DNA of 64,000 nucleotides from assembly GCA_020632375.1 (NCBI GenBank), contig JACKFR010000001.1:85106-149105 (forward strand), given 5' to 3'. The translations under genes were made by a program, and so were the position numbers. This document shows, piece after piece, positions 1 through 64,000 of this stretch. The notes under the pieces are model-generated. The model saw only the letters and a list, made by a program, of their open reading frames with translations, made no database searches and had not been told where the DNA came from. Origin of the DNA: Candidatus Nomurabacteria bacterium. Lineage in GTDB: Bacteria; Patescibacteriota; Dojkabacteria; SC72; JAHDCA01. Every line of letters starts with the position of its first letter. Position 1 is the first letter of the stretch.

Positions 1-1
1 T

Positions 2-883
2 GATGTTCCAGTAATTTCTACAGGTGCATTGTCTTTAGATGTTGCCCTCGGAATTGGTGGTATCCCAAAGGGACGAATCGTAGAAATATATGGGCCTGAG
101 TCATCAGGTAAAACAACTCTTGCTATGCATATTTTGGCAGAGGCGCAAAAGATTGGTGAAAATGTAGCGTTTATTGACGCTGAGCATGCTTTTGACCCTA
201 CTTACGCTAAAAGAATTGGTATTGATATAAATGAGATGTATATTTCTCAACCCGATTTTGGGGAGCAGGCACTCGAGATTTTAGAAACCTTAGTAAGATC
301 AGCAGGATTCGGCGTAATTGTAGTTGATTCTGTAGCCGCTCTTACCCCCAGAGCCGAGATCGAAGGCGAAATGGGAGATAGCCATATGGGGTTGCAGGCA
401 AGACTGATGTCGCAAGCATTAAGAAAAATAACTGCAATTTGTAGTAAAACCGGCACAACTGTAATCTTTCTCAACCAGCTTCGTATGAAGATAGGAATTC
501 TTTTTGGTAATCCAGAAACCACGACAGGAGGTAATGCTCTTAAATTCTACGCCTCTGTCAGAATGGACATTCGCCAGCGAGAAAAAGTCATGGAAGATGG
601 TCAGCTGGTTGGACATGTGAGAAGCGTTAAGGTTGTAAAAAATAAGCTTGCCCCCCCATTTCGCGAGGCAAGTTTTGCAATTCGTTATCCAACAGGAATC
701 GACAAAGAGAGCAGCATAATCGATGCGGCAATAGAGAAAGGTATTGTGAAGAAGTCCGGCTCGTGGCTGAGTTACGGTGATAAACAGCTTGCCCAAGGAA
801 AAGATTCTTCTGCTCAAGCGCTAAAGGATGATTCGAAGCTTGCTAGAGAGATAACCAAAAAAGTTTTAGAGACGCTTAATTAG
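2..883 (+). CDS. recA: Recombinase RecA, 5' end outside window
   Basis: Frame is open from base 2 ([20 protein letters not shown]). Walker [10 protein letters not shown] and typical RecA core ([18 protein letters not shown]) present. Confidence 0.95.
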
Positions 884-900
884 TCGTTACTGAAAACGTA

Positions 901-1545
901 TTGAAAATTACTAAGATTACTTCTCAAATAAAAAAGCCGGGTAGGTTTAACGTTTTCCTTGATGAACAATTCTGGTTGGGAGTTTCCGCCGATACATTAG
1001 CCAGGTTTAAGCTGTATGACGGGCTGGAACTAAGCGATAATGATGCGAGTGAAATTACTAAAGCAGAAATTAGAAGTCGACTTATCGAAAGAGCTTACAC
1101 TTATGTCTCTCGTTCTATGAAGCCAAGAGCCAAAGTTCGAATGTATCTTAAAAATTTATTATTTAAAAAGAAGGGTGACTGGCTAGGTGATTTCAACGTG
1201 AAAAGTTTTGAGGAGACAATTGAAGAAATCCTTGATTCTCTCGAAAAGACAGGAGCTATTGACGATGCCGCTTTCGCAAAGTCTTTTGTAGAAATCAGAG
1301 CGAACAGAAAGCAGCGTTCACACTCTGTAATTATGAAAGAACTACTGCAAAAGGGTATCAACCGAGAAACCGCTGAAAATGCAATTTCTGATTCTGGATG
1401 CAGTGATCTCGAAATGTTAAAAACTTTGCTTACTAAAAAATATGGAAATATTGAGGTGGATTCAAAGGATAAAAAAAAGGTGAGGTATATACTTGGGAAA
1501 GGCTTCTCCTGGGAGATAATTTCACAGCTTACCGCTCATGACTAG
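901..1545 (+). CDS. recX: RecX-like regulatory protein
   Basis: Lies directly downstream of recA. 214 aa helical protein with RecX-like repeats (ERAYTYVSRSMKPRAKVRMYL). TTG start. Confidence 0.7.
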   Translation: MKITKITSQIKKPGRFNVFLDEQFWLGVSADTLARFKLYDGLELSDNDASEITKAEIRSRLIERAYTYVSRSMKPRAKVRMYLKNLLFKKKGDWLGDFNVKSFEETIEEILDSLEKTGAIDDAAFAKSFVEIRANRKQRSHSVIMKELLQKGINRETAENAISDSGCSDLEMLKTLLTKKYGNIEVDSKDKKKVRYILGKGFSWEIISQLTAHD

Positions 1546-3265
1546 AAAGAAAACAAGTGAATGGGTATTTCGCAATGAAAAGATTCATAAGCTCAAAGGT
1601 AAAAAGATAGCAGATGCAGTTCTAAGAGTTAGGGGAATAATTAAGCCTACAGATGTGAAGGCTTTTTTAAATCCTTCTATCGAGGATATTCAGGCATCAG
1701 GGGCAATTTACAATTCAGATGCTGCCGCTAAGCAAATAATTTCAGCACTTGAATCGAATAAAACAATATTTATTCATGGAGACTACGATTGTGACGGAAT
1801 TTGTGCTACAGCGATCTTGTGGGAGTGCCTTTATAAGGATGCTGCACAGAAAGTCGACTCTGAGTCGAAAATCGTGCCATATATTCCTAGAAGAATAGAC
1901 CAGGGATATGGATTAAGCGAATCATCGATTGATGAAATGGTTCAAGAAGGAGCAGACTTAATAATAACTGTTGATTGTGGGGTAAGAGACAAAGACTTGA
2001 TAAAAAGCTCGCTTAAAAGTAACCCCAATCTAGAATTTATAGTTACCGACCATCATTTACCTCCGGAAGACTTTACTGTTTCAAAAAATTATACGCTTGT
2101 CCATCAGCTGCACCCAAAACAGAAATATCTTCATTCGGAAATCTGCGGATCTACAATAGCCTTGTTGTTATCCACCACAGTCATGCATAAACTAGGAGGT
2201 TCAAAAAGGCTATCTCTTGATTCACCTGGATTAGATCTTGCTGCACTCGCGACAATAACCGATCTCATGCCTCTTACAGGAATTAACAGAACTTTAGTTC
2301 GATCCGGGATAGATTTAATTAATCGTTCTCCAAGAGAAGGATTTAAAGCCCTTATAAATATTGCGGGAATAAAAGAAGAAATAAATGAATACCATCTGGG
2401 GTATATAATTGGTCCAAGGATAAATGCTACGGGTCGTATAGGTGATCCACTCGAAGCACTCAGGCTTCTTCTTACCAGCTCTTCGGAAAATTCAAAGAAA
2501 TATGCAAGCAAAATAAATGATTTGAACTCAAAGCGACAAGAAGTTACAGAAGAGTATTTTAATTTTTCACTTGAGTCGATTAATGCTAGTTCTCAGGCTG
2601 AGCAATTGAACTTTGTAATTGGGGAAGATTGGCATGAAGGGGTAATCGGTTTGGTCGCAAACAAACTTACCGAATACTATTCACGACCATCAATTGTGAT
2701 TTCTAAAGGTGATGAGATTAAAGGATCCGCTAGAAGCATTGAAGGCGTTCATATGACTGGACTTCTGGAGCAATTTTCTGATTATCTCGTAAAATATGGG
2801 GGCCATGCACTTGCAGCGGGATTTACAGTTAAAAAAAATCGGTTTAGCAAGTTTAAGTCAGAGATCCTCGCGTGGGCTGATAAAAATATAGACCTTGAAT
2901 CGATCTCTAGAAAGCTAATGATAGATCTAGTACTCTCAATCGGGGAAATCTCTAAAGATGAAGTCAAACAGTTAGAATCATTGAGGCCGTTTGGAATGAA
3001 AAATCAGAAGCCGCTTTTTTTGCTATGCGGTGTTGTCATAAAGAATGTTTTTACGATGGGGCGCTTTAAAAATCACGTAAAGCTTATAGTAACAGATACC
3101 TCCGGTAAAGATCTCGAGTGTGTAATATTTGACTGTGAGGAAGATATTCCATTTCTTAAGACTGGTGAGATAGTGGATTTAGTTGGAACACTTTCGGTTA
3201 ATTCTTGGAATTCCTCAGAAACCTGTCAATTAGCTGTAAAAGAGTGGGATATTTCAGTATCATAG
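1538..3265 (+). CDS. recJ: Single-stranded-DNA-specific exonuclease RecJ
   Basis: DHH family motifs HGDYDCDG, ITVDCG, VTDHH and DHHA1 motif GGHALAAG. Overlaps the recX stop by 8 nt. Confidence 0.9.
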   Translation: MTRKKTSEWVFRNEKIHKLKGKKIADAVLRVRGIIKPTDVKAFLNPSIEDIQASGAIYNSDAAAKQIISALESNKTIFIHGDYDCDGICATAILWECLYKDAAQKVDSESKIVPYIPRRIDQGYGLSESSIDEMVQEGADLIITVDCGVRDKDLIKSSLKSNPNLEFIVTDHHLPPEDFTVSKNYTLVHQLHPKQKYLHSEICGSTIALLLSTTVMHKLGGSKRLSLDSPGLDLAALATITDLMPLTGINRTLVRSGIDLINRSPREGFKALINIAGIKEEINEYHLGYIIGPRINATGRIGDPLEALRLLLTSSSENSKKYASKINDLNSKRQEVTEEYFNFSLESINASSQAEQLNFVIGEDWHEGVIGLVANKLTEYYSRPSIVISKGDEIKGSARSIEGVHMTGLLEQFSDYLVKYGGHALAAGFTVKKNRFSKFKSEILAWADKNIDLESISRKLMIDLVLSIGEISKDEVKQLESLRPFGMKNQKPLFLLCGVVIKNVFTMGRFKNHVKLIVTDTSGKDLECVIFDCEEDIPFLKTGEIVDLVGTLSVNSWNSSETCQLAVKEWDISVS

Positions 3266-3421
3266 TTTCTGTACATCAGTCTCCCAATAAACTTTTTCTT
3301 CATCAAACCTTAACCTTAGCTTGCTAGGATCTCGATTTACTCATTTGCATAGGCTATAATTCGCATGAATTATATAGAAAACTATATATCCCGTAGTAAA
3401 TTGAAAGGTTATGGAAAGACT

Positions 3422-4105
3422 ATGAAAATATTATTAATAGAGGATGACGAAGTTATGTCAAAGTTTATTAAATTTGCACTTACTGGTGCTGGCTATTCAG
3501 TTGATCATGTAAAAAATGGAAATGTTGGACTTGAATTGGCAAGAGTCAATAGTGAAGTGTATGACATAATTGTTTTAGATGTGGTTTTACCTGGCTGTGA
3601 CGGGTTTGAAATTTGTAAAAGTCTGCGTGAAGAAAACAATAATGTCTTAATACTGATGCTTTCTGAAAGAGGCAGAACAGAGGATAAAGTAAAAGGGCTA
3701 AATGTTGGAGCTGACGACTACATGGCAAAACCGTTTAAGATCTCTGAACTTCTTGCAAGAATTAGAGCTTTACAGAGGCGGCAGACTGAGACTCTTCGAA
3801 ATCACAAGATTATTGTAAGAAACGTAGAGCTAGATCCTGATGGACAAGAAGTCTTTGTATCAGGCAAATTGATTGACTTAACACCTATCGAATTTAGAAT
3901 GCTAAGTCTGCTTATCAAAGAACGAGGAATAGTTCTTTCTCGTTCAATGATCATAGAAAAAGTATGGGATATTGAATCTGGCGATCTCTTTTCAAATTCT
4001 ATTAATGTACATATTAGGAGCTTAAGATGCAAAATTAACGATAGTAAGAAGAACCCCCTTATTATAACTGTTCGAGGGTCTGGGTATAAGTTTGCTACCG
4101 AATAA
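3422..4105 (+). CDS. OmpR/PhoB-family response regulator
   Basis: Receiver domain (MKILLIEDDE, DVVLPGCDG, KPF) plus winged-helix C-terminus (LTPIEFRMLSLL, VRGSGYKF). ATG at 3422 preferred over the upstream ATG at 3365. Confidence 0.9.
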   Translation: MKILLIEDDEVMSKFIKFALTGAGYSVDHVKNGNVGLELARVNSEVYDIIVLDVVLPGCDGFEICKSLREENNNVLILMLSERGRTEDKVKGLNVGADDYMAKPFKISELLARIRALQRRQTETLRNHKIIVRNVELDPDGQEVFVSGKLIDLTPIEFRMLSLLIKERGIVLSRSMIIEKVWDIESGDLFSNSINVHIRSLRCKINDSKKNPLIITVRGSGYKFATE

Positions 4106-4126
4106 ACTGTCATTAAAGAATTATTC

Positions 4127-6472
4127 ATGACAGAGAATAAACATATCTCTAAGAGAAATAAAGCTCCAAAGGGTGAAGTAAAAAACAAAAATGCAAAGGG
4201 TCATGTAAAGAAGTTACAAACCCGATTACATGATTTGGAAAACAAATATAATGCATTGATGTCTGCGACGCCAGATATGATGTTTTTGCTCGATGCAAAG
4301 GGAAACTATCTCGATTATTTCCCAAGTAAGGACGCTACTGCAGCACTCCCATCAGAATATTTTATTGGCAATAATGTAGCCGACATAATGCCATCTGAAC
4401 TTGCGAATCGATATATTGCCCTAATTAAGACTGTTTTAGATAGTGATCGAGTCGAGTATGTCCAGTATGCACTTACCGATCCCAATGGAGAGAGATTCTT
4501 TGAAGCAAGACTTGTTAAGTGTACTAACAAGTCAGTGCTGATCATTGTAAGAGATATTACCGATGTCAATGAGGCTGAGGCAAAGCTTCGGCTAAAAGAA
4601 GAACACTACAAACATCTCATTGATGAAATCCCTTGTGGGGTTTTTACGGGCGATACTGAGAGTAATATTTTGGACGCAAACCCCTACGGTTGCAAAATGC
4701 TAGGATATGAGTTATCAGAATTAAAATCGATATCTGCGCGAAAACTTTTCCCTCTATCAAACAAAGCTTTTGACGAGATTATGAAAAAAGGAAAGCTTAT
4801 AAATCATGAAGCTGTTTTACGCCATAAGAACGGTGCTGAGATCTATGTTTCTATAAATGCGATTCTTGAAAAAGAAAATGACTCTCTGAATATAAGTGCG
4901 ATTGTAAATGATGAGACTGAGAAAAGAATCCTTGAAAAAGAGAAAGCTAGAGTGCGCCAACAGATGGATAAGTCTTTGAAAATAAGAGAAGACTTTTTAG
5001 CAAAAGTTAGCCATGAGATAAGAACTCCTTTAAATGCGATTGTTGGTGCAAACGAGTTATTATCAGGTACGAAAATGAGTTCAAAGCAGAAGGAATATAC
5101 TTCGATCATGAGCATTGCTACAAATGATCTTCTTTCGCTTATTGACGAGTTGTTACATTTTTCACAAATTCATATAGGTAAGGTGAAACTTCAAAATGCT
5201 CCATTTCGCATCACCAATCTAATAGAGAGTATTGAAACAGCTGAAGCACCCGAAGCGAAAAAGAAGGGGTTAGAGATTGAGTTTGAGTGCGACAACAATA
5301 TTCCAGAGTGGATTTACGGTGATAGAACAAAACTAAAGATAATTTTAAACAATTTAATTGGGAATGCGATTAAATTCACAACAAAAGGCTCTGTTAAAGT
5401 TGCCGTTTGGCTTAGCGAAAATCAAGGTGATAAAGTAGAGCTTCTTTTTTCGGTAAAAGACACTGGTAGAGGGATTCCAAAATTAAAACAAAAAGATATT
5501 TTTAAAAGCTTTGTTCAGCTTGAAGATAATACAATCTCAAGAGAGAAAGGGATTGGTCTCGGACTTTCAATTGTTAAGAAACTTGTAAACACAATGAACG
5601 GAGAAGTCGAGATCAATAGCAAGGTAGGTGTCGGAACAGAATTTAGTGTTCTACTCAAATTCGATCTACCAGAGGATTACCACAAAGTCGAAAAGCCCAC
5701 TAAGCTGAGCTCACCTTATAATTTTGAGAAGCTTAAGTTTCTTATTGTCGAAGATAATGAACTTAATCTTAAAATTACTGAAGATATCTTAAAGGATGTC
5801 GGAGCTGAAGTAATCTTGGCAACCTCTGGGAAAAAAGCTCTTAAGGAGTTAGAGAAAAATCGTTTTGACTTTATACTTCTTGATCTTGAGCTGCCTGATA
5901 TCCACGGCTTTGACATTTTGCGATATATCAGGACATCAGAAAAAAGAACAATGCGTTCTACTCAAGTCATTGTCGTGACAGCACATTTTTATGCAGGTCA
6001 GAAAGATAAAGTTTTTCTTGCAGGGGGGAATGATCATATAGCTAAGCCTTTTCGTCCAGAAATTTTATATAAAAAAATAAAAAAACTTCAGAAGGCGAGA
6101 AGAAGTCTTGATAAAAATGGTATTGATTTCAGAAATCTTGACGAGGCGGTTTCCTCCAGTGAAGCAGTTAAAGTTGAAATTATTAAGACATTTATCCAAC
6201 AAACCTCACAAGCTCTGATGTCAATGAAATCTGCTTATAAGAAAGCAGATTCTGACAAGATTTGCAAAATAGCACATAAGGTAAAGCCTTCAGCGTACTA
6301 TATAAGTATTCCTGGATTTCTATCTTACTTAAAAAAGATCGAAAATTCATGTGGACGTCCGGTTGATGAAAAAAAACTAAAAGAACTTATATACTCAGCT
6401 GACGGTTTATTTAAAGCAAGTCTCGGTGTACTCTCAATTGAGTTATATAAACATGACATGACAAGATCCTGA
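4127..6472 (+). CDS. Hybrid sensor histidine kinase (PAS-PAS-HisKA-HATPase-REC-HPt)
   Basis: H-box SHEIRTPLNAI, N-box NLIGNAIKFT, G-boxes DTGRGI and GIGLGLSIV. Receiver domain (LIVEDNELN, DLELPDIHG). C-terminal HPt-like helix (IAHKVKPSA). Confidence 0.9.
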   Translation: MTENKHISKRNKAPKGEVKNKNAKGHVKKLQTRLHDLENKYNALMSATPDMMFLLDAKGNYLDYFPSKDATAALPSEYFIGNNVADIMPSELANRYIALIKTVLDSDRVEYVQYALTDPNGERFFEARLVKCTNKSVLIIVRDITDVNEAEAKLRLKEEHYKHLIDEIPCGVFTGDTESNILDANPYGCKMLGYELSELKSISARKLFPLSNKAFDEIMKKGKLINHEAVLRHKNGAEIYVSINAILEKENDSLNISAIVNDETEKRILEKEKARVRQQMDKSLKIREDFLAKVSHEIRTPLNAIVGANELLSGTKMSSKQKEYTSIMSIATNDLLSLIDELLHFSQIHIGKVKLQNAPFRITNLIESIETAEAPEAKKKGLEIEFECDNNIPEWIYGDRTKLKIILNNLIGNAIKFTTKGSVKVAVWLSENQGDKVELLFSVKDTGRGIPKLKQKDIFKSFVQLEDNTISREKGIGLGLSIVKKLVNTMNGEVEINSKVGVGTEFSVLLKFDLPEDYHKVEKPTKLSSPYNFEKLKFLIVEDNELNLKITEDILKDVGAEVILATSGKKALKELEKNRFDFILLDLELPDIHGFDILRYIRTSEKRTMRSTQVIVVTAHFYAGQKDKVFLAGGNDHIAKPFRPEILYKKIKKLQKARRSLDKNGIDFRNLDEAVSSSEAVKVEIIKTFIQQTSQALMSMKSAYKKADSDKICKIAHKVKPSAYYISIPGFLSYLKKIENSCGRPVDEKKLKELIYSADGLFKASLGVLSIELYKHDMTRS

Positions 6473-6501
6473 TTGTCAGCCTTAGTAGATTGAGTTATAA
6501 T
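6473..6501 (+). promoter_or_regulatory. Sigma70-type promoter of the aspS leader
   Basis: TTGTCA (6473-6478), 17 nt spacer, TATAAT (6496-6501). Confidence 0.6.
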
Positions 6502-6507
6502 CTTTTA

Positions 6508-6660
6508 AGCGATCGGAGATAGTGTAAGTCCGAGTTGAATTGAGTGACAATAAACAAAAAATAAACGAGTGGCATACTTTGCAATTGAGGTGGCACCGCG
6601 GTATCAGTATATCGTCCTCTTTCTTAATATTTTTTAAGAAAGTTCGGGCGATTTTTTCAT
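6508..6660 (+). promoter_or_regulatory. T-box riboswitch leader with intrinsic terminator
   Basis: T-box core CAATTGAGGTGGCACCGCGG at 6582-6601. Antiterminator closing pair GAGG 6587-6590 / CCTC 6616-6619. Competing terminator stem 6613-6627 / 6634-6650 followed by T6 at 6652-6657. Confidence 0.85.
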
Positions 6661-6682
6661 TAAGTTAATATTCAAGAAAACT

Positions 6683-8923
6683 ATGGAAGTAAAACAAAGA
6701 GTTTTGGCGTCTGAAGTTCCGGCAAAAATTGGTGAAAAAGTAAAAGTGTCTGGATGGGTAGCTACTTTGCGTGATCACGGCAAACTTATCTTTATTGACA
6801 TGAGAGACTGGTCAGGAATTATTCAACTGGTTGTGAACTATGAAAATAAAGAAATTGTTGAGATTGCGAAAAGCCTTGGTAGTGAATTTGTAATAGAAGC
6901 CGAAGGAACTGTTGTCAAAAGAGAAGAGGATCTGGTCAATGATAAAATACCTACAGGGGGTGTAGAGATTAAGCTCGAAAAGCTGACTCTTTTAAACAGA
7001 TCTAAGCCAATTCCCTTTCCTCTTGATACTGATGGGCATGAGATTGATGAGAGTCTTCGATTGAAGTACCGTTTTATTGACATGCGCCGAGACAGGGTCA
7101 AACAGATCATGCAGAAAAAGCATAAACTTATTCTTGGCGTTAGGAACTGGATGAGTAAGAATGGATTCACTGAGGTAATAACTCCTCTCTTGACCAGCAC
7201 TTCTCCTGAAGGTGCACGAGATTATTTTATTCCTTCTCGTATTCACCGCGGCAAGTTTTTTGTATTACCTCAAGCACCTCAGCAGTATAAGCAGCTTCTA
7301 ATGGTTGGAGGAGTTGATCGCTATTTTCAAATTGCACCATGCGCTCGTGACGAAGATCCAAGAGCAGACCGCCATGCGGGAGTATTTTATCAAATAGATA
7401 TCGAGATAAGCTTCCCAACAATAGATACAATATTTGATGTATGTGAGAGAATGCTTCGTGATACTTATACTTTGGTAGCACCTGAAAAAAAGATACTTCA
7501 GGTTCCGTTTCCTCGCTTAACTCATAAAGATGCAATTGAAAAATATGGCACTGACAAACCAGATACCAGATTCGGGATGTTGATAAATGATATAACCGAG
7601 ATTGTCAAAGGAAAGACTGATTTCCAGGTGTTTAACTCTGCAGAAAGTGTCAAATGCATAGTTGTCGAAGGAGCGGGTGAGTGGTCTCGCACAAAGATTG
7701 AAGATCTAGAAAAGTTTGCAAAAGAACAAGGTGCAAAAGGTCTTGCATATTGCAAGGTTGACTCAGGTAAGCTTGAGTCAGGAATTGGGAAATTCATTTC
7801 AAGTCTATCTGAAGAAATTATCACTCAGATAGAAGCTAAAAACGGCGATTTGATACTTTTTGCCGCCGACCAAAATGAAAAAGCTTGTAAGATCCTTGGT
7901 ACAGTAAGATCAAGGTTGGGACAAGAGTTGGGTCTTTTAGACGAGAGCGTACTCTCTTTTGTTTGGATCACCGATTTCCCTTTTTACGAAATTGATGAAA
8001 AGACGGGCAAACTTGACTTTGCTCATAATCCTTTCTCAATGCCGCAGGGAGGATTAGATGCATTTGATGTCGATGATCCTCTTAAGATACAGACTAACCA
8101 GTATGACCTCGCATTAAACGGATATGAAATACTTTCTGGGTCAATTCGAAACCACGATCCTGAAGTCTTGGTTAAAGCTTTTGAAACAGTCGGGTATGGT
8201 CGTGAAGAAATTCTTAGACGGTTTGGAGGTTTATATGAAGCATTCCAGTATGGTGCGCCGCCACACGGGGGCTGGGCTATCGGGATTGATAGGCTTTTTA
8301 TGGTTTTAATAGACGAGCCAAATATTCGTGATACTTACGCTTTCCCCAAAAACTCTAACGGTATGGATCTAATGATGAATGCACCTAGCGAGGCAAGCCC
8401 AGAAGATCTTGATATACTTGGGATAGAGCTTTCTGATAAAGGCTCATCAACAGTTACTAAGATTCATAACTTACTTGATAAAGCTGGTGTTGAGTACAAA
8501 TTCTTAGAGCATGAGCCAGTAAAAACTTCTGCAGAATCCGCAAAAGTTAGGGGGACTCAGCTTGGAGATGGCGCAAAAGCAATGGTTATTAAGTCTCTCG
8601 AATACAGCGATAAATACAAGATGGTAGTGATTCCCGCAGATGCCCAGCTTGATCTAGATAAAGTGACCCAAAATCTTGGTGAGAAATATAAAGTAGCTTC
8701 ACCTGAAGAAGTAGAAAAGCTGATTGGGATACAGGTCGGCGGGGTTCCTCCATTCGGTCGCCTTCTCGGTTTAGATCTATATTTCGACTCTTCAATGTGG
8801 GAAAAAGAAACCTCAGCATTTAACTGTGGTAGGAGAGATCGATCGATCGTTATGAAAACAAAAGATCTTATTGAGCTTGCAGAGCCGGATGCTAAATCGA
8901 TAAAATTTGACTTCAAAGCCTAA
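6683..8923 (+). CDS. aspS: Aspartyl-tRNA synthetase fused to a C-terminal YbaK/ProX-type aminoacyl-tRNA editing domain
   Basis: Class IIb motifs (FYQIDIE, RADRHAG, GGWAIGIDRL) through about aa 585. About 159 extra residues follow (8444-8920) with YbaK-like signatures (GAKAMVIK, GGVPPFG). Total 746 aa. Confidence 0.9.
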   Translation: MEVKQRVLASEVPAKIGEKVKVSGWVATLRDHGKLIFIDMRDWSGIIQLVVNYENKEIVEIAKSLGSEFVIEAEGTVVKREEDLVNDKIPTGGVEIKLEKLTLLNRSKPIPFPLDTDGHEIDESLRLKYRFIDMRRDRVKQIMQKKHKLILGVRNWMSKNGFTEVITPLLTSTSPEGARDYFIPSRIHRGKFFVLPQAPQQYKQLLMVGGVDRYFQIAPCARDEDPRADRHAGVFYQIDIEISFPTIDTIFDVCERMLRDTYTLVAPEKKILQVPFPRLTHKDAIEKYGTDKPDTRFGMLINDITEIVKGKTDFQVFNSAESVKCIVVEGAGEWSRTKIEDLEKFAKEQGAKGLAYCKVDSGKLESGIGKFISSLSEEIITQIEAKNGDLILFAADQNEKACKILGTVRSRLGQELGLLDESVLSFVWITDFPFYEIDEKTGKLDFAHNPFSMPQGGLDAFDVDDPLKIQTNQYDLALNGYEILSGSIRNHDPEVLVKAFETVGYGREEILRRFGGLYEAFQYGAPPHGGWAIGIDRLFMVLIDEPNIRDTYAFPKNSNGMDLMMNAPSEASPEDLDILGIELSDKGSSTVTKIHNLLDKAGVEYKFLEHEPVKTSAESAKVRGTQLGDGAKAMVIKSLEYSDKYKMVVIPADAQLDLDKVTQNLGEKYKVASPEEVEKLIGIQVGGVPPFGRLLGLDLYFDSSMWEKETSAFNCGRRDRSIVMKTKDLIELAEPDAKSIKFDFKA

Positions 8924-8940
8924 ATTAAAGTTTTAGTATT

Positions 8941-10035
8941 TTGAAGTCTGAAGAAATCGTTTCTAAAAAGTCGTTATTGAATAGACCGTTTTCTCCGTCC
9001 CTAACTGGTGATTTCGGACAAGGGGGGCATTGGTTTAAGGTACTCACCAACAAAGCTCAAAAAGCTGCCTACCTAATCATAGATCAATCTATGAGATTTC
9101 GCTCTGCCATTTGGATGGGTGTTTTTATCTGTGCGATTTTTGTCGGATTATACATCTCATATCTGCAACTAGGTAAACCTAGAGGAAATCCCTTTCTCGC
9201 ACCATCAAACGCATTTAATGAGACCGAATTCTCACCAATTCTCTTACCGCCGATTCCTTTTGAATCGCAAAAAAGTAAACTAGATCTAAAGACCATAGAT
9301 GCCCAAGCGATACTCGCATTCAACCCATTGAACGACCAAATTTATATTTCGCTTAATTCAGATAGCGAGCTCCCTATTGCAAGCATAACAAAGCTAATGA
9401 GTTCAGAGATTATTTATGACAAATACGATCTCGACTCAGAACTAGTTTTAAACGAAAAACTCCCGAAGAATGTGGAGTGGGGTGTAGGTGTTAAAAAAGG
9501 TGATTCTGTTAAAGTAAGTGAAGCACTGAAGGCAATGATGATTGGATCGTATAATGATCTTGCGTATCTTTTTGCTCAAAATTATCCCGATGGTGGGTAT
9601 AATGGATTTATAGAAGAAATGAACAAAAGAGCCCGACTTCTTGGTATGAAATCAACACATTTCTCGAATCCTGCGGGTTTGGATGATAGTGAAAACTATT
9701 CTACTGCAGAAGATTTAATGAAATTATCAAAACATTTCATACAAAATAAAGATTTAGTTGAAATTGTTGGGACTATTTCGTATAAATTAGAAATCCGTTC
9801 AAGTGACGGCGTATCCAGAGTCGTTTCCACTTATACAACAAACGATCTTCTAGGCTCTTCTCCATACGTAAAAGGTTTGAAAACAGGCTTCACTGGAGAA
9901 GCAAAAGGATGCTTTGTAGGCTATTTTGCCGCAAGTGATTCTGACGAATTAATTACTATCATTCTAGGCAGCGAAAAGAACCGGTTTGACGAAACTGTCA
10001 AGCTTACTGATGAAATAAACTTCGCCTATGACTAA
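8941..10035 (+). CDS. Serine-type D-Ala-D-Ala carboxypeptidase (peptidase S11 / PBP5-like)
   Basis: SxxK (SITK), SxN (SYN) and KTG (KTGFT) motifs in the correct order. N-terminal membrane anchor. TTG start; an internal ATG about 50 codons in is also possible. Confidence 0.8.
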   Translation: MKSEEIVSKKSLLNRPFSPSLTGDFGQGGHWFKVLTNKAQKAAYLIIDQSMRFRSAIWMGVFICAIFVGLYISYLQLGKPRGNPFLAPSNAFNETEFSPILLPPIPFESQKSKLDLKTIDAQAILAFNPLNDQIYISLNSDSELPIASITKLMSSEIIYDKYDLDSELVLNEKLPKNVEWGVGVKKGDSVKVSEALKAMMIGSYNDLAYLFAQNYPDGGYNGFIEEMNKRARLLGMKSTHFSNPAGLDDSENYSTAEDLMKLSKHFIQNKDLVEIVGTISYKLEIRSSDGVSRVVSTYTTNDLLGSSPYVKGLKTGFTGEAKGCFVGYFAASDSDELITIILGSEKNRFDETVKLTDEINFAYD

Positions 10036-11336
10036 GGAGTTGTCTGCGTTTCTTGTACTACCGGATCTTGGATATTGTTGTAATCTATAGCTGGTATGTA
10101 GTAGTAAAATGTTCCCGTAGTACCATTTGAGAAAGTCGCTTCTCCGCTAACAACATAAATCGGCTGTAAAAATCTTTGTTCCAGAAGAGTATCTAAATAT
10201 GCCAGCCTTACTTGCTTTACTGAAAATTGCGATACTTGTCTCGGCTGATAAGACACTACTGTATCTCCATTTTTCTCGTTAAGATAAACGAGGCTCCCGT
10301 TACCTTTCTCTATGATTGTTGTTAATTCGGTCGCTGAGACTAGGGGATAAGTCCCGCACGGCTCATCGGCAATAATCCAAGGCGTGTAGTCAATCTCATA
10401 TATACTCGCAATCTCGCTGTTAAGCTTTTTTCTACTGTCTTCGGTTCCAACGTATACAGATAAGTTGGATTTTTGTGTATCTAAGTTCAGGACTTCTGCA
10501 TTGAAATTATATACATCGACTCTTCCTGATTCGGTCACAATTGAATCAACAGTATTATTGTAGTCTAGATATTCTTCTTCAAGGGCTTTCTTAATTTCAT
10601 CTGCTTTTTCAATATCTCCTCGTACAGATAAAAACGGTCTCGATCTGAAATAATCAACCCGCAAGAGATCTGCTTGGGCTCTGGATGTCGCCATCGTATA
10701 GCTCCCATTCGCTTCAATATTTATCGGAGTAACAAGAGGCTCTTCTTTAGAGTAATCTTCTAAAAGCCATCCATTTGCACGAAGAAATCCAGTTGCAATT
10801 GTCTTTGCTTCATTTTCAGTCGGGAGTTTTTTTGTTTCAGGCAGAGCGTTTGCATTTCTGAAGTTGGTTTGAAAATGGAAATTAAGAGTATTTGCATCAA
10901 CAGTGAGAGTTCTTCCATAGATATCTTCGTTCCAGTGATACTCTATTGTACCCCTTCTTTCTATTGCTTCGGGTTCTAGTGATAATTTCTCAGAAACCTT
11001 TCTCGCTTCTTCCTGTGCATTTAAAAGTGCTCCTGGGTTATTAAACTTGTAGACATTTGCTATAAGGGGGAGCTTCTCAAGCTTTCCAGTAGGGGTATCA
11101 ATTTCATAAACTTGGTTTGATCCGGAGGCAAGTTGTAGTGAGGGAATCTGCAGCTTTTGGGCTTGCATTTCATCTTTAGTCAGTGTGCATGTGAAGTTCG
11201 GCTGCAAGTAGTTAGGTAAAGGGTCTTTCTTTGAAATATTTAAGATTATAACAATGAGGATAATTATTAGTACCAGTGCGCCAGACCCAACTACTGATAA
11301 TCTCCTTGTCCAAAATGCTGCTTCAGTTAATGTCAT
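10032..11336 (-). CDS. Hypothetical membrane-anchored extracytoplasmic protein
   Basis: 434-aa ORF with one N-terminal TM helix (VVGSGALVLIIILIVIIL). No motif recognised. Confidence 0.6.
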   Translation of the reverse strand: MTLTEAAFWTRRLSVVGSGALVLIIILIVIILNISKKDPLPNYLQPNFTCTLTKDEMQAQKLQIPSLQLASGSNQVYEIDTPTGKLEKLPLIANVYKFNNPGALLNAQEEARKVSEKLSLEPEAIERRGTIEYHWNEDIYGRTLTVDANTLNFHFQTNFRNANALPETKKLPTENEAKTIATGFLRANGWLLEDYSKEEPLVTPINIEANGSYTMATSRAQADLLRVDYFRSRPFLSVRGDIEKADEIKKALEEEYLDYNNTVDSIVTESGRVDVYNFNAEVLNLDTQKSNLSVYVGTEDSRKKLNSEIASIYEIDYTPWIIADEPCGTYPLVSATELTTIIEKGNGSLVYLNEKNGDTVVSYQPRQVSQFSVKQVRLAYLDTLLEQRFLQPIYVVSGEATFSNGTTGTFYYYIPAIDYNNIQDPVVQETQTTP

Positions 11337-11428
11337 CTCAGGTGCTTAGTGATCTAAAGATTATGCTTTCTCGACCGTATTATATGAATACGCTATAATG
11401 ACTGCATCAATTATATATTTCAACTGGT

Positions 11429-13009
11429 ATGAGCACAACATCACAGCATAAAAATGAAGTTCGTGTCAGGGCAGCTCCAAGTCCAACCGGCCGAGTACAT
11501 GTAGGTACGCTGAGAACTTTTCTTTACGATTATTTGCTCGCTAAAAAGTATAATGGAAGCAATATCTTGCGAGTCGAAGATACTGATGAGAAAAGGAAAG
11601 TAGTTAGAGGCACTGAAGCAATTATTGAAGTAATGAAACTTTTTGGAATTGACTACGATGAAGGCCCTCATGTCGGAGGAGATTATGGACCGTATATTCA
11701 GACTGAAAGAAAATCACTTTACAATAAATATGCGGAAGAGCTTGTCTCAAAAGGACATGCGTATCACTGCTTCTGCGCAGAAGAAAGGTTACAAAAGCTT
11801 AGAGATTCTCAGATTGAGGCAAAAAAACCTCCTGGCTACGACAGAAAATGTCGTTCAATATCCCCTGAAGACGCAGCAGAAATGAAAAAAGCTGGTAAAC
11901 CTTATGTAATAAGGTTGAAAGTACCATTGGAAGGTACAACAGTCTTCCATGATGAAGTTTTAGGCGATGTTAAATTTAAAAACAGCAATGTAATTGACCC
12001 TATTTTGCTTAAATCTGATGGCTTGCCAACGTATCATCTTGCTGTTGTCGTAGATGATTTTTTAATGAAGATAACTCATGTGCTTCGGGGTCTTGAGTGG
12101 CTGCCAAGCGCACCGATCCACAAGCTACTGTATGAGTATTTCGAATGGGATATGCCTAAATTTGTTCATCTTTCGCTTATATTAAACCCAGATGGAAAAG
12201 GGAAGTTAAGCAAAAGAAAGGGTGCTCTTCCCGCAGTTTCTTATTTGAGAAAGGGATATTTGCCCGAAGCAATGAATAACTACTTTGCATTGATTGGTTG
12301 GGCCCCAAGACCAAATGAGGCAAATGAAGATGATGTTTACACCATGGCCGAGCTTATAGAGAGGTTTGATATTGATCGACTACACAAGCAGCCAGGTCGT
12401 TTTGACCCTAAGAAATTTGATGCAATAAGCGGCAAGCATATTCGGAGGCTAGATTCAAAAGAGCTTGTTGAAAAGGTCCTTTATTGGGCTAAAAACTATG
12501 TCCTTACTGAGTTTATAACAGATGGTATCGATGAAATGCCTGAGTGGGAAGGAGATATCAAAAACAAGGTTAAAAGATATCTACCTTTGTGGGAAGCTGA
12601 TTTAGACTTTTTTGAGAAAGCACTCAGTCTAGTTCATGAAAGATTAATCTATTTCAGCGAAATTCCAGAACTTTTAGCTTATCTTTATAATAAAACTCTT
12701 GTTTGGACAGATAATGACTGGAAGCTCCAGGATCATAGCAAAGCCGAAGTCGCTTCTGCACTTGGGGGAATGCTAGAGGTTTTTGGTCAGCTCTATATTA
12801 CAGAAAAAGTTTCACATGAGAAATGGGAGTCGGCAATTAGAGGATACGCCGATAAAATTGGCTGGAAACACGGCGAAGTTTTTATGGCATTACGTTCTGC
12901 GGTAACCGGTAAGCTGCAAAGCCCACCACTATTTGAGAGTTTTGAAATATTAGGCTGGGAAAAAACGAAAAAGCATATTGAAGATGCTATCCGGTGGCTA
13001 CGGTCTTAG
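11429..13009 (+). CDS. gltX: Glutamyl-tRNA synthetase
   Basis: Class I signatures: HIGH-like PSPTGRVHVGTLRT and KMSKS-like KLSKRKG. Typical GluRS core (LRVEDTD, YHLAVVVDD). Confidence 0.9.
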   Translation: MSTTSQHKNEVRVRAAPSPTGRVHVGTLRTFLYDYLLAKKYNGSNILRVEDTDEKRKVVRGTEAIIEVMKLFGIDYDEGPHVGGDYGPYIQTERKSLYNKYAEELVSKGHAYHCFCAEERLQKLRDSQIEAKKPPGYDRKCRSISPEDAAEMKKAGKPYVIRLKVPLEGTTVFHDEVLGDVKFKNSNVIDPILLKSDGLPTYHLAVVVDDFLMKITHVLRGLEWLPSAPIHKLLYEYFEWDMPKFVHLSLILNPDGKGKLSKRKGALPAVSYLRKGYLPEAMNNYFALIGWAPRPNEANEDDVYTMAELIERFDIDRLHKQPGRFDPKKFDAISGKHIRRLDSKELVEKVLYWAKNYVLTEFITDGIDEMPEWEGDIKNKVKRYLPLWEADLDFFEKALSLVHERLIYFSEIPELLAYLYNKTLVWTDNDWKLQDHSKAEVASALGGMLEVFGQLYITEKVSHEKWESAIRGYADKIGWKHGEVFMALRSAVTGKLQSPPLFESFEILGWEKTKKHIEDAIRWLRS

Positions 13010-13050
13010 TATGGCGTGTTGTTTTTTTGCAGGGTATAATTCCCAATTAT

Positions 13051-13121
13051 TGCCGGATCGTCTAACGGTAGGACAGCGGTCTCTGGAACCGCCAATCCTG
13101 GTTCGAATCCAGGTCCGGCAA
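13051..13121 (+). tRNA. tRNA-Gln (anticodon CTG)
   Basis: Hand-folded cloverleaf. Acceptor TGCCGGA/TCCGGCA, D arm GTCT/GGAC, anticodon arm GCGGT-CTCTGGA-ACCGC, T arm CCTGG-TTCGAAT-CCAGG. CCA not encoded. Confidence 0.9.
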
Positions 13122-13428
13122 TGTGGCACTGCGTCCGAAGGATTAACACAATAAATAGCTGAACTAATCTGTACTCCAAAGAGATAGCTCTGAAAGAACT
13201 AATCGCTTCATTTCAAAGCTCTTTTACTATGATATACCTTTGTCCCCTAACCTTTTAAATAATATCTATTTTATAGAAGGCCTAAATAAAAAAGTCCGAG
13301 TCAGAGAAGACAGTTTTGGGTTTGTGTAAATCTGGGAATCTGAGTGCTGATTTGTAAGCATCTAGGAGGTTCGAATGATGATTTCTTGTATACCGATATA
13401 GTCGGTAATAATTTAATTTCAACTATAT

Positions 13429-14028
13429 GTGTCCAAAGTACACCATGTAATTATAATTCCTGGGCTTGGAGATGAAATAGGCAAAATTACATGGGCAACA
13501 AATTTCTGGAGTCGCTTTGGCCTTAATCCGACTGTTCATTCGGTTGGCTGGCATACCAGAGAAAAGGAATTCCGACCAAAGCTACAAATTTTAATTGATA
13601 TAGTTGACACATTTGCTGACAAAGGAGACAGGGTCTCTTTGGTCGGTTGCTCTGCTGGAGGTAGCGCTGCGCTTAATACATTTTTTGAACGCAGAGAAAC
13701 AGTACATCGAGTAATCAATATTTGTGGCCGTTTAAGAACCGGGACACAAAATGGATTCCGTTCTTTTAATGTGAGAACTGCAACCAGCCCTACTTTTTCT
13801 GAGTCAGTAAAACTTTTCGAGAGCAATGAAAACTTGTTAACCAGTCAAGATAAACAAAAAATAATGACTGTAAGACCGTTGTTTGGCGATGAACTTGTTC
13901 CCGCGGACACAATAATACTTCGTGATGCTTATAACATAACGATTCCAACACCGGAGCATGTATTCAGTATTGCTATGGCATTAACTGCATTTTCAAAACC
14001 ATTAATCACATTTCTGACAAAAGAATAA
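13429..14028 (+). CDS. Alpha/beta-fold hydrolase (esterase/lipase-like)
   Basis: Nucleophile elbow GCSAGG (GxSxG) after a beta-strand. N-terminal HHVIIIPGLG oxyanion-type motif. GTG start. Confidence 0.6.
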   Translation: MSKVHHVIIIPGLGDEIGKITWATNFWSRFGLNPTVHSVGWHTREKEFRPKLQILIDIVDTFADKGDRVSLVGCSAGGSAALNTFFERRETVHRVINICGRLRTGTQNGFRSFNVRTATSPTFSESVKLFESNENLLTSQDKQKIMTVRPLFGDELVPADTIILRDAYNITIPTPEHVFSIAMALTAFSKPLITFLTKE

Positions 14029-14140
14029 AAATAAGAAACACTTTGCATATATTTGTCTAATATATCCTTTATATACGAGGTATTGTTTGACCTCGTCCAT
14101 CCTTTATCATAGACTGAAAAATAAATTGAGTAATTTAAGC

Positions 14141-14902
14141 ATGGACAAATTTAGAAAGCTTCGTACATATAATTTTGTAATGGGGTCGTTTCATTTAGTT
14201 CAAGCAGTTGCCATGTACCTTCTTAGCAACGACTTCAAGCTACCTGTTACCACGGCTTATCTTCAGTTTGATAAGCAAGCAAACGCTTTACTTCCTGTAC
14301 TTAAAGAAGTGGCTCAAGTCAGGATTGCTCCTCTAGTCGCCTTATTTCTGCTTATGTCTGCATTTGCCCATTATATTTTGACCCTGCCAGGTGTATATGA
14401 TTGGTATGTAAAGAATCTAAAGAAAGGTGCAAACTATGCCAGATGGTACGAGTATGCACTTAGTTCTTCATTAATGATTGTTTTGATAGCAATGCTTGTT
14501 GGTATGTATGACATGAGTAGTCTTATCCTGATCTTTTCACTCAATGCAATGATGATTCTTTTTGGTTTGATGATGGAGCTTCATAATCAGGTTACCCAGA
14601 AAACTAACTGGACTTCGTTTTTGTTTGGCTCTATCGCTGGGATTGTTCCTTGGATCACAATAGCATTATATTTGATGGGATCCGGTAGCGGAGATAGTAA
14701 AGCGCCAGACTTTGTCTACTGGATCTTTTTCTCTATTTTCCTATTCTTCAATACATTTGCTTTAAATATGTTTCTTCAGTATAAGAAGATCGGAAAGTGG
14801 AAAGACTATCTTTGGGGAGAAAAAATGTATATTCTACTTAGCCTGCTAGCAAAATCAGCACTTGCATGGCAGATCTTTGCAGGAACCTTGAGACCAGTCT
14901 AA
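14141..14902 (+). CDS. Heliorhodopsin (7-TM retinal protein, inverted topology family)
   Basis: Family signatures along the full length: GSFHLVQ, SAFAHYIL, RWYEYALSSSLMIVLIA, GSIAGIVPWI, FFSIFLFFNTFAL. Schiff-base lysine context LSLLAKSALAWQIFAGTL. ATG at 14141 preferred over TTG at 14087. Confidence 0.9.
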   Translation: MDKFRKLRTYNFVMGSFHLVQAVAMYLLSNDFKLPVTTAYLQFDKQANALLPVLKEVAQVRIAPLVALFLLMSAFAHYILTLPGVYDWYVKNLKKGANYARWYEYALSSSLMIVLIAMLVGMYDMSSLILIFSLNAMMILFGLMMELHNQVTQKTNWTSFLFGSIAGIVPWITIALYLMGSGSGDSKAPDFVYWIFFSIFLFFNTFALNMFLQYKKIGKWKDYLWGEKMYILLSLLAKSALAWQIFAGTLRPV

Positions 14903-14993
14903 GGAGAAATCCTCACATTATCTGCTGAGACTTTACAAGTTGCTTGTTGTTACATATTATGTACAAGCTTAATATATTTCAGTTATATCTACT

Positions 14994-15257
14994 ATGCAAA
15001 GAGGTGTAATTGCATTAACAAGTGATGATATCAAAATGCTAAGTCAGATAGTCGAAATGAATTTAGATTCGTTTCCACAAACACTTGTAACTAAACTCCA
15101 AGCTGCTTCAGACATGGCTGAACCTGAAATTAGGTTAGAGCTTTCGGAAGAAGAGTCCGAATCACTTCTAGATTTGATCGATTTCAATCCTGATGACAAA
15201 AAAACAACCTCTTTAAGAGGTAAAATACAAGATTTTGTAGCCGGATTAAGAAACTAG
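14994..15257 (+). CDS. Hypothetical small acidic protein
   Basis: 87-aa ORF downstream of the heliorhodopsin gene. No motif recognised. Confidence 0.45.
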   Translation: MQRGVIALTSDDIKMLSQIVEMNLDSFPQTLVTKLQAASDMAEPEIRLELSEEESESLLDLIDFNPDDKKTTSLRGKIQDFVAGLRN

Positions 15258-15790
15258 AGTATCTTTATCCCCGTAAATTCACGAAACTGTTTGAGTGCTT
15301 CATCGTATCCCAATCCACTAGATACAGCGAGTTCGCTAACTAGATGGTCAATAGATGTCTTTACATACTTTACAATACTTACTGGGATAAGGCGTCCCTC
15401 TTTTTCACGAGTTCGCATCTCGTGATTACAATATTGGATTATTTCAATAAATGCATCAACCTCTCCACGTGTATCGAGGTCTCTAATTACTTCAATTAGC
15501 TCATTATAATTTCTTACCGCCGGCTTTGAGATAGGTCTGGATTTCAGAACTTTTATCTTGCCTAGAATATAGTCAGGCAGCCTAACCGGTCTGATACCAA
15601 GAGTGTCTAGATTCTGAACTGGAGTAGAAATTGTCAGCTTTTTGTTTATAAAACTGAACTCGAAATACTTTTTCTTTTCACCTCCAAATTCAATTACTTT
15701 CTCTTTGATAATCTTGCCAGCTCCGTGTGATGGGTAGAAAATCTTTGATTCTACGCCGATATTTCTAACAGAAGAGTCAACAGATGCCAT
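15254..15790 (-). CDS. CarD/CdnL-family RNA-polymerase-binding transcription regulator
   Basis: N-terminal CarD_CdnL_TRCF-like segment IFYPSHGAGKIIKEKVIEFGGEKKKYFEFSF. Confidence 0.75.
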   Translation of the reverse strand: MASVDSSVRNIGVESKIFYPSHGAGKIIKEKVIEFGGEKKKYFEFSFINKKLTISTPVQNLDTLGIRPVRLPDYILGKIKVLKSRPISKPAVRNYNELIEVIRDLDTRGEVDAFIEIIQYCNHEMRTREKEGRLIPVSIVKYVKTSIDHLVSELAVSSGLGYDEALKQFREFTGIKIL

Positions 15791-15921
15791 AGCTGATTAT
15801 ATCACTTGGTCATTGTCATTTCAAAGGGATATGTTTGCGAGAAGAATGAAGATGCCTTATATATAGCTAAATCGGAAAGAGCGCCCTGTAGATATACCCA
15901 GTATATAGGTGTGCAGAATTA

Positions 15922-16335
15922 TTAAACTTTTTCAATTAATTCGTCTAACACGCCAGCGAGTTCATGTAGTTCTGGAGAAAATGCAACCTCATCTATGACA
16001 TCATCTAAAGCTTTAGGGAATTTAGAGACAGCGTCGTTAGGGATTATATGAAAATGTGCATGTGGAACTTCTTCACCGACAGTAAGTGAGTACACTAATT
16101 CATTTCCACTGGTTTTTTGTAAATGCTTTGCAACCTTTTGACAAAGCTCAAAAAATTGAGCTGCTTCCTCTTTTGGAATATCCCAGATCCATCGGTGGTG
16201 TTTCTTAGGAATAACAAGGGAATGCCCTTTGGTGTAGGGCCTAATATTTAAAAATGCAATAGCTGATTCATTCTCAAAAAGAATGAATGCGGGTAGTTTT
16301 TTAGATACGATTTTGCAAAAGACACATTCTTCCAT
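15922..16335 (-). CDS. HIT-family nucleotide hydrolase/transferase
   Basis: Histidine triad HAHFHIIP. N-terminal CVFCKI motif. Confidence 0.85.
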   Translation of the reverse strand: MEECVFCKIVSKKLPAFILFENESAIAFLNIRPYTKGHSLVIPKKHHRWIWDIPKEEAAQFFELCQKVAKHLQKTSGNELVYSLTVGEEVPHAHFHIIPNDAVSKFPKALDDVIDEVAFSPELHELAGVLDELIEKV

Positions 16336-16347
16336 AAAATGATTTTA

Positions 16348-16980
16348 TCACCTGAGTTTCTTAAGAGCATCTCTTTTTTGTCCGTCTTCTCCGAATGTTT
16401 TTTTGAAAAGATTTGCTGCTTCATTTATTAACTGGTGAGCAACAGATTTATCTTCCCAGCCTTCTACCTTGACTTTGAGCTTCGGTTGTCCTTTATACTT
16501 TAGTTGTAAATCTTTGTAGTGCTCCATAAAAAAAGTGATTTCTTCGAGCTGATGCCTGGTTACATCGGTTAAATCTCTTATATTTGAGAATCTGATATCG
16601 TCTGTAGGTACAGCCAGAATCTTATTATCAACCTCACCACAGTCGTTGAAAAGCATTACCCCTATGGGCCTGGCAGATATTATACAACCAGGAAATGTTG
16701 GGGTTGTTACCAAACACATTATATCTAAAGGATCTTGGTCAGGATCCCAAGTCTGTGGTATAGCACCGTACTCCACAGGGTAGGGAAGCCTTTCATATAA
16801 CACTCTGTCCAGCTTCAATAACCCAGTTTCCGTATTATATTCATATTTATTAATCGATCCCATTGGGTTTTCTACCATCATATTTACTTCTTTAGGCGGG
16901 TTATCACCTATAGGGAGATGGAAAATCGGATTGAAAGTTCTCTGGAATATATGGTTTGGAAGGTTTTTGATTTTGGACAT
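16348..16980 (-). CDS. ppa: Inorganic pyrophosphatase, family I
   Basis: NKYEY, LDRVLY, YPVEYGAIPQTWDPDQDPLDIM and following acidic motifs typical of soluble PPase. Confidence 0.9.
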   Translation of the reverse strand: MSKIKNLPNHIFQRTFNPIFHLPIGDNPPKEVNMMVENPMGSINKYEYNTETGLLKLDRVLYERLPYPVEYGAIPQTWDPDQDPLDIMCLVTTPTFPGCIISARPIGVMLFNDCGEVDNKILAVPTDDIRFSNIRDLTDVTRHQLEEITFFMEHYKDLQLKYKGQPKLKVKVEGWEDKSVAHQLINEAANLFKKTFGEDGQKRDALKKLR

Positions 16981-17163
16981 AATATAGAAAAGAATATCTT
17001 AAGCACGCCATACTACTGCAGGATTTTGTTTTTTTCAATACTTTTCTGTATTTATGTCCCATTAGTTCCTGTACAGCGCTAAATATCTAATTATATTTAC
17101 TTAAGCTTTACCTAATGGTTACATTATGGATGATAGTGTGAGAAATTAATATATAGCAGAGAA

Positions 17164-17877
17164 ATGGATTCCATTTTTAGATCTGATAGAGATCCTGAGC
17201 CTTTGTCTGGTGATACTGTTGAGGTTTTAGCAAGAGCAGAAATAGATGCATGGAAAGCACAAAATTACAAAGACATGGATGGGCTTAAAGCCGCTATGAC
17301 AAAAGTATTCATGCTGTTATATGGTGTTGAAGAAGAAGTTGCCGAAGAAGCTGCGAGTTGGCTAGCAATCGCTGCAATCGAACATGATAAGGCAGAAGAG
17401 GTTGAAGATGCTGGAGAAGACTCTACTGCCGAATGGAATGGGGTGAGAGATACCTTATCTGAAATGTATGAAGTACTTGTAAGTGGAATGAATGCAATGG
17501 GTTTTATCGATCTCTCTGATGATTTAAGTGTAAGTCAGCTTGCTGGGCAAGTTGCAACCCATGACGCAAAACGATGGAGAGTACATCATATTAGAAATTA
17601 TGACAGTCTTATGGAAGAGATGGCCCAAATGTACGTTCTTTTGTTCGGGGTGGAGTATGAAGATGCGTATAAATTAATGAAGTATGTAGTAAGCGCACTT
17701 AGATGGCATGACTTAGCAGAAGAAACTGGGGTTGCACGTGAGATTGCGTCATACAATCAGGAAGGTCTTTTCTCAATTGAACAGCATTGCTGGAATATAT
17801 GTATTCAAAATTATAAGCTTCATTATGCTGAGCTTGCCAATCTTTTAACCCTTTATTCGAGAAATAAAAATCTGTAA
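17164..17877 (+). CDS. Hypothetical acidic protein with an internal duplication
   Basis: Two similar segments: DAWKAQNYKDMDGLKAAMTKVFMLLYGVEEE and DAKRWRVHHIRNYDSLMEEMAQMYVLLFGVEYE. No known motif. Confidence 0.55.
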   Translation: MDSIFRSDRDPEPLSGDTVEVLARAEIDAWKAQNYKDMDGLKAAMTKVFMLLYGVEEEVAEEAASWLAIAAIEHDKAEEVEDAGEDSTAEWNGVRDTLSEMYEVLVSGMNAMGFIDLSDDLSVSQLAGQVATHDAKRWRVHHIRNYDSLMEEMAQMYVLLFGVEYEDAYKLMKYVVSALRWHDLAEETGVAREIASYNQEGLFSIEQHCWNICIQNYKLHYAELANLLTLYSRNKNL

Positions 17878-17913
17878 CAATAAAGAAACATAATTCTGAT
17901 AAAATCTTTAGTA

Positions 17914-19326
17914 ATGCTTGAAAAATTTTTTAAACCAATTGCTGCTCCAGAGACGAAAAGAGAGATGCTTCTTCAGAGGCAAATCTCAATAATAAAAGAG
18001 ATTTCAGGGATTCTTGTCTCGGGGGCAGGTTTATCTGAATCGCTTGAAAAGGTCCTTGACTTAGTGCCTTCGCTCATTGAAAACGACCTGAATTATGTCG
18101 GGGTCCTTATCCTTGATGGTGTAAGTAGGGAAGAATATAGTTTTCGGATAGTCAAAAGCACGATGCCGATCCAGGTAGAAAAGATGCTTAAACTTTTTAC
18201 TGGCCTAGATGTTGCTGATATGCCTTATAGGGTGAAAGACCCTCAGAGTATTTTTGTGAGATCCGTTGTAAATAAAGAGATTGCTTATACTCGGAATTTG
18301 TATGAAAGCTTCTTGCCATTAATGCCAAATAAATATGCGGATCGTCTCGACCCTGTTATCTCTCAGATTGTAAAACTTCTAATTTCTGTCCCAATGGTTG
18401 TTGACGATGAGTGTCTAGGGGTGATAGGCATAGGATGGAGAACTCAAAGTATTTCAGAATCAGATCTGATGCTTTTGCAAACGTTTGCAAACCAAGCCGC
18501 GGTTGCAATTTATAGCTCACGCTTGTTAGAAAATATAAAAAATGAAGTTTCAAAGAAAGAGAAAGCACTTAATCGTGTAAAAGAAACACTGAGATATGAA
18601 CGAGATATGTTAGATATTCTTGCACACGAGTTAAGAACCCCGCTTACAATAATGAAGAATGCGGTGTCAATTGAACAAGATGAGATCAATCGTACAGGAT
18701 TAGACAGAGAAAAGCTTAAAAAATTTAACCAGATTGCAAATGACGCGCTTACCAGAGAAGTTGAGACTCTGGATACGATTTTAGCTGCGACGAGAATAGC
18801 AAAAGATAGATTTGAAAACCGACCAGAGCCTGTAGACCTTAGCAAGCTGATAGAAGACTCAATTGATAATCACCGCGGTTTAGCACTAGAGAAAAATATC
18901 TCAATTGAAATGGAGATAGAAGAAAAGATCACTCTTTTTATAGATAAGATCGCTTTAGTTCAGATAATTAATAACCTGATAAGCAATGCCATTAAGTATA
19001 CAAACATCGGTTCTGTCACGCTTTTAACCAAAACTAAAGGTAACAGTGTGTATATTGAAATTAGAGACACGGGAATCGGCATCCCGAAAGAAGAAATCCC
19101 GAATCTTGGGGAAAAATTCTATAGAGTCAACAGTTATATTTCGTCATCAAGTGCAGAAGACAATAAAATAATTCGCGCCGGAGGAACCGGATTAGGCTTG
19201 TATGTCGTTATGAATCTTTTAAAAACATTAGGAGGGGAAATCAGTTTTAAGAGTGTCTTAAATAAAGGTACAACTGTGACTATAAAATTGCCAATAAAAG
19301 CAAGCAGAAAGAGAATATCTAATTAA
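17914..19326 (+). CDS. GAF-domain sensor histidine kinase
   Basis: H-box LAHELRTPLT, N-box NLISNAIKYT, G-boxes DTGIGI and GTGLGLYVV. N-terminal GAF-like region (GVIGIGW). Confidence 0.85.
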   Translation: MLEKFFKPIAAPETKREMLLQRQISIIKEISGILVSGAGLSESLEKVLDLVPSLIENDLNYVGVLILDGVSREEYSFRIVKSTMPIQVEKMLKLFTGLDVADMPYRVKDPQSIFVRSVVNKEIAYTRNLYESFLPLMPNKYADRLDPVISQIVKLLISVPMVVDDECLGVIGIGWRTQSISESDLMLLQTFANQAAVAIYSSRLLENIKNEVSKKEKALNRVKETLRYERDMLDILAHELRTPLTIMKNAVSIEQDEINRTGLDREKLKKFNQIANDALTREVETLDTILAATRIAKDRFENRPEPVDLSKLIEDSIDNHRGLALEKNISIEMEIEEKITLFIDKIALVQIINNLISNAIKYTNIGSVTLLTKTKGNSVYIEIRDTGIGIPKEEIPNLGEKFYRVNSYISSSSAEDNKIIRAGGTGLGLYVVMNLLKTLGGEISFKSVLNKGTTVTIKLPIKASRKRISN

Positions 19327-19343
19327 AATATGATTAAGACTCT

Positions 19344-19721
19344 TTGAAAAAGCACATTCTTATTGTAGATGATGAGCCAACAATACAAATGCTTTATAAA
19401 TACATATTGGAAACCGCAGGGTACGATGTTTCAATAGCGAGTACCGGTCAAGAGTGTTTGGAAAGACTTATATCGGATAAACCTGATCTCATTCTTCTTG
19501 ATTTAATGATGCCAGATATGAATGGAGTCGATGTCGCAAAAGAGATCCGTACTAAACCTGGAAAATATGGTAATCCGGCTATCGTTATCCTGACAGCCTA
19601 TCTTGGTGAGAATGCCCGAGAAAAGGCTTCTCAAAAGTGGGTCGATGGGTATGTCACCAAGACAGAAGTTATCAATCAGGAGCTGGTTGATGAAGTAGAG
19701 AGGTATTTATCCGACAGGTGA
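19344..19721 (+). CDS. Single-domain (CheY-like) response regulator
   Basis: ILIVDDEPT, LILLDLMMPDMNG, and a conserved T/K region. TTG start 18 nt after the kinase stop. Confidence 0.85.
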   Translation: MKKHILIVDDEPTIQMLYKYILETAGYDVSIASTGQECLERLISDKPDLILLDLMMPDMNGVDVAKEIRTKPGKYGNPAIVILTAYLGENAREKASQKWVDGYVTKTEVINQELVDEVERYLSDR

Positions 19722-19973
19722 ATCCACCTCGATATAGTAACGGTTTACCGGCAGATCGATCCGCGCTTGAACTAATTCTCCATTCTGTCCTATGCGATAT
19801 CTGTATATAAACTCAGGATTTTCAGGATAGACTTGGTATACAATAACTGGTACTCCAGGCGCTATTCTTGCCCCGGATTCGTCAAATACAGCGCCGTACT
19901 CATACTCTCCACCATCTCCGCAGGTCACTTTTCCAGGGTCTACCTCTATAAGGCTTTTATCTGTAAGAATCAT
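19707..19973 (-). CDS. Hypothetical small protein
   Basis: 88-aa ORF, convergent with the regulator. No motif recognised. Confidence 0.4.
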   Translation of the reverse strand: MILTDKSLIEVDPGKVTCGDGGEYEYGAVFDESGARIAPGVPVIVYQVYPENPEFIYRYRIGQNGELVQARIDLPVNRYYIEVDSPVG

Positions 19974-20056
19974 GGTGCTAGTTATATCTGGATTTAAGAG
20001 AATACTTCAATCTTATTTGTCGGAATTAATAGGATGTTAGGAGTTTTTAGCGTAGA

Positions 20057-20971
20057 CTAACTATCTACAAACAATGTATCTAGCTTCCCGTTGTAGTGTA
20101 CCCATGATAAATACAAGTCATAAGGATCAATTTGCTGCTTGGGTCTAAATGGTCCATCATTCCTGTATGCAAGTTCAAAGTGAAGATGTGGCTCATCCCA
20201 TCTTTTTTCTTGATCTTTGGGAGGGATTCGAAAAGGAATATTGTCTTCATCATAATCTGTATTACCCCAAAAGAGTGGACTTTCACCCGTGTATCCGATC
20301 AAATCTCCCTGATTAACATGGGTTACATATGGGCTTCCAGCTTGGTGGAAAGTGAAAAGATCATTTGGAGTCCATAAGTAGCTTTCTTGCTCTTCAACCG
20401 TTTGCCCAGTGTGATAACCGTAAATAAATTTAAGCCATGGGAAATCGTCAATCAGCTGTTTCTGTTCCTTAATAAGACTCGCTAGCTGTGTTTCTGTTAA
20501 TTTCCCAGATCTACGCTTTTGGTTTCTCCTTCTGAGTGAACCTATAATATCCATCTCTATTGGGGCAGTCATCTTTGGAGTTATTGATTCGGCAAAACCA
20601 GATAAATGACCATACTGAGTGAATACTCCGCCTGAAACGTCAGAAATATCAGGAGGGTGATAAATTTGTACAGCCAATCCGAAGCCGTTTCCAATTGGTA
20701 ACCCATCTAAAATCCTGATTGTTCCATCACGGTTTCTTACGACAAATCGATGATAAAAGGCTACAGCATAGCCAGCTGAAGCAGCATATACTGGCGTTCC
20801 CGGTTGCGCCTCATAATCAATACCTCCGTGAAAATAGACACCATGCTGTCTTCTTTCAGCTTTGGAGTAGATATAACCTTCGGTGATAGGGTATTTATGC
20901 GAACCAAGTGGGTGAACCAGAAATGGCGCTGGGACTACTTCTGGGCGAGATCTTTCTTTTATTGTTGTCAT
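20057..20971 (-). CDS. M23-family metallopeptidase with a long internal insertion and no signal peptide
   Basis: HGGIDY (HxxxD) with GTPVYAASAG near the N-terminus. YGHL, then about 90 extra residues, then GDLIGYTGES and PHLHFELAY (HxH). Confidence 0.8.
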   Translation of the reverse strand: MTTIKERSRPEVVPAPFLVHPLGSHKYPITEGYIYSKAERRQHGVYFHGGIDYEAQPGTPVYAASAGYAVAFYHRFVVRNRDGTIRILDGLPIGNGFGLAVQIYHPPDISDVSGGVFTQYGHLSGFAESITPKMTAPIEMDIIGSLRRRNQKRRSGKLTETQLASLIKEQKQLIDDFPWLKFIYGYHTGQTVEEQESYLWTPNDLFTFHQAGSPYVTHVNQGDLIGYTGESPLFWGNTDYDEDNIPFRIPPKDQEKRWDEPHLHFELAYRNDGPFRPKQQIDPYDLYLSWVHYNGKLDTLFVDS

Positions 20972-21060
20972 GGGGGATTATATCATTAAACTTAGCCTGA
21001 CTGTTTGAAACACTTAGAACTCTTCAAGTATTGTCACTAACATCCCGATGTAATTACTAT

Positions 21061-21794
21061 GGATCTAGGCCGGTTTAGAGTGGACTTTTTTCTAAACTCT
21101 TTCATAAAGCGTATCATAAATTTCTCCTCTGTGATTCCATCGCCATTCAGACTCTTTTAGGTGAAAATTAAACATCTCGTCTGTCAAACCATTAAATTTA
21201 GCTAAACGCCTTTTGGTAAAGCTCCAGAAGCTCTCAATACCGTTTACATGTGCCTTGCCTCTAACAAATTCATCTTTACTGTGATACACACGGTAGTGAT
21301 CATATCCATTCAAAATTAGTCCGTCATAACTCTTCCAACCATCTGAATATATTGTTGATCCTTCTAGCACTTTACCCTCAATTATTGGCATAAGTTGTTC
21401 TTTCCTGCAATTCTTGACTACATTTACAAATACTTTACTATCTCGTTTTAGAATACCGAATACAGGGGTTTTACCTTCTGCTCCACGACTTTTTTCCCTC
21501 TAACTCTTTTAGCTCCAAAATATGATTCATCTACTTCAAACTTACCAAGTTCTGCTGTTGAAGCAAGTGATATCTCGACTATTCTTTGCGTCATTAATTT
21601 GAATAATCTGTTGATTGTATTTCTATTCACCCCTGAGTATCTGGCTGTTTTAGAGGCTGTCTCATCTTCTGAAAAATACTTCAAAATCTCTCTGAATTTA
21701 CGCTCCGAAATGTGTGCTCTGTTTAGATACTTGTTTTTCATTCTCTAAGACTAAAATATTTAAAGGTTAAGCACCTCTAAACGAGTCTAGACCC
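21061..21794 (-). mobile_element. IS1595-family insertion sequence (about 734 bp) with imperfect terminal inverted repeats
   Basis: GGATCTAGGCCGGTTTAGAGTGG (21061-21083) matches the reverse complement of 21771-21794 (GGGTCTAGACTCGTTTAGAGGTGC) at about 17-18 of 24 positions. These flank the transposase reading frames. Confidence 0.7.
21092..21741 (-). pseudogene. IS1595-family (ISXO2-like DDE) transposase split by a frameshift
   Basis: N-terminal frame 21741-21448 and C-terminal frame 21391-21092 (STIYSDGWKSYDGL, HVNGIESFWSFTKRRL). The third frame bridges them (KSRGAEGKTPVFGILKRDSKVFVNVVKNCRKEQLMPIIEG). Shift lies at the A6 run (T6 on the + strand, 21490-21495). Confidence 0.8.
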
Positions 21795-21875
21795 TAAGTT
21801 TTTTTCAGTTCGTTTCGGCACCAATGAATCATAAAAATACACTTTGGATGTAAAGAGGTAGCGAAAAGACAGCTC

Positions 21876-22898
21876 TTGAAACTGGAAATAGGGTTTGATA
21901 CCATGACAGGCATGAGTCATCATAATGTTGGTTTCAATTCACCAGGTGTTACTTTAGGCATTTCGCCCCAGGAAATCGATGATCGAGCTAGAAACGAGCG
22001 ACTTAAAAGGCAAGAATTAGAAGAAACAAGACGAAGGCTAGATGGTTTACCTGGTACATATGTTCTTGCGCTTACGCCCGATCAAGTTTATTACGCTTGG
22101 ACACCAGATACAGTCTCTCAGTCAAGAAACCTAGCTTTGGAAGACAGTTCTTTAAGTGAGTATCTGGACTGGTTGGTCGGTGCAGGTAAGAGCGATAGCG
22201 CTAGGCGGTTTTACCCTTTTGGGGAGGCCATTAAGAGACGTTTTATAAACACTATAGGAGGGCTTGCACTGCTGTGTTATCCACAACTACAGTATCTTTG
22301 GTTGTCGGGTGGGGGAGATTCGGACCAATCAGCAGATGTTGGAGAAAACATCCCTTTAAGCGCACACCTTGCAAAGTCAGTTACACTTGCTCCCCCGGAG
22401 TTACAGAAACAGTTACCTAATTCTTTCGAGATAGCCGAGGAACAGGTTCGTAAATATAGAGGTCTGATAGGGAGTTTGATTAATCCGGTCACTGGAGCAG
22501 TTAAAAGATCAAATGATTTTGAAGAGCTTACAGCGAAACTCTCCAATTCACGACAATTCAAAGCCTGGTTACCAATTGTAGAAATTATTCGAAGGCAATT
22601 TACTGACTCAATTTCTTCTGAGTTGAGAGGGCAAAATGATCCTTTCAGACAGATTAATTATAAATGGTATTACCAGCCAGAGCGATTGATTCAACCTATA
22701 AATAGGTTAGTGGCGTTAGGCGCAATATCTTTAGGATACTGGCCCGGTGTTTTATCGCATATTGCCGATGTTTGTTTAAAAGATAGCAGCGTCCCAGTCA
22801 ATTACCGAGATGAGATATTAACTGGTTTCGTAAATGCTGGCTTAGAACAGGAGCTGCGAAAAATTGTTGGAAAACGTGGTGGGCTAGGGGTTTATTGA
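21876..22898 (+). CDS. Hypothetical protein
   Basis: 340-aa ORF (TTG start) with no TM segment and no motif recognised. Confidence 0.5.
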   Translation: MKLEIGFDTMTGMSHHNVGFNSPGVTLGISPQEIDDRARNERLKRQELEETRRRLDGLPGTYVLALTPDQVYYAWTPDTVSQSRNLALEDSSLSEYLDWLVGAGKSDSARRFYPFGEAIKRRFINTIGGLALLCYPQLQYLWLSGGGDSDQSADVGENIPLSAHLAKSVTLAPPELQKQLPNSFEIAEEQVRKYRGLIGSLINPVTGAVKRSNDFEELTAKLSNSRQFKAWLPIVEIIRRQFTDSISSELRGQNDPFRQINYKWYYQPERLIQPINRLVALGAISLGYWPGVLSHIADVCLKDSSVPVNYRDEILTGFVNAGLEQELRKIVGKRGGLGVY

Positions 22899-23649
22899 TA
22901 AAAGTATTTCTAATCGAACTCTCTTATTCAAATCTAAATTCGAACTTTGTACCATATCTGCTTACCCCATTCTTTGCCAAGGTTATTAGAATCTGATAGG
23001 AAAGGATACTATTTAAGAAGTGAAGTACTGTTCTGCAGTGTCATGACAACCTGTTTGGCTCTTTCAATCTTCGTCGCGTGATCAACTATGATCACAATTA
23101 TATTGAGGGATTTTGTTCTTTCAGCAAGCACATCGAGTATTGCCGAGCGCAGCTTTGTTTCATCATCTTCATAAATTCGTGAAAACGGTATCTCTTATAT
23201 AAGGCAAATGACCTACAATACTAAGGATTACCGCAATCAGTCCTAAGGCCTCTTTCATTGTACGTATTATATTGGTTGAAAAATATCTTAAGGATGCTCA
23301 TTTCCTAGGGTTAGTTGAGACAGCATCCAACTGACCCTACATAACAGAGGATGCTAATAGTTGTTTTGTAAAAATGCAAAAAACTATGTGGAATACTTCT
23401 TTAGTCAGCGGTTTCAGTCATCTAAAGTTCTCCAATGAAAAAATTTCCCAGCGATCAAACAGTTATGAGCGAGTATTCGGCACTTTAATATGAAATATCT
23501 TGAAAGTGATCGCGTAGTTGACAATGCGAAAAAAGTTAACTCGTCCTATATGTTTTATTGCACTAATCTTTTAGTGCAGGAAGAAAAGTTTCTTAATGGT
23601 GAGATACTCCGTTGGGTGGAGGATGTTAGAAACTGATATAATCAACTAT

Positions 23650-23988
23650 ATGCAAGTAGTAGAAGACAAAATTACAATTGATGAATTAAAGATCCTTGCT
23701 AACAAGATATTTGGTGATCTTGTGAAGGCTGTTGTAGACATTGATAAAAGTATACTTGTTGTCGACTCAGATCTACACTCGGATGAAGAGGCATACTTGC
23801 TGGAAAATGGTTCAAAACAAGAAAACCTTTGGGGGATAAATATATATCCAGAGCTTGGGATGCCAGATAGAATAGAGTTTGATTCAATGATAAACATTAG
23901 ACCTTCCCAAGGAAATAATTCTAGAAGTATAGATGATCCAAAGACTAGAGAAAAGATTCTAGAAATTGTTAGCAAGAAGATTTCTTAA
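23650..23988 (+). CDS. Hypothetical protein, DUF5674-like
   Basis: Resembles from memory a conserved small family (DELKILANKIFGDLVKAVVDI, ENGSKQENLWGINIYPE, DSMINIRPSQGN). ATG at 23650 preferred over 23596. Confidence 0.55.
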   Translation: MQVVEDKITIDELKILANKIFGDLVKAVVDIDKSILVVDSDLHSDEEAYLLENGSKQENLWGINIYPELGMPDRIEFDSMINIRPSQGNNSRSIDDPKTREKILEIVSKKIS

Positions 23989-23996
23989 AGATAGCT

Positions 23997-24332
23997 ATGA
24001 ACCAACACTCTTCTCAACTAAAAACGGTATGGAATAAAAAGCCATTTCTTGAACAGATGGCTAATATTGGTAGTGAGGTGCATAGGGCAATAAATTGGAA
24101 AGAGAGGGGGAACCTCGAATATGCTCAAGCTGCATTTGTCAGGTCTCTTGAGTTGTTTGATATATCTAAAGATTCACCTCTAACCCGTGGTCAGTTCAAG
24201 GAGCTGTGTCGGACTAGAGAGCTATGGGTTGATTTCTTTGCATATGAAAATCTTTACAGTTCAAATTCGTTGTTTTTCAAAAAGTACTTTGATTTGCTTA
24301 CAATTGCATTTAGGAACAAAAGGCTTGTATAA
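23997..24332 (+). CDS. Hypothetical helical protein
   Basis: 111-aa ORF 8 nt after the previous gene. No motif recognised. Confidence 0.45.
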   Translation: MNQHSSQLKTVWNKKPFLEQMANIGSEVHRAINWKERGNLEYAQAAFVRSLELFDISKDSPLTRGQFKELCRTRELWVDFFAYENLYSSNSLFFKKYFDLLTIAFRNKRLV

Positions 24333-24427
24333 TCAGTTGGAGAACTCAGTAAAGTGCAAGACTTCGTCTGCTGGAGGATGTTAGTAACTCTACTCTTAGC
24401 TTCCGCTGAAAACGGAGAGCGAGAAGA

Positions 24428-24754
24428 GTGATGCCTGCTAAAAGAGAAGAGCTCAAGAGGATGTTGGACGAAGGCACCAACATGACCTTACTCGACGTTT
24501 TGCCGGAAGAGTATTTTAAGAAAGAGCATATTCCTGGGTCAATAAATATACACAAAAGCAAGATCGAAGAAGAAGTTCCAGCAAAAGTTTCTAAAGATAA
24601 ACCTGTTGTAACTTACTGCGCATCGTTTGAGTGCACATCATCAATCCAAGCGGCGGCAGTGCTTGAAAGTATGGGGTATGATGTTTATGAATTTGATGGC
24701 GGGATGGATGATTGGAAAGATGCTGGGTATAATGTGGAAGGATCTAAGCAGTAA
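24428..24754 (+). CDS. Rhodanese-domain protein (single domain)
   Basis: Active-site loop context VVTYCASFECTSS with C-terminal GGMDDWKDAGY, typical of rhodanese homology domains. Confidence 0.8.
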   Translation: MMPAKREELKRMLDEGTNMTLLDVLPEEYFKKEHIPGSINIHKSKIEEEVPAKVSKDKPVVTYCASFECTSSIQAAAVLESMGYDVYEFDGGMDDWKDAGYNVEGSKQ

Positions 24755-25627
24755 TTGCTGCTAGCTAAAAATATGCACACTTCTCCATCACTAAAACAAA
24801 GAACAGTTGAACAAATCGGGATTGGCTCTGAAAGTGCTGCTATTAGAGCGGGTGACCCGAATAATTATGACGAAGTCATCAGGCTACAAGAACTTTTGAA
24901 TTCTGAGGGCTATCTTAGATATTTCTCTCCACCGAATGATCTCTCTACTGGTGCTCAAATGAACTTCTCTTATATTGATGCCATGTCGATGCTTAACCAA
25001 GATCCGAATACTAGGCTAAAGAAGCTCCTTGAGAAAAGTTCTCGATCTAGTGCCAGATTTATAATTAGTCGCTCAGCACTGCATTATGACAACTCACATG
25101 GAGAATTACAAGGATTAGTTTGTGTTGGGCTAGATAATAATTATAAATCACTTCATGATGAGCTTGAAGTAATTAGAGTCGAAAAGGGGCTACCATTACT
25201 TCAGTTTTCTCCATATCCTAGACTTGAGATAGCATGTATGAAACATCCTGATGCTATGGGTAAACAGATCGGATCAGGTGTCAGACAAGTTTTATATCAA
25301 GTGTATCAAGCCGCAAGCCATGTTATTGAGGTTCAGAAGTTGAATGATGGGACTTATCGAGTAGACCGTTTTGCCCACCTGGAAGATAAATCCCCGTCTT
25401 CATCTGATACAAGACAAGAATTAGAGAAAGGTTTGAGAGAGGGAATTACGGTCGGAACACCTGTCGTAGTCATTGCATACATAGAGCCTGACAACATAGG
25501 TTCAGTTAGAGTCGCATTATCTGCAGGTTTTGTCTTGATTAATTCACAGCGTTCACATCATGTTTATCAACTTGACTGGAATTTATGGCAGGAGAAGCTG
25601 AGAACAGGTAGGTTTGAATTGAGATAA
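24755..25627 (+). CDS. Hypothetical protein, possibly GNAT-fold
   Basis: Weak GNAT-like motif A (MGKQIGSGV) and C-terminal NIGSVRVALSAGF. The call is tentative. Confidence 0.35.
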   Translation: MLLAKNMHTSPSLKQRTVEQIGIGSESAAIRAGDPNNYDEVIRLQELLNSEGYLRYFSPPNDLSTGAQMNFSYIDAMSMLNQDPNTRLKKLLEKSSRSSARFIISRSALHYDNSHGELQGLVCVGLDNNYKSLHDELEVIRVEKGLPLLQFSPYPRLEIACMKHPDAMGKQIGSGVRQVLYQVYQAASHVIEVQKLNDGTYRVDRFAHLEDKSPSSSDTRQELEKGLREGITVGTPVVVIAYIEPDNIGSVRVALSAGFVLINSQRSHHVYQLDWNLWQEKLRTGRFELR

Positions 25628-25828
25628 GGATAGTTTTAGTCTATGCAACTGTGCAATACTTCTATGACAAACTGCGAGAAGATTCGGCAGAGGTTGACCT
25701 GTGATTGGGTAGGCATATCTTAAATGGTTTGCCACCGAACAGTTAATCGCTTCTACTACATTTATAACCATCCACTCAGCTCTAGGTTAATCTATAAGTT
25801 TTATGGCATTTTGATTTAATAACAAAAA

Positions 25829-25900
25829 CTCCGCGGAGAGGATTCGAACCTCTAACCCGCTGATTAACAGTCAGCTGCTCTACCATTGAGCTACCGCGGA
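25829..25900 (-). tRNA. tRNA-Asn (anticodon GTT)
   Basis: Hand-folded on the minus strand: TCCGCGG-TA-GCTC-AATGGTA-GAGC-A-GCTGA-CTGTTAA-TCAGC-GGGTT-AGAGG-TTCGAAT-CCTCT-CCGCGGA-G. Confidence 0.9.
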
Positions 25901-25971
25901 TTATCTTTGACACGACATTATACTTATACACCAACCGAATCGCAATAATATTCCGCATAAAGCTCATCTGT

Positions 25972-26601
25972 CTATCTTCCAATATAATCTGGTGTGATCA
26001 GGTACAAATCAATATATGCCTTATGGATTGCGAAAAATTCACGAAACTTAAAAAAGCTTTCTCCAAAATAATGTTTTTCAGTGGCGGAAATCCCGACCGC
26101 ATCTAGACCAAGTTCTGTACATAGCTGGATCGCGCGAGGCAAATGATACCCTTGTGTAATAAGTATTGCTTCATCGACTGCAAAAAAACGCTTGGCTCGA
26201 ATACAAGTATCGTATGTTCTGTTACCATATGGATCAATCATAAGAATCTCTGCAGGGATTCCTTTCTCTTTGGTTAAATATTCATACATTACTGTCGTTT
26301 CATTTCTGGTTAGATCGGAGTCATTACCAGAAAGTAGTAAGCGGTCTATTTTTCCGCTTTCATATAGCATGACCGCTTCGTCTAGTCTGTCACGAAGCAT
26401 CTCTGCAGGTTCGTAATCAAGTGTCACTCCAGCACCGAGAACTATTCCGACACGATGCTTATCTACTTTTGTTACATCTTTGTATATTTTTTGGCGGCCG
26501 CTAAGGTATGTATAGACAGGAGGGATCAAAACCAGCAACATCGCAATTATTACGACACCTGTGAAAAGGTTTCTTTTGGAGACAAGCTTCATTTGAATCA
26601 A
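25972..26601 (-). CDS. DUF218 / SanA-YdcF-family membrane-anchored protein
   Basis: N-terminal TM helix followed by GIVLGAGV, LLLSGNDS and YDTCIRAKRFF, typical of SanA/ElyC-like DUF218 proteins. Confidence 0.65.
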   Translation of the reverse strand: MIQMKLVSKRNLFTGVVIIAMLLVLIPPVYTYLSGRQKIYKDVTKVDKHRVGIVLGAGVTLDYEPAEMLRDRLDEAVMLYESGKIDRLLLSGNDSDLTRNETTVMYEYLTKEKGIPAEILMIDPYGNRTYDTCIRAKRFFAVDEAILITQGYHLPRAIQLCTELGLDAVGISATEKHYFGESFFKFREFFAIHKAYIDLYLITPDYIGR

Positions 26602-26667
26602 TTGTCTTCAAAATTTAAAGTATATTCAGTACAATGCAGTATAAGATAATTTAAAGAAAAAGTCGTT

Positions 26668-27216
26668 GTGAAGAAATTCATAAATCTCAGGCATCTGTGT
26701 ATATTAATTTTATTGATAACATCAATTATTGTCGTACCATCTTCAGTTAGTGCTCAAGAAACCACAGCGGTAGATACGAATTCTGTTCCGACTTATGTGC
26801 TTTATGTTCATGAAGACTGTCCTCACTGTAAAAAAGTTGAAGCATTTATTGCTGATAATAATCTTGAAGATCAAGTTGACAGCCGAGAATTGAAGAATAA
26901 TGACAAGCACATGAAAGAGCTCGAAGCATTATGGGATGAGTTTAATCTCCCTGACAATGAGAGAGGGTGGCCATTTATGCTGATCGATGACAATGGCGAC
27001 CGTAGTTATGTATCAGGTGATAGCCCAATTATTGCAGAACTTGGAAATACTTTCGGGATCTCTGTTCCTAATGATAGTGCTGGTAATAGTTCGACGACCA
27101 CTTCTTCATCAAACACCTCTACTGCCGATACACTGCTTTTAGTTTTAGGTGGTGTCGTAGTTTTCGCAATAGTCGGCTATGCGGTATATTCTTCTATTAA
27201 TGACTCAAAAAAATAG
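26668..27216 (+). CDS. Secreted thioredoxin/glutaredoxin-fold protein with C-terminal membrane anchor
   Basis: Signal peptide, redox motif CPHC (HEDCPHCKKVEAF), Ser/Thr-rich linker, C-terminal TM helix. GTG start. Confidence 0.65.
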   Translation: MKKFINLRHLCILILLITSIIVVPSSVSAQETTAVDTNSVPTYVLYVHEDCPHCKKVEAFIADNNLEDQVDSRELKNNDKHMKELEALWDEFNLPDNERGWPFMLIDDNGDRSYVSGDSPIIAELGNTFGISVPNDSAGNSSTTTSSSNTSTADTLLLVLGGVVVFAIVGYAVYSSINDSKK

Positions 27217-28045
27217 CGTAAAAAAAGAATTAAGTGAAAGATCAGAGACTAGACTCCCGATTGCATCAGGAAGCTTTTACCCATCTGATAAGCTCGAACT
27301 TACCGAACGCGTAAGTGATTTAATATCTCAGTCAGGTCAAAACCCACTTGCAGGAGTTAAAGCATTAATAGTACCTCATTCTGGCTATGATTATGTGGGC
27401 AGTCTATATGGAAAAGCTTATTCTGCTATTTCTGATTCAAGTATTGACGAGGTTTTTGCTTTGTCTGGATCTTTTTTTCACAAACTTGAAAGTGTTTCGT
27501 TTTGTGATTTTCGCTTTTGGGAAATACCCAACGGCAAAGTTGAAGTCTCGCATAGATTAGACAAAATTATTCATTCAGATGACCCTTCAATTCAAAATAT
27601 CCTTAAGAGAAACAACTCTGCCCATATGGGAGAGCATTCAATTGAAGTTCAGCTTCCATTTCTAATGGAAGCGTTAGGGAGTAGTTTTAGGCTTATTCCC
27701 ACTATGATTGATGGTGTCAGCCCAAGGTTAGCTGCAAACGCCTTAGTCGAACAGATAGATCAAAATGACTTATTAATAGGCGTAAGTGAGTTGTCGAGAG
27801 GTTATCCGAAAGATTATGCAATAGATATTGATAAAGTCGCTATCGATTCAATCCTGCAAATGGACACAGACAAGATTCAATCAGAAATGTTTGAAGCATC
27901 TTTTCCTCTAGTTATAGCTGTCGTAAATGAAATTGCAAAGGCAAAAAGCTGGAAGCCACAATTGCTTGAATATACAACGTGTCCAATATCTCAGGAAAAT
28001 CCTCGTAAGGTAATTGGTTGTGTGGCCATCGCATATACTCAGTAG
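27200..28045 (+). CDS. MEMO1-family protein (AmmeMemoRadiSam system protein B type)
   Basis: ASGSFYP, ALIVPHSGYDYVGSLYGKAY and EHSIEVQLPFL are family signatures. Start at 27179 or 27200. Confidence 0.8.
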   Translation: MTQKNSVKKELSERSETRLPIASGSFYPSDKLELTERVSDLISQSGQNPLAGVKALIVPHSGYDYVGSLYGKAYSAISDSSIDEVFALSGSFFHKLESVSFCDFRFWEIPNGKVEVSHRLDKIIHSDDPSIQNILKRNNSAHMGEHSIEVQLPFLMEALGSSFRLIPTMIDGVSPRLAANALVEQIDQNDLLIGVSELSRGYPKDYAIDIDKVAIDSILQMDTDKIQSEMFEASFPLVIAVVNEIAKAKSWKPQLLEYTTCPISQENPRKVIGCVAIAYTQ

Positions 28046-28046
28046 A

Positions 28047-28958
28047 ATGATTAGTGATCCAAGGTACATCAAAAAGCTTGCCGATAAAAAGATTCTTCCA
28101 CTGTATTCTTCACTTGATCGCCCTGTTTCGCCTGGTGAGTACTCAATCTCTGGCTTGCTAAAAAATGAAGGTGGAAAATTAATCCTGTTGAATTATGCTC
28201 AGATTATTTCACTCCACGTTAAGCCTTTATCAAACTTTGTCTTTTGTCGAAGTGAAGAGCTCCGTGATGCGCTGATAGTAGGCCTTTTGGGAAGCGATCT
28301 ACGTACTACTTATGATCAAGCATGGAGTACTTCGCAGCTTCCCAATTGGATGGCAAAAGAGAAGGGGAGGGTAGAGACTGATTCTTTTTTGAGAAATGCT
28401 GGCGATGAGATTTTCCCAGAGCAGCTTATTGAATACGCGTGCTCGAAAGGATTGCATGATATTGTGTTTACCTATTCTGAACCTGTTGTTAATCTTGACT
28501 ATATTCTAGATGTTGTCGTAGCAAGTCGTAAATCCGGAATTAGGCTTCACCTCGTCACGAATGGGTTTATGACTACAGAGATTAGAGAAGATATTCTTCA
28601 GGCGGACTTAAACCTTTTATTTAAGCTGCCCAGCTCAGAAGATCAATTTTTTCTGAAGCACTGCAAAACAAGAGTGGGTCCTCTTAAAGAAAATATCTGC
28701 TGGTTTCATTCTCATTCTACCCCTATCCAGATTGAGACGCTTTTGATACCTGAAGAAAACACTTCTCCTGGTCAGCTAAGAAATATTGCGCAATTCATAC
28801 AGTCAATTGATGTTGAAGTCCCGTGGATATTGCGAAGATTTTACCCAGCATATAGAATTCTAGACAAGAACCTTACCACTGATGAATTGCTGCAATCGGC
28901 AGAATCTTTAGGGAAAGAGGCAGGTTTGAAAAATATTCAGATAATAACCGAAAGATAA
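28047..28958 (+). CDS. AmmeMemoRadiSam-type radical SAM homolog lacking the CxxxCxxC cluster motif
   Basis: Collinear with the PflA-like radical SAM family (KNEGGKL, SLHVKPL, IVFTYSEPV, LVTNGF, IETLLIPEENTS, VPWILRRFYPAYR, GKEAGLKNI). The cluster position reads GSDLRTTYDQAW. Only 4 Cys in the whole protein. Confidence 0.75.
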   Translation: MISDPRYIKKLADKKILPLYSSLDRPVSPGEYSISGLLKNEGGKLILLNYAQIISLHVKPLSNFVFCRSEELRDALIVGLLGSDLRTTYDQAWSTSQLPNWMAKEKGRVETDSFLRNAGDEIFPEQLIEYACSKGLHDIVFTYSEPVVNLDYILDVVVASRKSGIRLHLVTNGFMTTEIREDILQADLNLLFKLPSSEDQFFLKHCKTRVGPLKENICWFHSHSTPIQIETLLIPEENTSPGQLRNIAQFIQSIDVEVPWILRRFYPAYRILDKNLTTDELLQSAESLGKEAGLKNIQIITER

Positions 28959-28986
28959 TTTTCAAATAAATTTATTATTTTACATC

Positions 28987-29583
28987 ATGGAGCTAAAGAA
29001 TATTAAAGTTAACTTTATTGGAATGGATCCAAGTGACGCTCTTTCTAAATCGGTGCTTGAAAAACTTGAACGACATGATTATCTGATTGACCATGTCACA
29101 AATGGAGAAATAAACATGATTGAAAATACATCCCATCGGGGTGTTTCGCATGACTTTAAGCTGGAGATCACTCTTAATGTGCCGAGGACTAGAGTTCATG
29201 TTGAAGAAACTGGCGAAGACATGTACAACCTAGTTGATTCAGTAACTGAAAAAGTCGTGAGAATGCTTCAACGCTATCATGATAAGCTTCAGCAGTGGGA
29301 AGGAAAAAAACAATGGGTAGTTTCTGAATCTGAAGAGCAAGGAGTTACGGATACGGCTGATTTAGATGGAGGTGATTTTGTTGACTACACTCCGAAGATT
29401 TCGCGCCGTGAAACCCTTACAGATCAGGCGCCTATGGAAGAAGCAGAAGCGATAGAAAGAATGGAGCTTCGAGGACACTTACAAATACTCTTTAAGAATA
29501 AACAGACAGGAAATATTTGTATGGTTTACAAACGGAGAGATGGTACGTATGCCATTGTAGAAGGAGTCGCTGATTCCGTTTAG
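28987..29583 (+). CDS. hpf: Ribosome hibernation promoting factor, long form
   Basis: N-terminal S30AE/RaiA-like domain and C-terminal dimerisation domain (AIERMELRGHLQILFKNKQTGNICMVYKRRDGTYAIVE). Confidence 0.8.
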   Translation: MELKNIKVNFIGMDPSDALSKSVLEKLERHDYLIDHVTNGEINMIENTSHRGVSHDFKLEITLNVPRTRVHVEETGEDMYNLVDSVTEKVVRMLQRYHDKLQQWEGKKQWVVSESEEQGVTDTADLDGGDFVDYTPKISRRETLTDQAPMEEAEAIERMELRGHLQILFKNKQTGNICMVYKRRDGTYAIVEGVADSV

Positions 29584-29600
29584 CCGATTCTTACAGATAA

Positions 29601-29624
29601 AAAAGGACCCTCTCGGATCCTTTT
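29601..29624. terminator. Bidirectional intrinsic terminator between convergent genes
   Basis: AAAAGGACCC-TCTC-GGATCCTTTT: 9 of 10 bp stem, flanked by an A-run and a T-run. Confidence 0.6.
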
Positions 29625-29646
29625 CAATTAACTTCTGTCGGAGCTA

Positions 29647-30486
29647 TTACTTCTTTGACTTGAGGTCGTCAAACAGATTCTGGACTATATTTCTTGTCAC
29701 TTTAAGGAAGGCATATTTCACATTGTCTTCGTAATTATTCTGAATTACAGCATCAGTCTCTTTCTCGTCTAGCCATGATTGATAATTTTCATTAAATTGC
29801 TGGTTGTAGTAAAGCTGCTCAACATCAGTTTTAACATCATCATATTTGTCGCTGTCTGAGAAATACACTGCTTTATACTGGGTGAAAAAGTCTTTTAATG
29901 TTTTTTCGTCAGGCTTATCAACTACAAGTTTTTGAGCCAAGAGTCTAACTTTAAGATCTCTTCGGTAAATCTCGTCTGTAAGACCATTGGCCTCTAGAGC
30001 ATCTTTATATGCTTGTTCGCTGCCCAGCTCATCTATTGCTTTTTGGACAAAATCATCTACTTCATTATCGTCTACTGTAATTTTTTCTTTCGCCGCTTCC
30101 TGCTCTATTACTGCCGTATCAATAAGATTCTGCGCTGTTTTCTCTCCTGCAACTTCTTCAAGTCTTTGAGCATACTCTCTGTGCGAGATTCTCTCGCCAT
30201 TTACAACTGCAATGCTGTAGCCGTTATTTAAGTATTGCACAAAATAATCTACAAGGACAAAGGCTGCGATTACGACTAAAACCCATCCAAGAGTTTTTAG
30301 AAGCTTTTTATTTTCTTTTATAGACCTTAAGTTTATACCTTTAAGGTTTATCTTAGGCATTTTTAACGACATCTTTCTATTAGTCTCTGGTGTCGCTTTA
30401 GCAGACTTAGACTCTTGGGTATTAGCCCTAGTAGACTTTGGTTTAGAAGTCCTACTCTTGGCAGTCTTTGGGGATGTTCTCGCCAT
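29647..30486 (-). CDS. Membrane-anchored SurA-N/PpiD-like chaperone-domain protein (no PPIase domain seen)
   Basis: Lys-rich N-terminus and one TM helix. Then VVNGERISHREY...IDTAVIEQEAAKEKITVDDNEVD, typical of the SurA N-terminal domain. Confidence 0.5.
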   Translation of the reverse strand: MARTSPKTAKSRTSKPKSTRANTQESKSAKATPETNRKMSLKMPKINLKGINLRSIKENKKLLKTLGWVLVVIAAFVLVDYFVQYLNNGYSIAVVNGERISHREYAQRLEEVAGEKTAQNLIDTAVIEQEAAKEKITVDDNEVDDFVQKAIDELGSEQAYKDALEANGLTDEIYRRDLKVRLLAQKLVVDKPDEKTLKDFFTQYKAVYFSDSDKYDDVKTDVEQLYYNQQFNENYQSWLDEKETDAVIQNNYEDNVKYAFLKVTRNIVQNLFDDLKSKK

Positions 30487-30567
30487 AACAATTTGTTAAT
30501 AATTTATAAAAGTAATCTATAAGATATCGGAATAGTTTATCAGAATATGGGACATGAATAAAGCTGG

Positions 30568-31905
30568 TTACTTGAGGTGTAAATACAGTGAGGTTTCACC
30601 ATTTCCATGATCTACGATAACATAGTGTCCCCCGCATACATCTGTAGAGACTTTTGAAACCATACCATCTTTTATTGCATAAACAGGAGCACCTTCACCT
30701 GTCAGACTTCTCCATCCTGCAGGTATGACGTATCCCAAGCAGTTGATCTCTTCTCCCCAGTAAAGTTCACCGCTTTGATCCCCATAACCGGTACTTACGA
30801 GATCAATGAAATAACAACCAAGCCCCCCGGAACAGTGATAACTCTGAGTAAGTACTCCTCCCGCTAGAGGTTGGTTTGCAAGACCAGACCCGACCGGTTG
30901 TCCGAGTGCTCCGCCTGTAAAATACCCACTTCCAAAAGGATCTAGCGCTCCATAATTGATCCCCATGTGAAGGTGCGAAGCCGTTGCAACTCCGGTATGT
31001 CCTTGGAAACCTACAATATCTCCTTTTTTGACCGGTGTGTCTGTCGGAATCTGGCCTTCGTTAAACAGTCGTAAAATCGCTTGAGTTATTACAGAGGTGA
31101 TTTCGTCTTCTACCTTTTTTAATTTAGCAAACTTTGTCTCATATTCTACTTGTCGGCTTTTTGACTCAGCTAAAAGCACCTGTTGCTCACTTTTTTGTTT
31201 GCTTAAGTTTGCTTTTTGGTTAAACAGCTCTGATTTTTTTATCTCGCTCTGATCGCGAATGTCTTGCACTTTAACTTTTCTATCTGCGAGTGTTTGTTTC
31301 TCTTCCGATAATTTTGCTCGTTGCTCACTCATTCCATTAAGAAGATCCTGATCTCTTTCTCTTGTTTTTTTGAGATATTGAATTTGTCTTGAAAGCGAAT
31401 CAAAGTCATTTAGTGAAAAAAGTAATTCTAGAGGTGATGTTGTAGAAAATTTGTAAGAAAGTGCTACTGTTTCTTTAATCGATTGTTCTAGCCTGTCGAT
31501 TTCTTGAGAAGCTGTATCAATTTCATTTTGTAAAGCCTCGATTTCTTTTGTTAGGATTTTTATTTCAACTGAATTAGACTCGATCTCTAACTCTAATTGC
31601 TTGATTGTCGCTTCTGTAGAAGCAATTTGTGAAGTGTAATAGTCGATCTGCCCATATAGTGAAAGCTGCGCATACTCTTCTTCTGAGATCTTTTTGTTTA
31701 AATTTTTCTTTTCTTCTGAAATCTGAGTCGCCTGTTCTTGAAGAAATTGCAAGCAGTCTTGATCTGACATTGTCTCTGGACACGTTGTTTGGTATGCAGT
31801 GGCAATATTGTTTAGAGAAGTAGCATCAAGCATCAAGAAAAGCGATGCCAGAAATCCCACGAATACTAGTTTTAAGGGACTTTTTTTAATTTGCTTTCTC
31901 CACAT
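30568..31905 (-). CDS. Coiled-coil protein with an M23/LytM-like domain (EnvC-like), M23 motifs in permuted order
   Basis: Signal or anchor sequence, about 250 aa of heptad-rich coiled coil. Then VKKGDIVGFQGHTGVATASHLHMGI (normally the C-terminal M23 motif), followed by GAPVYAIKDGMVSKV...GGHYVIVDHGNGETSLYLHLK (normally the N-terminal half) at the very C-terminus. Confidence 0.75.
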   Translation of the reverse strand: MWRKQIKKSPLKLVFVGFLASLFLMLDATSLNNIATAYQTTCPETMSDQDCLQFLQEQATQISEEKKNLNKKISEEEYAQLSLYGQIDYYTSQIASTEATIKQLELEIESNSVEIKILTKEIEALQNEIDTASQEIDRLEQSIKETVALSYKFSTTSPLELLFSLNDFDSLSRQIQYLKKTRERDQDLLNGMSEQRAKLSEEKQTLADRKVKVQDIRDQSEIKKSELFNQKANLSKQKSEQQVLLAESKSRQVEYETKFAKLKKVEDEITSVITQAILRLFNEGQIPTDTPVKKGDIVGFQGHTGVATASHLHMGINYGALDPFGSGYFTGGALGQPVGSGLANQPLAGGVLTQSYHCSGGLGCYFIDLVSTGYGDQSGELYWGEEINCLGYVIPAGWRSLTGEGAPVYAIKDGMVSKVSTDVCGGHYVIVDHGNGETSLYLHLK

Positions 31906-31911
31906 TTAAAC

Positions 31912-32850
31912 CTATGTCTCTTTTAGGTTAAGTTGAGCAAAGACAGTTACATAGCTGCTGACCATTCCGAGAAGAAGGCCTGCTACTAGGTGTAAACCAA
32001 AAAATTCAAGCAAAAATGTTGTGCTCATTTTTTCTAAGAAAGTAAGAGACAGCTCTTTGAGTATGAGATCAGTAATAAAGCTTAAATCATTTGATGCCGG
32101 ATTATGTAAAAAGTAAGACCATGCCCCTAAAATGAGTCCAGCTGCAAGAAGCGAGCCTAAAACAGTGTATAGCGTCCCCTCAAGAATAAATGGTGCCTTA
32201 ATATGCTTATCCGTACTTCCAACAAGATGCATAATCTCAATCTCGCTGGTATGTGACCGAATGTTAAATGCGATTGTGATTGCAATCAGTGCAACCGTTA
32301 TTGAAACAAATATGCTTATTGTGATAATTGCACCAATCCCGATTGTAAGAGAAATCGATTTAAGCTGGTCTACAATATCTTCTCGAAACTGTACATCTTC
32401 AATGTATGGGTTCAGTTCCTGCTCATTTTTAATAAAGTTGGTAATCTTGCTGAGATCATCAAGAGAGCTTGCTTTTATTTCGAGGCTTGCTGGAAACCAG
32501 TCTGCATATGTAGAATCTATCAGGCTCGAGTCCGCATCGTAGTAACCAATATACTCGGTATAGAGCTTAAGCGCTTCTTCTTTGTTTATATAGTTTATCT
32601 CTGCAACCCCATCGATATCTTCTATCTTTGTTCTCAGTTCGGTTATTGCGTCTTCCGGAGTATCAAGTTGGAAAAAGATTCGTACCTCGGCTTTTGTTTC
32701 AGCAACTTTAACAGCTCTTTGAGCAACAAATGACATTGATATAAAGAATGATGCTGTCGCAAAAACAATAAAACTGACCATTATAGTAGCCAGCGCAAGC
32801 CATTTATTTCTGATAATATTTTTGATTGTTGACCTAATAATATTTATCAC
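31912..32850 (-). CDS. ftsX: Cell-division ABC transporter permease-like protein FtsX
   Basis: N-terminal TM helix, large extracytoplasmic loop, three C-terminal TM helices. Lies directly downstream of ftsE. Confidence 0.8.
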   Translation of the reverse strand: MINIIRSTIKNIIRNKWLALATIMVSFIVFATASFFISMSFVAQRAVKVAETKAEVRIFFQLDTPEDAITELRTKIEDIDGVAEINYINKEEALKLYTEYIGYYDADSSLIDSTYADWFPASLEIKASSLDDLSKITNFIKNEQELNPYIEDVQFREDIVDQLKSISLTIGIGAIITISIFVSITVALIAITIAFNIRSHTSEIEIMHLVGSTDKHIKAPFILEGTLYTVLGSLLAAGLILGAWSYFLHNPASNDLSFITDLILKELSLTFLEKMSTTFLLEFFGLHLVAGLLLGMVSSYVTVFAQLNLKET

Positions 32851-32892
32851 TGTTGGGGTTGCTAATTTAGATATTCACTTAAAGCATTCTGC

Positions 32893-33579
32893 CTAATATC
32901 CTCCATTGCCATCTGAAACTACCTTTCCTTCTTTCATCTTTATAACTCTTGTTTTCATATGGTCAACAATTTGCTTGTCGTGTGTGATTACCATAACTGT
33001 TGTGCCCCATGAGTTGACTGTTTTTAATAAATCTACAATCCCTGCCGCAGTATCTTGGTCTAGATTCCCAGTTGGCTCATCAGCAATGAAAACTTTTGGA
33101 TCATTTGCGAGAGCTCTTGCTATAGCTGTTCGCTGTTTTTCACCTCCTGAGAGCTGCTCTGGAAAAAGATCGCTTCGCTCTGAAAGACCAACAACTTCAA
33201 GCAAGTAGTCGGCTGTTTCTTTTTTTTCATGTTTCTTTTTGCCGATTATATCTAGTGCGAATTCTATATTTTCTCGAACAGTTTTAGACGGGATTAGCTT
33301 TAGGTCTTGAAACACAACCCCTAGTTGCTGTCTGTAGATTGCTAGCATCTGTCTAGGGATTTTTGTAACATCGATTTCTTCAAAAACAATTTTTCCTAGA
33401 GTAGGAAATTCTTGACGGATAAGGAGTCTAATTAGAGTACTTTTACCTGCTCCAGAAGGACCCACAACAAAGAAAAATTCGCCCGAATTAACACTAAATG
33501 AAACGTCATCAAGAGCGATAATTTCACCTTTATATTTTTTGCTGACTCTATCGAAACTAATTATTGATTCGGTTGGCAT
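32893..33579 (-). CDS. ftsE: Cell-division ATP-binding protein FtsE
   Basis: Walker [10 protein letters not shown], signature LSGGEKQR, Walker [12 protein letters not shown]. Confidence 0.9.
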
Positions 33580-33655
33580 AATTTCCAGGCAGGTTAGTTA
33601 TTTATGACTGTTGTTATATTACCCGATCCGACCGACAGTAGCAATTCTATGCCGT

Positions 33656-34732
33656 TTATAGCCGGACTTCTGCGTCTATAAAGATATCAAGATCTCCATC
33701 AAGGACTGCATCAGGGTTATTAACCTCAACTTTTGTTCTAAGATCTTTCACCATTTTATAAGGATGAAGGACATAATTTCTGATCTGATTGCCCCATGCT
33801 GCTACTTTGTGTTTCCCCTTTATCCTAGTCAATTCTGCCTCTTTCTTTTCTTCTTCAATCTGCCATAATTTTGCCTTAAGAATATCCATCGCATTTTTTC
33901 TGTTTTGAGCTTGGCTGCGACTTTCTGAATTATGAATTGTAATCCCCGAAGGAGTATGAGTAATCTGTACTGCTGATGAAGTCTTGTTCACATGTTGCCC
34001 ACCTGCTCCACCAGACTTAACAGCTTTAAATTCTATATCAGAATCTGGGATTACAATCTCGTCACTTTCTTTGTCTATAACTGGAATTACTTCTACTCCC
34101 GCGAATGAAGTTTGTCTTAAATTTTGAGCATTAAATGGAGAGAGCCTAATTAGTCTATGAACACCTGTTTCCTTTTTGAGAAGTCCAAACACATACATGC
34201 CATCGATTTTTATAGTAACAGAAGAAATTCCTGCTTCCCCTCCAGATACCATATGTTGTACAGAATAGTGCCAGCCTTTTCTCTCGCAATATCTGGTATA
34301 CATTCTCATAAGCATTTCAGCCCAGTCATTCGCTTCATCTCCGCCTTGTCCAGCGTGAATAGACAAGTAAGCTCCATTCTTGTCATACTTGCCAGACAGA
34401 AATTTCAGAGTTTGAAATTTATCAAACCGTTCATAAAGCTTCTGAAGTTCTGTTAGAAAATCTTCATCTTTTCCTCCGACCATGTCAAAAAGCTCAAGCA
34501 AAGTTTCAATGTCTTTTTGGAGTTGTTCAGACTCGTTGATTTCATTTTGTATTGAGTTTATTTCAGAAGTAATAGCTGTAGCTCTTTTTTGATCTTCCCA
34601 AAAATCCGAAGCAAGAGATTGTGTCTTGAGCTCAGCTAGTTTTGAGGCCTTCTCTTTGAGTGATAGACTTTCTATTGTTGCTGAGATGTCGTTTTTAAGT
34701 TGTTCTAAGTCTTTTTTGGTAACCTCTTCCAT
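33656..34732 (-). CDS. prfB: Peptide chain release factor 2 (single uninterrupted ORF)
   Basis: SPF tripeptide (RLSPFNA) and GGQ motif (SGGAGGQHVNKT). The N-terminal region is continuous, so no frameshift site. Confidence 0.9.
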   Translation of the reverse strand: MEEVTKKDLEQLKNDISATIESLSLKEKASKLAELKTQSLASDFWEDQKRATAITSEINSIQNEINESEQLQKDIETLLELFDMVGGKDEDFLTELQKLYERFDKFQTLKFLSGKYDKNGAYLSIHAGQGGDEANDWAEMLMRMYTRYCERKGWHYSVQHMVSGGEAGISSVTIKIDGMYVFGLLKKETGVHRLIRLSPFNAQNLRQTSFAGVEVIPVIDKESDEIVIPDSDIEFKAVKSGGAGGQHVNKTSSAVQITHTPSGITIHNSESRSQAQNRKNAMDILKAKLWQIEEEKKEAELTRIKGKHKVAAWGNQIRNYVLHPYKMVKDLRTKVEVNNPDAVLDGDLDIFIDAEVRL

Positions 34733-34755
34733 AATGAGTTATTATATCATTCATA

Positions 34756-36414
34756 ATGTTCAATAAAATCTTTTCTCTCTTCAAAATTGGTCTTTTTAAA
34801 GAATCCGAACCTTTAAAGATACGCAAGGATCTAGTAACTTTAATCGTGCTCGATGGCTTCGGAATCTACCCTGATCCATTGGGTAATTCTATAGTCCAGG
34901 CCAAGACACCTTTTTTAGATACTATCTGGAGCAAAGGGCATTCTACGCTTCTTTATGCTTCCGGAACGCATGTTGGTTTACCCGAAGGAGAGTTTGGCAA
35001 TTCTGAAGTAGGCCATTTGAATATGGGTTCAGGTCAAGTAGTGTATCAGAGCTTGCCAAGAATTAATGATGCTATTAAATCAGGTCGTTTTGATAAAAAC
35101 CCCGTTTTGCGAAAAACTTTTGAAGAGGTTAAAAAGCGCGGAACAGATCTGCATCTAATGGGAATTTTAAGTAACGGTGGTGTACACGGACACATCAATC
35201 ACCTTTTTGCACTTATGGAAATCTGCAAAAAAGAAGAGATTAGCCCAATGATTCATATCTTCCTTGACGGTAGAGATACCAATTACAATTTAGGCAAGTC
35301 TTTTGTTGAAGAGCTTTTGAATAAGATCACAGAGCTTGGTATTGGAAGAATTGCGTCGATTTCAGGGAGATGGTATGCGATGGATCGTGACAGAAAGTGG
35401 GATAGGACTGAAGTTGCGTATAATGCAATGGTTGGCAATACCGATAAAGTAATAAGTGACCCATTGAAAGCCGTGCAAGATGCTTATGATGCCGGATTGA
35501 ATGACGAGACTTTCTATCCAGTCGCAGTAAGTGATAGAGAAGGTGAGCTAATCGGGCCTATTAGAGAAGATGATGTAGTTCTTTTTTATAATTTTCGTGA
35601 AGACAGAGCACGTCAGATTACAAAATCATTTGTCCTCAAGAATTTCTCATATTTCCATACTGATCAAAATGTAAAGAATCTTTACTTTGTAACAATGACT
35701 GGTTATGAAGATGGCCTCCCGACCAAAGTAATTTTCCCGCCAAAGAAAATTGAAGAATCACTCGCTCGAATAATTTCTGCAAAAGAGTTAAACCAATTCC
35801 ATATTAGCGAGACAGAGAAGTATATGCATGTAACGTATTTTTTAAATGGTGGTATTGAAGATCCCCATCCAGGAGAAGACTTTTTTAATGTGCCCTCGCC
35901 TAATGTCCCCAATTATGCTGATACCCCTAAAATGAGTGCACAAGAAACGACAGATGAGCTGGTTGACAGACTTAAGAAAAACCATCAATTTAAATACTCT
36001 TTTGCAATTATTAATTACGCGAATCCAGATATGTTAGGTCATACCGGAGATTTAAAATCGACTATACAAGCGAATGAATTCGTAGATAATTGTGTCGAAA
36101 GAGTCGTTACAGAAACCTTAAACCAGGGCGGGTGTGCGATTATTACCGCAGATCACGGAAATTGCGAGACAATGATTGATCGGGATACAGGTGAAGTGAA
36201 TACCTACCATACAGGAAATCCTGTTCCATTTATCATCGTCGAAAGTTTAGATCAGATCCGACTAAAGAAAAATGATTCTATTTGCAAAATCGGAACTGGA
36301 AGAGAGGCTCCCGTTACTGGAATGCTTGCAGATGTTGCACCTACAATCTTGGCTATTCTTGGTATTGATAAGCCAGAGTCAATGTCTGGCTTGGATCTTT
36401 TGAAAGTCCTTTAA
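34756..36414 (+). CDS. gpmI: 2,3-bisphosphoglycerate-independent phosphoglycerate mutase
   Basis: LIVLDGFG, GNSEVGHLNMGSG, NGGVHGH and ADHGN motifs. Confidence 0.9.
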   Translation: MFNKIFSLFKIGLFKESEPLKIRKDLVTLIVLDGFGIYPDPLGNSIVQAKTPFLDTIWSKGHSTLLYASGTHVGLPEGEFGNSEVGHLNMGSGQVVYQSLPRINDAIKSGRFDKNPVLRKTFEEVKKRGTDLHLMGILSNGGVHGHINHLFALMEICKKEEISPMIHIFLDGRDTNYNLGKSFVEELLNKITELGIGRIASISGRWYAMDRDRKWDRTEVAYNAMVGNTDKVISDPLKAVQDAYDAGLNDETFYPVAVSDREGELIGPIREDDVVLFYNFREDRARQITKSFVLKNFSYFHTDQNVKNLYFVTMTGYEDGLPTKVIFPPKKIEESLARIISAKELNQFHISETEKYMHVTYFLNGGIEDPHPGEDFFNVPSPNVPNYADTPKMSAQETTDELVDRLKKNHQFKYSFAIINYANPDMLGHTGDLKSTIQANEFVDNCVERVVTETLNQGGCAIITADHGNCETMIDRDTGEVNTYHTGNPVPFIIVESLDQIRLKKNDSICKIGTGREAPVTGMLADVAPTILAILGIDKPESMSGLDLLKVL

Positions 36415-36435
36415 TTAATTTATTTAAGTAACTAA

Positions 36436-37113
36436 ATGGAGATTCAGTTTATAGCTCAATCTGGATTTATTATTACTCTCGATAACGGAGAAGTATTAAC
36501 AATAGATCTTTGGTCAGAAAATCCTGTTTATCCAGTTAAAGTTAAAAATGTTCCTAAAACAAACTACATTTTTATAACACACGATCATAGTGATCATGAT
36601 CTTCCGACTGGTTTGGAGTTAGCGAAGAGAGATAAAAGCTTTTTTCTCTCAAATTACGAAATAGCAAGAAAAGCATCTTCAGAAGGCCTCTCGAACGCTG
36701 TTTCAGCAAATATAGGTTCGTTATTTGAAGTAGGTGGTATTAAGGTTGCATTGGTTCATGCCGAACATAGCAGCGATACCGGACTGCCTGTTGGGTTTAT
36801 TATTAAAACTGAAAAGTTTACGATTTATCATATGGGGGATACAGGTTATTTCACTGGACTTGATGTGCTATCTGAAATCTACGATATTGACATTTTGATG
36901 GTTCCAATAGGCGGTACATATACAATGAGCCCTGTTGAGGCATCTTATGCTGTCCGAGATATAAATCCTACTTGGGTCATTCCGATTCATTACAATACTT
37001 TTCCTAAAATTTCACAAGATCCGGAAGATTTTAGATCTCGTGTCAAGAATGTCGCACCCGCAACTAAAGTGATTATCATGGAACCAGGCCAAGTCTGGAA
37101 CGTTCCAGCATAG
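36436..37113 (+). CDS. Metallo-beta-lactamase-fold hydrolase (UPF0173-like)
   Basis: HxHxDH motif (THDHSDH) and a later His/Asp pattern (HMGDTG, IPIHYNTF). Confidence 0.75.
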   Translation: MEIQFIAQSGFIITLDNGEVLTIDLWSENPVYPVKVKNVPKTNYIFITHDHSDHDLPTGLELAKRDKSFFLSNYEIARKASSEGLSNAVSANIGSLFEVGGIKVALVHAEHSSDTGLPVGFIIKTEKFTIYHMGDTGYFTGLDVLSEIYDIDILMVPIGGTYTMSPVEASYAVRDINPTWVIPIHYNTFPKISQDPEDFRSRVKNVAPATKVIIMEPGQVWNVPA

Positions 37114-37119
37114 TCAAGA

Positions 37120-37782
37120 CTACCAGTCAATTGGTTCTTTATCATTTAGGATAAGAAACTTATTAGCTTTACTGAAGTGACTACTGCCAAAAAAACCGTT
37201 ATGTGCTGAAAATGGCGATGGGTGAGCTGAACGTAGTATATAGTGCTTCTCTTCATCTATCATGGAGCCCTTTTTCTGTGCGTAAGCTCCCCACAACATA
37301 AATACAAGCCCATCTCTTTTTTCTGATAGTACTTTAATGACAGCATCGGTAAATTCTTCCCAACCTTTATTTTGATGTGATCCTGGACTTTTTGCTCTTA
37401 CGGTTAATGTCGCATTAAGTAGCAGAACTCCCTGTCTTGCCCATCTTTCAAGATTTCCTGATTCTGGAGATTTTTTACCAAGATCGTCTTCAACCTCTTT
37501 AAATATATTTTTTAGTGAAGGAGGCATCGCGACTCCATCTGCTACAGAAAAGCAGAGACCATTTGCCTGACCGATACCGTGGTAAGGGTCTTGTCCTATT
37601 ATTACGACTTTAACCTCTTCAAATGGTGCGAATTCAAAAGCTCTAAAGATTTCCTTCGGCGGGGGGTACACTGTTTGGCTTTTATATTCTCTTTTTACAA
37701 AACCGACCAGCTCCTTGAAGTAAGGCTTTTTGAACTCTTCTGTCAAATACGGTTTCCAAGTTTTGTCTATTCTTACATCCAT
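37120..37782 (-). CDS. ung: Uracil-DNA glycosylase, family 1
   Basis: VVIIGQDPYHG, GLCFSV, LLLNATLTV and HPSPFSA motifs. Confidence 0.9.
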   Translation of the reverse strand: MDVRIDKTWKPYLTEEFKKPYFKELVGFVKREYKSQTVYPPPKEIFRAFEFAPFEEVKVVIIGQDPYHGIGQANGLCFSVADGVAMPPSLKNIFKEVEDDLGKKSPESGNLERWARQGVLLLNATLTVRAKSPGSHQNKGWEEFTDAVIKVLSEKRDGLVFMLWGAYAQKKGSMIDEEKHYILRSAHPSPFSAHNGFFGSSHFSKANKFLILNDKEPIDW

Positions 37783-37844
37783 ACTGTAAGTATATCATTC
37801 CGGGCTGAGGTATAATTAAATCTATAATCTTGAACAAGTTCTAA

Positions 37845-38522
37845 GTGAATCAAGCAAAAATTGGTCGTTATTCGGTTAAATATTTTGATCGTGAAGAATT
37901 TACAGGTCTTAAAAAAGAAATTTTTGATGAAGAGATCTATTCTGTTGATCTAGAAGTTTCCAAGCCAGTAATCCTAGATATCGGAGCATACATAGGTCTT
38001 TCGGTTTTCTATTTCAAATCGAGATTTCCTCTATCTACGGTAATTGCAGTAGAACCTAATCCCACAGCATTTGATATTCTGCGAGAAAATATTGAGATAA
38101 ACAATCTTGCCGATGTAATTCTTATCAATAAGGCCGTCTGGAAAACTACGGGGAAAAAGGGGTTTTTCATCGACGGGACAGAAAGAGGCTGGAATTCTAC
38201 CGCAGGCTTTTATAACGGGATGTGGACTGGTCGACAGAAAACTCGTGAGATAGCGGTCGATACTGTCACTTTGAATGACTTGGTCGGAGATAGAGGTATA
38301 GATTTAATGAAAGTTGATATAGAAGGTGCAGAAACAGCAGTACTAACTTCTTCGGAGAAAGCTCTCAAGCAGGTTCAGAATATTATAGTTGAATTTCACT
38401 CACTAAATAAAAGACAGAGTCACCGACTCTTAAAGTTCCTGCAAGAGCTCTATAAAGAAGTGGCCGTCACCCAAGTCGATCAAGGGCTTTCGGTTCTCAT
38501 GGCTGAAAAGCTAAAAAAGTAA
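37845..38522 (+). CDS. FkbM-family methyltransferase
   Basis: DIGAYIGLS (SAM-binding glycine loop), VIAVEPNPTAFDILRENIEINN, MKVDIEGAE. GTG start. Confidence 0.7.
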   Translation: MNQAKIGRYSVKYFDREEFTGLKKEIFDEEIYSVDLEVSKPVILDIGAYIGLSVFYFKSRFPLSTVIAVEPNPTAFDILRENIEINNLADVILINKAVWKTTGKKGFFIDGTERGWNSTAGFYNGMWTGRQKTREIAVDTVTLNDLVGDRGIDLMKVDIEGAETAVLTSSEKALKQVQNIIVEFHSLNKRQSHRLLKFLQELYKEVAVTQVDQGLSVLMAEKLKK

Positions 38523-39287
38523 AACTGAAATTATTCCTATTGATAAAATAATTCTGTATATTCCGAAAATTGTCAGAAAGTTCATCCTTTTCATTTTGTT
38601 TAAAAGAAAAAGAGCACAATAGCTTACAATAAACGTAAGTACCATCAGCAAGACTGCTTGATTCTTGTCCATATCGAGGCCACTTTTTACGAATTCAAAC
38701 CCAAAAGCTCCTAGCAGAAGTGGAAGCCCAATTATAAAGGAAAAGTCAAGAGCGATACCCTTTTCTAAGCCAGTCCAAACTCCTGCCAATGTTGTTATCC
38801 CTGAGCGAGAAGTTCCAGGAACTAATGCGAGTATCTGCATTGTTCCGATAAAAAGAGCCTGTTTCCAACTTACTTTTTTAACAATTGGAATACTATTTTG
38901 TTTTTTCTTTCTCGTTTTAATCTTTTGTTCTGTGAAGATCATTAAAATCCCCCAGAGCACCAGCGAAAACGCTATAAATTGTGGCATGTGAAAGACTTCT
39001 TCAATAAAGTCTCCGGCAAGAACTCCCACGATTCCCGCAGGAATTATCGCTATTATGAATTTGCCTAAATCGACAAGCTTTAGATTTTGTACTGTTTTAA
39101 TTAATTCGCCCCGATAAAAGATTAGAATTGCAACTGCACTTGGAAAATGGAGCAGTGTTAAGAGAGGAAGGCTTGGCTTTAAATTTATTAACTCACTGGC
39201 TAAAAGCAAATGACCCGAGCTTGATATTGGAAGTAACTCTGTTAAACCCTGAATTATTGAAAGTATTGCTGTTGAGAAGTAATTCAT
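38511..39287 (-). CDS. uppP: Undecaprenyl-diphosphatase
   Basis: GLTELLPISSSGHL and PGTSRSG motifs. Polytopic membrane protein. Confidence 0.9.
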   Translation of the reverse strand: MNYFSTAILSIIQGLTELLPISSSGHLLLASELINLKPSLPLLTLLHFPSAVAILIFYRGELIKTVQNLKLVDLGKFIIAIIPAGIVGVLAGDFIEEVFHMPQFIAFSLVLWGILMIFTEQKIKTRKKKQNSIPIVKKVSWKQALFIGTMQILALVPGTSRSGITTLAGVWTGLEKGIALDFSFIIGLPLLLGAFGFEFVKSGLDMDKNQAVLLMVLTFIVSYCALFLLNKMKRMNFLTIFGIYRIILSIGIISVLLF

Positions 39288-39296
39288 AAAAATTAA

Positions 39297-40217
39297 TTAA
39301 ATCTTAGTATTTTTAACCCTGGCCAGAAGATTGCCCGCCCATTCTTTGTCATTATTGCGGATGACCCTGACCCACAAGAGTGCAATCCAAAAGTATTTTA
39401 AAATATGGGCTTGAAATTTCCCTTTATTTTTTCTGAAAAAGATAAGCATAGAAACATATGTTTGCTCTTTAAGCCACAAATAGGAATTTGTCCTGGTTTC
39501 TGATGAGCTACCTCTATAGTGTTTGACTTCAACTTCAGGATTAAACAAGATCTTCCATCCGGCTTTGCGTGCCTTTATACAGAAATCTCGGTCTTCTTGA
39601 TACATAAAGTAATCATTGTCAAAGAAACCTAATTCATCGATAAGCTTTTTTTTGAAAAGCAGACATGCCCCAGACAGACCGTCAACTTCTGTAATAACTT
39701 TCGGTAACGGATGAACGAATCCTGGGCTGGTAGTCGTCTTGTTTATCTGCTGGATGATAACTTTATACATAAAACCTAAGAGTCCGATATCTTTAAGAAC
39801 GGTATTTTCAGGTATTCCTTCATTTGAAATAACTTTTGGGCCGATAATTCCTACCTGTTCACCGCTATCTTTCAGACTTTCTACTAATCTCATTGTACTT
39901 TCTCGGTCAATCTTTAAATCTGGATTTACGATCATCAGATATTCAAAATCAAATTTTTCTTCTCTGATTTTCTCGAGTGCAAGATTCATCCCACCCGCAA
40001 ACCCCAAATTGTTTCCTATCTGATAAGAATAGATCCAAGAAAAATTCTTGCGAACATAACCGATTAAATCCTCTTGGGAGTTATTATCAGCTAGAAAAAT
40101 CCTAATATTCGGCTCTTTTCTAGCCCACGCCAGAATGCTAAGAGTCTCTTTTGTTTTCTCTAAAGCGTTAAAAGTGACAATTATTACTGCAGTTTTCCCT
40201 TCAAATTTGTTTTCCAT
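39297..40217 (-). CDS. Glycosyltransferase family 2
   Basis: N-terminal AVIIVTFN, ADNNSQED (DxD-type) and QEDRDFCIKARKAGWKI, typical of GT2 enzymes. Confidence 0.8.
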   Translation of the reverse strand: MENKFEGKTAVIIVTFNALEKTKETLSILAWARKEPNIRIFLADNNSQEDLIGYVRKNFSWIYSYQIGNNLGFAGGMNLALEKIREEKFDFEYLMIVNPDLKIDRESTMRLVESLKDSGEQVGIIGPKVISNEGIPENTVLKDIGLLGFMYKVIIQQINKTTTSPGFVHPLPKVITEVDGLSGACLLFKKKLIDELGFFDNDYFMYQEDRDFCIKARKAGWKILFNPEVEVKHYRGSSSETRTNSYLWLKEQTYVSMLIFFRKNKGKFQAHILKYFWIALLWVRVIRNNDKEWAGNLLARVKNTKI

Positions 40218-40270
40218 TGCATTAGTATAGTTGTAGTTCGTAATTATTAAAAGTGTTAGAATCTTCTATC

Positions 40271-41035
40271 ATGATCAAGAGAGCTGCAAAATTATTTCTA
40301 TCAATGGGGGTCTTTTTCTTATTGGGTACGGTTTGCGTTGATGCTGTGAATGCTGCCGAATTCACTTTTAATCCTGATGGGGGATATGTTCTTGAAGGTG
40401 ACCAGTTTATTTTAGATATTCTTATCGATACCGGAGGACTTAAAGTTACCAAAGCTAGGGCGGTTGTTACTTTTGATCCAACTTTAGTTGAAATTGTTAA
40501 AGCAGAACGTCAAAACACACTTTTTAGCCAGTATCCCGATGATGAGCAGTCTACAGACAATACAAATGGTGTATTAATGCTGAGCGGTTTTACTCAGTCG
40601 GGCACAGATTCTTTATATTCGACTTCAGGAAATCCTGATGTTTTTGCAAGAGTAACATTTAAAGCAATTCGTGACGGAGCTGTCAGTTTCAATTGGGAAT
40701 ATACAGGCTCAGATGCGCCATTTAAGACAGTCATAATGGCAGATGGAAGTCCCCCACAAAATGTCTTAGACAGTAAGCCAGACTCAGCTTCTTTTACAAT
40801 TCAAGACACAAATGGCACTTCAACTGGTTCGACAACGGGTACCACAACGACCGGAAGTACCGGTAAATCTGATGTAAGTACTCCCAACACTGGAGTCTTT
40901 GATGAAAAAAATATTTATATTGGGCTTGGGATAATCGTTGGTGGAGTCCTAATATATGCAGGAAGTTCAATCCTATACAATGCTTCACGAAACGCTATCA
41001 GATCAAGGCAACGAACTGTCGTTGAATATGACTAA
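40271..41035 (+). CDS. Secreted cohesin-like-domain surface protein with Thr/Gly-rich linker and PNTG sorting-signal-like tail
   Basis: Signal peptide and a cohesin-like beta domain (GDQFILDILIDTGGLKVTKARAVVTFDPTLVEIV). Linker TSTGSTTGTTTTGSTG, PNTG (40883-40894), hydrophobic stretch, basic tail RNAIRSRQR. Confidence 0.6.
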   Translation: MIKRAAKLFLSMGVFFLLGTVCVDAVNAAEFTFNPDGGYVLEGDQFILDILIDTGGLKVTKARAVVTFDPTLVEIVKAERQNTLFSQYPDDEQSTDNTNGVLMLSGFTQSGTDSLYSTSGNPDVFARVTFKAIRDGAVSFNWEYTGSDAPFKTVIMADGSPPQNVLDSKPDSASFTIQDTNGTSTGSTTGTTTTGSTGKSDVSTPNTGVFDEKNIYIGLGIIVGGVLIYAGSSILYNASRNAIRSRQRTVVEYD

Positions 41036-42137
41036 TCCAAAGGTTGCAATAGTTCATAAGAGCTATCTTAAAAGAGGTGGAGCAGAGAGAGTGCTTGAAG
41101 TAATGGCAGATCTTGTGCCTGACGCCGATATATATTTTCTATTTGGTAGTAAGAAAAAAATCCTGTCTACCTTTCCTGACCGAAAAGTATATTTCTCATT
41201 TCTTCAAAAGATTCCATTTATAAAAAAACTGAACAAGGTTCTATTTTTCTTATGGCCGGTTGCTGCAGAAAGCCTAGACCTTAGCGGGTATGACCTTGTT
41301 ATATCTTCCAGTTCTGATGTAGCGAAAGGCGTAGTTACAAATTATCCCACAAAACATCTTTGCTACATGTACAGTCCGATGAGGTATTTATGGGATCAAA
41401 AAGATCTTTACTTAGAAAGATACTCTGTTCTACGAAAAATTATCCTTTTACCTTTACTAACAAAGTTAAGAATCTGGGATGTTTTCGCTAACAGTAGAAT
41501 AGATTATTTAGTAACAATTTCAGACTTTGTAAGTCAAAGAATAAGTAAATATTATGACCGAATTGCGGATCAAGTGATCTATCCACCGGTGAATTTATCT
41601 AAATTTATGAGTCTAAAGAAAGAATCTGCGGGAAACTATTTTCTTGCACTTTCGCCTTTTGAGGAGAACAAAGGAGGGGTAGATATTGTTAAATTAGCAC
41701 TAAGGAATAATATTAAACTAAGGGTAACTGGTATTGGGGCGCTTTACAAACGGTGTAAAAAGCTTGCCAGAGGTAATAAGAATATTGAATTTCTTGGATG
41801 GGTAAGCGAAGAAGAAAAGATCGAACTTCTAAGACATGCAAAAGGGCTTCTTTTTCTTGGAGTTGAAGATTTTGGAATTGCAGCTGTTGAGGCAATTGCA
41901 GCAGGGTTGCCGGTATTTGCCTACAAGGCAGGAGGTGCACATGAGATTGTCATCAACGAGGTCAACGGGATTTTGTGCAATACCCTGAAACCACAAGAGT
42001 TAGATACTGTTCTAAAAGGATTTACAGAACGTAGATGGGATAGAAAAACAATGTTTGATTCTGTTAAACATTTTGATGAGAGTATTTTCCGTGAAAAGTT
42101 TGGTAAACTTATACAACAAAATTTACAAGAAGATTAA
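41028..42137 (+). CDS. Glycosyltransferase family 4 (GT-B fold)
   Basis: N-terminal VAIVHKSYLKRGGAERV and C-terminal EDFGIAAVEAIAAGLPVFAYKAGGAHEIV (E-x7-E region). ATG at 41028 overlaps the previous stop by 8 nt. Confidence 0.8.
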   Translation: MTNPKVAIVHKSYLKRGGAERVLEVMADLVPDADIYFLFGSKKKILSTFPDRKVYFSFLQKIPFIKKLNKVLFFLWPVAAESLDLSGYDLVISSSSDVAKGVVTNYPTKHLCYMYSPMRYLWDQKDLYLERYSVLRKIILLPLLTKLRIWDVFANSRIDYLVTISDFVSQRISKYYDRIADQVIYPPVNLSKFMSLKKESAGNYFLALSPFEENKGGVDIVKLALRNNIKLRVTGIGALYKRCKKLARGNKNIEFLGWVSEEEKIELLRHAKGLLFLGVEDFGIAAVEAIAAGLPVFAYKAGGAHEIVINEVNGILCNTLKPQELDTVLKGFTERRWDRKTMFDSVKHFDESIFREKFGKLIQQNLQED

Positions 42138-43145
42138 ATGTCTAAGTGTACGATCTGCCTGCCGGTTTTTAATGGAGAAGCAAACCTAGATAAATGGTTT
42201 GAGGCAATTCTGGGTCAAACAACTGGCTTTGAATACGATATTCTTATTGTCGATTCCGGCTCAAAAGACAGATCAGTAGGGATAATTAAAAAATGGCAAA
42301 AACAAAGTCGCATTAAGGTGTCACTGATTGAAATTCCAAATATTGAATTTAGCCACGGCCACACAAGAAACTTTATGGTTGATCACTCGAATAGCGAAAT
42401 CTTGGTTTTTACTGTTCAAGATGCTTTACCTTTAAATAATTCCTGGCTTAAAAGGCTTGATGATGCGTTTGAGGTTGATCCTAAAATCGGGGCAGTTTTT
42501 GGCCGCCATATTGCTAATTTAAATGCTCACCCGATTAGCATGCGCTATATCGACAAGACATTTGAACAATACCGCAAGAATGTTGAAAGCCTTGCGTCGG
42601 CAGTCAGCAAGAATGGGGTGATTTACTACAACAATCCATCAGAGATTAAAAATTGGGATAAGTTTCTTGCTTTTTCAAATGTGAATGCCGCTTATCGAAG
42701 AGAAGTTATTAAAAAAATCCGCTTCGCAGAGATAGACTTTGCAGAAGATCGTCAGTTTGTGAAAGATGCAATTAAAGATGGCTACTTTGTAGGATATGTC
42801 CCAGATGCCGTGGTCTACCATTCTCACGATTTTAATCTTAAATTTACATTTAAAAAGACTTTTGACGAATGGAAAGCGATAAAAGAGTCGGGGGGCTATC
42901 AACATAAGTTTAGACCCTATCATATTTTTACCCAGTCACTTATTGGATATGGAGCGGATTTAAGATATATTCTTTTTTCAGAAAGATTAGCGATTTGGCA
43001 AAAAGTAGCTGGTATTGCGACCTCGCCTTTTCGGCAACTGACAATAAAGACTGCAATGTATTTCGGCTTAAACTATAAAGCTTTGCCTGAATACATGCAA
43101 AAAGTATTTTCGGAACAGGCTGCTCGCAGAAAAGTTGTTACATAA
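42138..43145 (+). CDS. Glycosyltransferase family 2
   Basis: ICLPVFNGE and ILIVDSGSKDRS N-terminal Rossmann-like GT-A signature, with a later aspartate-containing motif. Confidence 0.7.
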   Translation: MSKCTICLPVFNGEANLDKWFEAILGQTTGFEYDILIVDSGSKDRSVGIIKKWQKQSRIKVSLIEIPNIEFSHGHTRNFMVDHSNSEILVFTVQDALPLNNSWLKRLDDAFEVDPKIGAVFGRHIANLNAHPISMRYIDKTFEQYRKNVESLASAVSKNGVIYYNNPSEIKNWDKFLAFSNVNAAYRREVIKKIRFAEIDFAEDRQFVKDAIKDGYFVGYVPDAVVYHSHDFNLKFTFKKTFDEWKAIKESGGYQHKFRPYHIFTQSLIGYGADLRYILFSERLAIWQKVAGIATSPFRQLTIKTAMYFGLNYKALPEYMQKVFSEQAARRKVVT

Positions 43146-43164
43146 TAAATTAATCCATAGATTC

Positions 43165-44445
43165 ATGAATAAATTGCAATACTTAATTAAAAAAACGCTC
43201 TGGTCCTTTAAGAATTACGGTTTTAAAAAAACTCTTCATATAGTTAAAAACTGGCTTACAGTGCCATCAATGCGAAAAGAGAACCGCCTCAATCCCAAAA
43301 TGCGCTATGACAATGTCGATTTTCTCCTGAAAAAAATAGACTTTAGAAAAAACTATCTATATGGTGATCGAAAAAGCAGATTAAGCCCAGATTCAATACA
43401 TCTTTCCTGGATCTTATCCCCGTTTCATATTGGTTCAGGTGGCCATCAGACAATTTTTAGATTTATTAAATTCCTGTCAGAGAGGGGTTATAAAAATGTG
43501 CTTTATATAACTGATGGTCACAATTTTTCTAGTGAAAAAGAAGCAGCCCAAATGATATATGAACAATTTTTCCCGATCCAAGATCTTGATGTACGATTCC
43601 TTAAAGAAGAAGAGCTTGTAAATGGTCGAGCAGTAATTGACGATACGGATTTTGTTATAGCAACCCGATACAATACCGCATATTATGCTGCGCTCATAAA
43701 TAATTGCATTAAACGTTTTTACTTTGTACAGGATCTTGAGCCAATATTTTTTCCGATGGGCTACAATTATATTCTTGCTGAAAATACCTATCGATTAGGC
43801 ATGCACGCTATCTGTGCAAGTCCCTGGTTGGCGCAGCAGATGAAGAAATACAATCTCGAAACTGACAACTTTTATTTAGGTTACGATCCCGAAGTATATT
43901 TCAATCGTAATCTGGCGCGTGAAAAAGGAACGGTCGTCTTTTATGCCAGATACCAATCTGAAAGGCGGGCTGTAGAACTTGGGATGCTTGCGCTTGAGAT
44001 AGCCGCTCAAAAGGTCCCAGATATGAAAGCTATATTATATGGTGCCAATGATAACCTTTCGGGCTATGACTTTCCTTTCGAAAACAAGGGCGTAATCAAA
44101 TATGATGAAATGGCAGATATTTTTGCAAATGCAGAAATAGGCTTAAGTTTCTCATTGACAAATTATGGCTTGACTCCGACAGAAATGATGGCTTCGGGTT
44201 TACCTGTAATTGAACTCAAAGGCGAAAATACAGAGAATGTTTTTACACATGTGGAGAATGTATTACTTGCTGATCCTAACCCAAACGCTGTTGCCGACGC
44301 AATTGTTCGACTTTTAAGTGACGAAGCCCTTCGAGCAAAACTTTCCTCCGGAGGACTTGCTTTCGTTGAGGATAAATCTTGGAATAGTATTTGGGCTGGA
44401 CTTGAGCCTATGTGGCAACGAGAAATTTTGTCACTTGGTAGATAA
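43165..44445 (+). CDS. Glycosyltransferase, GT-B fold (WsaF-like / GT4-like)
   Basis: SPFHIGSGGHQTIFRF N-terminal motif and C-terminal GLTPTEMMASGLPVIELKGEN. TTG at 43135 is an alternative start. Confidence 0.6.
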   Translation: MNKLQYLIKKTLWSFKNYGFKKTLHIVKNWLTVPSMRKENRLNPKMRYDNVDFLLKKIDFRKNYLYGDRKSRLSPDSIHLSWILSPFHIGSGGHQTIFRFIKFLSERGYKNVLYITDGHNFSSEKEAAQMIYEQFFPIQDLDVRFLKEEELVNGRAVIDDTDFVIATRYNTAYYAALINNCIKRFYFVQDLEPIFFPMGYNYILAENTYRLGMHAICASPWLAQQMKKYNLETDNFYLGYDPEVYFNRNLAREKGTVVFYARYQSERRAVELGMLALEIAAQKVPDMKAILYGANDNLSGYDFPFENKGVIKYDEMADIFANAEIGLSFSLTNYGLTPTEMMASGLPVIELKGENTENVFTHVENVLLADPNPNAVADAIVRLLSDEALRAKLSSGGLAFVEDKSWNSIWAGLEPMWQREILSLGR

Positions 44446-44507
44446 ACAATATTGCTTGTTTGAAAACTGCCGTTTTGGTATGATTGTGGCAGCAAAAACA
44501 ATGGTGT

Positions 44508-44580
44508 GCCGAGATAGCTCAGCTGGTAGAGCACTTGTCTGAAGAACAAGGGGTCCCCAGTTCGATCCTGGGTCTCGGCA
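44508..44580 (+). tRNA. tRNA-Phe (anticodon GAA)
   Basis: Hand-folded: GCCGAGA-TA-GCTC-AGCTGGTA-GAGC-A-CTTGT-CTGAAGA-ACAAG-GGGTC-CCCAG-TTCGATC-CTGGG-TCTCGGC-A. Confidence 0.9.
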
Positions 44581-44584
44581 CTTC

Positions 44585-44650
44585 CCGCTAACCTATAGAG
44601 CGAAAAAGGGCGATATATAAATTGTTCTGCTTCGAGTTATAGGTTAGCGG
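44585..44650. repeat. Perfect 13-bp inverted repeat filling the tRNA-Phe / tRNA-Gly spacer
   Basis: CCGCTAACCTATA (44585-44597) and TATAGGTTAGCGG (44638-44650), separated by 40 nt. Confidence 0.8.
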
Positions 44651-44653
44651 CAC

Positions 44654-44730
44654 GCGGGGGTAGTTCAGCTGGCTAGAACAACACATTGCCAATGTGTAGG
44701 TCGCGGGTTCGAACCCCGTTCCCCGCTCCA
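44654..44730 (+). tRNA. tRNA-Gly (anticodon GCC), CCA encoded
   Basis: Hand-folded: GCGGGGG-TA-GTTC-AGCTGGCTA-GAAC-A-ACACA-TTGCCAA-TGTGT-AGGTC-GCGGG-TTCGAAC-CCCGT-TCCCCGC-T-CCA. Confidence 0.9.
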
Positions 44731-44811
44731 GTTTTAATCCTCTACAAAGGGTCTTCCACGCATTGTTTTGAAGTTTATACTGTTATTGAATGAGTCTGGG
44801 GACTTGCCACT

Positions 44812-45435
44812 CTAAAGCTTCCTCACATACCTGCGTTTTACATATATCTCAAGTACTAAAAGAGCACCGAGGTAGATTCCAACGATATTCAAGCCCAATG
44901 AAGCACTATACTTAATCGCATCATTAAGGTTAACGGAGACAACTCCCGCTGCTATATTGGCAATAGGGGGTACGAGTGAAATTGCAATTGCTATTCCTGC
45001 ACTTGTATTTGATCTATGTGGCCAAATCCATAGCAGAGTTCCTACAATTCCTGTGAGAAATGCTACCAGTCCGATGTCAAAGACAGTAAATGATTGCAAA
45101 ACATATGCTTGCGTAGCCGTATGATCGAGGAAAGATAAGAAAGTCCACATTGCAATACTGGAAAGGATCCCAATCAAGACGATTATAACAAGCGATTTCA
45201 AAGATTTATAAAACTTCTCTTTATTTTTAGATATTAAAAAGATCGCTGATGAAATAATGGGATCGAATAAAGGTGAAACAAGCATTGCACCGATAAGTAT
45301 ATAATCGCTGTCCATCTTGATCCCGAGTACTGCAAGCATGCTTGCAATTACTGTGAGTATAATTAGATCCTGGTCTAACGCTATTTCTTCTCCTGCTTTT
45401 GTTTCAAGCTTTCCGAGCTTTTCGAGATGATTCAT
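44812..45435 (-). CDS. DUF389-like integral membrane protein
   Basis: Polytopic membrane protein with GAMLVSPLFDPI and LVPPIANIAAG motifs reminiscent of DUF389/TIGR00341-type proteins. Confidence 0.55.
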   Translation of the reverse strand: MNHLEKLGKLETKAGEEIALDQDLIILTVIASMLAVLGIKMDSDYILIGAMLVSPLFDPIISSAIFLISKNKEKFYKSLKSLVIIVLIGILSSIAMWTFLSFLDHTATQAYVLQSFTVFDIGLVAFLTGIVGTLLWIWPHRSNTSAGIAIAISLVPPIANIAAGVVSVNLNDAIKYSASLGLNIVGIYLGALLVLEIYVKRRYVRKL

Positions 45436-45707
45436 GTTTTATAATAACACAAAGAGATCTTCTCAAACCCTCGGCCTGATTGATCCACCATATAACGCTC
45501 AAAAGAGAAAATACACACCAAAAATAGGATTGTGATTCTGCTTTGTTATGCAGGTCTTAATTGACTCGGTTATTAATTTTTATGAAATGGATTTTAAGAA
45601 GCCATACTGAACCAGATTTCTTCATACCCCCCTTTGAAAATATGATTATTGATATAAAGTTAAGATCTTGTTAAGATTCATAAAATTTAGCTTAATTTTC
45701 TTGATGA

Positions 45708-47279
45708 ATGAGTTCATTTGAATCAAAATTGGATAGGATATTGAGAACCAGTACCAAAATCTTTCTGCTTGGACTATTGTTTTGTCTAGTTTTTTTATTC
45801 CCAGTGAAATTATTTGACCCTGTTTTAGCTAATTCATCATATAAATCAGATCTTTTTTATCCTTCGTCGACTCTTAAAACTCACTTTGCTAATGGGCTTT
45901 TCGATGTCTCAACTGAAGATAATCTTGGTTGGCCATACCATACCCCAGAACTTAACCCTTCGTTTTCCCTTGCCTCTTCGCCTCTTATTGTAGATATTGA
46001 TAACGATGGTAAGAATGAAGTTATTTTCAGCTCTACTCCAGATGATGGAAGAATCTATGTTGTAGATTCAAATGGTGAAGATAAGTCGGGTTGGCCGGTT
46101 CAAGTCCCATATAAGTTATACAATTACATAGGCTTAGGTAGTCCAGCTGTCGCAGATATAAATGGGGACGGCAATCTTGAGATCTTTTTTCAAGGAACTG
46201 ACTATGCATATGGTTATGATCACTTAGGTCAGCCGCTTCCTCACTGGCCTATAGATCTTCGAAGTCCAGCCAGTTTAGTAACGTGGCGTATTCCAACACC
46301 TGTTATTGTCGATCTAAATAACGATGGGATACAAGAGATAATCATTGTTCATCTCTCCAGAACTTTTCATGTATTTGAACCGGATGGGTCTTATTTTCCA
46401 GGATGGCCTATTACTGATTTTCAAGACTCAAGAGCGGCACTCGATCAATCACCAGCCGTTGCAGATCTTGATAATGATGGATTCATGGAGATTGTGATTA
46501 ATGACATGCAAGGTGTCGATTATAACAGCAGGGTTTTTATATATAACCACGATGGAACTGCAGTAGCAGGCTGGCCACGAGTATATGAAAATAGATCAAT
46601 TACTGTTTCTCCGGTGATTACCGATTTAAATAATGATGGAAAGTTAGATATTATCGAGACTGGTTTAATAACGCCATTTAAGGGTTTCTTCGTTACAGCA
46701 TTTAATATCGATGGTAAGATACTTAATGAAGATTGGCCTCTCGTTATACCGGCGGCTATTTCATCTTTTGTGCCACGTGGTTTCGCTTTGGCAGATATCA
46801 ATGGTGATGGATCAACAGAGGTTCTTCTTTCAGCATCAGTTTCAAACGGGGTCTTATTCCCACAACACGGAACTGTTTTTGCAATAAGAAATACGGGGAA
46901 TTTGATTTGGCGTGGAGAAGTTTCATACTATCCACCTGAGGTGTCATCTCCTGTAGTTGCCGATATTACGAATGATAATACTCCTGAAATATTGCTCTCT
47001 ACTGGGAAATATTGGCTTAATGATCTGTCATATGGCCAAATTGTGGTATATGACAAGTCTGGAGAGATAAATCAGGAGTTAGTTAAAACCGTAGATGAAC
47101 CAATAACTACTACAATAGCCCTAGGTGATGTCACAGGAAACGAAAAGTTTGATATCGTGGTTCCTACAACTCGTGGAACAGTTTATCTTTGGGAAACTCA
47201 GGGCAATATCGAAAAGTCTTATTGGCCGTTCTTGCAGTACAACCCTCAAAGAACGGGCTTTTTCGACATTACTAGATAG
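45708..47279 (+). CDS. Secreted FG-GAP/VCBS-repeat beta-propeller protein
   Basis: N-terminal anchor and at least 8 repeats of the Ca-binding-type motif D-x-N/D-x-D-G-x-x-E/D (VDIDNDGKNEVIF, ADINGDGNLEIFF, VDLNNDGIQEIII, ADLDNDGFMEIVI, TDLNNDGKLDII, ADINGDGSTEVLL). Confidence 0.8.
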   Translation: MSSFESKLDRILRTSTKIFLLGLLFCLVFLFPVKLFDPVLANSSYKSDLFYPSSTLKTHFANGLFDVSTEDNLGWPYHTPELNPSFSLASSPLIVDIDNDGKNEVIFSSTPDDGRIYVVDSNGEDKSGWPVQVPYKLYNYIGLGSPAVADINGDGNLEIFFQGTDYAYGYDHLGQPLPHWPIDLRSPASLVTWRIPTPVIVDLNNDGIQEIIIVHLSRTFHVFEPDGSYFPGWPITDFQDSRAALDQSPAVADLDNDGFMEIVINDMQGVDYNSRVFIYNHDGTAVAGWPRVYENRSITVSPVITDLNNDGKLDIIETGLITPFKGFFVTAFNIDGKILNEDWPLVIPAAISSFVPRGFALADINGDGSTEVLLSASVSNGVLFPQHGTVFAIRNTGNLIWRGEVSYYPPEVSSPVVADITNDNTPEILLSTGKYWLNDLSYGQIVVYDKSGEINQELVKTVDEPITTTIALGDVTGNEKFDIVVPTTRGTVYLWETQGNIEKSYWPFLQYNPQRTGFFDITR

Positions 47280-47337
47280 TTTCACATACTTGAAAGGATT
47301 TTTTCATACTTTCGATTTCTGTATCTAAAAATATCCT

Positions 47338-48087
47338 CTATACATCAAAAGTCTTTGCACCTTCTGGTTTTGGCTGCTTCAAATATAGCTTTGTCAGAGG
47401 TTCCTTTATAAGATCTGGTACATCTGCATGGAAGAACCTTAATGACACTGCGTAAAGGGCCTGCGCCACCGCATAATAATCACCTTCTGTAACTTGGTTC
47501 ACAAATCTACTTTCATTTGTTGTCCATACATCACTAGGTCTCATTAAGTTATCATAAGCCTGTAATAAATTAGCGATACCCGTAGGATTTTCTACCTGGT
47601 CACGGAGTATGCCGACAGCAGTAGAATAAAACCCACGTTTGTCACATTTCAAAACTCTGCCTTCTTCATCGACAAAATAAATAACATCATCAGGTTTTTC
47701 TCGGAATACGGCTCCGATTATCCTTACGTCGGTGTCCTTGGGGTTCGTCTTATCAGTTCCCACAAGCATCACAATCTCTGCACCATGACCATCTTCATCT
47801 GCTATCGCAAATACGCCTATTTGATTGTCACCTTGACTGGAGGTAAATTTAACTGCTTGTAGTGAGTCAAGCTTACTCTGAAGGGAATCTCTTTCTACTG
47901 TGTCTTGAGGGTTTGGGTTCTCTCGGTCATAATCCTCTAGCGCTTGTTTTGCAGACGCTACTTTTTGCGGGAGGTTATACATATAGCTTGTCATGCTTTC
48001 TCTACCATTCTTTACAACCTCAGCTTGGGTAACCTCGCCTTGACCTGACATGGTCACGACACTAGGAGTTCCGTTAAAAGCACTCAT
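47338..48087 (-). CDS. Hypothetical protein
   Basis: 249-aa ORF with no TM segment and no motif recognised. Confidence 0.5.
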   Translation of the reverse strand: MSAFNGTPSVVTMSGQGEVTQAEVVKNGRESMTSYMYNLPQKVASAKQALEDYDRENPNPQDTVERDSLQSKLDSLQAVKFTSSQGDNQIGVFAIADEDGHGAEIVMLVGTDKTNPKDTDVRIIGAVFREKPDDVIYFVDEEGRVLKCDKRGFYSTAVGILRDQVENPTGIANLLQAYDNLMRPSDVWTTNESRFVNQVTEGDYYAVAQALYAVSLRFFHADVPDLIKEPLTKLYLKQPKPEGAKTFDV

Positions 48088-48234
48088 AAATCTTTATACT
48101 CAAATTATCCTCAATAAACTTGTACCTCAGATTTTTGGAGAAATCAATTGCAGCTCAAGCATATATATCCTTTCTTTAGACTTTATCGAATCTTAATAGT
48201 ATAATCCCGATATATAAACTTATAATATATTCTT

Positions 48235-48531
48235 ATGCCACCGTACAAGACAGCATTAGAAGATGGTCACACTTTTTCTTTAACTAGCCGTCTTAAGGCA
48301 GAAGGGATTACAGTTGAACCAATTTTAGCAAATAGCCCAGATGGGGCCGAAGTTCCAATTGGTTGGATTTATGGATATCCAGACGGTTCCCATGCTGTAA
48401 CTGTAGCAGTCCAGATCGGCCGACAAAATGGTACAGAGGGAACAATAGTTTATGAAACAACCCGTTACAACCCGGATGGTGATGTGATTGCGGGACCGAG
48501 CATTACTCCCCCTTTAGATCGTCCTATATAA
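48235..48531 (+). CDS. Hypothetical small protein
   Basis: 98-aa ORF, Gly/Pro/Thr-rich. No motif recognised. Confidence 0.4.
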   Translation: MPPYKTALEDGHTFSLTSRLKAEGITVEPILANSPDGAEVPIGWIYGYPDGSHAVTVAVQIGRQNGTEGTIVYETTRYNPDGDVIAGPSITPPLDRPI

Positions 48532-48587
48532 AAGTTAAAAAATTTCGTCTTGCAGTGGGTTATCGGGCGTGGTTTAATTAACTAGCT

Positions 48588-49241
48588 ATGAAGACTATAT
48601 TAATCACAGGTGGAAGCAGGGGAATAGGCAAGGCTACGTGTCTCAAATTTCTCGAAAATAATTGGAGAGTTTTAACGACCTCCACATCGGGAAAACTTGA
48701 TTATAAGAATCAAAATCTTCAAAACTATCAACTGGATTTATCTAATTCTGAAAGTATCAAGGCATTTGTTTCGCAAGTGCACTCTATGCCACTTGATGTG
48801 CTAGTTAATAATGCTGGGATATCTGGGGGGTTTAGTGAAAAGCTTCTTGACCCCAAAATACTCCGAAAAGTTCTCGAAGTAAACCTGATCGGGCTTGCGG
48901 ATCTGACTAATAGGCTAATCGGGAATATAAAACCGGAAGGAAGAATAATAAATATCTCATCTGGTATGGGTGCATTTAGCGAAGATATTATGGATGGCTG
49001 GATGCCATCTTATAGGATCTCTAAAGCAGCATTAAATATGTATTCTAGAACTCTTGCTGCGAATCTAAAATCAAAGGATATCGAGGTGTGTTCATATGAA
49101 CCAGGATGGGTCAAAACTGATATGGGCGGTAAAAGTGCTCCTCGAGAGCCGTCACACCCAGCAGAAGAAATCTGGAACCTGGTAGCGCATGGCTTCGAGA
49201 ATGGCGTGTTCTACGGTCCTACCGGTAAAAGGGAATGGTAG
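48588..49241 (+). CDS. Short-chain dehydrogenase/reductase (SDR)
   Basis: Cofactor motif TGGSRGIGKA, NNAG, and catalytic S...YRISKAALN. Confidence 0.85.
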   Translation: MKTILITGGSRGIGKATCLKFLENNWRVLTTSTSGKLDYKNQNLQNYQLDLSNSESIKAFVSQVHSMPLDVLVNNAGISGGFSEKLLDPKILRKVLEVNLIGLADLTNRLIGNIKPEGRIINISSGMGAFSEDIMDGWMPSYRISKAALNMYSRTLAANLKSKDIEVCSYEPGWVKTDMGGKSAPREPSHPAEEIWNLVAHGFENGVFYGPTGKREW

Positions 49242-49261
49242 TTTAACCTTAATTCTTCAAA

Positions 49262-49945
49262 ATGTCGTACAACCTTGATTCACTTCAACTGACCTCTTTG
49301 TTTAGCGATTTCGATATTCTTCAGAGTCAGCATGGTGCAAGCCGCTATAACGCCATATATGGTGCCGGCGAAATCCAAAAACCAAAAATCTGTCTTGTGT
49401 TTATGAACCCAACCGCAAGAAATGTTTCTGCATCTCAGGACTGGGACGGGATCCGTGCGCCATGGGTAGGTACCAAAAATATCTGGAAAATGTTCTATCA
49501 ACTGGGAATTTTTACTAATTATGAGATAGTTCAGAAAATTGAAAAGATAAAGCCAGATGAATGGACTCCAGATTTCGCTTATGACCTATACAGCGAAGTA
49601 GCTAAAGAATCAATCTATATAACTAACATTGCCAAGTGTACCCAAGAAGACGCACGACATGTTAAGAACGACGTATATAAAGACTATCGGGACTTGATGC
49701 TCCAAGAACTTGACGAAATTCAGCCTGAAGCTACTTTTGCGTTTGGAAACCAGGTAAGCTCAGTCTTGCTTGGGCGTAATATTTCAGTGTCTAATTATAC
49801 CGGAGAATCTGACGAGATTCTTTCAACTAAGCAATATTCTCATAAGATCTACCCGACATATTATCCAGTAGGGCAAGGGAGAAGAAATATTAGCAAATCC
49901 ATAGAAAGAATAAATGCAGTTTTAAGAATAGAATCAGTTGACTAA
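49262..49945 (+). CDS. Uracil-DNA glycosylase superfamily protein with divergent motif A
   Basis: ICLVFMNPTARN resembles the G(I/M)NPG motif A of MUG/SMUG-type UDGs. IYITNIAKC and FAFGNQV follow the UDG-fold pattern. Motif B is not the canonical HPS. Confidence 0.5.
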   Translation: MSYNLDSLQLTSLFSDFDILQSQHGASRYNAIYGAGEIQKPKICLVFMNPTARNVSASQDWDGIRAPWVGTKNIWKMFYQLGIFTNYEIVQKIEKIKPDEWTPDFAYDLYSEVAKESIYITNIAKCTQEDARHVKNDVYKDYRDLMLQELDEIQPEATFAFGNQVSSVLLGRNISVSNYTGESDEILSTKQYSHKIYPTYYPVGQGRRNISKSIERINAVLRIESVD

Positions 49946-49993
49946 TAAGGTCTTTCTGGGTATCTTGGGGTAAGTATTTTATCAGCAATAATA

Positions 49994-51340
49994 ATGAGTC
50001 AATTGAGTCTCAATTTAAGCTTAGGAGGAAGTCCTGAGGGTTCTCAAGTCCCCGCAACTGGAGATCAGAGGTTGTTTAATGCTATTGTCGCAAGAAATCA
50101 TCCTGATATACTCCCTACCGATCCTACTTATCTTGTCTTGCCCATAGCGATCACTGAAAAAATGAGTGAATCGCAAACTTATTTGGCGGCTGATTTGTTT
50201 GATGAATATGGGGTCTTTAACCCAACCGAACTCAATACAATAAGACAAAGCGACGGCCGAATTATTAGACAGACTGTTGCGGCCTATTTTTTTAATCACT
50301 GTTCTTTGGATGCACATGCCGCTTCTGAGATGATCTTTAATAATTGGCAGCAAGCTCGTGAGACTACTGGGGTAGCATCTCAAGTTGATGCATACGCAAG
50401 GAGAACCCAACCTGAAATCCAGGGAGACCTTAACTACTACATGATAATCTCTTTGCTTACACTGAACCCTACTGCACCTTTTGAATTAATAAGCACAGCT
50501 ATACAGACCTATCCTTGGTTGAGAGAAGGTACAGCCCTTAGTGATATGAATACAAGAATGCAAGCTACGATGGATCTATTCAGGAGTCTTCTTGATGAGG
50601 AGAGCCTTAATGTTTGGAGAGCTACTGTTCAAGATCAAATCAATAGCTGGGATTTTGAGTCTGATGATCCCACTGCCAGCGACAAAATGAAAGAGCTGAT
50701 TAAAGAGATGTTACTTGGTAAGCCTGAAGTAGAAGCGAAGTCTGAGGATGCAGTCATAGATCCGGACTCAAATAATGTGGAAGTGACCGTCCCTGATAAT
50801 AAGTTTGCGGATTTAAAAACCTTAGTCGAAGCCTATAGCCAAGCCGAGGTGGCTCCTCCCCACCCTGAGGGACTACCTTCTCTTGATTTCACACAAATCG
50901 CATATCTTGAGCTGACACAAAGGCTGATTACCGAGAACCCCATACATAGTTCATCCGAAGTCGCTCAGATTGCAGTTGTTCAAGCCATGCTTTCTGCTCT
51001 TGTAGAGGGAGATTCGAGACTTCTACAGAAGTTGCCTATGCGCTTAAGTCCGAGTGATCCTAGTTTAAGTAAGTTTACTTTAGATGTGATTGTCCCAATA
51101 AGAGGTGCGTGGCTTGATTTTGTAGATGATCACCCAGAGTTTAGCTCTGAGGGTCAACAGTTTAATATATATTCAACTGTTCCTGGTGCCCCAGAACTGT
51201 TTGATCAGTTTGTTGCCCAGGTTCGCGAGAGATTACCTGTCCTGCTGGGAATTGAGGGAGTTGAGTCTGGCGATGGAGATACGGACAGTGTGGGCGAGGG
51301 TTCTGGTAGCCAAACTATCTATTCTCAGGGTCTCCGCTAG
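49994..51340 (+). CDS. Hypothetical protein
   Basis: 448-aa acidic ORF with no TM segment and no motif recognised. Confidence 0.5.
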   Translation: MSQLSLNLSLGGSPEGSQVPATGDQRLFNAIVARNHPDILPTDPTYLVLPIAITEKMSESQTYLAADLFDEYGVFNPTELNTIRQSDGRIIRQTVAAYFFNHCSLDAHAASEMIFNNWQQARETTGVASQVDAYARRTQPEIQGDLNYYMIISLLTLNPTAPFELISTAIQTYPWLREGTALSDMNTRMQATMDLFRSLLDEESLNVWRATVQDQINSWDFESDDPTASDKMKELIKEMLLGKPEVEAKSEDAVIDPDSNNVEVTVPDNKFADLKTLVEAYSQAEVAPPHPEGLPSLDFTQIAYLELTQRLITENPIHSSSEVAQIAVVQAMLSALVEGDSRLLQKLPMRLSPSDPSLSKFTLDVIVPIRGAWLDFVDDHPEFSSEGQQFNIYSTVPGAPELFDQFVAQVRERLPVLLGIEGVESGDGDTDSVGEGSGSQTIYSQGLR

Positions 51341-51403
51341 ATGGGGGGATCCCTACCTTCATATATATAGCAGACATACTTAATTATCTGCTAGAATCTT
51401 GAT

Positions 51404-52501
51404 ATGAAAGATTTTCTTATTCAGCTGTTATCATATGAGACTACAGCAGAAAGGCCTGATCAACTTCGGAATGCCGTTGATTTAGTTGAAAAAGAAGTAT
51501 GTGAGCTAGGCTTAAAAGTTTGTCGGTTTGAAAAGAATAAAAAGCCCTCAATCGTATTAACTTCTGACGGTTCAAAGTCGCCGGACATCTTTCTTTCTGG
51601 ACATCTCGATGTTGTTCCTGGTTCACCTATGCAGTTTAAGCCTCTTGAGCGTGATGGAAAAGTATATGCAAGGGGTGCCAGCGATATGAAAGGACCTGTT
51701 AGTGCAATGCTGTTTGCATTTAAGGAACTTGTTAAGATGAGTGATACGAAGAACGCATCAGTAGGTCTGATGCTTACTACTGATGAAGAAGTTGGTGGGT
51801 TTAACGGTACAAAATATCTTCTGAATGATATTAGATTTAAATCTAAGGTTGCTTTTGTTCCGGATACAACATCTCTTGTTCCATACGAAGTCTGCACAGA
51901 CGAAAAGGCCGTTTGGCATATTAAGATCTCTGTTTCAGGAACCGAAGCTCATGGATCCCGACCATGGTTGGGTGTAAATGCTATTGAGAAATCAATGGAT
52001 ATATCAAGACAAATCAAGACATCATTTGATAATAAGTGGGGTACACCAAGTCAGGACTTTAACTGGATTCCCTCTGTGAATATCGGAAAAGTTATTGGTG
52101 GGACTGCGACAAATAAAGTACCCGAAAAGTGTGAACTTTACTTAGATATCCGTTTTCCGGAAGGTATCTCCTTTGAATCGGTAAGTAATATTGTCTCGGA
52201 GATTGCTTCTAGAAACAACGCTCTTATTGAAACACTGGTATTTGGTTCGTCCAACCATATAGATAAGTCAAACTATTATCTGTCCAGATGGGTTGATGCA
52301 GTAGAAAAAAATACCTCGCATGATGTAAAATATTTCCGTACTCATGGAGCCTCAGATGGTAGGTACTTTCACGAGCTCGGTATTCCCTGTGTAATGAGCA
52401 AACCACATTGTTCACTTACGCACATGAAAGATGAGTGGGTTGATTATGATTCACTTGTTGAATTCAAAGATATAATAAAAGAGTGGGTTTTAAGTGTTTG
52501 A
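51404..52501 (+). CDS. M20-family metallopeptidase (ArgE/DapE/CPG2-like)
   Basis: LSGHLDVVPG, ARGASDMKGP and TTDEEVGG metal and catalytic motifs. Confidence 0.85.
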   Translation: MKDFLIQLLSYETTAERPDQLRNAVDLVEKEVCELGLKVCRFEKNKKPSIVLTSDGSKSPDIFLSGHLDVVPGSPMQFKPLERDGKVYARGASDMKGPVSAMLFAFKELVKMSDTKNASVGLMLTTDEEVGGFNGTKYLLNDIRFKSKVAFVPDTTSLVPYEVCTDEKAVWHIKISVSGTEAHGSRPWLGVNAIEKSMDISRQIKTSFDNKWGTPSQDFNWIPSVNIGKVIGGTATNKVPEKCELYLDIRFPEGISFESVSNIVSEIASRNNALIETLVFGSSNHIDKSNYYLSRWVDAVEKNTSHDVKYFRTHGASDGRYFHELGIPCVMSKPHCSLTHMKDEWVDYDSLVEFKDIIKEWVLSV

Positions 52502-52680
52502 GAAGCGTAGGTAATTGGGTATGTTTGGTTTTTGTATGGCAAGATTTCTTAAATAACGCTTTCACCCAAACTAATCGGTCAAAGTCATCTTGCAGCTAGG
52601 GATCTCTCTACCCTGATAGATATTGACTTTTAAGCTTCTGGAGAAGAGAATGTTTGATAATAAGTTTAGGATACCTTGCT

Positions 52681-52830
52681 ATGAAAATAAAGCCTAACTT
52701 TGTAGTCTTTCTTCTTTTCTTTGGGGTCGCACTTATTACGGCTATTCAAGACCGAAACTGGCTTTTAACTGCATTCTGGTTTGCTATCGGATTTGTCTTC
52801 TTCTGGAGCGATCTGAGAAAAGACACGTAG
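52681..52830 (+). CDS. Possible small two-TM membrane protein (49 aa)
   Basis: ATG to TAG ORF not in the supplied track: MKIKPNFVVFLLFFGVALITAIQDRNWLLTAFWFAIGFVFFWSDLRKDT. Two hydrophobic helices. Weak RBS. Confidence 0.3.
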   Translation: MKIKPNFVVFLLFFGVALITAIQDRNWLLTAFWFAIGFVFFWSDLRKDT

Positions 52831-52945
52831 AGACAACTCCCAGTGCTTTCTAGTGGTTAGGCTTATTAAGCTTTTCAGCTTAATCGAGCTTCGTATCTTG
52901 ACTATCCTTTTGTAATATTGCCCATAGATCATTCAAGTGGAGTTA

Positions 52946-52974
52946 TTGACTTTAGGGTATAAGGGGTGTAATAT
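52946..52974 (+). promoter_or_regulatory. Sigma70-type promoter immediately upstream of lexA
   Basis: TTGACT (52946-52951), 17 nt spacer, TAATAT (52969-52974). The lexA ATG at 52980 is only 5 nt past the -10, so the transcript may be leaderless or nearly so. Confidence 0.5.
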
Positions 52975-52979
52975 GAGGT

Positions 52980-53651
52980 ATGTCTTCATTATATCCTCTT
53001 ACCAAAAAACAGAAAGAAGTTCTCAGGCTTATCGAAAAAAGTATCGATAAGCACGGCTTTGCTCCATCTCTGGGAGAAATGCTTTCAGATCTTGGGTTCT
53101 CTTCAAAGCGAAGCGTGACTTTTCATTTAGAAGCGCTCGAACGAAAAGGATATATCACCAGAACTGGCCAGGCTAGAGGAATATATTTAAATACTCCGTC
53201 TAACGGTCAATTCTTTTCGGTTCCTCTTGTTGGTTTTGCCAATGCTGGATTACCGATGGTTATTGCAGAAGAAGGTGATTATGGTGAGATCACTGTTGAC
53301 AAGAAACTTCTGAATAGAAAAAGAAAAGTTTTTGGTTTAGAACTTCGCGGAGACTCTATGGATAAGCGTTTTTTGAATGGTATACCCCTGAGTAACGGCA
53401 ATTATGTAATAGTCTCGAAAGATTCAGAGTATAAAAACGGAGACGTTGTTCTTGCCGTGATCGATAATGCGGCAACAATAAAGTCTTTTAAGAGAGAAAA
53501 AGATAGAATTGTGCTTTACCCGGAATCTTCCAATAAGCGGCATCATCCGATATATATTCGCTCTGATGGGGAAGCTATGATTACAGGGAAAGTTTTAACA
53601 GCACTTTCTAATCCTCGAACCAAGCAGATCACTGACACTAGTAAGAGCTAA
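52980..53651 (+). CDS. lexA: LexA repressor (wHTH plus S24 autopeptidase)
   Basis: N-terminal LTKKQKEVLRLIEKSIDKHGFAPSLGEM wHTH. Cleavage-site context VGFANAGLP (Ala-Gly). Catalytic Ser in RGDSM and Lys in ATIKSF. Confidence 0.9.
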   Translation: MSSLYPLTKKQKEVLRLIEKSIDKHGFAPSLGEMLSDLGFSSKRSVTFHLEALERKGYITRTGQARGIYLNTPSNGQFFSVPLVGFANAGLPMVIAEEGDYGEITVDKKLLNRKRKVFGLELRGDSMDKRFLNGIPLSNGNYVIVSKDSEYKNGDVVLAVIDNAATIKSFKREKDRIVLYPESSNKRHHPIYIRSDGEAMITGKVLTALSNPRTKQITDTSKS

Positions 53652-53673
53652 TTTTATATATTGCTTAATTATT

Positions 53674-54084
53674 ATGTCTGGGTTTCTTGCACATTCGCAG
53701 TCTATTCCTCTTTTTTCTTCTACTGTTTCTGCAGGATTTCCTAATACCGCAGAAGATATGGTTGAGCAGGGATTAAACCTTCATGAACATTTAGTTAAGA
53801 AGCCTGCGGCGACATATTTTCTTCGGGTTTGTGGGAATTCAATGATAAATGCCGGGATCCATTCTGGAGACCTGCTTATTGTTGATCGCTCCCTTGAGCC
53901 TAAAGACGGCAATGTTGTAATCGCAAGTCTTGATCGGGAGTTTACTGTGAAAAGGCTCCGTTTTTCTGGCGGTAAGTATTGCCTGTATCCAGAGAACCCT
54001 GCATATAAACCAATCTTTCTTGATCAAACCAATGATATTGAGGTCTGGGGTGTTGTAATTAGTGTAATTCACTCTTTAATTTAG
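53674..54084 (+). CDS. umuD: UmuD-like S24 peptidase subunit of translesion polymerase V
   Basis: Collinear with E. coli UmuD. VSAGFPNTAEDMVEQ (cleavage region), ATYFLRVCGNSMINAGIHSGDLLIVD (Ser), EFTVKRL (Lys). Confidence 0.85.
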   Translation: MSGFLAHSQSIPLFSSTVSAGFPNTAEDMVEQGLNLHEHLVKKPAATYFLRVCGNSMINAGIHSGDLLIVDRSLEPKDGNVVIASLDREFTVKRLRFSGGKYCLYPENPAYKPIFLDQTNDIEVWGVVISVIHSLI

Positions 54085-54095
54085 GCTCTCAAGCT

Positions 54096-55376
54096 GTGGA
54101 AAAAACTGCTTTTGCACTGGTGGACTGTAATAATTTCTTTGTCTCATGTGAGAGAGTGTTCGCACCTCAGCTTCAGCGAAAACCTGTTGTTGTGCTTTCG
54201 AATAATGACGGCTGCATTGTCTCCCGCTCTGCTGAGGTCAAAAAAGCAGGTATTCCTATGGCAGCACCCTATTTCAAAGTAAAATCTCAACTCAAAAAGC
54301 TAAAAGCCACGGCGTTGTCTTCTAACTATACTCTTTATTCTGACATGTCTAAAAGAGTCATGGATACTCTTCGCTCGGTATGTTCATCTGTAGAGGTTTA
54401 TTCTGTCGATGAGGCTTTTCTTCTTATTGATTCGGTGCCACCCGATAAATATACCGAATACGCTAAGATGCTTAGAGATAAAGTTTATCAATGGACCGGA
54501 ATTCCGGTTTCAGTCGGAGTCGGTTCTACTAAAACCCTTGCAAAGCTAGCGAATGAGATTGCTAAGAAAGACCTTGATCTAAATGGTGTATTAGACCTGA
54601 CCTCTTTATCTGAAGAGAAATCCGATGCTTTTATGGCAAAAGTTCCCTTGCAAGATGTATGGGGAATTGGTTGGGGGTTTGCCAGACGTTTTAATGAAGA
54701 GGGTATCGAATCAGCCCTTGATTTTAAAAACCTCGATCCTCAAAGAGTCAGAGAATTTACGAATGTAATGGGGTACAGGACATCTCTTGAGTTACGAGGT
54801 ATAGAGTGTTTTTCGCTAAATGATTCTCCAAATATTAGAAAAGGGATTGCTAGTACAAGGTCTTTTGGCAGACCGGTTTTTAAGTATACAGAACTTGAAG
54901 AATCTGTGGTGACCCATGTAACCAATGCTTGTGAAAAGCTCCGTCGACAAGGCTCTTTTGCTTCTCAGATTTCTGTTTTTATTAAAACAGGGAAACATAC
55001 TAGGAAAGCCTACTATTATAAAAATGCTACATCTAAGAGACTTCCGGCTCCCTCTTCCGAGACAGAGGATTTTGTAAAAGCAGCACTCGAATGTTTGAAA
55101 GAAATCTATATTCCGGGTGCGAGGTACAAAAAGTCAGGGGTTTATTTATCTGGTATAAATTCGCTAGACAGCTTTCAGATGAATTTGTGGGCTAATCCTA
55201 TAACTGAAACCCGCAAGAAAATTAAGACTATCACGGTTGATGAAATAAACCGGACTTGGGGAAGTGGTACTATAAAGCTTGCATCTTCTGGAATTTCACG
55301 TAGTTGGCAGATGAAGAGAAATCACCTTTCTAGTAGGTATACTACAAATTGGGATGAATTACCGAAAGTTAAGTAA
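54096..55376 (+). CDS. umuC: Y-family DNA polymerase, UmuC-like
   Basis: FALVDCNNFFVSCERVF, VVVLSNNDGCIVSRS and SVDEAFL catalytic motifs. GTG start 12 nt after umuD. Confidence 0.85.
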   Translation: MEKTAFALVDCNNFFVSCERVFAPQLQRKPVVVLSNNDGCIVSRSAEVKKAGIPMAAPYFKVKSQLKKLKATALSSNYTLYSDMSKRVMDTLRSVCSSVEVYSVDEAFLLIDSVPPDKYTEYAKMLRDKVYQWTGIPVSVGVGSTKTLAKLANEIAKKDLDLNGVLDLTSLSEEKSDAFMAKVPLQDVWGIGWGFARRFNEEGIESALDFKNLDPQRVREFTNVMGYRTSLELRGIECFSLNDSPNIRKGIASTRSFGRPVFKYTELEESVVTHVTNACEKLRRQGSFASQISVFIKTGKHTRKAYYYKNATSKRLPAPSSETEDFVKAALECLKEIYIPGARYKKSGVYLSGINSLDSFQMNLWANPITETRKKIKTITVDEINRTWGSGTIKLASSGISRSWQMKRNHLSSRYTTNWDELPKVK

Positions 55377-55390
55377 TATACTTCTTTGTA

Positions 55391-56239
55391 ATGGATGAGA
55401 TAAAAATATATGAAAAGTTTTTAGGGAGAAAGAACAATCGAGATACTTCAAGAAAGAGTCTCCTTCGGAGAATTCTCATATTGGCCGTATTTGTAGTCGC
55501 TCTGTTCGGAGCCTATTTTGCTTTGTTTCAGTCTTCTTTTACACAAATTAATAATGTCACTGTAAAAGCTATCCGTAGCGATTCAAAACTATCGGATAAC
55601 GAAACAATACTAGTTGAAGACTCAGTTCTTAAAGTGGCTTCTGGCAAAAATATCTTTCTTATGCCTATCAGTGAGATTGAGGACGCTGCATATCATGCTT
55701 CCCCGTATGTCCAAGAAGTTAGTGTACATAAATCATTTCCCAGAAAGCTTGTACTAAAGATCTCGAGGCGAGAAGAAGCGATATCAATTGCTTCATACTC
55801 TAATTGTGTTGTCTTAGATAAGTTCGGGTATACACTGGAGTATGAAAAGAAAGATCTGGCGGAAGACGTTTCGATCGAGAAGATCCAAAAGGCGTGTTCA
55901 GCCTTCGTCAAGAAATATGATCTCCCTGTCTTATATGTTAAATCTTTAAAGGCAGAGTTTAAATTAGGTAAAGAGTCTACTTTTTATGATATCTCTAAAT
56001 TCGTGCAGCTTATAGGAATACTTAGAGCCAGCGAGTATGAGCCAACACAAATCGTGTGGGATAAAGATGAGTATACTGTAACCACCAAAACAGAACAGAA
56101 GATAATTTTCTCGTCTTTGCAAGATTTTGAAGTTCAGCTTAAAAGGTTTGTTGTTGTCGCAGACCAGATTATTTCAAATGACATGGAGTTTGTTTCTCTT
56201 GATCTAAGATATGAGCGCCCTGTTTTAAGACGCAAGTAA
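55391..56239 (+). CDS. ftsQ: Cell division protein FtsQ/DivIB
   Basis: Short cytoplasmic tail, one TM helix, POTRA-like segment (INNVTVKAI...VHKSFPRKLVLKISRREE). Positioned before ftsA-ftsZ. Confidence 0.75.
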   Translation: MDEIKIYEKFLGRKNNRDTSRKSLLRRILILAVFVVALFGAYFALFQSSFTQINNVTVKAIRSDSKLSDNETILVEDSVLKVASGKNIFLMPISEIEDAAYHASPYVQEVSVHKSFPRKLVLKISRREEAISIASYSNCVVLDKFGYTLEYEKKDLAEDVSIEKIQKACSAFVKKYDLPVLYVKSLKAEFKLGKESTFYDISKFVQLIGILRASEYEPTQIVWDKDEYTVTTKTEQKIIFSSLQDFEVQLKRFVVVADQIISNDMEFVSLDLRYERPVLRRK

Positions 56240-56391
56240 TACTTTTCATGGTCGGATCTACATATATTGGTTTCACGGATTATCTCAACGTTTGTTTATA
56301 AAGGCTTTTATTTTGATGAAGCCTTAGAACTGCTGTACTCTTGCGAACGGCGAGAAATTCTTATATATTAAGTTGGTAATGGACAAGGATC

Positions 56392-56427
56392 TACACAATT
56401 GTGTATTCTTACAACCGAACCTAATAT
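56392..56427 (+). promoter_or_regulatory. Candidate ftsA promoter overlapped by a perfect 14-bp palindrome
   Basis: TACACAATTGTGTA (56392-56405). Its right half supplies TTGTGT (56399-56404), then a 17 nt spacer, then TAATAT (56422-56427). Confidence 0.45.
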
Positions 56428-56449
56428 GTGAAACTGCTCTTTAGGACAA

Positions 56450-57757
56450 ATGGCTAAGCGAATTATAACTGCGATTGATGTCGGTTCGAGCAAAGTAACT
56501 ACTGTAATTGCTGCTGCAGATGAATCTGACAGTCAGCCAGCAGTAATAGGTGTTTACTCTCATCCTTCTCAAGGTATAAAAAAAGGTGTTATCGTAAATA
56601 TTGACGAAGCGACAAACTCTATTTCTGAAAGCTTGACTGCTGCCGAGAGAATGGCAGGAGTGACAGTTTCCGATGTTTATGTAACTATTAACGGCCAACA
56701 GGTGACCAGTATAAACAATAGGGGGGTAGTAGCTGTCTCCGGGGCAGAAATTACTATGGAAGACACTTATCGTGCAATAGAAAATGCCCGCACGCTGTCA
56801 CTTCCACAAGACATGAATCCAATTCATATAATCCCACGTGAATTTGTAGTAGATAATCAAAATGGTATCAAATACCCAATTGGGATGACAGGCCAACGTT
56901 TAGAAGTTGAAACTCATATTATTACCGCTTCAACATCATCTTGGAAAAATCTTAGGAAATGTGTAGAACAGCTTGCGCTTAATGTTGTGGACATTGTATT
57001 TACAGGCTGGGCTTCGACTCTTTCTGTTTTGACTGAAACAGAGAAAGAGCTTGGTGTTGCTCTCCTAGATATAGGTGCTGGCACCACAAGCATTTCGATA
57101 TTTCATGAGGGAGCAATTGTATTTAGCGGTTGCGTGCCGCTTGGCGGATTGAATATTACAAGTGATTTGGCTATTGGCCTACAGTTATCTTTAGATGAAG
57201 CCGAAAAAGTCAAGGTAAACATGAGCAATATTCTTGATGGTAAAGTTGCAGAAAGTAAAGATAATGATTCTACTCCTGCCTTATTAAGAAAGGTTGATGA
57301 AGAAAAATCTTCCACCTCAAAAGGTGAAATGGCAAGTGTGTCTGGGCTTGGTATTACAAGTAAAGAAGAAGTTTCAAAAGAAATGCTTACGAAGATTGTC
57401 GAAGCAAGACTAGAGGAAATTTTTGAAATGGTTCGAGATACTGTCTCAAAAGCAGGTTTTGATATCGCTACACCGGCTGGCGTTGTAATTACTGGCGGAT
57501 CTTCACAACTTCGTGATATAACAAAAGTAGCACAAGCAGTTTTTGGTGTACCATCAAGAGTGGGTTATCCGAGCGGTCTTACTGGAATGGTTGAAGAAAT
57601 ATCTGACCCAGGTTACTCGGCTGTTCAGGGGCTTGTTCGACATGCTATGGATGACGAAAATGATAGTTCCGGAATTTCTAGTGGTAATAGCCTGCAAAGC
57701 GGATTTGGGGGGCTAGTAAATAGGCTCACTTCTCTGCTTAAGTCTTTAATGCCTTAG
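56450..57757 (+). CDS. ftsA: Cell division protein FtsA
   Basis: Actin-fold motifs (AIDVGSSKV, LLDIGAGTTSISIF, VVITGGSS) and a C-terminal amphipathic tail. Confidence 0.9.
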   Translation: MAKRIITAIDVGSSKVTTVIAAADESDSQPAVIGVYSHPSQGIKKGVIVNIDEATNSISESLTAAERMAGVTVSDVYVTINGQQVTSINNRGVVAVSGAEITMEDTYRAIENARTLSLPQDMNPIHIIPREFVVDNQNGIKYPIGMTGQRLEVETHIITASTSSWKNLRKCVEQLALNVVDIVFTGWASTLSVLTETEKELGVALLDIGAGTTSISIFHEGAIVFSGCVPLGGLNITSDLAIGLQLSLDEAEKVKVNMSNILDGKVAESKDNDSTPALLRKVDEEKSSTSKGEMASVSGLGITSKEEVSKEMLTKIVEARLEEIFEMVRDTVSKAGFDIATPAGVVITGGSSQLRDITKVAQAVFGVPSRVGYPSGLTGMVEEISDPGYSAVQGLVRHAMDDENDSSGISSGNSLQSGFGGLVNRLTSLLKSLMP

Positions 57758-57783
57758 TTTTTAAGATTTGATCCGATACCAAT

Positions 57784-59028
57784 ATGTTAGTAACTCCCAA
57801 TAGTGTAGATCCAATAGCAAAGATAAAAGTAATAGGTGTCGGTGGAGCTGGTGGCAATACTTTAAACACAATGATCTCTGATTACAACATTGAGGGAGTG
57901 GAGTTTTATGCCTTTAATACTGATGCACAGGCTTTGAAGACATCTCTGGCTCCAGTAACTGTTCAAGTTGGTTCTGAACTCACAAGAGGTTTAGGTGTGG
58001 GTGGTGATCATGAATTAGGTGCACAGGCGGCAGAAGAAAGTCTGGATGAAATTCATGAGCATCTTGCTGGTGCTGACATGGTGTTTATAACTGCTGGTAT
58101 GGGTGGTGGAACAGGAACCGGTGCAGCTCCGGTTATCGCAGGTGTAGCAAAAAACCTTGGGGCTTTAACTGTTGCTGTTGTCACTAAGCCATTCAAATTT
58201 GAAGGAAAACATAGAGAAGAGGTTGCCCTCGAAGGGCTTGAGCAGATGAAGGACAAGGTAGATACTTTAATTGTTGTACCAAATCAAAGACTTTTAGACA
58301 TTATTGATGAGCAGATTTCATTTATGAATGCGATGAAAGAAGTTGACAAAGTTTTGGCGGAAGGTGTTAAGAGTATCGCAAGTTTAGTAACAAAAACAGG
58401 TTTTATTAATGTAGACTTTGCAGATGTGAAGTCGATTATGACTGACGCAGGGACCTCATTAATGGGTATGGGCACTGCGAGTGGTGATAATAGAGCCGAA
58501 TCTGCAGCTCGTCAAGCGACTAACAGCCCACTTCTTGATATGTCGATTGAAGGAGCAACTGGTGTCTTGTTTAATGTTGTAGGCGGTCCTGATCTCTCAA
58601 TGAAAGAAATCGATACTGCTGCTCAACTTATCTATGATGCTGTCGATCCTTCTGCGAACGTGATTTTCGGTGCTTCGATAGATGAAGATCTAAAAGATGA
58701 TCTAGTTATAACAATCGTTGCGACTGGATTCGATGAGTCAAAGCAGGTCTATACAGCAAGACTGGGCACAGAAATGCCACGTCCTTCACTGATTCCTGGA
58801 AAGAATCTTTCTTCTAAAACTTCTCCGGTTAACGAGTCTTCTAAACCTTCAATGACTCCGTTGTCTTCTGATTATAGCCAAGATAGCGGGCTTACAGATG
58901 AGGCAAAAACAACAGATGTTGTAACAGATAAAAATACTGAGCCAACTTCTACAAAGAAGTCTACAAATTCTGCTACAAACGGTGATGACGATGTTCTTGA
59001 TGTCCCTGCCTTTATGAGAAGGAGATAA
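57784..59028 (+). CDS. ftsZ: Cell division protein FtsZ
   Basis: Tubulin signature [10 protein letters not shown] and NTDAQAL. C-terminal conserved peptide [11 protein letters not shown]. Confidence 0.95.
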
Positions 59029-59067
59029 ACTCTTTCCTTTTTTCAACCGGCCGGCTTCCTTAGGAGT

Positions 59068-59095
59068 TTGAAAAATCTTCGATTCACTGTATAAT
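59068..59095 (+). promoter_or_regulatory. Sigma70-type promoter of the ileS leader
   Basis: TTGAAA (59068-59073), 16 nt spacer, TATAAT (59090-59095). Confidence 0.6.
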
Positions 59096-59101
59096 GGCAA
59101 A

Positions 59102-59340
59102 GTTAGCTTAAATGCTTTGATCCTGCCAAGCGTTTTGGATATCACAGGGGAGCTGCGAGAAGAAATTCTTAAGAAAAGTAGATCTCGACGGAAGGCAACC
59201 GTAAAATGTTCATCCCATTCAGTATTGAGTGGGGCAGAGCGACAAGAGGTAACTTTTGTCGAAACGAGGGTGGTACCGTGTATTAGTAAATACATCCCTC
59301 TATGCAAGATTGAGTTATTTTGCATAGGGGGATTTTTTTA
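59102..59340 (+). promoter_or_regulatory. T-box riboswitch leader with intrinsic terminator
   Basis: T-box core AAACGAGGGTGGTACCGTG (59262-59280). Antiterminator helices GGG 59268-70 / CCC 59296-98 and GTGTATT/AATACAT (59278-59295). Terminator is a 12-bp stem 59296-59307 / 59320-59331 followed by T7 at 59333-59339. Confidence 0.85.
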
Positions 59341-59363
59341 TTTTAATTGTAACTTATATCAAG

Positions 59364-62252
59364 ATGGCGAAGAAAAAAGGCTTTACACCGATTGATCAGA
59401 ATCATGATGTTGTTGAGATGGAAGAAAAGTACCTGAGATGGTGGGAAGAAACCAATGTACTTCAAAAATATTTGGAAAAAAATACGAGTTCAAATAAACG
59501 ATTTTCGTTTATTGACGGCCCAATAACAGCTAATAATCCCATGGGGCTACATCATGCGTGGGGTAGGACAATGAAAGATGCTGTCCAGCGATATAAGAAT
59601 ATGCAGGGTTTTCAGCAAAGATTTCAAAATGGCTTTGACTGTCAAGGTCTTTGGGTTGAAGTTGAAGTCGAAAAAGTCTTAGGTTTTAATTCGAAAAAGG
59701 ACATTATAGATTATGGTCTTGGAAAATTTACTGATGCGTGTAAAGCAAGGGTTAATAAATATTCTAGTATTCAGACAGAACAGTCAAAAAGACTCGGTCA
59801 GTTCATGGATTGGGAAAACAGTTATTACACCATGTCGGAAGAAAATAATCTCTATATATGGAAATTTCTTTCTCTTTGTAATGAGAAGGGTCTCTTGTAC
59901 AAAAGCAAGGCATCTACCACTTGGTGTCCACGATGCGAAACAGGCCTTTCACAGCACGAACAGCTCGATGGTTATCAAGAAATAGAAGATGACTCGGTAT
60001 ATGTTAAGTTCCGGCTAAAAGATCGAAAAGGCGAGTACATGCTTGCCTGGACAACCACCCCTTGGACATTATCGGCAAATGTTCTTCTTGCTGTTAATCC
60101 GCAATTTCAATATGTCAAAGCCAGTTATGAAGGGGAGATTTTGTATCTTGTTGAAGAATCAGCAAAACGACTTGGCCTTAACGACTATGAAAAGGTCAAT
60201 GTCTCTGACCTGGTCGGTCTGGAATACGAGAGTCTTTACGATATCCCAGCTCAAAAAGATGTCATTCACAAAGTTGTTGAGTGGGATCTCGTAGACAATG
60301 TAAGCGGTTCAGGTGTTGTTCATGTCGCACCTGGATGTGGAGAAGAAGATTTCCAGCTTGGAAAAGAATTGGATGCTCCAGCGTTAGCTCCTTTAGATAC
60401 GACTGGAGTCTTTATAGATGGTTATGGGGATCTGACTGGGAAGTATGCACACGATGTAAATGAAACAGTTTTTGATTATCTTAAAGAAAAAGGACTCTTT
60501 TACAAAACTGAAAAGTTTAAACATAAATACCCTCATTGTTGGAGATGCAAAACAAAGTGTTTATTCCGGCTGGAGACAAATTGGTTCCTCAATATTGAAA
60601 AGATAAAGCCAGATCTTAAAAAACAAGCTCAAAAAGCAAATTGGATGCCAGACTATGTTGGATTAAGAATGCAAGACTGGCTCAAAAATATGGGAGACTG
60701 GATGATAAGTAGGAACCGATATTATGGTTTATCTCTTCCATTTTATGAAGATGAAAACGGAGAATTGGTTGTTATTGATTCGAAAGAAACTCTTCGGAAG
60801 CTTGCTGTCGAACCCGAAAAAGTCGACGCATTACCTAGTCTTCACAGGCCTTGGATAGATGAGATAAAAATTAAAAGTCCTAAAACAGGGAATATTCTTA
60901 CCAGAGTAACTGATGTCGGTGATTGTTGGCTTGATGCAGGGGTCGTGCCGTTTTCTACACTCAAATATCTAAACGACAAAGAATATTGGAAAAAATGGTT
61001 CCCTGCTGACTTTATTACAGAAATGGTTGAGCAAGTTAGACTCTGGTATTACTCAATGCTGGTTTTTGGTGTAATTTTTGAAAATCAGGTGCCGTATGCA
61101 AATGTTCTTAGCTATGCAGAAGTTAGAGATGAGCATAATCAGCGGATGAGTAAAACAAAGAAAAACGGTATTCCTTACGATGAAGCCGTCAACAAAGTAG
61201 GCGCCGACTTAATGAGGTGGAATTATCTCACCCAAAATGTTCGTAAAAACGTATTGTTTGGTTGGAGCACTTTAGAAGATGTCAGAAGAAAGTTTTATCT
61301 GCCGTTATGGAATTCTTACGTCTATTTTGTAACTTACGCAAATATGCACAATTGGACACCTTCTTCCGACTCTCAGACTTCTGACGTGTTAATGGATAAA
61401 TGGGTATTAAGCGAGCTTGGAAGGGTTATAAAAGCAGTTGAAGAAAATATGGACGTATATGATATTTCATCATCAACCCGATTGATAGAAGAGTTTGTGC
61501 GAGATTTGTCAACCTGGTATATACGAGGCAGTAGAGATCGTTTTAAAAAAGGAGACACAAAAGCTTTAGACACCCTTCACAAAGTTTTGGTCTCTATCTC
61601 AAAGCTTCTTGCGCCTTATATGCCGTTCTTGGCTGAAGAGATGTATCAAAATCTTGTTGTAAATTGTGCTTTAAAAGGTGCTAAAGATTCAGTTCATCTT
61701 GAAGATTATCCTAAAACAGAGAATATTGATGAGGAACTCTTGGCTAAAATGTCTGATCTCAGGTCTTTTGTTACTCTTGGGCTTAAAGTTCGAGAAGACA
61801 ACGGTATGAAACTCCGTCAACCGTTGGAAAAAGCATACGTAAATATGCCATCAGACGAACTCGCACAAGTTTTAGCGAATGAGCTTAATGTTAAGAGTGT
61901 CGAATGTGTGAAAAAAGTCCCAGAAGGGGATAATTATAAGGCTGAACAAGATCGAGGACTCTTTGTGGCATTGGATATAAACTTGAGCGAAGAGCTTGAA
62001 TGGGCGGGCTTTATTAATGAGTTCGCTAGAAAGATTCAGGTTGAGAGAAAATCGTTAGGGTTAGATATTACAGATAGAGTCTCGATACACTTCGCTTCTG
62101 CTGATAAGTTTGTAAAGAATGCTCTCGAATCTTCGCAAAAAGATCTACTTGAAAGAGTGGGTGCGAGTGAAATTCTCTATAATGAAACGCTTAGCGGAGA
62201 AGAAATTGATGTAAACAGCCATATGGTTACAGTTACTGTAACCAAGGTCTAA
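59364..62252 (+). CDS. ileS: Isoleucyl-tRNA synthetase
   Basis: Class Ia architecture: HIGH-type PMGLHHAWGRT, editing-domain insert (WTTTPWTL), KMSKS as RMSKTKKNG. 962 aa. Preceded by a T-box whose features fit tRNA-Ile. Confidence 0.8.
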   Translation: MAKKKGFTPIDQNHDVVEMEEKYLRWWEETNVLQKYLEKNTSSNKRFSFIDGPITANNPMGLHHAWGRTMKDAVQRYKNMQGFQQRFQNGFDCQGLWVEVEVEKVLGFNSKKDIIDYGLGKFTDACKARVNKYSSIQTEQSKRLGQFMDWENSYYTMSEENNLYIWKFLSLCNEKGLLYKSKASTTWCPRCETGLSQHEQLDGYQEIEDDSVYVKFRLKDRKGEYMLAWTTTPWTLSANVLLAVNPQFQYVKASYEGEILYLVEESAKRLGLNDYEKVNVSDLVGLEYESLYDIPAQKDVIHKVVEWDLVDNVSGSGVVHVAPGCGEEDFQLGKELDAPALAPLDTTGVFIDGYGDLTGKYAHDVNETVFDYLKEKGLFYKTEKFKHKYPHCWRCKTKCLFRLETNWFLNIEKIKPDLKKQAQKANWMPDYVGLRMQDWLKNMGDWMISRNRYYGLSLPFYEDENGELVVIDSKETLRKLAVEPEKVDALPSLHRPWIDEIKIKSPKTGNILTRVTDVGDCWLDAGVVPFSTLKYLNDKEYWKKWFPADFITEMVEQVRLWYYSMLVFGVIFENQVPYANVLSYAEVRDEHNQRMSKTKKNGIPYDEAVNKVGADLMRWNYLTQNVRKNVLFGWSTLEDVRRKFYLPLWNSYVYFVTYANMHNWTPSSDSQTSDVLMDKWVLSELGRVIKAVEENMDVYDISSSTRLIEEFVRDLSTWYIRGSRDRFKKGDTKALDTLHKVLVSISKLLAPYMPFLAEEMYQNLVVNCALKGAKDSVHLEDYPKTENIDEELLAKMSDLRSFVTLGLKVREDNGMKLRQPLEKAYVNMPSDELAQVLANELNVKSVECVKKVPEGDNYKAEQDRGLFVALDINLSEELEWAGFINEFARKIQVERKSLGLDITDRVSIHFASADKFVKNALESSQKDLLERVGASEILYNETLSGEEIDVNSHMVTVTVTKV

Positions 62253-62289
62253 TGTTTATGAGTAGCATTGAGAATGCTATCATAAGCAA

Positions 62290-63600
62290 ATGAGAATAAA
62301 ACATGATTACAGTATCACAATCGCCTTATGCATTCTTGTCTTAGTTGGTGTGGTTACAATCTTGACTACGAATGTTGATGTAAATGGGCGTTTAGACTGG
62401 GGAGGAGTTGTTTCGAAGCAAATAATTTTCGCTCTGATTGGATTTGGTCTGTACTGGCTTGTCTCGAAGCTCAATTTTGTATATCTCAAATACCCTCATG
62501 TGTGGATTCCTCTTTATCTAGTTACACTGGTGCTGCTTCTATTGACTCTGTTTTTGGGACCTGAGATTAATGGAGCAAAAAGATGGCTTTTGATAGGTGG
62601 GACTCAGCTACAGCCTTCAGAAATCGCCAAGATAACAATTATCCTAGTTACTGCGAATATCTTATCTTACAGGAATCGCTTTAATCAGTGGGTCTTGGTT
62701 TTATTAAGTGGTTTAGCACTGACACCAATCTTAATTCTTGTTTTCTTACAACCACATGGAAGCATGACGCTTATTCTTGCAATGATTTGGGGAATAGTCG
62801 TATTTACATACCTGGATAATCAGCTGAGAAATTTCCTTACTGTATCTATTGTTATTCTTGGGGTCTTGGGCATATTATTGGTGCAATATGGTTTGGTTGT
62901 TGTAGGGATTATCTCTTTAGGAATCTCTATCATTCTTACTATCTTTGGACTTTACTCGCACGAAGAGTCACGTAAGTTCTTTTTTGGGGCTGCTTCATTG
63001 GCGGTTATTATTGGCACGCTTTTGGCAACTGTCGGAAAACCGATCATTCAGGGAGAATTATTACAAGACTATCAACTTAATCGGATTGAAGCATTTAGAA
63101 ACCCAGAAAAGTACTCATCAGGACTAGCATTTAACACGATCCAATCGCAGATTGCTATTGGGTCAGGTAAGCTTTTAGGCAAGGGACTCGGATATAGTAC
63201 TCAAGGGAGACTGAATTTTCTTCCAGAGCATCAAACAGACTTCATTTTCGCTATTTTTGCTGAACAGTTTGGATTTGTAGGGGCAATTTTCTTGATCGCG
63301 GTGTTTATGTTTCTTGTCTTTAAGTTTTTATGGGTTGCAATGGCAAATTCAAGAGAGTCTTTTAGCGCACTTGTTTCAACTGGCATTGCAGTTAAGCTTC
63401 TGATTGAAGTTTTTGTGAGTATAGGGGTAAATACAGGAGTAATTCCTGCAACAGGCATTCCTTTGCCTTTAATTAGCGCCGGGGGGACAATAACGCTCGT
63501 AACTTTTGTTAGTTTTGGGCTAATACAAAGTATAATTAATAGCACAAGCATAGATCGTGATACCGGGGAGATTGTTGACAACGACGACCTATTAATTTAG
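62290..63600 (+). CDS. SEDS-family peptidoglycan polymerase (FtsW/RodA)
   Basis: About 10 TM helices. Signature loop NRIEAFRNPEKYSSGLAFNTIQSQIAIGSGKLLGKGLG and EHQTDFIFAIFAEQFGFVGA. Confidence 0.85.
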   Translation: MRIKHDYSITIALCILVLVGVVTILTTNVDVNGRLDWGGVVSKQIIFALIGFGLYWLVSKLNFVYLKYPHVWIPLYLVTLVLLLLTLFLGPEINGAKRWLLIGGTQLQPSEIAKITIILVTANILSYRNRFNQWVLVLLSGLALTPILILVFLQPHGSMTLILAMIWGIVVFTYLDNQLRNFLTVSIVILGVLGILLVQYGLVVVGIISLGISIILTIFGLYSHEESRKFFFGAASLAVIIGTLLATVGKPIIQGELLQDYQLNRIEAFRNPEKYSSGLAFNTIQSQIAIGSGKLLGKGLGYSTQGRLNFLPEHQTDFIFAIFAEQFGFVGAIFLIAVFMFLVFKFLWVAMANSRESFSALVSTGIAVKLLIEVFVSIGVNTGVIPATGIPLPLISAGGTITLVTFVSFGLIQSIINSTSIDRDTGEIVDNDDLLI

Positions 63601-63613
63601 AATCAGCGAGAAA

Positions 63614-64000
63614 ATGGCAAAAAGTAAAGCATCCAAAACTAAAAAAGAAACAGAAGCTTCTTCAATAGCGTCTAAAAGAGCTGCTAAACCTGCACGACAG
63701 ACAGAGGTTCCAGGTAAGAAAAGATCTACGTCTAAAGCAAAATCTACTGCAAAGAAAAACACAGCTTCTCCAACAAAATCTATCTCGAAATCTGTTCCTA
63801 AGGTAGAAGCCAAAACCAGCAGATTTGCAGTTATTAAACTTGCAGGCACACAGCTTACTGTTGTGGAAGGGGAAAAATATACTGTTAAGAAGATAGCGGG
63901 AGTAAAAGGAGAGACAGTCGTTTCTACTGATGTCCTTTTGCTCTCAGAAGATGGTAAAATTACTCTTGGTAAGCCAACCGTTTCGGGTGCAAAAGTTACA
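63614..64000 (+). CDS. rplU: Ribosomal protein L21 with a long basic N-terminal extension, 3' end outside window
   Basis: Open frame not in the track because it runs off the window. About 68 Lys/Ser/Thr/Ala-rich residues, then the L21 core RFAVIKLAGTQLTVVEGEKYTVKKI...VLLLSEDGKITLGKPTVSGAKV. Confidence 0.75.
   Translation, partial: MAKSKASKTKKETEASSIASKRAAKPARQTEVPGKKRSTSKAKSTAKKNTASPTKSISKSVPKVEAKTSRFAVIKLAGTQLTVVEGEKYTVKKIAGVKGETVVSTDVLLLSEDGKITLGKPTVSGAKVT

Follow-up and report, generated by a model that had tools for sequence, protein, structure and literature searches.

The window, the 64-kb stretch of DNA analysed here, carries a genuine, intact heliorhodopsin (HeR) gene in a tiny-genome Patescibacteria bacterium of Dojkabacteria type. 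In our reading, its product is probably a functional, canonical heliorhodopsin of the TaHeR clade: a non-pumping photosensor that most likely uses scavenged retinal, is encoded as its own unit and acts on a partner that is not adjacent. The gene itself is nothing new. Its 253-aa product is identical in sequence to GenBank MCB9790481.1, which is already named 'heliorhodopsin HeR', and HeRs have been recorded in CPR bacteria, 7 of them in Dojkabacteria (Chiriac et al. 2022, PMC9166423). The gene adds one more uncharacterised sequence to a family that already numbers in the thousands, and its importance hardly goes past getting the annotation right. What the analysis contributes is modest and negative: the heliorhodopsin of this clade has no conserved gene partner.

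Family identity, retinal pocket and fold

The mechanical open reading frame (ORF) opens at TTG 14087, and translation from ATG 14141 gives 253 aa. Aligned relatives are nearly all of this length (range 248–258 aa) and start at the same position. Pfam model PF18761 (Heliorhodopsin), the search by which the initial annotation had proposed to check its assignment, matched the protein along the full profile (E = 2e-101; 338.9 bits against a cut-off of 26.7; profile positions 1–242 of 242), as did the HeR equivalog NF038020 from NCBIfam (352.6 bits against a cut-off of 100; positions 1–244 of 244). Together with the superposition of an AlphaFold model on TaHeR, these end-to-end matches bear out the claim that the protein is a heliorhodopsin over its whole length. 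Scanning the protein against Pfam at E ≤ 0.01 returned no other family, and so no Bac_rhodopsin. A sequence search of the PDB recovered TaHeR (E = 6e-83) and 48C12 (E = 4e-64). More than 7,400 homologues with E ≤ 1e-20 were present among 8,000 candidates examined, and a scan of genome contigs showed that the heliorhodopsin of the nearest GTDB representative is 69% identical. Two short contigs are near-identical: L090, in which the gene is broken by an N-run, and L091.

The initial annotation had singled out two conserved histidines (in GSFHLVQ and SAFAHYIL), a counterion glutamate (in RWYEYALSSS) and a helix-7 Schiff-base lysine (in LSLLAKSALAWQIFAGTL). These are H18, H77, E104 and K238; all proved equivalent in alignment to the corresponding residues of TaHeR and 48C12 (Table 1), and all four are invariant across 34 relatives. 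Two further motifs that it quoted, GSIAGIVPWI and FFSIFLFFNTFAL, are likewise present in the translation. The predicted Schiff-base lysine lies within model helix 224–249, where S234-L-L-A-K238 aligns with S234/K238 of TaHeR and S237/K241 of 48C12, and S73 is present along with S234 among the heliorhodopsin pocket residues. Published CPR HeRs (PMC9166423) belong to the same family, host group and SxxxK class of helix-7 motif; SLVAK, SLIAK or SFVAK are commonest among them, whereas the motif here is SLLAK.

Table 1 Coordinates of the features discussed (positions in the window)
Feature	Position	Strand	Remarks
tRNA-Gln(CUG)	13050..13122	+	Left edge of the variable slot with hydrolase and heliorhodopsin
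199-aa minimal alpha/beta hydrolase	13429..14028	+	CPR-wide family without Pfam model; context only
Promoter-like TTGACC-17-TAGACT	14087..14115	+	26 nt before ATG; consensus scan, 9/12 matches
Heliorhodopsin CDS	14141..14902	+	253 aa plus stop; ATG 14141; GenBank MCB9790481.1
H18 codon CAT	14192..14194	+	Counterpart of H23 in 48C12 and TaHeR
H77 codon CAT	14369..14371	+	Counterpart of 48C12 H80 and TaHeR H82
E104 codon GAG	14450..14452	+	Schiff-base counterion, helix 3; aligned to TaHeR E108 and 48C12 E107
TM5/TM6 lateral-fenestration stretch	14618..14761	+	Retinal/carotenoid access; F160, S164, G167 ... F203, N204, A207
K238 codon AAA	14852..14854	+	Retinal Schiff-base lysine (predicted), SLLAK in helix 7; aligned to TaHeR K238 and 48C12 K241
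Promoter-like TTTACA-17-TATTAT	14932-14960		Heliorhodopsin/87-aa spacer; consensus scan
Nested AT-rich inverted repeats	14935..14968	.	Heliorhodopsin/87-aa spacer; overlap promoter-like site
ACAAG/CTTGT arms	14935-14947
GCTTGT/ACAAGC arms	14942-14968
TACATA-T-TATGTA arms	14951-14963
87-aa acidic protein	14994..15257	+	Small conserved family; context only; local backbone with CarD-like gene
178-aa protein, N-terminal CarD_TRCF_RID domain	15254..15790	-	Convergent with 87-aa ORF, 4-nt overlap

The closest characterised relative, TaHeR from Thermoplasmatales archaeon SG8-52-1 (PDB 6IS6, 7CLJ, 7U55), is 55% identical over 246 residues and of the same length class, with equivalents of K238, E104, H18, H77, S234, G167, F203, N204, A207 and M210. 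It differs in its archaeal host, as opposed to the bacterial (CPR) host here, and at the fenestration, where its Y164 and C168 correspond to F160 and S164. TaHeR has been characterised experimentally, whereas the 253-aa protein is known here from sequence and model. The family prototype, 48C12 (PDB 6SU3, 6UH3, 9LJJ), is 48% identical, and its K241, E107, H23, H80, S76, S237, N101, W105, Y108 and W173 are all matched. In contrast, its S109, Q213 and C166 are replaced by A106, M210 and S164, and ECL3 is shorter in the 253-aa protein.

The AlphaFold (AF2) model (pLDDT 80, pTM 0.77) has seven helices (residues 2–28, 62–79, 99–120, 125–151, 157–180, 190–214 and 224–249) and a long ECL1 beta-hairpin at 33–61, with strands at 33–44 and 49–61. 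Using Foldseek, we found that the model superimposes on TaHeR (6is6) with a TM score of 0.89 and an rmsd of 2.4 Å and on 48C12 (6su3) with a TM score of 0.85, while the first non-HeR match had a TM score of 0.58. Type-1 rhodopsin structures gave TM scores of 0.49–0.64 at 8–15% identity. Assignment as a type-1 microbial rhodopsin was ruled out by these scores (≤0.64), by the SxxxK rather than DxxxK motif and by the Pfam hit to Heliorhodopsin only. By a positive-inside count on the model, the N-terminal/ICL side carries 14 K+R and the opposite side 6, which predicts the inverted topology with a cytoplasmic N-terminus.

Chromophore supply and the lateral fenestration

We analysed the window for carotenoid and retinal biosynthesis using Pfam. 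None of SQS_PSY, polyprenyl_synt, Amino_oxidase, Lycopene_cyc, BCD and RPE65 was found in its 61 scanned ORFs, in agreement with the earlier remark that the window holds no crt or blh-like genes. The scan took in the 87-aa ORF and every main ORF of at least ~97 aa, a lower limit that only marginally covers the ~100-aa subunits of CrtYc/CrtYd-type heterodimeric cyclases, and its 64 kb amount to less than a third of a 219,684-bp contig that in turn represents just a portion of the genome. None of the 12 window ORFs without a Pfam hit encodes a polytopic membrane protein.

A general lack of blh among HeR hosts has already been published and is no novelty of this host. According to the literature, blh seldom lies near HeRs and accompanies them mainly where another rhodopsin is present; CPR rhodopsin hosts lack it, the TaHeR host is likewise reported to have no retinal pathway, and TaHeR takes up external retinal via its opening (Jaffe et al. 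2022, PMC9296517). The SacRs of Saccharibacteria described in the same study are also retinal proteins in CPR hosts without blh, with retinal thought to come from neighbours or hosts. They differ in being type-1 outward proton pumps of opposite membrane orientation, whereas the 253-aa protein has no type-1 signature. Because the window holds no retinal pathway genes, the external chromophore supply presumed in the initial annotation is supported as the likely situation. Among related HeRs, nearby crt genes were confined to one lineage (L007/L009), in which crtI, crtB and lycopene-cyclase genes lie 4–7 kb from a 72%-identical HeR; carotenoid self-supply therefore exists among close relatives. 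The crtB gene of this lineage is split by a stop codon.

An unlikely reading of the protein is as a light harvester or photochemical device, with an exogenous xanthophyll antenna at the fenestration or a light-dependent action on membrane fatty acids. CPR cells are not known to have an outer membrane, which would leave the fenestration site open to outside lipids. Lipids are bound at this site in solved HeRs according to the literature, and the predicted fenestration/carotenoid-binding motif is complete here: F160, S164, G167, F203, N204 and A207 map to F162, C166, G169, F206, N207 and A210 of 48C12 and are identical to them except at S164. The preprint that defines this motif as opposing aromatics, small residues and a Gly finds it in 91% of HeRs (bioRxiv 10.1101/2025.11.27.691015). 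However, its case for an antenna is built from docking and sequence motifs, without energy-transfer spectroscopy, and an antenna would still need an output. As for fatty acids, the DUF2177, DegV and DUF1295 neighbours behind that idea are absent among the scanned window ORFs.

Gene neighbourhood

The heliorhodopsin lies in a variable slot bounded on one side by tRNA-Gln and on the other by a conserved gene pair, the small 87-aa ORF and a CarD-like gene. The cargo of the slot after tRNA-Gln varies among the window, a sister lineage (L001) and L094, which has no HeR and yet keeps the 87-aa/CarD-like pair on the same GluRS/tRNA-Gln backbone. A search for att-like direct repeats turned up no copies of the tRNA-Gln 3' end around the slot; there is therefore no evidence for an integrative element.

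The upstream neighbour had been described as an alpha/beta hydrolase, and the fold was confirmed: its AlphaFold model (pLDDT 93) matched esterases and lipases only in Foldseek, and Ser75, Asp154 and His177 are invariant, the first within G73-x-S75-x-G77. Searches of PDB and NCBIfam with the 199-aa sequence gave sub-threshold matches only. The downstream neighbour had been called an acidic orphan. It is acidic (17 D+E against 9 K+R, pI 4.3) but no orphan, belonging to a family of 12 representative clusters at 32–41% identity, plus a sister ortholog, that is tied to the CarD-like gene; the two are paired in L001 and L094. Its dN/dS is 0.29, and the 87-aa protein, too, had only sub-threshold matches in PDB and NCBIfam sequence searches.

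We consider it very unlikely that the heliorhodopsin and these neighbours work together as a functional unit, in which the hydrolase might, for example, cleave esters to free retinal or xanthophyll, the 87-aa protein might serve as cytoplasmic partner or transducer, or both. The three genes share a strand and are separated by only 112 and 91 nt; in the sister lineage, too, HeR is followed by the 87-aa ORF, and an acidic protein could bind lysine-rich loops. In addition, Cho et al. (2024, PMC11109279) list 'alpha/beta hydrolase' among ten gene groups that recur next to helR. The hydrolase here, however, belongs to a different, CPR-specific family that stands beside no other HeR: tblastn and a profile HMM run against 3,315 ORFs found it in 0 of 89 other HeR loci, and in the sister lineage an HD-domain gene occupies the upstream position. 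The 87-aa family, for its part, occurs without heliorhodopsin in L092, L094 and L095, with the CarD-like partner kept in L094.

Both spacers also hold promoter-like sites, which argues against a common unit. The site ahead of the heliorhodopsin start suggests that the gene may have its own promoter, in an upstream region where such sites are no more numerous than in shuffles. In the downstream spacer, the nested inverted repeats reported in the initial annotation are present, but they have no statistical or comparative support as an element: the RNA fold of the spacer is no stabler than shuffles (z = -0.47, with 67 of 200 shuffles as good), no terminator was called in it and the repeat could not be aligned in the sister locus L001. 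On these grounds, we rejected it as a terminator or regulatory hairpin.

No conserved partner emerged when 89 HeR loci were searched by tblastn with 12 proteins of the window, nor from the hydrolase HMM or the clustering of 621 ORFs located within 4 kb of HeR, in which the largest neighbour family was found at 6 of 86 HeR loci. The hydrolase/heliorhodopsin/small-ORF neighbourhood, which the initial annotation had proposed to trace in related genomes, is not conserved beyond one sister lineage. The apparent grouping of three genes most likely arose by chance in the variable slot. Context-based function prediction will therefore not work here, and any insight into function has to be sought by experiment, through expression and a search for partners.

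We give very little credence to a further reading that makes the gene a horizontally exchanged slot cargo of an episymbiotic Dojkabacteria-type lineage, which would obtain retinal, perhaps together with a xanthophyll antenna, from a host or neighbour, the hydrolase freeing the chromophore from esters. If this were true, light sensing would require contact with a pigment-producing partner and at the same time signal it.

Proposed function and remaining alternatives

That heliorhodopsin function is unresolved, as had been stated earlier, is partly outdated: light-dependent regulation of glutamine synthetase (GS), a photolyase and the ABC exporter OmrDE by other HeRs is known (PMC11109279). These regulatory HeRs with operon partners are of the same family and share Lys/Arg-rich cytoplasmic loops with the 253-aa protein. 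Unlike them, this protein has none of the ten recurrent partner genes as a conserved neighbour.

The reading that we prefer, a non-pumping photosensor, can be outlined by analogy with these and other characterised relatives. Judging from the proteins 55% and 48% identical to it, the heliorhodopsin would insert with its N-terminus in the cytoplasm and bind all-trans-retinal. It would absorb green light and run through a slow photocycle without transport, and it may then modulate a partner protein's activity through direct contact of its lysine-rich cytoplasmic loops. The chromophore would most likely be taken from the surroundings or a host cell, entering by the fenestration, because genes for carotenoid or retinal synthesis are missing from the window and blh is generally absent from CPR rhodopsin hosts. 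The gene seems to stand alone as a unit, perhaps under a promoter of its own, and its partner would be encoded elsewhere than next door.

It is highly improbable that the protein is instead a light-driven proton transporter like the viral V2HeR3, supplying a proton gradient to a fermentative cell. Transport has so far been found only in the viral subfamily, whose members are without the fenestration motif that the 253-aa protein has, and this protein falls in the TaHeR clade at 55% identity. No transport is known for TaHeR and 48C12, the solved members of that clade. What favours a transporter is that CPR cells are short of ways to make a proton gradient (PMC9296517) and that proton transport by some HeRs is cited in PMC11109279 and in the preprint on the fenestration motif.

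Finally, a decaying or chromophore-less relic, acquired horizontally into the variable slot and since bereft of function, is scarcely credible: the position in a variable region behind a tRNA gene, the absence of heliorhodopsin from a relative that shares the backbone, and the want of a chromophore pathway nearby would fit it, but the frame is intact, all pocket residues are conserved and the gene is under strong purifying selection. Its GC content (0.382) equals the window mean (0.388), and there is therefore no sign of recent arrival. Compared with an 86%-identical sister ortholog, pN is 0.083 and pS 0.83, giving a pN/pS of ~0.1 measured against a lineage with saturated synonymous divergence. 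Compared with a second sample, the gene shows 10 nucleotide differences, only 1 of which changes an amino acid.

A heliorhodopsin with an intact pocket and fenestration

The heliorhodopsin (HeR) has an intact fold, chromophore pocket and access fenestration and is under purifying selection. Because aligned relatives agree in length (nearly always 253 aa, range 248–258) and start position, we placed the start at ATG 14141, giving 253 aa, and not at TTG 14087. Using Pfam PF18761 (Heliorhodopsin), we obtained a match spanning the entire profile (338.9 bits, cut-off 26.7; E = 2e-101), bearing out the whole-length family match claimed in the initial annotation, whose six quoted motifs were all found in the translation; no other Pfam family matched the protein. 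The NCBIfam equivalog NF038020 ('heliorhodopsin HeR') scored 352.6 bits (cut-off 100), and full-length matches were obtained to the solved heliorhodopsins TaHeR (6IS6, E = 6e-83, 55% identity) and 48C12 (6SU3/9LJJ, E = 4e-64, 48% identity).

Residue numbers were carried between the three proteins via HMMER pairwise alignments. The lysine, glutamate and histidines named from the sequence matched their counterparts in 48C12 and TaHeR, respectively: Schiff-base lysine K238 (K241, K238), counterion E104 (E107, E108) and the histidine pair H18 (H23, H23) and H77 (H80, H82). The same holds for pocket residue S73 (S76, S78) and S234 of the SxxxK motif (S237, S234), while N98, W102, Y105 and W171 are also kept; these catalytic-type residues are unvarying across 34 aligned relatives. 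At the TM5/TM6 lateral fenestration, the six defining positions (F160, S164, G167, F203, N204 and A207) combine aromatics that face each other with small residues and a glycine, in agreement with the published motif.

An AlphaFold2 model generated from the 34-relative alignment (pLDDT 80, pTM 0.77) predicts a seven-helix protein with the long ECL1 beta-hairpin that characterises heliorhodopsins, and places K238 in the last helix (224–249), as expected for a TM7 lysine. The model superimposes on TaHeR (TM 0.89) and 48C12 (TM 0.85), whereas type-1 rhodopsins reached TM ≤ 0.64 at 8–15% identity. Lys and Arg number 14 on the N-terminal/ICL side versus 6 on the opposite side, which fits a predicted N-in topology, as in the family.

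Chromophore supply and mode of action

We scanned 61 window ORFs (all main ORFs of at least ~97 aa plus the 87-aa ORF) with Pfam and found no match to SQS_PSY, polyprenyl_synt, Amino_oxidase, Lycopene_cyc, BCD or RPE65, in line with the earlier claim that the 64 kb hold no crt- or blh-like genes. None of the 12 ORFs without a Pfam match (0/12) encodes a polytopic membrane protein; therefore, no divergent Blh is hidden among them. Across the other 89 loci, crt genes occur within 10 kb of HeR in one lineage only (L007/L009; GC 0.44), whose HeR is 72% identical to that of the window. There, genes for a CrtI-like oxidase and a lycopene cyclase lie 4–7 kb downstream of HeR, as does a phytoene synthase gene that an in-frame stop codon divides in two; no blh was found in the locus. 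HeR is separated from these crt genes by a Na/Ca exchanger, MGMT, MsrA and an M20 peptidase.

Chazan et al. (bioRxiv 2021.02.16.431466) found blh to be rare near HeRs, co-occurring mostly where another rhodopsin is present, and Jaffe et al. 2022 (PMC9296517) reported it missing from CPR rhodopsin hosts. In the account that Jaffe et al. give of Shihoya et al. 2019, the TaHeR host is without a retinal pathway and the opening gives the apoprotein rapid retinal uptake. Neither the HeR gene nor the lack of a retinal pathway was therefore new; the missing nearby pathway is a known family trait.

By analogy with TaHeR, 48C12 and regulatory HeRs, scavenged retinal would enter through the fenestration, and all-trans-retinal would be bound at K238 with E104 as counterion. 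The photocycle would be slow and non-transporting, and HeR may signal to a partner protein via contact of its basic cytoplasmic loops. Among the less likely rival readings, an antenna of exogenous xanthophyll or photochemistry on lipids would be compatible with the fenestration motif. A rival role in proton transport is known only among viral HeRs, which do not have this motif.

A variable slot after tRNA-Gln

The window, its HeR-bearing sister lineage L001 and the HeR-free locus L094 share a backbone of a 434-aa gene (−), GluRS and tRNA-Gln, followed by the small ORF convergent with a CarD-like gene (−). HeR is cargo of a variable slot after tRNA-Gln, together with the hydrolase in the window and eight genes in L001; in L094 the slot lacks HeR and contains only two other ORFs. 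No att-like repeat was found flanking the slot, and no integrase was seen there.

Coordinates of features in the window and compared loci
Feature	Locus	Position (strand)
RecA/RecX/RecJ	window	29-3265
OmpR-type regulator, PAS-PAS hybrid histidine kinase	window	3365-6472
Aspartyl-tRNA synthetase, 746 aa	window	6683-8923 (+)
Slot: hydrolase, HeR	window	13123-14990
Slot: eight genes (DUF6602, MazG-like, HD, others), HeR	L001	4889-10000
Slot: Schlafen/AlbA gene, 49-aa ORF	L094	3336-4430
199-aa hydrolase	window	13429-14028 (+)
HeR ORF	window	14087-14902 (+)
TTTACA-17-TATTAT	window	14932-14960
Small acidic ORF, CarD_TRCF_RID-domain gene	window	14994-15790
Small acidic ORF, CarD_TRCF_RID-domain gene	L094	4431-5256
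Small acidic ORF, 173-aa gene (−) in CarD-like gene's place	L095	6001-6837
HIT gene	window	15922-16335
GAF histidine kinase, response regulator	window	17914-19721
99-aa and 97-aa ORFs	window	21092-21741 (−)
UDG-superfamily genes	window	37120-37782; 49262-49945
LexA, UmuD-like S24 peptidase, UmuC	window	52980-55376
crt genes	L007; L009	14250-17200; 9005-11955
MsrA	L007; L008; L025	12054-12623; 6659-7198; 8835-9353
N run in HeR gene	L090	844-900

The 199-aa protein matched no Pfam family, and its other sequence matches were all sub-threshold. Its family, CPR-wide and of ~200 aa (214 matches), has no model in Pfam or NCBIfam and is unvarying at G73-x-S75-x-G77, D154 and H177. Its AlphaFold2 model (pLDDT 93) matched only alpha/beta-hydrolase esterases and lipases, best LipS, FphH and monoglyceride lipases; thus, the label alpha/beta hydrolase was right, and the family is, as modelled, a minimal, lid-less hydrolase with Ser75/Asp154/His177. 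'Alpha/beta hydrolase' is among the ten genes that Cho et al. 2024 (PMC11109279) found repeatedly beside helR, in this case in Dehalococcoides, Methanobacterium, Nocardioides and Knoellia. Using tblastn, we found the 199-aa family next to none of the other heliorhodopsins (0/89 loci), and a profile HMM found it near no HeR outside the same population; L001 has an HD-domain gene in its place. Beyond one sister lineage, the hydrolase/HeR/small-ORF neighbourhood is not conserved.

The 87-aa ORF, described as an acidic orphan, is acidic (pI 4.3) and no orphan: it has a same-length ortholog in L001 (49% identity, dN/dS 0.29) and 12 further representative clusters (32–41% identity); the family (84–96 aa) has the common pattern MxRG...LELSEEE...LLD...SLR...LR. 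It is a real gene. No heliorhodopsin lies near its three other located family members (L092, L094 and L095), and because L094 keeps the small ORF/CarD-like backbone, we assign the ORF to the CarD-like gene, with which it possibly forms a functional pair. The convergent arrangement is seen in the window, L001 and L094; the L095 gene in this place does not match the window CarD-like protein. That HeR forms a functional unit with either immediate neighbour, hydrolase or 87-aa protein, is contradicted by these comparative data, and the locus has neither a local chromophore pathway nor a conserved partner.

The arms of the inverted repeats reported between HeR and the 87-aa ORF are present; functional support for them is not. 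At −14 kcal/mol, the folded spacer RNA gains no stability over dinucleotide shuffles (z = −0.47), no intrinsic terminator was called 3' of HeR, and the L001 spacer is shorter and does not align across this stretch. The promoter-like sites TTTACA-17-TATTAT, overlapping the repeat, and TTGACC-17-TAGACT, 26 nt 5' of the HeR ATG, are consensus matches only, and such matches are not in excess of shuffles in this region.

When the 621 ORFs lying up to 4 kb from HeR in 86 clade loci were clustered, the largest family was present in 6 loci; MsrA reached 5 loci and a photolyase-like gene 4, which agrees with the published oxidative and photo-damage link. Neither is present near the window HeR. MsrA lies within ~2 kb of HeR in five lineages (L007, L008, L025, L065 and L037), twice accompanied by an MGMT-type DNA_binding_1 gene. 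The GAF kinase and single-domain response regulator are in keeping with the published overrepresentation of two-component genes up to 10 kb from HeRs (PMC8612252); the pair is missing from L001, and kinases occur near HeRs in only 7 of 89 loci. The HIT gene is also missing from L001. The OmpR-type/PAS-PAS pair is the other of two two-component systems in these 64 kb of a reduced genome.

Selection, host and other window genes

HeR is under strong purifying selection, with pN 0.083 and pS 0.83 (saturated) against the 86%-identical L001 ortholog and one amino-acid change among 10 nucleotide differences from L091, a second sample of the same population; a dead relic is contradicted by this selection. 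Its GC content (0.382; window mean 0.388) shows no compositional trace of recent import.

GenBank already has an identical protein, MCB9790481.1, named 'heliorhodopsin HeR [Candidatus Nomurabacteria bacterium]' and encoded on a contig of 219,684 bp; the 87-aa ORF is the next accession, MCB9790482.1. The near-identical MAG GCA_020429345.1 (DNA identity 99.3–99.6%) is labelled Candidatus Dojkabacteria bacterium, so that two such public MAGs carry conflicting labels. In its contig JAGQLM010000016.1 (L090), an N run breaks the heliorhodopsin gene, which therefore has no gene call. The taxon-named nearest relatives mostly carry Dojkabacteria/WS6 labels, and the host is a CPR/Patescibacteria bacterium under either label. 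Among 1,326 CPR genomes, Chiriac et al. 2022 (PMC9166423) counted 98 heliorhodopsins, 7 of them in Dojkabacteria; the gene context of HeRs, Patescibacteria included, was analysed by Bulzu et al. 2021 (PMC8612252). Recognition of a heliorhodopsin in this CPR bacterium is accurate but ordinary.

Elsewhere in the window, the aspartyl-tRNA synthetase carries a C-terminal PF04073 tRNA_edit domain (YbaK/ProX-type, residues 610–732), a fusion unusual for AspRS and also present in L001. A probable insertion-sequence remnant consists of the 99-aa ORF, whose match to the IS1595 (ISXO2-like) DDE transposase domain is confined to the C-terminal half of that domain, and the 97-aa ORF just 5' of it, which has no Pfam match. 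DNA-damage genes are numerous in the window: it opens with RecA/RecX/RecJ and also has two genes of the UDG superfamily and a row formed by LexA, a UmuD-like peptidase and UmuC (Y-family polymerase).

Follow-up and report, generated by a model that had tools for sequence, protein, structure and literature searches.

This locus raises the question of what is left of a radical SAM system when a Memo-like gene is followed directly by a radical SAM homolog whose cluster cysteines have all been replaced, and whether such a pair is decaying or has been kept for some other role. The sequence that we examined is a window of 64 kb, and 'the window' refers to the whole of that stretch. Its relevant features are listed in Table 1.

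The locus and the radical SAM-like gene

The run of co-oriented genes opens with that of a Grx-like protein, which has a signal peptide, a CPHC motif and a C-terminal transmembrane anchor; an alignment across seven loci shows C51 and C54 to be invariant and both termini hydrophobic. The stop codon of this gene overlaps the start of the Memo gene. The Memo stop codon (TAG) and the ATG of the radical SAM-like (rSAM-like) gene are separated by a single base, and the next co-oriented gene encodes a ribosome hibernation factor (HPF), with no terminator-like site found between the two. An ORF scan found no antisense ORFs of 60 or more residues overlapping the Memo/rSAM-like region. The Grx-like gene also occurs at locus L011, where no Memo gene was found, and is probably a syntenic neighbour rather than a specific partner.

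Table 1. Coordinates within the window of the genes and sites discussed in the text.
Feature	Position	Strand	Basis or remark
Grx-like (glutaredoxin/thioredoxin-fold) protein, 182 aa	26668..27216	+	Weak Pfam Glutaredoxin match
Memo-like ORF (AmmeMemoRadiSam protein B family), 281 aa from ATG 27200	27179/27200..28045	+	TIGR04336, PF01875
Memo 'H81 loop', F92-F93-H94	27473..27481	+	Phe at H81 column, His two residues downstream
Memo Ser234, position of MEMO1 Cys244 (iron/copper ligand)	27899..27901	+	Ligand census
rSAM-like ORF, 303 aa from ATG 28047	28014/28047..28958	+	TIGR04337, hhalign
rSAM-like N-terminal CxxCxxxC...C site, residues 18-35	28098..28151	+	Four positions read P, S, R, S
rSAM-like degenerate cluster loop, G82 to W93	28290..28325	+	Replaces G-C-N-F-R-C-x-F-C-Q-N-W
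rSAM-like lineage-specific insertion after cluster loop, residues 98-119	28338..28403	+	Near-invariant Arg108 ('GRE' motif)
rSAM-like residues 193-196, K-L-P-S, end of beta4	28623..28634	+	Canonical D-L-K-S/G/A
Long-form ribosome hibernation factor (HPF)	28987..29583	+	TIGR00741 + PF02482/PF16321

The product of the rSAM-like gene is identical to an NCBI entry named 'radical SAM protein [Candidatus Dojkabacteria bacterium]'. Homology to the radical SAM enzyme of the AmmeMemoRadiSam system, as first predicted, is borne out by the profile comparisons. TIGR04337 matches with E = 6.7e-28 and 97.5 bits, below the curated cutoff of 220, and Pfam Radical_SAM (PF04055) reaches 28.6 bits, just under its gathering score of 29.5, over residues 137-249 only. 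The PflA model TIGR02493 shows weak similarity across the barrel core (E = 6.8e-06). In hhalign, comparison with canonical AmmeMemoRadiSam enzymes gives a probability of 100% (E = 7.5e-61, 282 columns), and the protein nests inside the TIGR04337 family in a neighbour-joining tree. On these comparisons it is a true homolog, descended from an AmmeMemoRadiSam radical SAM enzyme.

The AF2 model of the protein (pLDDT 85.5) finds its best PDB matches in PflA (3C8F/3CB8/8FO0; target-normalised TM 0.76-0.78, E about 1e-12), and the predicted fold also matches RlmN, viperin and QueE. PflA binds a 4Fe-4S cluster together with SAM and activates a glycyl-radical enzyme, whereas the window protein has none of the ligands for such a cluster, and its gene has no glycyl-radical enzyme gene in the vicinity. 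With the TIGR04337 enzymes it shares homology over about 280 columns, the predicted PflA-like barrel, the EP (equivalent to GGE), TNG and IPxEN motifs, an adjoining Memo gene and the genomic position seen in a related Dojkabacteria MAG. It differs from them in its score, in the disappearance of all 11 family cysteines, in the absence of AMMECR1 and in conserved residues of its own (N49, D90, R108, K204, H205, D273 and K274).

Cofactor ligands in the two proteins

The loop GSDLRTTYDQAW aligns column for column on the canonical GCNFRCxFCQNW, both with MAFFT and in profile-profile alignment against canonical enzymes, giving the replacements C83S, C87T and C90D. That the cluster cysteines might be found elsewhere in the protein by HMM alignment was not borne out, since the cluster columns fall on this loop and cysteine is absent there. 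Cys occupies these three columns in every one of the 104-108 canonical sequences in our census. Across the clade C83 has become Asn or Ser (Gly in one member), C87 is variable and C90 is Asp in 16 of 17. The four cysteines already counted in the window protein (residues 67, 132, 206 and 218) are indeed unclustered, no cysteine column is conserved across the clade and five members have a single Cys.

The changes go beyond those originally noticed, with two further four-cysteine motifs, DPIEKKP, D-x-K and His261 lost and new polar residues gained. Of the four-cysteine motifs, the N-terminal one has Cys at its four columns in 95-98% of canonical sequences, while the C-terminal CPxCG...CPxCG ribbon is missing with a tail of 45-60 residues. 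Canonical enzymes conserve DPIEKKP, D-x-K, E228 and H261 at 86-100%, whereas clade members have lost them or vary at these sites; the window protein reads KPLSNF, K-L-P, Q and I, respectively. At the end of beta4 the canonical Asp (97%) and Lys (100%) have gone and only the Ser is kept in the clade. E228 (100% in canonical sequences) is still partly kept in the clade, and H261 is conserved at 98% in canonical enzymes. The EP, TNG and IPxEN motifs have been retained, some clade members reading GGEP. The lineage-specific insertion is modelled with low confidence. Taken at the level of sequence, the comparison establishes that the rSAM-like protein would be unable to bind the canonical radical-SAM 4Fe-4S cluster, as had been predicted.

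The Memo partner had been described as a typical member of its family, and this holds for its scores (TIGR04336 139.6 bits, cutoff 26; PF01875 102.4 bits) and for its AF2 model (pLDDT 95, pTM 0.91), whose best PDB matches are MEMO1 structures (3BCZ/7L5C/7KQ8; TM 0.80-0.82), but not for its ligands. MEMO1 binds iron or copper through H49, H81 and C244, and iron binding is abolished in the C244S mutant (PMC11081632). The MEMO1 positions H49, H81, C244, D189 and H192, conserved at 97-100% in 112 canonical-type Memo proteins, are occupied in the window protein by H, F, S, E and R. The C244 column holds Cys in 109 of the 112 and Ser, Thr, Val or Phe in all 13 Dojkabacteria-type proteins. Twelve of these 13 retain H49 and twelve have Glu in place of D189, while H192 varies among them.

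In the H81 loop a histidine is found at the H81 column or two residues downstream in 13 of 13 clade members: all six that lack it at the H81 column have it at the downstream position, and all five that carry Ser downstream have it at the H81 column itself. The window Memo is close to human MEMO1 (7KQ8) and its engineered C244S mutant (7M8H) in predicted fold, in the retained H49 equivalent and, for the mutant, in Ser at the C244 position. Metal binding by the window protein is nevertheless doubtful, or would at least be different, because of Phe at H81 (with His two residues on), Glu at D189 and Arg at H192. Eukaryotic MEMO1 and the window Memo are alike in having no working radical SAM partner.

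Distribution, synteny and selection

Loss of the cluster cysteines is widely shared. An exhaustive HMMER search places it in at least 17 clusters at 50% identity, at least 13 of them fully Cys-less and four keeping the N-terminal cysteines only; the assemblies (JGI, Logan and NCBI) and metagenomes from which they come are independent of one another. In all of these divergent clusters the ORFs are intact and full-length, even where identity falls to about 24-30%. In the neighbour-joining tree the Cys-less and ribbon-less forms are monophyletic (100/100 bootstraps) and the Cys-retaining forms are basal; the order of losses and gains was read from a table of four evolutionary grades.

The gene order DUF218 (reverse strand), Grx-like, Memo, rSAM-like, HPF and SurA-like (reverse strand) is common to the window, L001, L006, L008, L009 and the P0056 contig, and four loci with enough sequence extend it through M23, FtsX, FtsE, RF2 and iPGM. 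A short contig, L007, carries Grx-like, Memo and rSAM-like. All contigs long enough to judge belong to one syntenic block, of about 12 genes, and adjacency within it says little about function because the whole block is syntenic. L010 (cluster cysteines lost) and L011 (cysteines kept) have no Memo gene adjoining the rSAM or rSAM-like gene, and the barrel may therefore have a Memo-independent role.

The absence of AMMECR1, first noted for the immediate neighbourhood, extends further: phmmer --max found none in the 64-kb window or any orthologous locus, although such a gene, or a canonical paralog, may lie elsewhere in this genome. A complete canonical set is found in the Dojkabacteria MAG Zod_Metabat.1102 (JAFGCJ010000002.1; L013) in the order Grx-like, Memo, AMMECR1, rSAM, with scores of 239.8 (TIGR04336), 184.3 (TIGR04335) and 341.1 bits (TIGR04337), all above the family cutoffs. 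L013 shares with the window the flanking DUF218, Grx-like, HPF, SurA-like, M23 and FtsX genes and the placing of Memo after Grx-like, and its rSAM protein has the insertion after the cluster loop. Unlike the window, L013 and the CPR-type contig L012 have AMMECR1, a Memo with full ligands and an rSAM enzyme with three Cys motifs. The window pair appears to be the positional ortholog of the L013 system with AMMECR1 deleted, since the canonical genes stand at the same position.

Between the window and its L001 ortholog (62% identity) the rSAM-like gene has a pN of 0.245 against a pS of 0.762, the latter saturated. Its dN of 0.30 compares with 0.06-0.27 for neighbouring genes, and it is the least conserved and fastest-evolving gene of the block, its neighbours being 65-91% identical. 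In deeper pairs the identities of both Memo and rSAM-like fall slightly below those of neighbouring genes. These comparisons support the view that both genes are intact and under purifying selection rather than decaying, as the original prediction held for the rSAM-like gene.

Five residues are conserved throughout the clade (N49, W93, S196, K204 and D273), with D90 and R108 at 94% and H205 and K274 at 88%, and in the AF2 model each of them closely follows a beta strand of the barrel. The grade that has not yet lost CxxxCxxC already shows R108, K204, H205 and D273; the shift therefore preceded loss of the cluster. On the model, the clade appears to have gained polar residues of its own on the former active-site face, a pattern of remodelling and not of decay. 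A new enzymatic site would also account for the many conserved charged residues on this face.

Possible roles of the retained pair

We think it reasonably probable that the rSAM-like protein is a cluster-free, non-radical descendant kept for binding or for a new role alongside Memo, and the earlier proposal of a non-catalytic partner is plausible. The two genes would be the remnant, in one deep branch of the tiny-genome Candidatus Dojkabacteria, of a three-gene AmmeMemoRadiSam system. AMMECR1 would have been deleted from the ancestral set. In the radical SAM protein the losses may have begun with the C-terminal Cys ribbon and a number of family signatures, gone on to the CxxxCxxC cysteines together with D-x-K, and ended with the four cysteines of the N-terminal motif, and Memo would have lost its thiolate metal ligand. 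Such a protein could presumably no longer make the 5'-deoxyadenosyl radical, and the ancestral pathway would therefore have stopped. Both genes seem to have escaped disruption, kept their translational coupling and remained under purifying selection across a divergence that leaves about 30% identity. Since intact, selected genes with confidently predicted folds have survived, a cluster-independent mode is the most likely one. The barrel would then be a putative binding subunit that works with the thiolate-free Memo through its remodelled former active-site face, for which we propose D90, W93, R108, E145, N149, S196, K204, H205, K207, E237, D273 and K274. It probably recognizes a ligand or macromolecule of the same kind as its ancestor did.

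That the protein still works as a radical SAM enzyme, holding 4Fe-4S through non-canonical ligands or being supplied with a cluster or a radical by a partner, is extremely improbable. ThiC and Dph2 are SAM-radical enzymes that use arrangements other than CxxxCxxC, and the retained EP and TNG motifs, with GGEP in some members, would suit such an enzyme. Against this, the clade has no conserved Cys column and several single-Cys members, the near-universal D-x-K, E228 and H261 are lost, and the Memo partner is also without a conserved Cys cluster. Hardly better placed is the idea of a non-functional relic whose disruption has merely not yet arrived. The low identity relative to the rest of the block and the rSAM-like scores under the family cutoffs are in keeping with it; the intact ORFs in at least 17 divergent clusters, a pN far under pS, the clade's own invariant residues, the confidently predicted fold and the tight stop/start junction with Memo all oppose it. 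A ribosome-linked role with HPF, for instance if an ancestor that modified RNA gave rise to a factor binding RNA or the ribosome, is improbable, although HPF directly follows the rSAM or rSAM-like gene in eight of eight clade loci, including the two without Memo. Basic residues are conserved in the clade, and a canonical homolog at L004 adjoins Archease and RtcB. We found no experimental function in the literature for the widespread Memo/AMMECR1/radical-SAM system, and AMMECR1 systems have been the subject of predictions only, such as RNA base modification (PMC2034487), which would agree with this role. Four unrelated genes (Fpg, two ABC-2 permeases and a 114-aa ORF) separate rSAM from HPF in the canonical L013, however, and adjacency weighs little where the region is syntenic throughout.

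Two further readings concern chemistry and cause. The barrel may have been rebuilt as the cluster-free active site of an enzyme, possibly with a divalent metal and a His/His/Glu Memo site, for a new non-radical reaction; we regard this as unlikely, though well short of negligible. Candidate site residues are D90, E145, E237, D273, H205, K204, K207 and R108, and in the model clade-specific residues conserved at 82-100% sit at the C-terminal ends of barrel strands. The specific change of the third cluster cysteine to Asp, the appearance of R108, K204, H205 and D273 before cluster loss, the Memo histidine kept in the H81 loop by a compensatory two-residue shift, and the retention of H49 with Glu at D189 point the same way, and LigB-type relatives have a His/His/Glu site (PMC11081632). 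The conserved polar residues could equally mark a binding site or a protein-protein interface, the gene is the fastest-evolving of its block, and there is no precedent to cite. The same modest chance attaches to a broader form of this reading, in which a cluster-independent carboxylate/His/Lys site, with a His/His/Glu Memo, binds a ligand or catalyses: a thiolate-free reinvention of a two-metalloenzyme system. Slightly less doubtful, and compatible with the binding role that we favour, is a reading in which the lineage as a whole has retreated from Fe-S and thiolate cofactors; it may have reduced or lost Fe-S assembly, or live under oxidizing or iron-limited conditions, so that Cys-ligated sites would be purged and only functions that need no cofactor kept. 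It addresses the cause of the change and accommodates the parallel loss of Cys ligands in the two partners. The window proteome is Cys-poor (0.70%), its 64 ORFs have no CxxxCxxC and only five CxxC motifs, and its most Cys-rich ORFs are not Fe-S proteins. A stretch of 64 kb is nevertheless too small to show the absence of SUF/ISC or of other radical SAM proteins, related lineages sharing the block have retained either the full complement of cysteines (L013) or CxxxCxxC (L011), and literature support was not found.

Returning to the cluster-free binding role, the pair probably now works without the original radical chemistry, because one gene of the locus and the Cys ligands of the other two have been lost yet the survivors are intact. 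The clade has in effect dissected the system stepwise: AMMECR1 is gone from its loci, the Memo thiolate is gone and so, presumably, is the radical chemistry, while two proteins have long been retained. This long retention argues for a selectable Memo/rSAM role needing neither an Fe-S cluster nor a Cys-ligated metal, and a binding or assembly role may exist in the canonical system too. Disease links are known for human MEMO1 and AMMECR1, which operate without a radical SAM partner. No conserved radical-SAM pseudoenzyme was found described in the literature searched, and public annotations of these genes as 'radical SAM protein' or 'pyruvate formate lyase activating enzyme' assign them a chemistry that they presumably cannot perform. 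The series of four grades supplies natural constructs for assessing the contribution of each motif, and a cluster-free member, with or without Memo, should be far easier to express and crystallize than the oxygen-sensitive canonical enzymes.

Loss of the cluster motifs in a conserved barrel

NCBI has an entry identical to the product of the radical SAM-like (rSAM-like) gene: it is encoded on a 219,684-bp contig and named 'radical SAM protein [Candidatus Dojkabacteria bacterium]'. The window protein matches TIGR04337, the AmmeMemoRadiSam radical SAM family, with E=6.7e-28, although its 97.5 bits fall short of the 220-bit cutoff; the Pfam Radical_SAM match (28.6 bits) is slightly below the gathering score of 29.5. 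A profile–profile alignment of the Cys-less clade with canonical enzymes only gave a probability of 100% (E=7.5e-61, 282 columns). Since this and multiple alignments both set GSDLRTTYDQAW exactly on GCNFRCxFCQNW, the motif is degenerate and the possibility that it lies elsewhere with its cysteines present, which would have overturned the original prediction, does not hold. The four cysteines of the protein (residues 67, 132, 206 and 218) are scattered and non-conserved. The predicted loss of the cluster cysteines is thereby confirmed, but its extent was understated, as two further four-Cys motifs of canonical members, the N-terminal CxxCxxxC...C and the C-terminal CPxCG...CPxCG ribbon, are also missing.

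A column-by-column census of 108 canonical against 17 Cys-less sequences (window numbering) extends the comparison. Lost or variable in the clade are DPIEKKP (86–97% in canonical sequences), D193-x-K195 (97%/100%), E228 (100%), H261 (98%) and T142/Y143. G82, N84, E145-P146 (the GGE equivalent), N172-G173, P235, N238, F265 and P267 are kept. The clade also has residues of its own, conserved at 100% (N49, Y50, W93, S196, K204, D273), 94% (D90, R108), 88% (H205, K274) or 82% (N149, K207, E237). In the secondary structure of the AF2 model all are directly C-terminal to beta strands, and they would sit on what was once the barrel's catalytic face.

The model itself is a PflA-like barrel (pLDDT 85.5, pTM 0.86) with 3C8F, 3CB8 and 8FO0 as top PDB fold matches (E ~1e-12, target-normalized TM 0.76–0.78); a PDB sequence search with the protein gave no significant match. 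This barrel cannot hold the radical SAM cluster. The protein descends from TIGR04337, yet its score is below the cutoff, and the family's other signatures are missing along with the three Cys motifs. Neither membership of that family nor annotation as a radical SAM enzyme is warranted.

Distribution of the clade and its ancestral locus

Exhaustive HMMER searching, with a profile built from the window sequence and an ortholog 62% identical to it, covered 1.84 billion cluster representatives and returned 1875 matches. Among the best 150 of these, none of the three Cys motifs is present in at least 13 clusters (50% identity), at least four lack CxxxCxxC but carry the N-terminal Cys, and at least four have CxxxCxxC and the N-terminal Cys but no C-terminal ribbon. 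Independent assemblies (JGI, Logan, NCBI) contributed the Cys-less and partial-loss clusters, and three records are named Dojkabacteria; the three Logan contigs encoding one homologue, P0002, are nucleotide-identical and so carry no within-population signal. The Cys loss is a trait of the lineage and not an accident. It was the exhaustive search that brought the clade to light; a word-indexed homologue search with the clade profile gave mostly canonical enzymes, and a profile search of genome contigs with a subset of the Cys-less alignment yielded no confirmed locus.

Genes and loci discussed in the text (window features first)
Feature	Location	Strand	Remarks
Aspartyl-tRNA synthetase	window:6683-8923	+	tRNA-synt_2 + GAD + anticodon OB with C-terminal YbaK-type tRNA_edit domain; this fusion looks like an unusual architecture
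Rhodanese gene	window:24428-24754		Single-domain; neighbour of 290-aa ORF
290-aa ORF	window:24755-25627	+	No Pfam or NCBIfam match
tRNA-Asn(GTT)	window:25829-25900	-	Neighbour of 290-aa ORF
Grx-like gene	window:26668-27216	+	First of three co-oriented, tightly packed genes
Memo-like gene	window:27200-28045	+	Start overlaps stop of Grx-like gene
rSAM-like gene	window:28047-28958	+	303 codons; ATG one base past Memo stop codon
Close relative of rSAM-like gene	region L010:710-1755		No Memo alongside, HPF directly 3'; CxxxCxxC lost, N-terminal Cys kept
Close relative of rSAM-like gene	region L011:5484-7570		No Memo alongside, HPF directly 3'; CxxxCxxC kept
Canonical rSAM gene	region L004:6001-8865		Aminicenantales contig JBAVVD010000068.1; directly 5' of Archease + RNA ligase RtcB

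The common gene order is DUF218(-), Grx-like, Memo, Cys-less rSAM, the hibernation factor HPF, SurA-like(-), M23, FtsX, FtsE, RF2 and iPGM. It is complete in the window, at three compared loci (L001, L008 and L009) and on the contig encoding the homologue P0056. Locus L006 agrees up to the SurA-like gene, the short contig L007 holds only the Grx-like, Memo and rSAM-like genes, and every contig with enough sequence agrees. Because the whole block is syntenic, adjacency is weak functional evidence. In the window, no terminator-like site was found between the Grx-like, Memo-like and rSAM-like genes and no antisense ORF of at least 60 residues overlaps the cluster; among structured RNAs, no Rfam family besides tRNA was found. 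The Grx-like gene was set aside as a specific third partner: a signal peptide and a TM anchor predict an extracytoplasmic product, and the gene also occurs at L011, a locus without Memo.

AMMECR1 is undetectable in the 64-kb window and at every clade locus. A profile search of genome contigs with a canonical Dojkabacteria Memo located a complete system, L013 (JAFGCJ010000002.1, Dojkabacteria MAG Zod_Metabat.1102). Here three canonical genes encode Memo (TIGR04336, 239.8 bits, cutoff 26), AMMECR1 (TIGR04335, 184.3 bits, cutoff 99) and a 354-residue radical SAM enzyme with 14 Cys and all three motifs (TIGR04337, 341.1 bits, cutoff 220). They lie inside the same flanks as the window pair, DUF218/Grx-like on one side and HPF/SurA-like/M23/FtsX on the other. 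On this evidence the window pair looks like the positional ortholog of the complete system, having lost AMMECR1 by deletion.

In an NJ tree (57 sequences, 290 columns, 100 bootstraps) the Cys-less and ribbon-less forms are monophyletic (100/100), and the group enlarged by canonical enzymes bearing the lineage-specific insertion is recovered in 89/100. Fully Cys-less proteins form the crown and ribbon-less proteins with Cys are basal. The losses and gains along these grades indicate that a functional shift preceded the loss of the cluster.

Losses and gains across four grades of the lineage
Grade	Lost	Gained	Kept
1, insertion-bearing canonical (including L013)	Nothing	E237, K274 already there	All canonical features
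2, ribbon-less	C-terminal ribbon, DPIEKKP, H261 (3/4), T142/Y143	R108, K204, H205, D273	CxxxCxxC (4/4), D193 (2/4), K195 (3/4)
3, N-terminal Cys only	Cluster Cys, D-x-K, E228	N49, N149 fixed; C90 to Asp	N-terminal Cys
4, crown (window)	N-terminal Cys	Nothing more	No Cys motif left

An altered Memo partner

MEMO1 binds Fe or Cu through H49, H81 and C244, and iron binding is absent in the H49A and C244S mutants (PMC11081632). We compared these and neighbouring positions in 112 canonical-type and 13 Dojkabacteria-type proteins.

Memo residues in MEMO1 numbering
Position	Canonical	Dojkabacteria-type	Window
H49	100% His	His 12/13	H
H81	97% His	His 7/13	F
H131	100% His	His 11/13	H
D189	97% Asp	Glu 12/13	E
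H192	100% His	R/K/Q/H	R
C244	97% Cys	S/T/V/F 13/13	S

The H81 loop shows a compensatory pattern: all six proteins without His in the H81 column have His at +2, and all five with Ser at +2 have His in the column, so that a His is always retained in the loop. The window Memo is modelled with pLDDT 95 and matches MEMO1 with TM 0.80–0.82. It scores above the family thresholds but departs from the family in its metal ligands. Judged from its residues, it has lost the thiolate ligand and may still bind something via His, His and Glu.

Proposed function of the pair, and further homologues

The two remaining genes lie side by side, undisrupted and conserved, and good folds are predicted for both products. 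With synonymous sites saturated, NG86 and YN00 dN/dS are unusable and raw values are given instead: for the rSAM-like gene of the window and its closest relative, L001, pN is 0.245 and pS 0.762 (saturated), with dN 0.30. Neighbouring genes in the same pair have dN of 0.06–0.27, the Grx-like gene and a methyltransferase both being at 0.27. In deeper pairs identity is 27–35% for the rSAM-like protein, 32–42% for Memo and 31–54% for neighbouring genes; values barely under those of the neighbours argue against runaway decay, and that the gene is a dead relic is very improbable. Residual radical chemistry, in a barrel stripped of its cluster ligands, is still less credible. We suggest instead that the ancestral pathway, whose chemistry is itself only predicted (RNA base modification; PMC2034487), stopped running in this lineage and that selection acts on a cluster-independent role. 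In the simplest form, the barrel and Memo would serve in binding or scaffolding via the remodelled face. Against a joint role stands the lack of a neighbouring Memo gene in the relatives at L010 and L011.

That face might alternatively have been rebuilt as a non-radical active site, which we consider unlikely. A lineage-wide retreat from Fe–S and thiolate cofactors is a tentative and rather doubtful explanation of the cause; we found nothing relevant in the literature on Dojkabacteria Fe–S biology. The window proteome is Cys-poor (0.70% Cys over 64 ORFs), with no CxxxCxxC and five CxxC motifs in 64 kb. A link of the rSAM-like protein to HPF or the ribosome is improbable: the adjacency of HPF is a weak lead, further weakened by L013, where four unrelated genes separate the rSAM gene from HPF.

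Memo–AMMECR1 systems were reportedly described by Burroughs et al. in JBC in 2019, a study cited in PMC7159879. A limited literature search turned up no account of either a Cys-less AmmeMemoRadiSam clade or conserved radical SAM pseudoenzymes. The clade's moderate interest lies in the way evolution has here taken apart a widespread system of only predicted function.

Several homologues also deserve comment. Among Memo homologues, AMMECR1–Memo fusions (PF01871 + PF01875, ~480–500 residues) are frequent (P0334, P0336, P0343, P0344, P0357 and others) and underline the usual tight coupling, in contrast to the loss of AMMECR1 in the Cys-less clade. The Archease/RtcB neighbourhood at L004 may hint that the canonical enzyme's role is related to RNA. 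P0076 (952 residues), P0075 and P0043 carry a C-terminal fusion to flavodoxin + FAD_binding_1 + NAD_binding_1, a diflavin reductase module (Pfam-confirmed as complete for P0076 only) that would supply a built-in electron donor. In the canonical enzyme P0085 (811 residues) an intein (Intein_splicing + LAGLIDADG domain) lies inside CxxxCxxC; from its junctions, ...GCNFSCSF|CFLPDS...VAVCN|CQNW, the third cluster Cys would be the +1 extein residue. P0094, P0123, P0125, P0174 and the fragment P0081 possibly have the same insertion. Finally, P0194 (336 residues) has the cluster loop GSNFSCEYGLNW, in which the first and third cluster Cys are replaced; it keeps the N- and C-terminal Cys motifs and is otherwise canonical. 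The NJ tree places it apart from the Dojkabacteria-type clade, so it may represent an independent partial loss.
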